Positions 1 to 32,000 of a DNA stretch of 32,000 bases are shown piece after piece. This DNA is from an uncultured cyanobacterium (GTDB lineage: Bacteria; Cyanobacteriota; Cyanobacteriia; Cyanobacteriales; Cyanobacteriaceae). The DNA lies in the NCBI GenBank assembly GCA_963749915.1, contig CAVVOP010000025.1:47170-79169 (forward strand). The letters are read 5' to 3'. The notes beneath the pieces were generated by a model, which saw nothing but the letters and a program-made list of their open reading frames with translations, had not been told where the DNA came from and searched no databases. Position numbers and translations under genes: made by a program. Within the stretch, counting starts at the first letter, position 1; each line of letters begins with the position of its first letter.

Positions 1-3
1 CTC

Positions 4-926
4 TTAATCCAAAGCCAAGCCTTCGCGCATTTGTTCTGCCAACTCCTGCGTTAAAGCCTCCATCTTCTCCTCAAAAGGTATGCCATCATCCTCTTCATCA
101 GGAATTCCCACATAACGCCCCGGAGTCAAGACAAAATTACGCTTTTCAATCTCCGCTAACGTTGCCGACTTACAAAAACCCTTAACATCTCTATAACTCC
201 CCTCGCCTTTTGGGAGAGGGTCTGGGGGTGAGGGCTTCTTCTTCCACTCATGATAAGTATCAGCAATTTTGGCAATATCTTCATCACTAAAAGCCCGATT
301 ACGGCGATTAACCATATAACCCAACTCCGAGGCATCAATAAATAACACCTCACCCTTACGCGATCGACTCTTATTGCCGTTTTTATAGCGACTGAGGAAC
401 CATAAACAAGCAGGAATCCCCGTATTATAAAAAAGCTGGGTGGGCAACATCACAATACAGTCCACCAAATCAGCCTCTACTAAAGCCTTACGAATATCTC
501 CCTCACCACTGGTATTAGATGATAACGAACCATTAGAGAGGACAAACCCAGCCGAACCCGTAGGGGATCTGACTTTTCACGGCATTTCTGAAAACCCGTT
601 CAAATAAGGGTTTCCCTCCCAGGCTGATTCTCAATAATCTCTGCTTAATGATAATGGACAACGAAAGAGTCTGGCTTGGAGAGGGGGAATTTGGCGATCG
701 CCTGAGAGCAGAAAAAGATCCCGTGAAAAGTCAGTTCATAAATCCCTTCTCCTGCGATTAACTTCTGGTGCAACTCCTCAAAAGCATCCGAGATGTATTT
801 GAGAAAGATTAAACCCAAGACAATGTGCTTATATTCTGCCGCATCAATATTTTTGCGGAGTTTATCTGCTGATTTCCAGAGTTTTTGTTCAAAAGTATCG
901 GTATCTGCTTGTTTTTTCTTTGGCAT
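4..926 (-). pseudogene. hsdM: Remnant of a type I restriction-modification DNA methyltransferase (HsdM). About 61 N-terminal codons (926->735) and about 187 C-terminal codons (567->4) survive; the central catalytic region is missing.
   Basis: Minus-strand 926->735 translates to [61 protein letters not shown], an HsdM N-terminal domain pattern. Frame 567->4 gives [58 protein letters not shown]..., typical of the region downstream of the N6-adenine MTase catalytic motif. No AdoMet-binding motif or NPPF/Y motif lies between the pieces, which are separated by a 166-bp TIR element. Sampled lines are about 50% GC, above the backbone. Confidence 0.75.
569..734. mobile_element. MITE-like non-coding element with 14-bp perfect terminal inverted repeats, located at the hsdM deletion joint
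   Basis: CTGACTTTTCACGG at 569-582 and its exact reverse complement CCGTGAAAAGTCAG at 721-734. There is an internal hairpin AAACCC(592-597)/GGGTTT(608-613) and one HIP1 site at 694-701. It has no plausible ORF. The hsdM reading frames stop being HsdM-like exactly at its two ends. No target-site duplication is visible. Confidence 0.5.
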
Positions 927-1044
927 TTGAGTACATTATGGACTTTCCAAATTTTATCAGAATAAATCCAGACAACTTTTTTGCTTCCTTACATATCGTT
1001 ACATCTTGGATAACAAAGTGATGATTTAAAAGTAAGATAAAATA

Positions 1045-1089
1045 AGTCAAATTACGCATAGTCAAATTAGGCGTAGTCAAATTAACAGT
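1045..1089 (+). repeat. Three tandem 15-bp direct repeats (AGTCAAATTA + 5 variable nt)
   Basis: AGTCAAATTACGCAT (1045-1059), AGTCAAATTAGGCGT (1060-1074), AGTCAAATTAACAGT (1075-1089). They lie about 120-160 bp upstream of the hsdM remnant start codon (926, minus strand). Confidence 0.85.
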
Positions 1090-1331
1090 CTATTCACACC
1101 CTATGGTTCTGAACAATTCTTTGAAGCAGGTGAGCAACAATTAGAACAAGAAATCAAACTGCTCCAAATCCCAAGAACCTCATCAGACCAACTTTTACCT
1201 AAAGTTCCAGAAGAGCGTTATATCAAATCCGGCTGAACAACCTCACTAAAAATAAGATTGAAGCCTTGTATTTACTACATCGCATATATGTACAATTTAG
1301 CGGATTTGATATTACTGGACCGATGTTCTAG

Positions 1332-2411
1332 CTACAATTGTTTTGATAAATAATCCGCCGTTGATTCCACCAGTGCGATCGCTTGTTCGTAAGCCATACG
1401 AGTAGGTCCAATAATACCAACACTCCCGGCAGGATATTCTCCTTGATAATAATAGGCAGAAATAAGACTACAAGACTGCATTGATTCTAAAGGATTTTCT
1501 GAGCCGATGCGAATTTTTACTTTTTGCCAAGAATTATCATATTCACTAACATTAAAAACTAAAGATAAAAGCTGATCTTGTTCTTTTTCTAGTAAATTTA
1601 ATAGTATTTTTACCTGTTCTATATGAGAAAATTCGGGTTGTTGTACTAATTTAGAAAAACCTTGAATCAAAATAGGAGTAGCATTAGATAGACGATAGCT
1701 TGATTTTATTTGTGTTAATAAATTGTTAATAAAATTAGCATAAATTTGAAAATCTTCGTTTAATTCACTCCAATCTAAATTACTTATTTCCGTGAGAGAT
1801 TGACCTTTTAATTTATGGTTTAGAAAATTGGATAAAATTTCTAATTCTCGATTGATTATCTCCCTAGAATCATCATCATGGGGAATTTTTAACTGATTAC
1901 TTTCCAATAAAATCGATTCACTTTGATAATTGTCAATCACCATCACTAACATGATTTTATCATTAGCTAACCTCAGCAATTGTAAATGATAAAGGATATT
2001 ACTAGCAATTTGAGGTAAAGTAATTAAAGCAATATAGCCACTCAAATCGGCTAAAGTATTGGTGATTTTTTGAAAGAGAATTTCATAACGACTGAGGCTT
2101 GTTTTAATGTTAGAATCAACAAATTGATCAAGGGGAAATTTAATAGAATTGTCAACATTAATTAATTGATCAACATAAACACGATAACCTGAGTCAGAGG
2201 GAATTCTTCCTGCTGAAGTGTAAGGCTGATATAGAAAACCTGCCTTTTCCAATTTTCCCATAACATTACGAACAGTGGCAGAACTGACACGAAAATTATA
2301 TTCATCAATCAAAGTTTTCGAGCCAACAGGTTCAGCCGTAGCGATATAATGTTTTACGGTAGCCTGTAAAATTTTTTGATGGCGTTCATTGAGCGTGATT
2401 TGAACAGTCAT
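1332..2411 (-). CDS. hrcA: Heat-inducible transcription repressor HrcA
   Basis: 359 aa. The N-terminus MTVQITLNERHQKILQATVKHYIATAEPVGSKTLIDEYNFRVSSATVRNVMGKLEKAGFLYQPYTSAGRIPSDSGYRVYVDQL is the canonical HrcA winged-helix region, and the length is typical. Confidence 0.9.
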   Translation of the reverse strand: MTVQITLNERHQKILQATVKHYIATAEPVGSKTLIDEYNFRVSSATVRNVMGKLEKAGFLYQPYTSAGRIPSDSGYRVYVDQLINVDNSIKFPLDQFVDSNIKTSLSRYEILFQKITNTLADLSGYIALITLPQIASNILYHLQLLRLANDKIMLVMVIDNYQSESILLESNQLKIPHDDDSREIINRELEILSNFLNHKLKGQSLTEISNLDWSELNEDFQIYANFINNLLTQIKSSYRLSNATPILIQGFSKLVQQPEFSHIEQVKILLNLLEKEQDQLLSLVFNVSEYDNSWQKVKIRIGSENPLESMQSCSLISAYYYQGEYPAGSVGIIGPTRMAYEQAIALVESTADYLSKQL

Positions 2412-2721
2412 CTTCGGGTATATTGGTTTTTAGTAAAATAGTATTGAATTAAGATTTTTTTTATATTTTGCTAGTATAGCAATGAAAATCCCATTCGTAG
2501 TTGATAATGGCTTTAGTTTTGTTGGGGAAAGAATTTTTCACAGGGGGAAATCTGACAAGGCTAAGTTTTTAATATTTGGGTGAAGATGAGGGGGATAGCC
2601 TCCTGTAGCCCTTAGTTTCGGTTGAGTCATGAAACCCCACATTATATTTGTTAATGTTATTTGTTCGGTTGCACTTTGTTTAACCCAACCTAGCTAGATT
2701 ATCTTGATACCAAGTCAAAAT

Positions 2722-4272
2722 TTAAGATTTAACCGTAGCACCAAAATCGGAGATCAATAAATCTTTTAAAACGGACTTGAGATCGTCACAGGGAATACTT
2801 TTTTGCTTTAACTCCCCTAAATGTGCATCTTTACCGACTTTCCCCCCCATAAATAAATTAACTCCCTCTACTACTTGACCATCTTTTTTGGCTTTGGTAC
2901 CCATTAAACCTATATCCCCAGCTTGAGCTTGTCCGCAAGAGTTAGGGCAACCTGTCCAATGAATCCGTACTCTTTCAGGTATATTTAATTCAGCGTCTAA
3001 TTCTTGGGCTAATTTTAATCCTCTTTCTTTGGTTTCCACTAAGGCAAAGTTGCAATAACGAGCGCCTGTACAGGAAATGAGAGATCGAGTTAAAGGGGTG
3101 GGATTGACAGGATAACGTTGTAAAATAGGCTCAGCTAAAAAGGCTTCTACTTTTTCATCGGCGACAAAAGGGATGATAAAATTTTGTTCTACCGTTGCCC
3201 GAATTTCGCCGTTACCATAAACATCAGCCAAACGGGCAATATCGTACATTCCCTGAGCATCCAAACGTCCCACGGGGATATGAATACCGATATAATTGTA
3301 CCCCTCTTGGATTTGAGGATGGACTCCTAAATGATCCCGTTTTTCCATGGTATATTCATCTTTAGGAGCGGAAAAATAGAGAGATTTTCCTAACTTTTTC
3401 TCTACCTCTAAACGAAATCGATTCATCCCCCATTTATCCACTAACCACATTAAACGAGATTTACCCCGATTTTCCCTTAAACCTTCTTCTAAACCATTCT
3501 CACTATAAACTGAGAGAATCGCTGCCGATAATTCGATGACTTCATCGTTAGGTTTGACCCAAACATCCATGGGAATAGATTCTGCACAACGTTGTGCTGA
3601 TAAATAACCACCGATTAAGACATTAAAGCCAAATTCATCGTCTTTAAAAGCAGGGATAAAAGCAATATCATTGATTTCTGCGTGAATAGAATTATCCCTA
3701 GCACCATCAATGGCAATGTTCAACTTACGGGGTAAATTACTAAATTCGTAACTACCCTGACCTTTATTTGTAATCAAATCTTGTAACTCTTGATTTAACT
3801 CCCTGGTGTCAAATAACTCATCGGGGTCAATACCTGCCACTGGAGAGCCTGTTAAGTTACGAACATTATCCATTCCTGATTGAACGGAAGTCATACCCAC
3901 AGCCTCTAATTTTTCGAAAATTTCGGAGATATCCTCAAGATGTACTCCCCTTAATTGGATATTTTGACGGGTGGTAACATCTGCACTACCATCATCCCCA
4001 TAACGCTCAATGATTTCTGCCAAAGTGCGCATTTGCTCACTGGTGAAAATACCATTAGGAATACGCAAGCGCAACATGAATTTACCCGGAGTTACGGGGC
4101 GAAAAAAGATACCTAACCACTTTAAACGTACGATTAAATCATCTTGGTCCATTGCTTCCCAACCCATGTTGGCAAAAGATTCTAATTCTTGTTTAACATC
4201 TAAACCGTGTTTAGCGGCTTTAACTTTTTCAATTTTATTTAATTTAATTTTTGTATTGGTAGCAATAGTCAT
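2722..4272 (-). CDS. nirA: Ferredoxin-nitrite reductase (siroheme/4Fe-4S)
   Basis: 516 aa. It carries the NKIEKVKAAKHGLDVKQELESFANMGWEAMD...RLKWLGIFFRPVTPGKFMLRLRIPNGI...TTRQNIQLRG...SGMDNVRN and C-terminal CTG..YCNFA / TGCPNSCGQ cysteine clusters typical of cyanobacterial NirA. The length fits NirA rather than the longer Sir. An AAGAGG Shine-Dalgarno sequence lies 8 nt before the ATG. Confidence 0.9.
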   Translation of the reverse strand: MTIATNTKIKLNKIEKVKAAKHGLDVKQELESFANMGWEAMDQDDLIVRLKWLGIFFRPVTPGKFMLRLRIPNGIFTSEQMRTLAEIIERYGDDGSADVTTRQNIQLRGVHLEDISEIFEKLEAVGMTSVQSGMDNVRNLTGSPVAGIDPDELFDTRELNQELQDLITNKGQGSYEFSNLPRKLNIAIDGARDNSIHAEINDIAFIPAFKDDEFGFNVLIGGYLSAQRCAESIPMDVWVKPNDEVIELSAAILSVYSENGLEEGLRENRGKSRLMWLVDKWGMNRFRLEVEKKLGKSLYFSAPKDEYTMEKRDHLGVHPQIQEGYNYIGIHIPVGRLDAQGMYDIARLADVYGNGEIRATVEQNFIIPFVADEKVEAFLAEPILQRYPVNPTPLTRSLISCTGARYCNFALVETKERGLKLAQELDAELNIPERVRIHWTGCPNSCGQAQAGDIGLMGTKAKKDGQVVEGVNLFMGGKVGKDAHLGELKQKSIPCDDLKSVLKDLLISDFGATVKS

Positions 4273-4394
4273 GCTATAACCTCTTTTAATATATTGATTT
4301 TAGCCTCCCTGTCCCCAAATCTAAAGGGAATTGGGCGATGATCCCCTTAACCGATGAATCAATGATATGATCTATCTGCAAGGGGAAATTCAAG

Positions 4395-4412
4395 TCCTCC
4401 AGGTTTGGAGGA
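4395..4412 (-). promoter_or_regulatory. Perfect 7-bp stem hairpin in the predicted nirA 5' leader (TCCTCCA-GGTT-TGGAGGA)
   Basis: Arms 4395-4401 and 4406-4412 are exact reverse complements. The hairpin lies between the predicted NtcA-dependent promoter (about 4445-4492) and the nirA ATG (4272). It pairs an SD-like GGAGGA with a UCCUCC tract. Confidence 0.4.
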
Positions 4413-4452
4413 TTTATGAGTCCAATGATTGAGTGAGTCTTATGGAGAACAG

Positions 4453-4492
4453 ATTATAAATTTAGCTCTCAATATTTTGTAACGTTTAATAC
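4453..4492 (-). promoter_or_regulatory. Putative NtcA-activated (class II) promoter for nirA: NtcA box plus -10 hexamer
   Basis: TGTA-ACGTTTAA-TACT at 4478-4493 (GTA-N8-TAC core 4479-4492). On the minus strand it is followed after 20 nt by TATAAT (4458-4453). This matches the GTAN8TAC-N20-24-TAN3T architecture established for NtcA-dependent cyanobacterial promoters, of which nirA is the classic target. Confidence 0.6.
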
Positions 4493-4501
4493 TGAATATC
4501 T

Positions 4502-4524
4502 TTATGTGAACTATTATTACATAA
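4502..4524 (-). promoter_or_regulatory. Inverted repeat with LysR-type T-N11-A geometry just upstream of the NtcA box (candidate NtcB-type site)
   Basis: TTATGT(4502-4507)-N11-ACATAA(4519-4524). Its centre is about 27 bp upstream of the NtcA box centre relative to nirA. The assignment to NtcB is inferred from position only. Confidence 0.25.
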
Positions 4525-4568
4525 GTTTTATGTGTTTTTTGCATAAACAGTACAAGGAAAAAGCCTGA

Positions 4569-4592
4569 AAAATGATAACACATTATCATTTT
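4569..4592. promoter_or_regulatory. 10-bp perfect palindrome AAAATGATAA-CACA-TTATCATTTT (Fur-box-like) in the nirA/hemL divergent spacer
   Basis: Arms 4569-4578 and 4583-4592 are exact reverse complements. The half-sites TGATAA/TTATCA are those of the classical Fur box (GATAATGATAATCATTATC), but the central spacer is 1 nt longer. It lies about 175 nt upstream of the hemL start. Confidence 0.3.
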
Positions 4593-4766
4593 CGAGTAGT
4601 TAAACAGAAAAAACTTTAATTTTACTTAAAAATGGTTTATTTTATGGTTAAGTTTATTTAAAATGTATTCTTCAAACCTCAAAAATTTCTCTATTTTTCA
4701 AGAACTGTACAAGATCTCAGTAAAATAGATTGATTATATAAAAATAAAAAGACTAAGGAGATAATT

Positions 4767-6071
4767 TTGGTTAATACAGTATCATTTAAAACCACAAAAT
4801 CAGAAGAAATTTTTACCGCTGCTCAAAAACTGATGCCCGGAGGGGTAAATTCCCCCGTGAGAGCTTTTAAATCCGTCGGTGGACAACCTATTATTTTTGA
4901 TAGAGTAAAAGGGGCTTATATTTGGGACGTAGATGAAAATAAATATATTGATTATGTAGGCTCATGGGGACCAGCAATTTGTGGCCACGCCCACCCAGAA
5001 GTAATTAATGCTTTAAAAGAAGTTTTAGAAAAAGGTACAAGTTTTGGTGCACCTTGTGTATTAGAAAATATCCTCGCCGAAATGGTAATTGATGCGGTAC
5101 CCAGTATTGAAATGGTTCGTTTTGTCAATTCCGGTACAGAGGCTTGTCTTTCGGTTTTACGATTGATGCGTGCTTATACGGGTAAAAATAAAATTATTAA
5201 GTTTGAGGGATGTTATCATGGTCATGGTGATATGTTCCTAGTACAAGCGGGATCTGGGGTGGCTACTTTAGGTTTACCCGATTCTCCTGGTGTGCCCAAA
5301 TCCGTCACTGCTGATACTTTAAACGCTCCCTACAACGATTTAGAAGCGGTTAAAAAACTGTTTGCCGAACATAAAGGCGAAATTGCAGGGGTTATTCTTG
5401 AGGCGGTAGTAGGTAATTCTGGGTTTATTCCCCCCGATGGCGGCTTTTTAGAAGGTTTAAGAGTAATTACCCAGGAAAATGATGCTTTGTTAGTTTTTGA
5501 TGAAGTAATGACAGGTTTCCGTATTTCCTATGGTGGTGCACAGGCAAAATTCGGCGTTACTCCTGATTTAACTACGTTGGGGAAAATCATTGGCGGTGGT
5601 CTACCTGTGGGTGCTTATGGTGGTAAAAAAGAGATTATGGAGTTAGTTGCACCATCAGGTCCTATGTACCAAGCGGGAACATTGTCGGGGAATCCTTTAG
5701 CCATGACAGCAGGAATTAAAACCCTAGAATTATTACAAAAACCTGGTACTTATGAATATTTAGAAAAAATCACCCATGAGTTAATTACAGGATTATTAGA
5801 TGTCGCCAGAAAAGCAGGTCATGAAGTAACAGGCAGTAACATTAGTGCTATGTTTGGAATGTTTTTCACTGGTAACCCAGTCCATAACTATAGTGATGCA
5901 AAAAAATCTGATGGGGCTAAGTTTGGACGTTTTCATCGAGGAATGTTAGAAAGAGGGGTTTATTTCGCACCTTCTCAATTTGAAGCTGGTTTTACTTCCA
6001 TCGCTCATACAGAAGATGATATTAAACAAACCTTAGCGGCGGCGGAAGAAGTACTTAACAATTTAAGTTAG
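4767..6071 (+). CDS. hemL: Glutamate-1-semialdehyde 2,1-aminomutase
   Basis: 434 aa. The pattern [45 protein letters not shown]...FDEVMTGFR...[17 protein letters not shown] is the HemL/class III aminotransferase signature. The start is TTG, with an AAGGAG SD 6 nt upstream (4755-4760). Confidence 0.95.
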
Positions 6072-6363
6072 AGTCATAATTTCTCTAGGGATGGGGCTTA
6101 TAATGAGTGTGTATAAGCGCTCTTACTCACTTTTGGTGAGCAATCAAAGAGGCAGAAGGTTTTTACCGAATTAAAGCACTTAAGAAAAAGCTTAACTTAA
6201 TGGAGGTTTTACTCAGAGGGCTAGCTATTTTAGCAAAGTAAATAAGAACTAATTCGGAGATAATTTGAGATATTTTGAGCTAAATATGGTCATAACTTCT
6301 TCTCACTTCTTGCTTATCCCTCCTCCTGCCCCACAGTATCAATAGATCGAAACAAAATTCATT

Positions 6364-7293
6364 ATGACTAACATTACTATTCTTGGTTCGGGTGTATGGG
6401 GTAACGCACTAGGTTACTTATTAAAACATGCCCAACATTCTTATCAAATTTGGGGACGAAATTCTTTACATTCGTTAGAATCGTTGACAGTAGAGGCGGA
6501 TATTATCATCTCGGCGGTGTCCATGAAGGGTGTTAGGGAAATTATTACTCGGTTGCAGGGGATTAAGTTTAAAGAAGATGCCATTATTGTGACGGCTACT
6601 AAAGGCTTGGATTTAGAAACTACCAACACTCCATCTCAAATTTGGCAAGAGGCTTTTCCTGATCACTCTATTGTCGTGTTATCTGGTCCTAATTTATCAA
6701 AAGAGATTAAAATGGGTTTACCGGCGGCGACGGTGGTTTCTAGTGGTAATATTGCGGCGGCGGAGTTTGTACAAAATATTTTTGCTTCGGATACTTTCCG
6801 AGTATACGTTAATAATGATCCCCTCGGTACGGAATTAGGCGGCACGTTAAAAAATGTTATGGCGATCGCATCGGGGGTATGTGATGGGTTAAAATTAGGC
6901 ACAAATGCAAAGGCTGCGTTATTAACAAGGGCATTACCTGAGATGATTAGAGTAGGAACCCATTTAGGTGCGTCGAAGGAAACTTTTTTCGGTTTGTCAG
7001 GATTGGGGGACTTATTGGCAACTTGTGATAGTTTATTGTCTCGGAATTATCAAGTAGGAATGGGATTAGCACAAGGAAAATCTTTAGAAGAAATTTTAGA
7101 TAATTTAGAAGGCACAGCCGAAGGAATTAATACCACTAATGTGTTAATAAAATTAGCTCATCAACAAAAAATTTCTGTACCCATTGCTTATCAAGTTTAT
7201 TTGTTATTAAAAGGTAAAATTAGTCCCCAAGAAGCCGTTAAAAATTTGATGGCAAGGGAGTTAAAAGATGAATTTTGTTATATTCAGTTTTAA
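6364..7293 (+). CDS. gpsA: NAD(P)H-dependent glycerol-3-phosphate dehydrogenase
   Basis: 309 aa. It has an N-terminal Rossmann motif ILGSGVWGNALG, then GPNLSKEI, LKNVMAIASGVCDGLKLGTNAKAALLTRAL and GLSGLGDLLATC, which are typical GpsA motifs. Confidence 0.9.
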   Translation: MTNITILGSGVWGNALGYLLKHAQHSYQIWGRNSLHSLESLTVEADIIISAVSMKGVREIITRLQGIKFKEDAIIVTATKGLDLETTNTPSQIWQEAFPDHSIVVLSGPNLSKEIKMGLPAATVVSSGNIAAAEFVQNIFASDTFRVYVNNDPLGTELGGTLKNVMAIASGVCDGLKLGTNAKAALLTRALPEMIRVGTHLGASKETFFGLSGLGDLLATCDSLLSRNYQVGMGLAQGKSLEEILDNLEGTAEGINTTNVLIKLAHQQKISVPIAYQVYLLLKGKISPQEAVKNLMARELKDEFCYIQF

Positions 7294-7345
7294 ACAAATA
7301 ATTATTGATAGGGCATCAGGGAAGTGTGGAATTACTATAATTAAC

Positions 7346-8455
7346 TTAATCAAAAACCACTAAATTATCTCGATGAATAACAGTTTCTGCTCCATAATAA
7401 CCTAAAATATGGGGAATATCTGCAGACTTTTTTCCTTTAATTTTTGTTAATTCATCATAACTATAATTAACAATTCCTTTGGCGATTTCTTGCCCTTGAA
7501 AATCAATTAACTCTACTGCCTCTGATGCGTTGAATTCCCCCTCAATTTTAGTTATTCCTGCGGCCAATAAAGATTTTCCCCTCAGGCATAAAGCCTTAAC
7601 AGCGCCATCATCTAAATATATCTTCCCCATGGCTACTAAACCGTTAGCAATCCATCTTTTGCGGGCGTTTTCTGTTTTCGGCTGTGCCTCAAATTTTGTG
7701 CCGATGGCTTCTCCCGCCAAAATTTTATAGATATTATCGGGATTTTTGCCGTTAGTTATAATCGTTGTCACCCCCGCACTGGAGGCAATTTTGGCAGCCC
7801 TTAATTTGGTGATCATACCACCTGTACCCCAAACACTGCCACTATTGGTAACATCTACTTGCAAATTGGCAAATTCTTCATTGTTAACTAAATCTATGGG
7901 TATCGCAGAAGGTACAACACGAGGATCAGCCGAATAAAGTTTATCCACATCAGTTAACAAAAATAACCAATCCGCTTCCATTAAACTTGCCACTAAAGCT
8001 GATAAAGTATCGTTGTCGCCGAATTTTAATTCTTCCGTTGCCACTGTATCGTTTTCATTGACGATGGGAATTATACCCAGTTCTAACAAAGCCGTGAAAG
8101 TATTACTAGCATTGACATAACAACTCCTTTCCATTAAATCCCGTCTCGTCAACAAAATTTGAGCAATGGGTTGCCCCAAATTATTAAATAGGTCATCATA
8201 TACTCGAATCAGTCTTCCTTGGCCTACGGCGGCTATAGCTTGTTTAAGATTGATATTTCGGGGTCGTTCTGTCAAGTTTAATCTAGCACAACCAACCCCC
8301 ACCGCACCGGAAGAGACTAAAATTACTTGATAACCTTGTTGACGTAAATTACTTAAGGTTTCCACTAGGGAGGCAATGGTGGAAAGTGCTAAATTCCCTG
8401 TTTCTGAACGAGTTAAGCTAGATGTCCCAATTTTAACAACGATGGTTTCTGTCAT
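7346..8455 (-). CDS. proB: Glutamate 5-kinase (with C-terminal PUA domain)
   Basis: 369 aa. Motifs [43 protein letters not shown] and [15 protein letters not shown] are present, and a C-terminal region of about 90 aa is consistent with PUA. Confidence 0.9.
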
Positions 8456-8605
8456 AAATCAATAAAATTCAGGGAATAGGAAATAGGAAAAAAATTGGCG
8501 TGAATTGTTAAAATTTATTACCCAATTTGACCAGGAAGGGGGATAATTGTTGACAAACTTACATAAACTTTAGTTTAACTTAATTTTTATTTAAAGCACA
8601 ATTGA

Positions 8606-9736
8606 ATGCACATCGCTTGGCTAGGAAAAAAATCTCCTTTTTGCGGAAATGTAACATACAGCAGAGAAATTACTAACGCTCTGTTAGATAGAGGTTATAA
8701 GGTTAGTTTTCTTCATTTTAGCCAAGAGAATGATGAATCTGGGCAAGAAAACTATGTTGCCGAAGTTAATCTTCCTTTTCTCTATAAATCTCAAATTTAC
8801 ACTATCCCTTCTCCCAAATCCACTAAAATACTACTGCGATCCCTGCAAAAGCTACAACCCGATATAGTCCATGCTTCTTTAACCTTATCCCCCCTCGATT
8901 TTCGACTTCCAGAAATTTGTCAACAATTAAAAATACCCCTTATTGCCACTTTTCATCCCCCTTTTGACAGTCTTTGGCGTAATATCAAATCCAGTACTCA
9001 ATACTTAACCTATCAACTATATGCTCCTTTTTTAGCAAAATATAATCAAACTATCGTCTTTTCTGAACTACAAAAGGATTTATTAATCAAATTGGGTGTC
9101 CCCGCCGAAAAATTAGCGATTATCCCCAATGGTGTCGATACGAATAAATACTCCCCCGGTGATTCTTACTTTAAACAGAAATATCCGAAGGATCAAATAT
9201 ATGTTTATCAAGGGCGAGTAGCGGTAGAAAAAAATGTTGAATCCTTACTAAAAGCATGGAGACACACAGAAATGGGTCAGAGTGCGAAACTGTTAATTAT
9301 TGGTGATGGTCATTTAACCCCTACCCTTAAACCCCTATATAATCAAGAAGATGGTATTATTTGGTTAGGTGCCATCGTCGATGATCAAAAAAGGATCGAT
9401 ATTTTAAGAAGTGCTGATGTTTTTATTTTACCCTCTTTAGTAGAGGGATTATCATTATCATTATTAGAGGCAATGGCTTGTGGTTTAGCCTGTGTTGCTA
9501 CGGATGCTGGTGCTGATGGCGAAGTTTTAGCCCATGCCGGAATTATCCTTAGTACTCAAGAGGTTACGACCCAACTAAAAACAGTATTACCTCTTTTGGC
9601 GCATCACCCAGAAATAACGGCATTACTAGGTAAAAAAGCACGAAATAGAGTCCTGGAAAAATATACTTTAAGGGATAATGTGACGAGATTAGAGCAACTT
9701 TACATTGAATTATGTAGCCAAAAAGTATATTTTTAA
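8606..9736 (+). CDS. Glycosyltransferase, GT4/GT-B fold family
   Basis: 376 aa. The C-terminal half has the retaining GT-B signature LPSLVEGLSLSLLEAMACGLACVATDAGADGEVL (E-X7-E-type motif). The donor and acceptor substrates are unknown. Confidence 0.8.
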   Translation: MHIAWLGKKSPFCGNVTYSREITNALLDRGYKVSFLHFSQENDESGQENYVAEVNLPFLYKSQIYTIPSPKSTKILLRSLQKLQPDIVHASLTLSPLDFRLPEICQQLKIPLIATFHPPFDSLWRNIKSSTQYLTYQLYAPFLAKYNQTIVFSELQKDLLIKLGVPAEKLAIIPNGVDTNKYSPGDSYFKQKYPKDQIYVYQGRVAVEKNVESLLKAWRHTEMGQSAKLLIIGDGHLTPTLKPLYNQEDGIIWLGAIVDDQKRIDILRSADVFILPSLVEGLSLSLLEAMACGLACVATDAGADGEVLAHAGIILSTQEVTTQLKTVLPLLAHHPEITALLGKKARNRVLEKYTLRDNVTRLEQLYIELCSQKVYF

Positions 9737-10054
9737 AATGTAGATAATGGTCGTTAATTGCTAATTGGTAAAATTATTAATAAACTTTTAACTAGGTTTT
9801 TCGTTTTTATTTCTATTTGTAGCCAATCTAATTCTCCCTTATCATCCAGCAAATTTTTATCGGTTGTTACTGGTTCAATTTGATCTTTTTCATAACTGTC
9901 AAAACATATTTGAAAACAAAGTTCCCAGATACTATATTTGCTTAAATAATTATCTTTTTTTAAACACAGGATATAACCCGGAAAAGGTTCGGTAATTTCT
10001 TCATAACTCACATCCCATTCTAGTAATTCTGATTCTTGGCGAATATTATCTATC
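9585..10054. repeat. Direct repeat copy 1 (470 bp), 469/470 identical to 12271-12740
   Basis: Base-by-base reading gives a constant offset of 2686. The single difference is C at 9653 versus T at 12339 (CTG/TTG, a synonymous Leu in the glycosyltransferase frame). The copy covers the last ~50 codons of the GT gene, the spacer, and the 3' ~100 codons of the convergent 124-aa ORF. Confidence 0.95.
9754..10054 (-). pseudogene. 5'-truncated duplicate of the 124-aa hypothetical gene (full copy at 12440-12814)
   Basis: The translation is identical to the C-terminal ~100 residues of ORF 12440-12814. Homology ends abruptly at 10054, where the IS66-type end (GTAACCG...) begins. Confidence 0.85.
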
Positions 10055-11595
10055 GTAACCGTTCACACCCCCCCATTTGTCGAAGCCCTCTTTTTTCATA
10101 AATGGGAGTTTTGTTCGCGAGATAAAATCGCGAACTTTACCCAGAATGATGATCTGTGTGATCACCCCCTCAGATTTTTAAGTTCTCTTTCATTGGCAGA
10201 GAACTTTGTCCAATTACTCTACTGATCAACCAGTGGGTATTGGTGGAGGAGAAAGACCTTTTCTTGCCCTCGCAATTACTTCACAGATATATGACCATGG
10301 ATTTACACTTCTCAAACGGCAAGTTTCAATCACACTCAACAAGCAACTGTAAGCCAAACTCCCTTCGTTGGTTCTAGTGCCATAACTGATTCTTCGTCCA
10401 ATTACTGCATGACGTAAAGCTCTTTCGGCTTCATTGTTGGTTGGTGGTAATTCTGGATTATTAACAAATGCAATCACCGCATCCCAATCATTGAGAATTT
10501 CTTTGGCCAAGGCTTTGAGCTTGTCATGAGGTTTTTGGGAACCTAAAAAACAACTTGCTTCTAGCACCATCAAATTATTTGAAATCGTTTTTGATGATTT
10601 ATCCTCTCCCTTGGCATACGATAACTTAAATAACCATCTGTGACTAACCATCCCACAAAGGCTTCTGTCACTAAATGTAATAATTCTTCTTTCCGGCGAG
10701 AACCAATGTGATACACTGCTGTCTTCCCTGAAATAGCTACCCATAACCATTGAAGAGCTCCTTGAACTTCCCAATGAGTCTCATCTAGATGTAAAACTTC
10801 TACCTTTTGTATTTCTTCAATTAATTTTTCTACCACTGGACTACAGGCTATTCCTGCTTCGCGAATACATCTGTCGATGGTTCCCACACTCAATTCTGTC
10901 TCCGTCCATTCCCACAAAAATTCTTTAATTTTGACTCTACTCATTCGGTAACGTACACTTAAACTAGCAATGAAAGTTGCCAACATCGGACCTACCAACA
11001 CATATTCTTTTAATTTTAAGTCCATTGAGCGACCATCAATGGTTGAGATATAACCGACCCCCGGACTTGCTTTGGTCTTATGTCCACATTCACAAGTTAA
11101 CTCATAATAATGGTGTAGCTGACAAACAACTTTTAATCCCGATTTTAGAGCTTTTAATTCCAGAATATGATACCCCATATACGGTTTATCATTTTCAATT
11201 GTTAACGAATGATTACAACTAGAACAATAGTCGGGATAATGGGGGATAATTTCTTCTGTAACCAGTGGTTTGGTTCGCCAAAATCCTTGTGCCCCTGGTT
11301 GTTTTCCCGGTCTTCTTTTTTTTAGAGAATCGTTAATCGGTTTTTTTCCCAGATCGGCTGAAGTTTGATTTTCGAGTTGCCCTGCTTCTTCTCCTTCTGA
11401 ATCTTCTGGTTGATTATTTAATTCTGAGGGTACATCCACTTCTTCTTTCTTCTTTTTTTCGTCTGATAGGGATTATCAGTAGAAGGTGGACGAGAACTAT
11501 TACTTGAGGAAAGTTCTAATTTTTCGCACTGTTCTATGGCTAGTTGATGTAAATTGGTAGCAACTTCTACTAACCTCTGTTTTTCCAGAGATTAA
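10055..11595 (-). mobile_element. IS66-family insertion sequence remnant: single-transposase type, one terminus intact, transposase-proximal end missing
   Basis: It starts at 10055 with GTAACCGTTCACACC..., and GTAA-type termini are typical of IS66 family IRs. It contains two 8-bp-stem hairpins (10113-10135 and 10181-10204) downstream of the transposase. I could not find a matching inverted copy of the 10055 terminus near 11600. Confidence 0.75.
10226..11591 (-). pseudogene. IS66-family (TnpC-type) transposase, disrupted by at least two frame breaks and lacking its N-terminal start
   Basis: The segment ...LHQLAIEQCEKLELSSSNSSRPPSTDNPYQTKK (the NSSxPPSxD motif of IS66 transposases) is followed, after a frame change in the T7 run at 11453-11459, by a Cys/His zinc-finger-like block (CSSCNHS...CQLHHYYELTCECGH). 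Then come HLDETHW...WLWV...TDGY and, in another frame (10226-10650), PPTNNEAERALRHAVIGRRISYGTRT. The frame opens directly after a stop at 11592-11594 with no start codon. Confidence 0.8.
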
Positions 11596-12270
11596 TCTTA
11601 AACCGAACCTTTTTCTTCTATTTCGATAACGTTCTGACAAGATTTTAAATATTTTTAGCTTTCTATTTACGTGTTCTATTACAATTCTCTGTTTATTTAT
11701 TTCTCTATTCTTGGCTTTTTCTTCAGCCGTTAGTTTTTTATTTTTTGTCTTCTTTTTGGGGATATCAGTTAATTTATGTATTTTCTGTATTCCTTGATAA
11801 CCTTTATCTACTAAACATTTTATTTTTTGACTTAATGGCAATTTACTTTTCTTAAATATTTTAAAATCGTGTTCTTTTCCTAGTCCATTTACATAACAAA
11901 TTATTTCCAAACTTGTTTGATTTACAACTAATTGTGATTTTAAAGTATGTTGTTTCTTTTTGCCACTATAGTATCTTTTTTGACCTTTTACCGGTCTCTC
12001 TATTGGACTTTCTGTTACATCAATCAGAATGACTTTAATCCCACTTTCAAGTTTCATTTTTATGAACAATTCGACAAACAGTTGATTCGGAAATATTCCA
12101 ATCTTCAGATATATGAAAATAAGTTCTATACTCTCTTAAACTTTTTTGGTGGTAATTTTTCTATTTTTTTAAATTTCATAAGCAAATCTTATACTTTTCT
12201 AGTAAGCGATCGCTTACATTAACAAATTTTGACACTTAATTTTAACTGATATTCAATTTTGCAAGAGGTC
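11596..12270 (-). mobile_element. IS5-family (HTH_Tnp_4 / DDE_Tnp_4-like) insertion sequence remnant, missing its transposase-distal end
   Basis: The outer end abuts repeat copy 2 at 12270/12271. The leader contains the 16-bp palindrome GTAAGCGATCGCTTAC (12202-12217). The transposase C-terminus is cut off near 11600, where IS66-type coding sequence begins. The junction position is approximate (+/- 15 bp). Confidence 0.6.
11600..12179 (-). pseudogene. IS5-family DDE transposase (DDE_Tnp_4-like), frameshifted and 3'-truncated
   Basis: ATG at 12179 gives MKFKKIEKLPPKKF. After a frame break at the T6 run (12142-12147) it reads LREYRTYFHISEDWNISESTVCRIV (HTH). In a third frame it reads VILIDVTESPIERPVKGQKRYYSGKKKQHTLKSQLVV...GKEHDFKIFK...LVDKGYQGI...IEHVNRKLKIFKILSERYRNRRKRFGLR. 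The YSGKKKxHTxKxQ / DxGY / YRNRRKRF pattern is typical of this IS5 subgroup. Confidence 0.7.
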
Positions 12271-12422
12271 TATTACCTCTTTTGGCGCATCACCCAGAAA
12301 TAACGGCATTACTAGGTAAAAAAGCACGAAATAGAGTCTTGGAAAAATATACTTTAAGGGATAATGTGACGAGATTAGAGCAACTTTACATTGAATTATG
12401 TAGCCAAAAAGTATATTTTTAA
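12271..12422 (+). pseudogene. Orphan 3' fragment (last ~50 codons plus stop) of the glycosyltransferase gene 8606-9736
   Basis: It is identical to 9585-9736 except for one synonymous base, and has no upstream coding sequence or start. Confidence 0.9.
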
Positions 12423-12740
12423 AATGTAGATAATGGTCGTTAATTGCTAATTGGTAAAATTATTAATAAACTTTTAACTAGGTTTTTCGTTTTTATTTCT
12501 ATTTGTAGCCAATCTAATTCTCCCTTATCATCCAGCAAATTTTTATCGGTTGTTACTGGTTCAATTTGATCTTTTTCATAACTGTCAAAACATATTTGAA
12601 AACAAAGTTCCCAGATACTATATTTGCTTAAATAATTATCTTTTTTTAAACACAGGATATAACCCGGAAAAGGTTCGGTAATTTCTTCATAACTCACATC
12701 CCATTCTAGTAATTCTGATTCTTGGCGAATATTATCTATC
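12271..12740. repeat. Direct repeat copy 2 (470 bp), partner of 9585-10054
   Basis: See copy 1. Copy 2 begins immediately after the IS5-like outer end and continues seamlessly into the intact 5' part of the 124-aa ORF. Confidence 0.95.
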
Positions 12741-12814
12741 AGTCTTATATAAATTGGTTGTAACAATAATTGAGTTTTTTCATATTCTAATATGTTTTTA
12801 AATTTTGGTCGCAT
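12440..12814 (-). CDS. Hypothetical protein, 124 aa (intact copy)
   Basis: An uninterrupted ORF with no motif I recognise. It appears acidic and soluble. It is the last gene of a tightly spaced three-gene minus-strand cluster (gaps of 22 and 35 nt). Confidence 0.65.
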   Translation of the reverse strand: MRPKFKNILEYEKTQLLLQPIYIRLIDNIRQESELLEWDVSYEEITEPFPGYILCLKKDNYLSKYSIWELCFQICFDSYEKDQIEPVTTDKNLLDDKGELDWLQIEIKTKNLVKSLLIILPISN

Positions 12815-12836
12815 TATCTTTTATTAAAATATTATT

Positions 12837-13136
12837 TCAAGTCAGTTTTGGACGCACAATTTTATAAATAAGTTTAGTGATAACTATAATTTTTTGAATA
12901 TTTTTGATTTTTGTTTTCAAATTAACATAATCACTTCTAAATTTTTTAATTTCTAAACCAGTAAGTAAAATTACTAAAGGTATTTCTTTTAAAATTAAAA
13001 GTAAATTATCATTCAATTCTAATAATGTCTCATTAAAATTCAATAAATAATTTCTCAATTGTGTCAATTTCCAGATTAAGTAAAAATTAATAACTACAAT
13101 TACTAAATTTAAAAACACAATAATTTTAACTGACAT
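12837..13136 (-). CDS. Hypothetical small membrane protein, 99 aa, in extremely AT-rich DNA
   Basis: A 99-codon open frame in DNA of roughly 20% GC, where about one random codon in ten should be a stop. It has an N-terminal hydrophobic helix (IIVFLNLVIVVINFYLIW), a second hydrophobic stretch (IPLVILLTGL) and a Lys-rich tail. I recognise no family. Confidence 0.45.
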   Translation of the reverse strand: MSVKIIVFLNLVIVVINFYLIWKLTQLRNYLLNFNETLLELNDNLLLILKEIPLVILLTGLEIKKFRSDYVNLKTKIKNIQKIIVITKLIYKIVRPKLT

Positions 13137-13171
13137 TAGACTTTTAAATTTACAGTTACAAAAAAAATATT

Positions 13172-13426
13172 TTACTTGTATTTGAGTTTAAAAAACAATA
13201 TTGTCCCAGCTAAAATTAAAGTGATTAAATTACTAATAATAATAGGTGTATCTTTTTGCAAAATTCCATAAATTAACCACAGGAAAACACCTATACAAAA
13301 ACTTAAAAACATCGCTAGGGAAATATCTTTTGCCGATTTAGATCGCCATGTTTTAATTACCTGTGGGAAAAAAGAGATAGTAGTTAAAGTACCAGCCATC
13401 AAACCAATAATTGTTACAGAAGTCAT
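13172..13426 (-). CDS. SemiSWEET / PQ-loop (MtN3-like) small sugar transporter
   Basis: 84 aa with three predicted TM helices and the PQ-loop signature FFPQVIKTWRSKSAKDISL after TM1. Size and topology match bacterial SemiSWEETs. Confidence 0.75.
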   Translation of the reverse strand: MTSVTIIGLMAGTLTTISFFPQVIKTWRSKSAKDISLAMFLSFCIGVFLWLIYGILQKDTPIIISNLITLILAGTILFFKLKYK

Positions 13427-13503
13427 AATTTAGCAGTTCGGAGTGTAAGGACAAGTAATAAATATTCGTTATTGTTTTTCTCAATTATTCATGGTCAATT
13501 GTC

Positions 13504-13529
13504 AAAAAACCTCCTAAAAAAATAGGAGG
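13504..13529 (-). terminator. Rho-independent terminator downstream of tkt
   Basis: On the minus strand: CCTCCT(A)-T-rich loop-(T)AGGAGG (13529-13524 / 13515-13510), followed by TTTTTT (13509-13504). It lies 37 nt after the tkt stop. Confidence 0.65.
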
Positions 13530-13565
13530 CTAACAAAATTTTATTGATTATTTATGACCGTGAAA

Positions 13566-15572
13566 TTAGCCTAAAATGGCTTTAGCTTTAGCCACAACGT
13601 TATCAACGGTAAAACCAAATTTTTCCATGACAACACCACCGGGGGAGGAAGCACCAAAAGTGTCAACACCGATACTTACGCCTTCATCGCCAACATATTT
13701 CGCCCAACCCATGGTGACACCAGCTTCAACGGAAACACGTTTTTTCACCGCCTTAGGTAATACAGATTCTTTATATTCTTCACTTTGTTTTTCAAATAAC
13801 TCTAAACAAGGCATAGAAACAACACGGACTTTTTTGCCTTCAGCCCGTAATTTGACGGCAGCATCTTCACATAAACCAACTTCGCTACCTGTACCTATTA
13901 AGATAATATCAGGAGTTTCTTTGCCACCAGATAATACATAACCACCTTTGGCAACGGCATCAATGGAGGAACCTGCTAGGTTTGGTAAGTTTTGACGGGT
14001 TAAGGCCATAACAGAAGAGTGTTTCTTGGTGTTGATCGCTACTTTATAAGCCCCAGAGGTTTCATTCCCGTCAGCAGGACGGAATACCATCAAATCGGGG
14101 ATTAATCGTAAGGAAGCGACGTGTTCAACGGGTTGGTGAGTAGGACCATCTTCACCTAAGGCGATGGAATCATGAGTCATTACCCAAATTACATGTGCTT
14201 CAGAAAGGGCTGAAAGACGGATGGAATTTCTCATGTAATCAGTGAACACTAGGAAAGTCGCACCGTAAGGAATTAAGCCCGTATTATGGAGAGAAATACC
14301 GTTGCAAATTGCCCCCATGGCGTGTTCTCTGACCCCAAAATGGACGTTACGATTTTCGTACGCACCTTTTTGAAAATCGCCAGAAACGCTGATTTGAGTC
14401 AAGTTAGAGTGGGTTAAATCCGCAGATCCACCAATTAACTGAGGTAATACTTTGGCGATGGCATTTAAGCAAATTTCAGAATGTTTACGACTAGCAAGAG
14501 CCTTATCTTCAGGGGTGTAGGAAGGTAGACAATCTGCCCAATTTTTGGGTAATTTACCAGAAGTGATAGTTTCAAATTCAGCTCCTTCGGTAGGATACTT
14601 AGTTTTATAAGTAGCGAAGGTTTGATTCCATTCTGCTTCTAAACTGGCACCTTTTTCTATGGCTTTACGGAAATGAGTGTAAGCGTCTTCAGGTACAACA
14701 AAAGGATCGTAGTTCCAGCCCAAATTTTCACGGGTGGCTTTAACTTCATCACCGCCTAAGGCCGCACCATGTACTCCTGCTGTATTAGCTTTTTTCGGGG
14801 AACCATAACCGATGGTGGTGGTAACTTTGATCATGGTAGGTTTATCAGTAACGGATTTAGCTGTAGCAATGGCTTTGGCGATTTCATCTAAATCAGTGTT
14901 CCCATTTTTTACGTGAAGAACGTGCCAACCATAAGCCTCGAAACGCTTAGAAACATCCTCGGTGAAAGCTATGTCCGTAGAACCATCAATGGAAATGTGG
15001 TTATCATCATATAAAGCGATGAGTTTACCTAAACCCCAATGTCCTGCCAAAGAAGCCGCTTCACCAGAAATTCCTTCCATATTACAACCATCCCCGAGAA
15101 TAACATAGGTGTAATGATCGATTAAAGTACAATCGGGCTTGTTATATTTAGCCGCTAAATGAGCTTCTGCTAAAGCTAAACCAACACCATTAGCGATACC
15201 TTGTCCCAAGGGGCCAGTGGTTACTTCTATCCCGGCAGTAATATGATTTTCAGGGTGTCCAGGAGTCTTAGAACCCCATTGACGGAATTGTTTAATATCA
15301 TCAATACTTACACTCTCGTAACCATACAAGTGTAATAACGAATATAGGAGCATAGAACCATGACCGGCAGAAAGTACAAAGCGATCGCGGTTAATCCATT
15401 GGGGATTTTTGGGGTTAAACTTCATAAATTGATCCCAAAGCACAAAAGCCATAGGTGCGGCACCCATAGGTAGGCCAGGGTGTCCAGACTTTGCTTTTTC
15501 TACCCCATCAATAGAGAGGAAACGAATTGTATTAACGCAGAGTTCTTGAATAGACTGGGTTGCAACCACCAT
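13566..15572 (-). CDS. tkt: Transketolase
   Basis: 668 aa. Motifs [57 protein letters not shown] (ThDP motif) and [17 protein letters not shown] are canonical transketolase motifs. Confidence 0.95.
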
Positions 15573-15835
15573 AATTAATTTTAAATTTAACTAGATATAC
15601 ATATTTAATTGAGTTAGCCTATATCTTCTCATTGTTTAGGAGACATGGCAAGGGGCTATTTTTAACCTGAACATGACCTACGCACAATAGCTCTAAAACT
15701 TTTAATTTCTCGGCCATCAACTTTAGAGTTTCTTCTACAAGTAACTGTAGTTTAGACTAAATAGAAAAAAAGAGTTAAGATATTTAGTACAACAGAACTA
15801 AAATTAGGATTAAATTAGGATATAGGTAAATTGCT

Positions 15836-17005
15836 GTGAAAATTGTCTGTTCTCAAATAGATCTCAAGAATAATTTATCATTAGTTAGTCGTGCTGTGCC
15901 AACTCGCCCCACTCATCCCATTTTGGCTAATGTTTTATTGGTAGCTGATCAGGGCAAAAACCGAGTTACTTTGACGGGGTTTGATTTAAGTTTAGGAATA
16001 CGCACCAGTTTTTCTGCGGAAGTGGAAGAAGGGGGTATGATTACTTTACCCTCAAAATTTTTGAATGATATAATCACTCGTTTACCAGAAGGGGAAGTAA
16101 GTTTATCCTACGATGAGGAAGAATTGGAAGATAATCCTTTAGTGGATATCGATTCCTTATCGGGCAAATTTCAATTAAGGGGAGTTAAAGGGGATGAATT
16201 CCCCGAATTGCCCACCATCGAGAAAGAAGAAGCCTTTTTATTGCCTGTCACTGCTTTAGTAGAGGGGTTGAAAGGCTCATTATTTTCTGCTAGTAGCGAT
16301 GAAACTAAGCAAGTTTTAACGGGAGTACATCTCACCCGCGACTTGGATAGTTTGGAATTTGCCGCTACAGACGGCCATCGATTGGCAGTAGTGAAAACCA
16401 CCGAAGAAAAAGAGGAACAAGATGCTGAAAATACTCCCATCAGTGAAGAACAAAATTTTACCATCACTATCCCCGCACGAGCTTTGAGAGAGTTGGAAAA
16501 AATCTTATCTTTAGCTAAAGAAAATGAATCTGTGGCATTGTATGTTGATCAAGGTCAAGTCGTATTTGAACTAGGAGATCAACATTTAACTAGCCGTAAA
16601 TTAGAAGGTGCTTACCCTAATTATAATCAGTTAATACCGAAAAATTTTGAACGGACGATGACTGTTGAACGGAAACGAGTTATCGAAAGTTTAGAAAGAG
16701 TGTCTGTTTTTGCGGATCAAAAAAATAATTTAGTTAAATTTAAATTAGATCCTGACAATAATCAAGTCACTTTATCTGTTTCTGCCAAAGAATTAGGTAA
16801 TGCGGCATGGGCAATTCCCGCGGAAATTACGGGGGATGGTTTTGAAATTGGCTTTAATATTAGGTATCTCATGGATGGTTTAAAAGCCTTATCCGCCAAT
16901 GACATCAAGTTTCAATTTAACGGTGCAACTCAACCTGTCATTACTATCCCTTTAAGCGGTTTACAAATGACTTATTTAATTATGCCCGTACAAATTAGAG
17001 ACTAA
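15836..17005 (+). CDS. dnaN: DNA polymerase III beta sliding clamp
   Basis: 389 aa with a GTG start. MKIVCSQIDLKNNLSLVSRAVPTRPTHPILANVLLVAD..., TDGHRLAV, YPNYNQLIP and the C-terminal MTYLIMPVQIR are typical DnaN features. Confidence 0.95.
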   Translation: MKIVCSQIDLKNNLSLVSRAVPTRPTHPILANVLLVADQGKNRVTLTGFDLSLGIRTSFSAEVEEGGMITLPSKFLNDIITRLPEGEVSLSYDEEELEDNPLVDIDSLSGKFQLRGVKGDEFPELPTIEKEEAFLLPVTALVEGLKGSLFSASSDETKQVLTGVHLTRDLDSLEFAATDGHRLAVVKTTEEKEEQDAENTPISEEQNFTITIPARALRELEKILSLAKENESVALYVDQGQVVFELGDQHLTSRKLEGAYPNYNQLIPKNFERTMTVERKRVIESLERVSVFADQKNNLVKFKLDPDNNQVTLSVSAKELGNAAWAIPAEITGDGFEIGFNIRYLMDGLKALSANDIKFQFNGATQPVITIPLSGLQMTYLIMPVQIRD

Positions 17006-17080
17006 ATTTATTTTGTCTGAGTTGGGAGTAAAGAAAAAACTAGAAGACTGGGAAACTAGAAAAACATTAGCTGTTAATTG

Positions 17081-18334
17081 TTAATTGTTATTAATGGGGA
17101 GAGTTAAAGTAAAACAACTGCCTTTATTTTCTTCAGAAATAAGGGTAATATCTCCCCCATGGAGTCTTGCTAATTCACGGGAAATAACTAAGCCTAATCC
17201 TGTACCTCGATGTTGACGATGAAGGGGAGTATTTAATTGAGAAAAAGCCTGAAATAACTTTTTTTGGTATTTTTTATTAATGCCAATTCCCGTGTCTATG
17301 ACACTAAATTTGAAGTAATTATTTTCCTGTTTTACGTCTAAGGTAATTGAACCATTTTTAGTAAATTTAACAGCATTAGATAATAGATTTACTAATACTT
17401 GTTTAATGCGACGTTGATCTGCATAACAATATTCTACACCAAAAGCTATATTTAATTTTAACTCTAAACCTTGTTCTTCTACTTTTGTTTTTATTAAAGC
17501 CAAGGATGATTCGCATAATTCACTTATGGATATTTTTTCAATAAATAAATCTTCTTTATTTGCTTCAATTTTTGATATATCTAATAAATCAGTAACTAGA
17601 TCTAATAAGTATTTCCCCGACTGATAAATGGCATCTACATATTGAGCTTGTCTTGGGTTTAATGGCCCATATAATTGTTGTTGCAACATCTTAGCAAATC
17701 CTATCACAGCAGCGATCGGGGTTCTTAATTCATGATTCATATGGGAGAAATATTTACTTTGATTTTCTTTATTTTGTATAAGTTTTTTTTCCTCTTCTTG
17801 TAATTCTATTTCTTTGATTTCTAAGAGTTTTTGATAAAGATATATGGACAAGTAATTACCCAATAAATTAGCTATTTTGTGGCTTTCATTTTCTGAACAA
17901 TTAAAAGTTTCTATGTCAATTAATAAATACCCTAATTTTTTATTTTTAAAACTTAACGGAATTATATATAAAAAGTTTATATTATTTTCTTTAAAGTAAT
18001 CATTATTAAGATTATGATCGTTATCTTTCTCTTGAAAATTTAAAAATATATAATTATCTATACATTCTTGTTGTGACTCAGTAATTTTATTTAAACTAGA
18101 TAAATACTTGTCAGTATCTGTGTTGATACAATTAGTATAAATAACCCTAATATTTTCAGATTCTTTCACATAATCATTGACAATGACGAAGCCTTTTAAT
18201 TTTACATATTCCGATAATAGTTTACAGCAACACTCACAAAAGCAATCAATATTGTTGACATTTTCTAATAAAGAAAATAAATAATTATGAATTTCTTGAG
18301 CATTAATTTTCTGTAAAATGAGGTTATTTTGCAT
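17081..18334 (-). CDS. Soluble sensor histidine kinase (GAF-like N-terminal domain, HisKA, HATPase_c)
   Basis: 417 aa. It has the H-box FSHMNHELRTPIAAVIGFAKML, the N-box LVNLLSNAVKFT, and the G-boxes DTGIGI and GTGLGLVISRELARLHGG. No TM helix is evident. A Cys cluster CFCECCC occurs at residues 31-37. Confidence 0.85.
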   Translation of the reverse strand: MQNNLILQKINAQEIHNYLFSLLENVNNIDCFCECCCKLLSEYVKLKGFVIVNDYVKESENIRVIYTNCINTDTDKYLSSLNKITESQQECIDNYIFLNFQEKDNDHNLNNDYFKENNINFLYIIPLSFKNKKLGYLLIDIETFNCSENESHKIANLLGNYLSIYLYQKLLEIKEIELQEEEKKLIQNKENQSKYFSHMNHELRTPIAAVIGFAKMLQQQLYGPLNPRQAQYVDAIYQSGKYLLDLVTDLLDISKIEANKEDLFIEKISISELCESSLALIKTKVEEQGLELKLNIAFGVEYCYADQRRIKQVLVNLLSNAVKFTKNGSITLDVKQENNYFKFSVIDTGIGINKKYQKKLFQAFSQLNTPLHRQHRGTGLGLVISRELARLHGGDITLISEENKGSCFTLTLPINNN

Positions 18335-18380
18335 ATTTTTTACATTTTATTAAGGCTAACTAAAAGCCATAAACAATTTT

Positions 18381-19154
18381 TTAGAATTGTCGCCGAGAGA
18401 AAATGATGACGGTAATACTTAATAGCAGAATAATATACAAAGCCGCATAAATTAAACTACCGACTAATTCTCCTGTACTGGGTAGAATATTGTAAACTGC
18501 TCCATTTTTCAAGTTTAATCTTTCTAAATCTGGCAAGATTAAAAAGAGGGTTTTCGTTATCTTCTCAATACCTGGGTTCTCAGTTATTTTACCTAATTGT
18601 AATAAATCTCTACTTAAATGTCCCATTATTAGCACACCAAAACTCAATAGTGTTGCCAAGATGGAACTGGTAAAGACACCGAAAGTCATAGCTATCGCTG
18701 TTAACAATGCTAACTCTAATAAAATATACCCGATAGCCACTAATAAACTTTGTAGGGGATAGTTTATTCCTAATAGGCTCATCAAGGATAAATATACTAT
18801 AGTCATGGTAGCAACTAATACTATCAGTACTGCCGATAAACCTAAGTGTTTTCCGATAATAAATTCTGTGGTGGTGAGGGGTTTTGGTATTAAAATTAGT
18901 ACAGTTCTTTTTTCTATCTCTTTATTGATTAATCCTGTACCTACAAATATAGCTACTATCGCACCTAATAAGCTAATTCCGCTGATGCCTAAGTCTAAAA
19001 ATATTTTTTCATCGGCACCCACCGCAATGGGTGGTAAAATGCGAGAAGCGAAAATTAGTAATAAGACAAAAAATGCGATTACATATAAAATGCGATCCCT
19101 AATGACCTCCCGAAAACCATTAGTTGCGATCGCAAAAATTCGAGTAATATTCAT
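18381..19154 (-). CDS. ABC-2 type transporter permease (six-TM integral membrane subunit)
   Basis: 257 aa. The N-terminal IATNGFREVIRDRILYVIAFFVLLL pattern and multiple hydrophobic helices are typical of ABC-2/NosY-like permeases. No ATPase gene is adjacent. Confidence 0.65.
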   Translation of the reverse strand: MNITRIFAIATNGFREVIRDRILYVIAFFVLLLIFASRILPPIAVGADEKIFLDLGISGISLLGAIVAIFVGTGLINKEIEKRTVLILIPKPLTTTEFIIGKHLGLSAVLIVLVATMTIVYLSLMSLLGINYPLQSLLVAIGYILLELALLTAIAMTFGVFTSSILATLLSFGVLIMGHLSRDLLQLGKITENPGIEKITKTLFLILPDLERLNLKNGAVYNILPSTGELVGSLIYAALYIILLLSITVIIFSRRQF

Positions 19155-19295
19155 TGGTGTTTGCCATACTGATTCAAGTAATTAAATAGTATTTTAACCA
19201 ATCAGTAGTAATTAGCAATTATTAATTCAGGAAAAAAAAAATTAAAATCCCTTTGTATTTCTAAGCCTTTTGGGCAATTCCTCATCAGTGCGAAC

Positions 19296-20459
19296 TCAAT
19301 TTCTTACTAAGTTGATGACTTGTGCTAAAGTGGCGGTAAGATTGTCCGTACTATAATTATCAATGCAACGTTGCCTAGCTAAATTACCTTTATTCTCGGC
19401 TTGGGTATAATTGGCAAAAATAAGGTTGATTTGTTGTGAGATTCCATCAGGGCATTGAGGTTCAATAGAATATCCTGTATCCTGTAAGATATTAGGGATT
19501 TCTCCGACTTTGGTAGCGATAATGGGTTTTGCCATAGCCATACCCTCAATTAATTCTAAGGGAAACTTAGCAACGGTTGTTAAACTTTTCCTCGGTGTCA
19601 CCATGACGATATGACTCATGGCGATAAATTCTGGCATTGCGTCAAAGGCTTGAGGCTGTATTTGTACAATCCAACGTCCCCATTTTGCTTGTAAAGTGCT
19701 TAGATAAGAAGATTGATTTTTGTTACCTCCCACTAACACTAATTTGAGGTCATCTTGATTTAAACTATCTAAGGCGGTGAATATATCTTCTAAACCTTGG
19801 TCTGGTTTCGGTGTACCAGTAAACATTAATAATCTATATTCTGATAATCCATATTTAGCCCGAATGGCCGTGGGATCGAACTTACTAGGATCGAATAAAT
19901 TCGTATCTTTTGCACTAGGAAGATAAGTGCCACCATAACGATATTCTAAAAATTTACTGCTAAGAGTGATCGCACTTACTTTATCCATGGTTTTTTCCAA
20001 CCATTTAAGATACAAAGGATGTTGAGGTTTTCTTAATTCACCACTACTGGACAAAAGATCAGAAATTAAACTACCTTGATATTGCCAATTATCTCCTCCA
20101 AAAGCACCCATTTCCCAATCATCAATGTCCAAAATAAGGGGTTTTCTACTACGCCATGCCTTAAACAATCCTAATCCCAAGCTGGTTAATTGCGGTTTAA
20201 GAACATAAAGAATATCCCCGTCAATTTCCTCAGTGAAATTTAAACCCATTTTTAGGAAACTAGGCAGATTTGAACCAAAAAGATAGGTAATCGGCAAAGC
20301 ATAGGGTGGTTCTGGATATATTTGTTCGCCATACAAAAAGCCAAAAATGTTAACTTGATAACCCAATTTTTGTAAACCTTGGGCGACAATATAACCCCTA
20401 CTGGTGCCTTGAGATGATAAATCGGGAATTAAAACAGAGATTTTGATTTTATTGGTCAT
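19296..20459 (-). CDS. Glycosyltransferase (GT-B fold, GT4-like)
   Basis: 387 aa. The C-terminal FPLELIEGMAMAKPIIATKVGEIPNIL resembles the GT-B nucleotide-sugar binding motif. The N-terminus KISVLIPDLSSQGTSRGY is typical of GT4-like enzymes. Confidence 0.7.
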   Translation of the reverse strand: MTNKIKISVLIPDLSSQGTSRGYIVAQGLQKLGYQVNIFGFLYGEQIYPEPPYALPITYLFGSNLPSFLKMGLNFTEEIDGDILYVLKPQLTSLGLGLFKAWRSRKPLILDIDDWEMGAFGGDNWQYQGSLISDLLSSSGELRKPQHPLYLKWLEKTMDKVSAITLSSKFLEYRYGGTYLPSAKDTNLFDPSKFDPTAIRAKYGLSEYRLLMFTGTPKPDQGLEDIFTALDSLNQDDLKLVLVGGNKNQSSYLSTLQAKWGRWIVQIQPQAFDAMPEFIAMSHIVMVTPRKSLTTVAKFPLELIEGMAMAKPIIATKVGEIPNILQDTGYSIEPQCPDGISQQINLIFANYTQAENKGNLARQRCIDNYSTDNLTATLAQVINLVRN

Positions 20460-20633
20460 AAAAAACTATGGTGGCAAAATTTACTGGAGTAAGTCATTTT
20501 TCAAATGAGTAATTAGCAATGAGTAATTAGTAATTCAACAAACCCTATTTATGATTTATTCCCCCAATTATCTTCAACTATGATAGTATCTGAGTTAAAT
20601 TAAGTAACAATATGTAAAAATATTAAATTATTT

Positions 20634-21731
20634 GTGTCGGGGAGTATTAATAAAATGAAAAATCAAAGATTATCGGCTAGTAATTTACCGATACAACGCA
20701 GTTATAACCAACCCTTAAAAATAGGGGTTATCGGTGTTGGTAACATGGGGCAACATCACACCCGTGTGTTAAGTTTACTTAAAGATGTAGAATTAGTGGG
20801 CATAGCCGATGTCAATGTCGAAAGAGGCTTGGATGTTGCCAGTAAATATCGAGTTCATTTTTTCGAGAATTACCTCGAAATGTTATCCCATGTGGACGCA
20901 GTTTGTATCGCTGCTCCTACAAAATTACATCATCAGGTGGGTTTAGAATCTTTAAATGCCGGAGTCCACGTTTTAATTGAAAAACCCATCGCCGCTAGTA
21001 TAGCCGAAGCAGAATCCCTAGTCAATGCCGCCGCCGCCACCAACTGTATTTTACAGGTAGGACATATCGAAAGATTTAACCCCGCCTTCCAGGAATTAAG
21101 CAAAGTCTTAGAAACTGAAAATTTATTAGCCTTAGAAGCACATCGCATGAGTCCATATTCTGATCGTGCTAATGATGTATCGGTCGTGTTAGACTTAATG
21201 ATCCATGACTTAGACTTATTATTAGAATTGGCAGGATCTCCTGTAGTTAAACTGAGTGCTAGTGGTAGTCGAGCTTCTGGATCTGAATATTTAGACTATG
21301 TAACCGCAACTCTTAACTTTGCTAATGGAATTGTTGCCACTGTCACCGCCAGTAAAGTAACCCATCGCAAAATTCGTCGTATCGTAGCACACTGTAAAAA
21401 CAGTCTTACGGAAGCGGATTTTCTCAACAATGAAATTTTAATCCATCGTCAAACTACCGCTAATTATACAACTGATTACGGTCAAGTTTTATATCGTCAA
21501 GATGGTTTAATTGAAAAAGTATATACAAGCAATATTGAGCCTTTACACGCAGAATTAGAACATTTTGTCGGTTGTGTCAGGGGAGGAAATAAGCCTTCTG
21601 TAGGCGGAGAACAGGCCTTGAAAGCCTTACGGTTAGCCAGTTACATTGAACAGTTAGCCTTAGATGGCAAAGTGTGGCAAGAATCTCCTTTAGACTTAAA
21701 ACAACTCAATGGGGGGTTTATCAACATTTAA
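20634..21731 (+). CDS. Gfo/Idh/MocA family NAD(P)-dependent oxidoreductase
   Basis: It has the Rossmann motif IGVIGVGNMGQHH, EKPIA, and a GHIERFNP motif. The GTG at 20634 may be upstream of the true start; an ATG at 20649 (MKNQRL...) is an alternative. Confidence 0.85.
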   Translation: MSGSINKMKNQRLSASNLPIQRSYNQPLKIGVIGVGNMGQHHTRVLSLLKDVELVGIADVNVERGLDVASKYRVHFFENYLEMLSHVDAVCIAAPTKLHHQVGLESLNAGVHVLIEKPIAASIAEAESLVNAAAATNCILQVGHIERFNPAFQELSKVLETENLLALEAHRMSPYSDRANDVSVVLDLMIHDLDLLLELAGSPVVKLSASGSRASGSEYLDYVTATLNFANGIVATVTASKVTHRKIRRIVAHCKNSLTEADFLNNEILIHRQTTANYTTDYGQVLYRQDGLIEKVYTSNIEPLHAELEHFVGCVRGGNKPSVGGEQALKALRLASYIEQLALDGKVWQESPLDLKQLNGGFINI

Positions 21732-21849
21732 AACCATTGATGATTGATAATCACAATTAACAATTAATTTAAAAGACTGAAAAACTAGAAATAAATCAAC
21801 TTTTACCTTATGATTTATTGGCAAATGGGAATTGAATAAATTATAAAAT

Positions 21850-22800
21850 ATGCGCATTTTTGTTACTGGTGCTAGTGGATGTATAGGTCATTATATTGCT
21901 GATTTATTGATTAAAAATACCGATCATGAATTGTTTTTATTAGTCAGAAATCCTAGTAAACTCAAATTTGATTATAATCATCGTGAAGGGGTTAATATTC
22001 TTCAAGGCGATTTAGCCCAAGTTCTTGATTATAAAGAGTTATTAAACACTATTAATATAGCCATTTTGGCGGCGACTTGTTGGGGCGGTGAAGAAGAATC
22101 CTATCAAATAAATGTTGAGGCAAATCTAAATTTAATTAACAGTTTAAACAAAGAAAATTGTCAACAAATAATATATTTTTCTACTGCGAGTATTTTAGAT
22201 CAAAATAATCAACTTTTAACAGAAGCAGGAGAAATTGGCACTGATTATATTCGCACTAAATATCAATGTTTTACAAAATTATCAGAGTTAGAATTATATC
22301 CAAAAATTATCACTGTTTACCCCACTTTAGTTTTCGGCGGCGATGATCATAAACCTTATTCTCATCTTTCCGGAGGCTTGAAGGATTTACCTAAATTGAT
22401 GAATTTAATTCGTTGGTTTCAAGCTGATGGTAGTTTTCATTTTATTCATGCTTATGATATTGCTACCGTCATCGCTTATTTGGTGGAAAATGGAACTAAT
22501 TTAGAGGGTTATTTTGATAAAAAATTAGTTTTAGGCAATCGACCATTAACGGTTAATGAAGTGATAAAAGAGATTTGTAATTATCTTCGTAAAAAAGTTT
22601 ATTTTCAAATACCTTTACCGATTTGGTTAGCAAATATTTTCATAAAAGTGTTTAATATTCAAATGGCAGAATGGGACTATTTTTGTTTTAATTATCGTCA
22701 TTTTATTTACGGTAAATTTGTCAATCCAACTACCTTTAATTTAGAACCTTATGCACCGAATTTAACTAAATTATTAGAAGTTTCACAAGTTTCTAAGTAA
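21850..22800 (+). CDS. NAD-dependent epimerase/dehydratase family (extended SDR) protein
   Basis: 316 aa with N-terminal MRIFVTGASGCIGHYIADLL (GxxGxxG Rossmann) and a YxxxK-like YIRTK. The substrate is unknown. Confidence 0.75.
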   Translation: MRIFVTGASGCIGHYIADLLIKNTDHELFLLVRNPSKLKFDYNHREGVNILQGDLAQVLDYKELLNTINIAILAATCWGGEEESYQINVEANLNLINSLNKENCQQIIYFSTASILDQNNQLLTEAGEIGTDYIRTKYQCFTKLSELELYPKIITVYPTLVFGGDDHKPYSHLSGGLKDLPKLMNLIRWFQADGSFHFIHAYDIATVIAYLVENGTNLEGYFDKKLVLGNRPLTVNEVIKEICNYLRKKVYFQIPLPIWLANIFIKVFNIQMAEWDYFCFNYRHFIYGKFVNPTTFNLEPYAPNLTKLLEVSQVSK

Positions 22801-22851
22801 TTATAGCAATCAGGAATGATTTGTGAGGTTTTAGTCAAGGCAAATGATCAA

Positions 22852-23427
22852 TTATTTATCGGCAATAATTTTCGCCGCTAATATTCCACCGATAAAACCG
22901 AATAAATGTCCTAACCATGAGACATGAGGATTGGAGGGTAAAACTCCCCAAATCATGCCACCATAGAGGAAAACCACCATTAAAGAAAGGGCAATAGATG
23001 GGGTATTTTTTTGGAAGTAACCCCGTAAAAGGAGAAAACCTAAGTAACCAAAAATAACTCCACTAGCACCAACGGTAATAGAATTTGGTCGTGCAAATAA
23101 CCATACTCCGATACCACTAACTATCATAGAATAGAAACTGACAGTGAAAAAGTCATCGGTATCCTGCAACATCACAAACCAAGCTAAAATGGCAAAGGGT
23201 ACTGTATTGGCGATTAAATGGGTAAAATCTGTATGCAGAAATGGTGCTAGAATTATCCCTCTTAATCCCACTATATTCCTTGGTATGATACCAAAATAAT
23301 CTAGGCGATCGCCAAAAAAAGTTTGGTTAACAATTTCCACAATCCAAAAAATAGCGATAAAAGTACCAATAATGTTAAATTGGGATTTTAATTCTTTAAC
23401 AAACCCCTTCATATTCTCATCACTCAT
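22852..23427 (-). CDS. Rhomboid family intramembrane serine protease
   Basis: 191 aa, polytopic. It carries GASGVIFGYLG (the catalytic GxSG) and a downstream HLFGFIGG (catalytic His helix). Confidence 0.85.
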   Translation of the reverse strand: MSDENMKGFVKELKSQFNIIGTFIAIFWIVEIVNQTFFGDRLDYFGIIPRNIVGLRGIILAPFLHTDFTHLIANTVPFAILAWFVMLQDTDDFFTVSFYSMIVSGIGVWLFARPNSITVGASGVIFGYLGFLLLRGYFQKNTPSIALSLMVVFLYGGMIWGVLPSNPHVSWLGHLFGFIGGILAAKIIADK

Positions 23428-23906
23428 GAGTCATTTTCCTGTTGAGTTATTTTCTCCATTTTATAGCGATCAAAAGAAATATTTCCATAATAAACCGTTT
23501 CCATTGCGGAAATAGTAAAACCACAGCGAGAAAAGACCGGTTGAGAGAAAAAACTTGCCTCGGTGTAAAATCTGCTTATTCCTTGTTTAATCCCCATTTC
23601 TAACACATATAACAATAATTTTGTGCCGTAACCTTGACGAGTAAAATCAGGATGGAGATAAAAAGAAGCAATATACCCATCATTTTTTAAACCACAAAAG
23701 CCGATAATTTGCCCATTTTTAAGTAATAAATAGGTATCAGCATTAAAAATAAAATCATGAAACTGACTAATATTATTGGGTGCAGATGACCAAGCAATGA
23801 CTTGTGAGGGGGAATATAAACTAGGGGCAAGTTTTTTGACAGTATGAGAGTATATCTGCCTTAATTTATCAAAATCTTCCTTCACAGCTAAACGAAACAT
23901 AAGCAA
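23424..23906 (-). CDS. GNAT family N-acetyltransferase
   Basis: 160 aa with the acetyl-CoA binding motif RQGYGTKLLLYVLE (R/Q-x-x-G-x-G/A). Its stop overlaps the rhomboid start (ATGA at 23427-23424). Confidence 0.85.
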   Translation of the reverse strand: MLMFRLAVKEDFDKLRQIYSHTVKKLAPSLYSPSQVIAWSSAPNNISQFHDFIFNADTYLLLKNGQIIGFCGLKNDGYIASFYLHPDFTRQGYGTKLLLYVLEMGIKQGISRFYTEASFFSQPVFSRCGFTISAMETVYYGNISFDRYKMEKITQQENDS

Positions 23907-23999
23907 TTAACAGTTAATTACTAAATCGATTATCGACGGTCTATTGTCAATGATGGTTTACAATACTTAATAATATCCCATTAAATTAATGATTAGATT

Positions 24000-24266
24000 A
24001 TGAGTGCAAAAGTAGAAATTTATACATGGAGTACTTGTCCTTTCTGTATTCGTGCTAAAGGTTTATTAAAACAAAAACAAGTAGAGTTTATCGAATATTG
24101 TATTGACGGGGATAATGAAGCTAAAATGAAAATGTCAGAAAGAGCGAATGGGCATGCTAGCGTTCCGCAAATTTTTATTGATGATAAGCATATCGGCGGA
24201 TGTGCTGATTTATATGAGATTAACGCCACAGGAGAATTAGATAAATTATTAGGAGGAATTAGTTAA
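24000..24266 (+). CDS. grxC: Glutaredoxin (Grx3/GrxC type, CPFC active site)
   Basis: 88 aa. Motifs VEIYTWSTCPFCIRAKGLL, VPQIFIDDKHIGGCADL and the GG motif match classical dithiol glutaredoxin. Confidence 0.9.
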   Translation: MSAKVEIYTWSTCPFCIRAKGLLKQKQVEFIEYCIDGDNEAKMKMSERANGHASVPQIFIDDKHIGGCADLYEINATGELDKLLGGIS

Positions 24267-24354
24267 CTCACCGAAAACCTCTTTGCCTTGCCTGTGTTAG
24301 CATCTTTGCGAGAGAAACCAACCCGACACCGCCAAACTCAAATTACCCCATCAT

Positions 24355-25320
24355 ATGAAATTTGTATTTATTATAGATCCCATCGCCAAATTAGATCCCA
24401 CCCATGATAGTAGCGTGGCGATGATGGAATCCGCTCAAAATTTAGGTCATGAAGTTTATATCACTACCATTAATGAACTTAGTGTTGTTAGTGGTAAAGC
24501 CTATGCACATTTACAAACTGTTACCCTTAAACCTGTAAAATTAATACATAATCACTGGCAAATAGAAGAAAACTGGTATTCATTGACAGAATCCACTTTT
24601 TTACCTCTAGAATTTTGTGATGCGGTGTTTATGCGTAAAGATCCGCCTGTTAATATTCCCTATCTTTATGCCACATACATTTTAGACTTAATCGATCCTC
24701 AGAAAACAAAAGTTATCAATTCTCCCCAAGGGATTCGCTCAGCTAACGAAAAAATGTACGCTTTACAATTCCCTTCTGTTCTTCCTGCCACCATCGTCAC
24801 CCAGAGTAAATCTGTCATTGCTGATTTTTTAGCAGAAAAAGAAGCGATAATACTAAAACCTCTTGGAGGTAAGGCTGGAGAGGGGATTTTATTCTTACAA
24901 CAAGGCGATCGCAATTTCAACTCGTTGATCGAAATTAGTACCAAACAAGGGCAAGAACCGATTATGGTACAAGAATATTTACCATCGGCAAAAGAAGGAG
25001 ATAAAAGAATTATCTTATTAAACGGTTTATCCATTGGTGCAGTGAATCGCATTCCTACAGGCAAAGAATTTCGAGGAAATATGGCTGTAGGAGGTAGAGT
25101 TGCTCCCACACAAATTACTGAAAGAGAGTTAACTATTTGTGAAACCCTTGCACCAAAACTTCTAGAAGACGGTTTATTCTTCGTGGGAATAGACGTAATC
25201 GGCGGCTATTTAACAGAAGTAAACGTAACCAGTCCAACGGGAATCAGAGAAATTGATCGGCTAAACAGTGTGAAGTTAGGAGAAAAAGTTATTAAGGCGG
25301 TTGTTTCTCCATGTCAATAA
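24355..25320 (+). CDS. gshB: Glutathione synthetase (prokaryotic ATP-grasp type)
   Basis: 321 aa. MKFVFIIDPIAKLDPTHDSSVAMMESAQ..., MRKDPP, ILKPLGGKAGEGI, GDKRIILLNG, RGNMAVGG and LTEVNVTSPTGIREI are canonical GshB motifs. It lies directly downstream of grxC. Confidence 0.95.
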   Translation: MKFVFIIDPIAKLDPTHDSSVAMMESAQNLGHEVYITTINELSVVSGKAYAHLQTVTLKPVKLIHNHWQIEENWYSLTESTFLPLEFCDAVFMRKDPPVNIPYLYATYILDLIDPQKTKVINSPQGIRSANEKMYALQFPSVLPATIVTQSKSVIADFLAEKEAIILKPLGGKAGEGILFLQQGDRNFNSLIEISTKQGQEPIMVQEYLPSAKEGDKRIILLNGLSIGAVNRIPTGKEFRGNMAVGGRVAPTQITERELTICETLAPKLLEDGLFFVGIDVIGGYLTEVNVTSPTGIREIDRLNSVKLGEKVIKAVVSPCQ

Positions 25321-25371
25321 ATTATTTGCCTTATTATGTTAGTTGATCACAAAGCTACAAGCTTTTACCAA

Positions 25372-25461
25372 CGGAGAGAGAGGGATTCGAACCCTCGGTG
25401 GAGCTATAAACCCCACAACTTCTTAGCAGGAAGCCGCTTTCAACCGCTCAGCCATCTCTCC
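25372..25461 (-). tRNA. tRNA-Ser (anticodon GCU), class II with long variable arm; CCA not encoded
   Basis: The reverse complement is GGAGAGATGGCTGAGCGGTTGAAAGCGGCTTCCTGCTAAGAAGTTGTGGGGTTTATAGCTCCACCGAGGGTTCGAATCCCTCTCTCTCCG. The acceptor stem is GGAGAGA/TCTCTCC, the anticodon stem GCTTC/GAAGT with loop CT-GCT-AA, the variable stem GTGGGG/CTCCAC, and the T arm GAGGG-TTCGAAT-CCCTC. Confidence 0.9.
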
Positions 25462-25573
25462 ACATAGATATCTAGAGAATTATAACAAATCCTAATGACT
25501 TTTGGCAACACATAGTTTTGTTGCGTATTGTTAAGTTTTGTATGCGATTCTCCTGGTTCTTTTTGAGAAATTA

Positions 25574-25603
25574 TTGACAGTGGTTACGCCATCGAGATAG
25601 GAT
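25574..25603 (+). promoter_or_regulatory. Candidate sigma70-type promoter for rplU-rpmA
   Basis: TTGACA (25574-25579), an 18-nt spacer, then TAGGAT (25598-25603). This would give a leader of about 100 nt before the rplU ATG. The call rests on sequence match only. Confidence 0.35.
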
Positions 25604-25708
25604 GGGGGGTGGTGTCTTAAAATCTTGTTCGGATCAGGTCAAGAAATAGATAAAGCAGAAAAATTAAACTCTGCTACCTGTACGGCAGTATATAAAAAGG
25701 AAATTAAT

Positions 25709-26086
25709 ATGACTTACGCAGTAATTGAAATCTGTGGGAAACAACTTAAAGTTGAACCCGGCAGATTTTATGATTTAGATAGAATTGATGTAGAATTAGA
25801 CGGTGATTTGGTCATTGAAAAAGTGTTACTAATTCATCACCAGGATCAAATTCAGATTGGACAACCTTACATTGAAGGTGGTAGCGTCAGCAGTACAATT
25901 ATCGGTCACCGTCGGGGTAAAAAGGTAATCGTTTATAAAATGCAACCGAAGAAGAAAACCCGTAAAAAAAGAGGCCATAGGCAAGAATTAAGTCGCTTAA
26001 TGATTAATTCCATCAGTTTAGACGGCAAATTGTTGGCGCAAAAACCTACGGAAGCTGTTGAAGCAGAAGTTGCCGTTGGAGCTTAA
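25709..26086 (+). CDS. rplU: 50S ribosomal protein L21
   Basis: MTYAVIEICGKQLKVEPGRFYDLDRI... is the conserved L21 N-terminus. The ORF-track start at 25625 adds 28 non-conserved residues. The ATG at 25709 is preceded by AAAGGA. Confidence 0.93.
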   Translation: MTYAVIEICGKQLKVEPGRFYDLDRIDVELDGDLVIEKVLLIHHQDQIQIGQPYIEGGSVSSTIIGHRRGKKVIVYKMQPKKKTRKKRGHRQELSRLMINSISLDGKLLAQKPTEAVEAEVAVGA

Positions 26087-26145
26087 GATTGAGCACAATA
26101 GATTTTAGAGATAAAATAAATTTACTATACTAGGAGTATAATTGA

Positions 26146-26409
26146 ATGGCACATAAGAAAGGTACAGGTAGTACAAGAAACGGGAGAGATTCTAATTCTA
26201 AGCGCTTAGGGGTTAAACGTTATGGCGGCGAAAGCGTTAAGGCTGGTAATATTTTAGTTCGTCAACGTGGCACTAAAATTTACCCCGGCAATAATGTTGG
26301 TATCGGGAAAGATGATACCCTTTTTGCACTTATCGAAGGAGTTGTTAAATTTGAATATAAAACTGCTAGTCGGAAAAAAGTAAGTGTGTATCCTCTAGAA
26401 GTGGCTTAA
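26146..26409 (+). CDS. rpmA: 50S ribosomal protein L27
   Basis: [52 protein letters not shown] is the canonical L27 sequence. Confidence 0.95.
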
Positions 26410-26440
26410 GTTGCCGAAATAAAACTTGGATAGTCAAAAG

Positions 26441-26490
26441 ACTGGGTAAGCTAAATCTAATTTTAGAGGTCGCCTTCACCCAGTTTTTTT
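26441..26490 (+). terminator. Rho-independent terminator after rpmA, in the gap between the convergent rpmA and AKR genes
   Basis: ACTGGGTAAG (26441-26450) pairs with CTTCACCCAGT (26474-26484) with one bulge, followed by T7 (26484-26490). Confidence 0.7.
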
Positions 26491-26510
26491 ATGGTGTGTT
26501 CTGTAGATGC

Positions 26511-27473
26511 TCAACTAAAATTCCACATCACAGGGTTATCATCTAAATGTTTTGTTACTTCATAGCCAATGGCACTAATTTTGATCACGTCTTCTTCACT
26601 TAACTTGATTTCTACCGCTTGGGCATTTTCTTTTACCTGTTGTGAGTTTCTTGCCCCTACAATAGCGTTGCTTTTCGGTTGTTTTATTAACCATGCGATC
26701 GCCAATTGACCTAAAGTACAATTATATTGTTGAGCAATGGGGGTTAATTGAGTTAGGGCTGTTTGTACCCTTTCCCAGTGGGGGGATTGAAATAAACGAT
26801 GATCTTTGCGATGATCACCCTCATCAAAGTGAGGATTATTCCCAAATTTTCCGGTTAAAATCCCTTGTGCAAGGGAAGAATAAGCCAAAATTGAGATATT
26901 ATGCTCAATACAATAGGGTTGTGTCTCTTTTTCTACCCCGCGCCAAAAAAGAGAATAAGGGGGTTGAATGCTATCAATCTGCCCATAATTAGAGGCTTCT
27001 GCTAATTCCTGACAAGAAAAGTTGGACACCCCTAGGGCTCTAATTTTACCCTGTTGTTTTAAATCATTTAACGCCTTCATAGTTTCTTCTATGGGAACAA
27101 TCTCACTTTTCCAACTACCCGAGGGCCAATGAATTTGATATAAATCAATATAATCTGTCTGTAAGTTTGTCAAGGAATTATCACAGGCGGCGATCACCTG
27201 ATTATATTTCATGTGATTAGCAAAAACTTTCGTTGCATAAATTACTTTATCCCGCACATCTTTTAAAGCTTGACTAACAATTCTTTCCGAGTGTCCTTCT
27301 CCATATACTTCGGCGGTGTCAATGGTGGTAATACCTACCTCAAAAGCCTCTCGAATTGCTTTAATACTTTCGGTATCTTCAATACCAGCCCACATTCTTT
27401 TGCCCGCTTGCCATGTACCCATAATTACAGGAGTAATGTATAAATTTGAGTTACCTAATTGTCTAGTTTCCAT
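26511..27473 (-). CDS. Aldo/keto reductase family oxidoreductase
   Basis: 320 aa. METRQLGNSNLYITPVIMGTW, IDTAEVYGEGHSE, DLYQIHWP and LGVSNF are AKR signature segments. It sits 18 nt downstream of the GH57 gene on the same strand. Confidence 0.9.
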   Translation of the reverse strand: METRQLGNSNLYITPVIMGTWQAGKRMWAGIEDTESIKAIREAFEVGITTIDTAEVYGEGHSERIVSQALKDVRDKVIYATKVFANHMKYNQVIAACDNSLTNLQTDYIDLYQIHWPSGSWKSEIVPIEETMKALNDLKQQGKIRALGVSNFSCQELAEASNYGQIDSIQPPYSLFWRGVEKETQPYCIEHNISILAYSSLAQGILTGKFGNNPHFDEGDHRKDHRLFQSPHWERVQTALTQLTPIAQQYNCTLGQLAIAWLIKQPKSNAIVGARNSQQVKENAQAVEIKLSEEDVIKISAIGYEVTKHLDDNPVMWNFS

Positions 27474-27491
27474 TTTTACTCAGTTTTTTTA

Positions 27492-29987
27492 TTAGGAAGG
27501 AAAAAAAATATCTAAATATTCCGCTAATTTTATCCATAAACGCAGTTGATTATTCGTTTTTAAAATACCATTATGTCCCGATAATGTAGGTAACAATTGT
27601 TGATGTAAGAAGTCGTAATAAGTTTCTTGAACTTTATCTAACCACAGATTAAGTTTTAATTGTTGTCCCACTTTTATCAATTTATCTATCAATTGAATAT
27701 CTGTTTCCAAGCTATCCGATCGATTCTCTGATAGAATTTGTTTAAGACAAGATAAGATTAAATTCTCAAGGGTTTTTTTCCCTTTTGGGATCTCCAATTT
27801 GCATCTTAAATTATCTGCCTCCCCTGCGATCGCCTCTAGGTCAATTAAATAAGGTTCCAAATTATCAAGGTCGGGGTTGTTATTATTAATGGCCTCAATG
27901 ACTTTAAGACAACGATAGGAAATAGCTATTTCTGCCGCCACCTGTAACTCTTGGGGAATCGGCACTTCATCCCGTTGAAAAGCGAGTAAAATACTGTAAT
28001 TATCTCGATAAACTTGAGTATAAAGCTGATCAAGGCGTTTTTTCGTGGTGGTGGTTAATTTCTGCATAATAGATAACCTTTCTTCCGCAAAAAGATGTTT
28101 TAAATCGAAGGATTTGTTACCGAATAGCCGACTCATGGTTAAAATTAAATCGACGATGCTGGTTTGCTTCAACAGGGCAAATAATTCCTCTTTCATCTCG
28201 GTATAAGCCAAGCGACTAGAAAAGGGTTGAATACAACAGTGAAAATCCCAACCGCCAAGATGCAACACCGCAAAGATAAAATGTCCACTTTCCCAAGTAA
28301 TTTGTGAGGTTAAACGCACTTGCCCTATTACCAACGTTAAAGAACCGATCTGTTGTTTTTGATAGTCTAATTGTTGGGCAGAGTAACAGTAAATATTTTG
28401 CTCCTCTTGATAGTTATTATAGAGAGAACTAAGGGCATAATGGGCCGTTACTTGTTCTAAATTGACTTGAGATGGTATCACCGCTTGACGATAAACCCCT
28501 TCACCGTTTCTATATTCCTCAACATTACTCTCGGCAAGGGATAATCGATGGATAAATTCCTTTTCTAATTGTACTCCAGCAACCTCTCCCACTAAATCTA
28601 CCGCATGGGAAGCATAGCGTAGTACTTGTGTACCTTCAGGACGAGAAATTTCTTCAAAAAACCAACCGCAACTGGTAAACATTAATAAAGAGTTTCGTTG
28701 TATTTCTAACAATCGTAGAGCGTCAATTTCTTCGGAGGAGGATAATTTATGAGTGCTATGACGATGCAAAAATTGTTTGATGGTGTCCTGACTACGATCT
28801 AAAATAACTTCTATATATTCATCTCTGGCTAACCAAGGATTTTGAAAATAATTATAACCAACATCCTCATAAACTTTAGTTAACTCGTCTCGTAACCAAT
28901 TTAAAGTCTCTCGTAGGGGTTTACGCCATTTTTGATGGTATTCACCACCACCGCCGCAACCACAATCATCTTGCCATCTTTCCACACCATGATAACAACT
29001 CCAAGCAGTAACGGGTTTTAATTCCACCTCCCATGTAGGAGTTACTAAACTAAGATAGTGTGCATAATTAGTAACTGTCCAACCTTGTTGCGGAAATTCT
29101 TGAGTGAAAGTATAGGCCAGACATTTTTCCGTATCTTTTTTATGATGCCCAAAAGTTTCCCCGTCGGTGGCCACAGAAATAATTTGCGATGGACGATCAT
29201 CCCCTCGAATGGCTAACTTTAACCGAGAGTGAAAATGATGACTGCTTAAGAGGACATCCCCGAAACCCATATCCCCAGAAATAGGTCCATCATAGAAGAA
29301 AATGTCAATATAATCCCCATCGTTAACATAACACCGATAAGGCCGTGTCGGGTCAATTTGTCCTCCCCCAACCTCTAGCCATTGGTTATTATCTCTGACA
29401 ATAGGGCGACATCTCTTGGCTTGGGTAGGTGCAAGGATAATAAACTTAATCCCCTCGGCAATTAATACTTCCAAAGTGGGATAATCTACTGCCGTTTCTG
29501 CTAACCACATTCCTTCGGGTTGTCTTCCAAAGCGATGATAAAAGTCGGCTTTTCCCCATTTTATCTGTGTATATTTATCTCTTTCGTTAGCAAGGGGCAA
29601 GATAATATGATTATACACTTGAGCGATGGCATTACCGTGACCATTCAACCGTTGACAACTAAGGCGATCGGCTTCAATAATTTTCTGATATACTTCAAGA
29701 TCATATTTTTCTAACCATGACATTAAAGTAGCACCGATATTAAAACTCATGTACTCGTAGTTATTGACAATACCGACAATATCTCCATCATCGTTGAAAA
29801 TACGGGCAAAGGCATTATTACGATAACACTCATAAAAAATACGCTCATTCCAATCATGAAAAGGGTGTGCGCTAGGTTGCCTTTCAATAACGTTAAGGTA
29901 AGGATTTTCTCTAGGGGGCTGATAAAAATGTCCGTGAACTGTGACATAAATACCTTTTGCTTCCTGTAGAGGGTGACATTTCAGGTA
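27492..29987 (-). CDS. Glycoside hydrolase family 57 protein with a long C-terminal helical domain (DUF3536-like); start codon unresolved
   Basis: The in-frame translation upstream of the ORF-track Met (29750) continues as YVTVHGHFYQPPRENPYLNVIERQPSAHPFHDWNERIFYECYRNNAFARIFNDDGDIVGIVNNYEYMSFNIG, the conserved GH57 N-terminus. The true gene therefore extends to at least 29948. The frame is open to 29987 but holds no in-frame ATG/GTG/TTG there. An ATG at 29979 lies one base out of frame. Confidence 0.85.
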   Translation of the reverse strand, partial: YLKCHPLQEAKGIYVTVHGHFYQPPRENPYLNVIERQPSAHPFHDWNERIFYECYRNNAFARIFNDDGDIVGIVNNYEYMSFNIGATLMSWLEKYDLEVYQKIIEADRLSCQRLNGHGNAIAQVYNHIILPLANERDKYTQIKWGKADFYHRFGRQPEGMWLAETAVDYPTLEVLIAEGIKFIILAPTQAKRCRPIVRDNNQWLEVGGGQIDPTRPYRCYVNDGDYIDIFFYDGPISGDMGFGDVLLSSHHFHSRLKLAIRGDDRPSQIISVATDGETFGHHKKDTEKCLAYTFTQEFPQQGWTVTNYAHYLSLVTPTWEVELKPVTAWSCYHGVERWQDDCGCGGGGEYHQKWRKPLRETLNWLRDELTKVYEDVGYNYFQNPWLARDEYIEVILDRSQDTIKQFLHRHSTHKLSSSEEIDALRLLEIQRNSLLMFTSCGWFFEEISRPEGTQVLRYASHAVDLVGEVAGVQLEKEFIHRLSLAESNVEEYRNGEGVYRQAVIPSQVNLEQVTAHYALSSLYNNYQEEQNIYCYSAQQLDYQKQQIGSLTLVIGQVRLTSQITWESGHFIFAVLHLGGWDFHCCIQPFSSRLAYTEMKEELFALLKQTSIVDLILTMSRLFGNKSFDLKHLFAEERLSIMQKLTTTTKKRLDQLYTQVYRDNYSILLAFQRDEVPIPQELQVAAEIAISYRCLKVIEAINNNNPDLDNLEPYLIDLEAIAGEADNLRCKLEIPKGKKTLENLILSCLKQILSENRSDSLETDIQLIDKLIKVGQQLKLNLWLDKVQETYYDFLHQQLLPTLSGHNGILKTNNQLRLWIKLAEYLDIFFPS

Positions 29988-30103
29988 TTAAAATATTTTG
30001 GTTAGAGTTATCGACAGTAACTGTAGTCATGGGAAAAAATAAAATGAGGCTCCTATATTTGAGCTATACTAGCAAAAAATCATCTATTTGTAAAAGAGTT
30101 GTG

Positions 30104-30484
30104 ATGGCAGATGAATCTCTAGTCAAGCTTACCCTAGTTTTCAACGATCCAGACTTGGATGCCGAAGAAAAGGATGAGGAAGTGCAAAAGCTCCTCAATC
30201 AGATGCAGAAGCTCGATGAAGTTGAGGAAATTACTCGCGTTATCGATCCCAATCCACCAGCAGAGAATAAGGCACTGGGGGGCTTTCTGGTGGGAATGCT
30301 GACGGCTGTAGTGAAGCCAGAGAATATCAAGGTATTATTTGGGTTTTTAAGTGAACGACTGAAAGGCAAGCCCATTGAAATAGCTATTAAAGCGCCAGAT
30401 GGCAGAGAATTGAATATTAAAGCTAACAGTCAAGCTGAGTTTGAATTCGCCTTTCAGAAAGCACAGGAATTTCTTAAATCATAG
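30104..30484 (+). CDS. Small (126 aa) EACC1-like protein (effector-associated constant component), operonic with the caspase
   Basis: MADESLVKLTLVFNDPDLDAEEKDEEVQKLLNQMQKLDEVEEITRVIDPNPPAENKALGGFLVGMLTAVVKPENIKVLFGFLSERLKGKPIEIAIKAPDGRELNIKANS.... The layout is an acidic helix, then a P-rich linker, G-rich hydrophobic segments, and a DGR-x-hydrophobic strand. This matches my recollection of the EACC1 family found next to caspase/trypsin effectors, and I did not verify it by HMM. The ORF-track start at 29957 is an unsupported extension. The stop lies 9 nt before the caspase start. Confidence 0.55.
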   Translation: MADESLVKLTLVFNDPDLDAEEKDEEVQKLLNQMQKLDEVEEITRVIDPNPPAENKALGGFLVGMLTAVVKPENIKVLFGFLSERLKGKPIEIAIKAPDGRELNIKANSQAEFEFAFQKAQEFLKS

Positions 30485-30493
30485 GTAGGGAAA

Positions 30494-32000
30494 GTGGCAA
30501 AAATGGCGTTGCTGATTGGAGTTAGTGAGTATGAGCCAGGTTTGAATCCGCTTCCTGGTGCTGTCAAGGATGTAGATGCAGTGCAGCAAGTTTTGTTGCG
30601 TCCAGAGATAGGGGGATTTATTGAGTCTGATGTAACTGTGCTGAAAAATCCTGCCCGACAGAAAATGGAGGAAGAAATCGAGAAACTATTTAGCAATCGG
30701 CAAAAAGACGATCTCGTGCTACTTTTCTTCTCCGGTCATGGTATTAAAGATGACACAGGCAAGCTTTATTTGGCAACACGCAACACTCAGAAAACTGACC
30801 GAGGAGAGTTACGTGCGCTCCTCTGCTGTGGCAGCTAGTTTTGTCCATGAAAATATGGAACGCAGCCGTTCTAAGCGGCAAGTGGTGATTCTTGATAGTT
30901 GCTTTAGTGGGGCTTTTGCTGAGGGTTTATCGGCTAAAGATGATGGCACTGTTAACATCCGCGAGCAATTAGGAGGAGAAGGAAGGGCTATTCTCACTTC
31001 ATCGACTTCAACTCAATATTCCTTTGAACAGCAGGAATCAGATCTTTCAATTTACACCCGTTATTTGATTGGGGGAATTACAACTGGGGCGGCAGACTTA
31101 AATGACGATGGGTTTGTCTCGATGGGTGAGTTGCATGATTATGTCAGCCAGAAGGTCAGAGAAACACAGCCAGCGATGAAGCCGGAGATTTATCCGGGCA
31201 AAGAAGGTTATACAATCCGACTCACAAAAGTTCCTCCCGGCGATCCTAAAGAGAAATATGCTAAAGAAGTAGCGCGATACAGTAGCCGAGGAGAGGTTAC
31301 TTTTGTGGGGCGTAAAATTTTAGATGCTCAGAGAATTCAGTTGGGTTTGTCTGAGGATGAAGCAAGGGCGATTGAAGATGAGATTTTGGCAGTTGCTCGT
31401 CAAGAATTTCGAGAAAAATTACAACGCTACGAGCAAGATTTTACAGAAGCTTTGCAACAAGAAGTCCCTCTCAGTGAAGCCGATATTGATTCTCTAAGAC
31501 AGAATCTCAAGCAAATTTTGGGATTGAGAAATGAAGATATCCAACCGATTGAGGCACAGGTTAGGGCAAGAATTGAGGCTTACCAGCAACATCTCCAACA
31601 GTACGAGAGAGCAGAAATTTACCGAGGCGATGCGACAGGAATATCCTCTGAGTGAAACAACTCGCCGTCACTTGTAGGCAAATCCGCAACAATGGGAACT
31701 TAAGGAACCGGATTTAACTTCGATTGAAAGCCGAATTACTGCTGAAATAGAGGCATATCGACAGAAATTGCGAGCAATACGAACAGGCATTTACTAACGC
31801 ATTACAGCAGGAATATCCTCTCAGTGAAGGGAAGCGTAATGAACTGGCAACAACAGCAAAATTTAGGTCTGAAGGCTGGAGATATTGCCCCGATTGAAGC
31901 TCGAATTACTGCTGAGGTTGAAGCCTACCAGCAAAAATTACAACAGTACGAGGAGGTACTAACGCAAACTATTCAGCATGAATACCCCCTCAGTGCATGA
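30494..32000 (+). pseudogene. Orthocaspase (peptidase C14, His-Cys dyad) with C-terminal tandem helical repeats. It is frameshifted at about 30809-30813, broken again at least four times in the repeats, and continues past the window end.
   Basis: Frame 1 reads ALLIGVSEYEPGLNPLPGAVKDVDAV...DDLVLLFFSGHGIKDDTGKLYLATRN (catalytic His codon 30737-30739). Frame 2 continues VRSSAVAASFVHENMERSRSKRQVVILDSCFSGAF (catalytic Cys codon 30899-30901) ...ILTSSTSTQYSFE...DLNDDGFVSMGELHDYV. Removing one base near 30812 joins them as ...TDRGELVRSSAV.... Confidence 0.8.
31341..32000 (+). repeat. Tandem coding repeats (period about 165-177 nt, 55-59 codons), at least 4 units, forming the caspase C-terminus
   Basis: Units start at about 31341, 31518, 31696 and 31863. 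Each reads approximately LGL-x3-(D/E)(I/A)-x-(P/A/S)IE-x3-A-x(2-4)-E-(A/F)-(Y/R)-(Q/E)-x-(K/H)-L-(Q/R)-x-YE-x6-9-(Q/H)-(Q/H)E(Y/V)PLS(E/A). Seeing this requires switching frames between units. Confidence 0.75.

Follow-up and report, generated by a model that had tools for sequence, protein, structure and literature searches.

The locus at the end of the window (the whole 32,000-nucleotide stretch of DNA that was analysed) is, with a probability of roughly 80%, a copy of the two-gene EACC1-caspase conflict module, in which, by homology, a protease would gate a latent pore-former. The module lies within an island that varies between strains of a Geminocystis-like cyanobacterium. The identities of the two genes, their linkage, their architecture and their accessory status were all observed directly in this analysis. 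The EACC1-caspase system has already been described as a bacterial pair with a role in suicide or defence, and the window locus is a further copy of it. The features are as follows, in window coordinates.

30047 to 30103, no strand: left boundary of the strain-variable island, together with the module's 5' leader (homology break, GC rise).
30104 to 30484, plus strand: EACC1-like gene, 126 aa, intact, a predicted latent pore-forming effector (PF19953, relatives, AF2).
30245 to 30283, plus strand: inter-domain linker, residues 48 to 60, DPNPPAENKALGG, predicted region of cleavage, which includes Lys56 (30269-30271) (AF2, conservation).
30272 to 30313, plus strand: glycine-rich hydrophobic segment, residues 57 to 70, ALGGFLVGMLTAVV (hydropathy, conservation).
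30494 to 31240, plus strand: Peptidase_C14 domain, interrupted by a +1 insertion (30815) that falls between the His and Cys codons (HMM matches to both halves).
31241 to 32000, plus strand: conserved helical region with four repeats of about 57 aa at 31414-31997; the gene runs off the window (repeat analysis, partner alignment).
31605 to 31996, plus strand: private lesion cluster relative to L001, consisting of +GAGA at 31605-31608, CAG>TAG at 31675-31677, +G at 31678 with -1 at 31686, +G at 31772, -GG at 31846 and +C at 31996.

Homology with a syntenic, module-less contig (L088), which was 99.0% identical to the window over positions 17473 to 30046, ended at 30046, and in that contig the GH57 gene adjoins a biotin carboxylase gene. 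The GC content was 0.361 in positions 1-30046 versus 0.44 in 30047-32000. Thus, from the GC difference (0.44 versus 0.36) and the absence of the module from a 99%-identical contig, the module is accessory DNA, and the preliminary description was right to call this content accessory. A scan for promoters and terminators gave signals at the background level, which were uninformative, and a scan of genome contigs found no close relative of the source genome, the best match having 63% identity. Transposase fragments occur elsewhere in the window, where some gene decay is therefore present.

The first gene could be assigned at the level of the family. Against the Pfam EACC1 model (PF19953), the 126-aa protein itself scored 19.1 bits (E = 0.0013), below the 23.6-bit cut-off, over model positions 3 to 93 of 107, and EACC1 was the sole consistent family. 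The same model, and no other family, was matched by 20 of 30 close relatives (best E, 5e-5). It was also matched by 14 of 40 distant relatives (best E, 4.5e-6), the best of which would score about 27 bits, above the cut-off, as estimated from the ratio of the E values. P0131, which is 60% identical to the window protein, carries a precomputed PF19953 match; PADLOC has no EACC1 model. Because of these matches among the relatives, and because the partner caspase matches NF047832, the first gene appears to encode a divergent EACC1, the homology holding at the family level with the protein's own score below threshold. The EACC1 identity proposed in the preliminary description is thus supported by the relatives and the partner, the score of the protein itself being borderline.

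The AF2 model of the 126-aa protein had a mean pLDDT of 80 and an alpha+beta fold with the elements b1-a1-b2 / loop / b3-a2-b4-b5-a3, forming two halves with a low-confidence loop between them. The block of lowest confidence comprised residues 51 to 60 (mean pLDDT, 57). Among 245 distinct relatives, K56 was conserved in 100% and P52 in 99% but D48 in only 75%, while G59, G60 and G64 were 95 to 99% conserved. The Kyte-Doolittle maximum was 1.77 over 15 residues, at residues 56 to 70, and the hydrophobic segment of about 15 residues forms a buried strand in the AF2 monomer. The protein therefore has the features by which EACC1 is recognized, a single conserved hydrophobic segment with a patch of small or glycine residues and alpha+beta flanks, and the ALGGFLVGMLTAVV segment matches the "conserved TM segment with a patch of small residues" by which the family was defined (PMC7159879). 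In the PDB, the model found weak matches only, none at E<=0.001; its predicted shape resembles a split ferredoxin-like alpha+beta sandwich. The predicted two halves with their loop agree with the fragments that have been published, an autoinhibitory one from the N terminus and a toxic one from the C terminus, and a cut after K56 would give fragments of 6.4 and 7.7 kDa.

The second gene starts with GTG at 30494, 9 nt past the stop codon of the EACC1-like gene (30104-30484) and in the same orientation, as had been described, and its N terminus, MAKMALLIGVSEY, agrees with the family consensus, MAKVALLIGVSEY. The peptidase C14 dyad motifs reported earlier were found, namely, FSGHG with the His codon at 30737-30739 and DSCFSGAF with the Cys codon at 30900-30902, followed by the helical repeats. 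Also as reported, the caspase needs frame repair: it is read in broken ORF pieces, including 30494-30838, 30738-31655 and 31531-31677. Both halves of the domain matched Peptidase_C14 (PF00656; E = 9e-16 and 3e-6). The model for "caspase, EACC1-associated type" (NF047832; cut-off, 140 bits) gave 88.3 and 82.3 bits for the two halves and 171.2 bits for the intact orthologue in L001. The catalytic His-Cys dyad, H79 and C133, was invariant in 62 partner caspases. By its profile matches, the partner belongs to the EACC1-associated caspase subfamily, with a p20 domain and a His-Cys dyad. The four direct repeats have a period of 169 to 178 nt, with spacings of 178/172/169 nt in the window and 174/171/171 nt in L001, and the helical region after the caspase domain was conserved in the 62 aligned partners. 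A sequence search of the PDB with the caspase domain returned no match, and the full-length partner profile matched in its FGE part only, which left the S1-pocket residues unmappable onto a solved metacaspase.

A caspase ORF lay directly downstream on the same strand in 74 of 80 cyanobacterial genome loci with a homologue of the small gene, usually after a gap of 9 to 10 nt (9 nt in the window). Since the caspase ORF is on the same strand and almost always within about 10 nt in these 74 loci, the pairing is far beyond chance, and the statistical link between the two families for which the preliminary description had proposed a co-occurrence check was found. All 62 full-length partners matched both NF047832 and Peptidase_C14. 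Relatives of the small partner numbered at least 2080 in the first protein collection and formed 486 clusters at 50% identity in the second, and members of the pair are carried by Microcystis genomes. The C-terminal domains of the 62 full-length partners included FGE-sulfatase (16 partners), GUN4 (10), periplasmic-binding (8), TPR (5), EAL (3) and HSP70 (2) domains. This constant part with a variable C terminus matches the described EACC1-caspase system.

The preliminary description had expected a STAND or AAA NTPase nearby, in which case the pair would form the effector part of a system centred on an NTPase (STAND/AAA+) that is encoded just beyond 32000. We consider this very improbable. Some EACC1-linked caspases in other phyla are indeed fused to STAND/Avs NTPases; however, the published definition of the EACC1-caspase pair ("System 4" of Kaur, Burroughs, Iyer & Aravind 2020; PMC7159879) is that of a two-gene system with variable domains fused to the caspase. 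Among the nearest flanking genes (122 genes of 67 loci), we found no recurrent NTPase and no conserved third gene, the commonest family being TypA/BipA in 7 to 8 closely related Nostoc loci, followed by DUF29, MazF and Uma2. No NTPase gene adjoined the module in L001 to L006 or lay upstream of it in the window, and in the 62 partners the 25 most frequent families listed included no NTPase domain other than HSP70 in two. L002, L003 and L006 have a DUF697/GTPase gene upstream of the pair, which was considered as a candidate third component and rejected for lack of recurrence across loci. Beyond the point that corresponds to the window edge, L001 continues with the FGE domain, the template repeat and small DUF2283/UPF0175/DUF3368 genes. 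Judged from these sequences, the module appears to be a two-gene system with its sensor fused to the caspase and no separate NTPase.

The gene runs past the window edge at 32000, and its sensor domain, the membrane topology and the link to a retroelement were all read from L001. This 98%-identical relative carries an intact caspase orthologue of 937 aa, which extends about 1.3 kb beyond the part covered by the window and ends in an FGE-sulfatase domain. The profile of the partner protein matches TvpA (PDB 2y3c) and FGE structures. The FGE-sulfatase/C-type-lectin-fold domain of L001 is probably outside the membrane; a candidate membrane segment in L001 fell short of the strict hydropathy threshold. 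A variable repeat (VR) at 3294-3422 and a template repeat (TR) at 3597-3725 differ in L001 at eight positions, seven of them template adenines, and VR/TR pairs with adenine-biased mismatches were found in L001, L056, L062, L081 and L086. Downstream of the template repeat, L001 has small toxin-antitoxin-like genes (DUF2283/UPF0175/DUF3368), with no avd or RT within 1.8 kb, while full avd-RT-TR cassettes lie downstream of the module in L086 and L081.

The frame lesions of the window gene were called base by base against the intact, 98.2%-identical L001. Relative to L001, the caspase gene shows six indels with a net shift of the frame, one +1/-1 pair that cancels out and a TAG codon, that is, eight indel events (the pair included) and one nonsense codon within about 1.2 kb, with none in the EACC1-like gene, which differs from L001 by two substitutions and no indels. 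Removing the lesions with L001 as the guide gave a protein that differs from that of L001 at only a few residues. A functional copy would have both frames intact; in the window, the EACC1 frame is intact and the caspase frame is broken, and the copy as written would therefore be unable to fire. The extra G at 30815 was absent from L001, L089 and L090, and these other assemblies of the allele have no lesion in common with the window where they cover it (all of it for L001, as far as about 30930 for L089 and L090); the P0207 and P0208 contigs, too short to reach the downstream lesions, were left out. Programmed frameshifting and a naturally split p20 caspase were rejected, as the breaks are of differing kinds and are not shared by other assemblies of the allele where covered, and the first of them parts the His half from the Cys half.

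The lesions are clustered in the last 2 kb, after 6 kb without indels relative to L089, and the burst reaches into the start of the housekeeping GH57 gene as well (5' end, 29970). Sister contigs of the same ENA assembly series behaved similarly: L088 had six indels in 1.45 kb, which break an aldo-keto reductase gene, and L090 had one. Given that sister assemblies have such private bursts in genes of housekeeping function, an error of assembly is no less likely than decay, and we consider it somewhat more likely. Real lesions, which would make the protease-sensor gene a decaying pseudogene and leave a harmless, uncleaved EACC1 precursor as an orphan, nevertheless have a substantial chance, a little short of even. 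The events are concentrated in the caspase gene next to an EACC1 gene free of indels; they fall mostly outside homopolymers and, with the 4-nt GAGA duplication and the C>T nonsense change, are as compatible with mutation as with error. EACC1 genes that lack a caspase occur as orphans in L022, L026 and L079, the closest relative (L001) apparently already lacks avd/RT beside its template repeat, and the transposase fragments attest to gene decay in the window. Against decay stand the lack of shared lesions in L001, L089 and L090 where these cover them, the extension of the burst into GH57 directly after an indel-free stretch, and the patch at 31675-31686 (substitution, +1, substitution and -1 in 12 nt), which resembles poor consensus.

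For an intact copy of the module, cleavage, pore and trigger can be proposed by homology. The small soluble alpha+beta protein would be held latent by its N-terminal half (about residues 1 to 47), which would mask a C-terminal half carrying the glycine-rich hydrophobic segment. The sensor-protease would consist of the N-terminal caspase, the helical repeat stalk and a C-terminal sensing domain beyond the window, and a signal at that last domain would activate the caspase. The caspase would then cut EACC1 in the linker (residues 48 to 60), the site that we favour being after the invariant Lys56, and the freed C-terminal fragment would oligomerise and permeabilise the membrane, killing or arresting the cell. 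Since mapping onto the PDB failed, Lys56 is proposed from its invariance in the 245 relatives and from the literature on basic specificity, orthocaspases being described in PMC6426788 as cleaving after basic residues.

A non-lethal role, in which EACC1 would act at the membrane as a sensor or anchor and switch on the caspase, which in turn would process itself or further targets, or in which the pair would serve general orthocaspase homeostasis rather than act as a death effector, seems quite unlikely. EACC1 as an activator was the original inference from sequence (PMC7159879), the C-terminal GUN4, EAL and periplasmic-binding domains resemble physiological sensors, and reviews stress non-death roles of cyanobacterial orthocaspases. 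However, experiments on a homologous pair gave the opposite sequence of events: EACC1 is cut by the caspase, and its C-terminal fragment is toxic by itself and makes liposomes leak (10.1101/2025.11.14.688446). Thus the preliminary description's statement that no such pairing has a demonstrated function is outdated for the family, although the demonstrated pair is from Ktedonobacter and not from a cyanobacterium. Additionally, the hydrophobic segment spans only about 15 residues and is a buried strand in the model, which is more in keeping with a latent form than with a helix residing in the membrane. The protease-gated latent pore-former might further be an outside-in suicide switch, with a retroelement-diversified FGE/C-type-lectin ectodomain, a helical stalk as the relay, a caspase cut after Lys56 and a pore; we regard this elaboration as unlikely. 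The ligand of its ectodomain may be extracellular, e.g., a phage receptor-binding protein or a kin signal. If the caspase lesions are real, the intact EACC1 may have been retained because a paralogous caspase could activate it in trans.

In cyanobacteria of blooms and of the sea, cell death is often tied to "metacaspase activity." To our knowledge, the metacaspase-type proteases of cyanobacteria have no known substrate or killing mechanism. Our results place a large orthocaspase subfamily beside a conserved small partner that belongs to a family recently shown to be a protease-activated pore-former, which makes EACC1 a concrete candidate substrate and effector for cyanobacterial orthocaspases, with Lys56 as the candidate cut site and, in some members, a sensor domain diversified by a retroelement. 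The outside-in switch, if true, would equip a unicellular cyanobacterium with a cell-death pathway that is triggered through a receptor and can adapt. The window copy itself is of lower value, as the system has been described, the window edge truncates the gene and the protease is broken, possibly only in the assembly.

Like System 4, the pair begins with a small EACC1 gene, whose product has a Gly-rich hydrophobic segment between alpha+beta flanks, and the adjacent, co-oriented 3' gene encodes a caspase at its N terminus and a C terminus that varies greatly (here known from relatives); some members of System 4 have membrane-spanning sensors. System 4 was described as common in actinobacteria, with sporadic occurrence in proteobacteria (PMC7159879), whereas the present pair represents a cyanobacterial branch, mostly below the Pfam EACC1 cut-off, with a conserved helical repeat stalk after the caspase and, in the window, a broken frame. 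In the Ktedonobacter racemifer EACC1-KrAvs12 pair (Evans et al. 2025 preprint; 10.1101/2025.11.14.688446), caspase cleavage of EACC1 releases a pore-forming fragment; the protease is fused to Avs12, a STAND ATPase sensor that recognises phage tail connectors, and the putative cleavage site, Asp49, gives fragments of 5.7 and 7.1 kDa. Our EACC1-like protein shares the two-half monomer, a predicted cleavage region near residue 50 and similar predicted fragment sizes. However, the window family has the invariant Lys56 and an Asp48 that is only 75% conserved, and the sensor in L001 is an FGE/CLec domain without an NTPase.

The partner also resembles the cyanobacterial orthocaspases (e.g., the Microcystis MaOC family) in its p20-type domain, its FSGHG and D-x-C-F-S-G motifs, and the C-terminal FGE-sulfatase, GUN4 and TPR fusions, which are typical of cyanobacteria; the orthocaspase passages and abstracts covered here do not mention an upstream EACC1 partner. 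The FGE/TvpA profile match and the VR/TR pairs are shared with DGR variable proteins that have an FGE-type C-type-lectin fold (TvpA, PDB 2y3c; cyanobacterial DGR survey, PMC7517822), and orthocaspase N termini on DGR targets have already been reported. Unlike a full DGR, the template repeat of L001 stands alone without avd/RT, whereas L081 and L086 have both avd and RT. Finally, although EACC1 has no sequence or fold relation to bacterial gasdermins, the module would resemble gasdermin-protease modules, by an analogy taken from 10.1101/2025.11.14.688446, in that a protease strips the inhibitory part from a latent pore-former.

Two genes on the same strand lie at the 3' end of the window, and the stop codon of gene 1 is separated by 9 nt from the GTG of gene 2 at 30494.

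Features of the gene pair in the window
30104-30484, + strand: gene 1, 126-aa ORF (ORF reading)
30494 (GTG) to beyond the window end at 32000, same strand as gene 1: gene 2, caspase-family gene (ORF reading)
30737-30739, + strand: His codon of the gene 2 FSGHG motif (motif reading)
30900-30902, + strand: Cys codon of the gene 2 DSCFSGAF motif (motif reading)
31414-31997, in gene 2: four direct repeats of ~57 aa each (repeat search)

The preliminary description had read both caspase motifs and a repeat array behind them, and all were found. Each half of the window's gene 2 matched Pfam Peptidase_C14, and its N terminus, MAKMALLIGVSEY, agrees with the family consensus, MAKVALLIGVSEY. The gene is readable in the window only via several changes of frame.

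The assignment of the gene 1 protein to EACC1, also made earlier, stood for the family but not for the protein's own score. Its match to Pfam EACC1 (PF19953; E = 0.0013, model positions 3-93 of 107) reached 19.1 bits, under the cut-off of 23.6 bits; no other family scored plausibly in the Pfam search, and there was no match among NCBIfam or PADLOC models. Starting from this protein, a single-sequence search gave 162 matches, a profile search at least 2080 relatives and an exhaustive search 486 clusters at 50% identity; the family is large and cyanobacterial. Of 30 close relatives, 20 matched PF19953 (best E, 5e-5); among 40 distant relatives, 14 did so (best E, 4.5e-6), the best distant relative scoring ~27 bits, above the cut-off, by an estimate scaled from the window protein's E value and score. 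PF19953 was the sole family matched repeatedly among the relatives tested, and one 60%-identical relative has a precomputed match to it. EACC1 is defined by a single hydrophobic segment, conserved and bearing a glycine patch, with alpha and beta elements on either side (Kaur et al., PMC7159879). The gene 1 protein shows this anatomy, with the hydrophobic segment ALGGFLVGMLTAVV at residues 57-70, and G59, G60 and G64 are 95-99% conserved among relatives. AlphaFold2 modelling with 30 relatives (mean pLDDT, 80) gave the order b1-a1-b2, a low-confidence loop (48-60) and b3-a2-b4-b5-a3, and the Foldseek resemblances of the model in the PDB were ferredoxin-like and weak. We conclude that gene 1 probably represents a divergent cyanobacterial branch of EACC1, which holds at the family level with its own score sub-threshold.

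Several records of gene 1 relatives (in the set P0046, P0072, P0093, P0138, P0171 and P0179) are named "sugar ABC transporter permease"; in the same set, one is named "exonuclease V alpha subunit" and another "FerR." Such names look like propagated misannotations.

The pairing with a caspase recurred when co-occurrence was checked. Among 80 cyanobacterial genome loci encoding a gene 1 homologue, 74 had a same-strand caspase ORF directly downstream, usually after 9-10 nt; of the six exceptions, two ended too early to judge, three were orphans and one was a read-through fusion. All 62 full-length caspase partners matched Peptidase_C14 and NCBIfam NF047832 ("caspase, EACC1-associated type"), and their C termini varied (FGE-sulfatase [FGE] in 16, GUN4 in 10, periplasmic-binding in 8, TPR in 5, EAL in 3 and HSP70 in 2). 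The gene 2 caspase likewise belongs to this curated model named for its EACC1 association: the halves in the window scored 88.3 and 82.3 bits against a cut-off of 140 bits, and the intact gene 2 of L001, a metagenomic contig with 98.2% identity to window 29893-32000, scored 171.2 bits. The L001 protein has 937 aa, with Peptidase_C14 at 1-229 and FGE-sulfatase at 696-931, and the window's gene 2 without its private changes would differ from it at only a few residues.

Three loci carried an EACC1 homologue without an adjoining caspase: L022 (a convergent 1681-aa gene instead), L026 (unrelated genes around) and L079 (a transposase-like ORF instead). At locus L087, the reading frame of EACC1 continues for >616 aa into non-caspase sequence.

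A STAND/AAA NTPase had been expected beyond 32000, and the relatives spoke against it. The 122 proteins encoded next to 67 modules, taking the nearest gene on either side, included no recurrent STAND or AAA family. The family flanking most often was TypA/BipA, a housekeeping GTPase, in 7-8 Nostoc loci closely related to one another, followed by DUF29, MazF-type toxins and Uma2, and in L001 small DUF2283, UPF0175 and DUF3368 genes lie downstream of gene 2. The published system consists of two genes; where a sensor or NTPase occurs, it is fused to the caspase protein (Kaur et al., PMC7159879). On that definition and the flanking genes of relatives, an NTPase-centred system was rejected, and the pair, its downstream side judged from relatives, is apparently not one.

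In two contigs, a DUF697/GTPase gene sits immediately upstream of a 92%-identical EACC1 copy, and a Crocosphaera MAG has it a few kilobases from its EACC1 copy (L002, 5492-6925; L003, 3725-5158; L006, 1387-2838). The larger set of loci showed no recurrence of it.

The housekeeping proteins of the window cluster with proteins from Geminocystis strains (order Chroococcales). L088, a 92-kb contig 99.0% identical to window 17473-30046, loses similarity at a sharp edge (window 30046/30047 = L088 9984); its GH57 gene adjoins biotin carboxylase, the module is absent, and L001 has no match to it anywhere. In the related contigs L089 and L090, the module is present beside GH57. The module at 30046/30047 is a presence/absence polymorphism relative to L088, with its left boundary seen. 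The absence from L088, the GC contrast (0.44 versus 0.361 in the rest of the window), EACC1 copies at least 90% identical in other genomic contexts and the housekeeping genes upstream support the earlier view of the module as foreign looking.

Elsewhere in the window (10226-12069, - strand), an otherwise housekeeping stretch contains broken insertion sequences, seen as overlapping ORF fragments: two pieces of an IS66-family transposase, and a DDE_Tnp_1/DDE_Tnp_4 transposase.

The frame changes in gene 2 were scored against L001.

Lesions in gene 2 relative to L001
30815: +G
31605-31608: +GAGA
31675: CAG>TAG
31678 and 31686: +G with -1
31772: +G
31846: -GG
31996: +C

The extra G at 30815 is also absent from L089 and L090 (99.5% identical to the window), and gene 1 differs from L001 by two substitutions and no indels. 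Such lesions could be real decay, leaving a true pseudogene of the protease, a possibility that we rate somewhat lower than assembly error, several findings favoring the latter. Compared with L089, the window has no indels over 23864-29969 and then a burst of them, in which the housekeeping GH57/DUF3536 gene is also frameshifted at its 5' end (29751-30030, - strand) by +A at 29970, near codon 20, as scored relative to L088; the callable ORF has 752 aa, whereas close relatives have 845-855 aa and a start corresponding to ~30030. Similar private bursts split housekeeping genes in the sister contigs: in L088, six indels within 1.45 kb (12538-13989 = window 26045-27493) split an aldo-keto reductase and SelO is broken into three parts, and one indel in L090 (1144 = window 26774) splits the same aldo-keto reductase. 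This pattern suggests long-read consensus errors in this assembly set, and the contig names likewise suggest error-prone long-read assemblies. We favor an assembly artefact as the source of the gene 2 lesions, with a probability of roughly 0.6.

Relatives also carried features of diversity-generating retroelements (DGRs). In L001, the caspase-FGE gene ends in 129 nt (3294-3422) that are repeated at 3597-3725, 174 nt past the gene end, and seven of the eight mismatches lie at adenines of the downstream copy, which reads as a DGR signature. Mismatches between variable repeat (VR) and template repeat were similarly adenine biased at loci L056 (20/22), L086 (15/16), L081 (12/14) and L062 (11/16). 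The full order of EACC1, caspase-FGE (VR), avd-like gene (112 aa), reverse transcriptase (352-354 aa) and template repeat was found in L086 (4148-8329) and L081 (10001-14181). Among the matches of the partner-protein profile was TvpA, the DGR variable protein of Treponema. Neither avd nor reverse transcriptase was found within 1.8 kb past the L001 template repeat, which may be stranded. By analogy with L001, the caspase-FGE 3' part with its repeat pair probably lies beyond 32000. Published work already describes both orthocaspase N termini on DGR targets and DGR-linked EACC1-protease pairs.

In Ktedonobacter, the caspase cuts EACC1 once, at putative Asp49, the C-terminal fragment alone is toxic, and only cleaved EACC1 causes liposome leakage (Evans et al., 10.1101/2025.11.14.688446). 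The AlphaFold2 model of gene 1 has the same two halves and flexible joining loop as Ktedonobacter EACC1. In this loop, Lys56 is present in all of 245 distinct relatives, Pro52 in 99% and Asp48 in 75%, and more distant relatives usually have Lys or Arg at position 56. Because of this conservation and the preference of orthocaspases for cutting after basic residues (PMC6426788), we propose that the gene 2 caspase would cut the gene 1 protein after Lys56, giving computed fragments of 6.4 and 7.7 kDa. The trigger would act via the C-terminal domain of the gene 2 protein. Ahead of this domain in the L001 protein, the residues RRK lead into a Gly-rich segment of moderate hydrophobicity, a candidate membrane segment. 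Linker position 54, two residues ahead of Lys56, is Glu in the window (30263-30265) and its closest relatives and Gly in 89% of the 245.

Modestly new here are a Geminocystis-like host that is unicellular, an EACC1 branch of cyanobacteria that Pfam mostly misses and some records call a sugar ABC transporter permease, the invariant Lys56 and the broken protease gene. The EACC1-caspase system itself has already been described, and the pair, judged by its sequence, appears to have the defining architecture; its cyanobacterial relatives show the same pattern of constant EACC1, constant caspase and variable C terminus as the two-gene system of Kaur et al. (PMC7159879).
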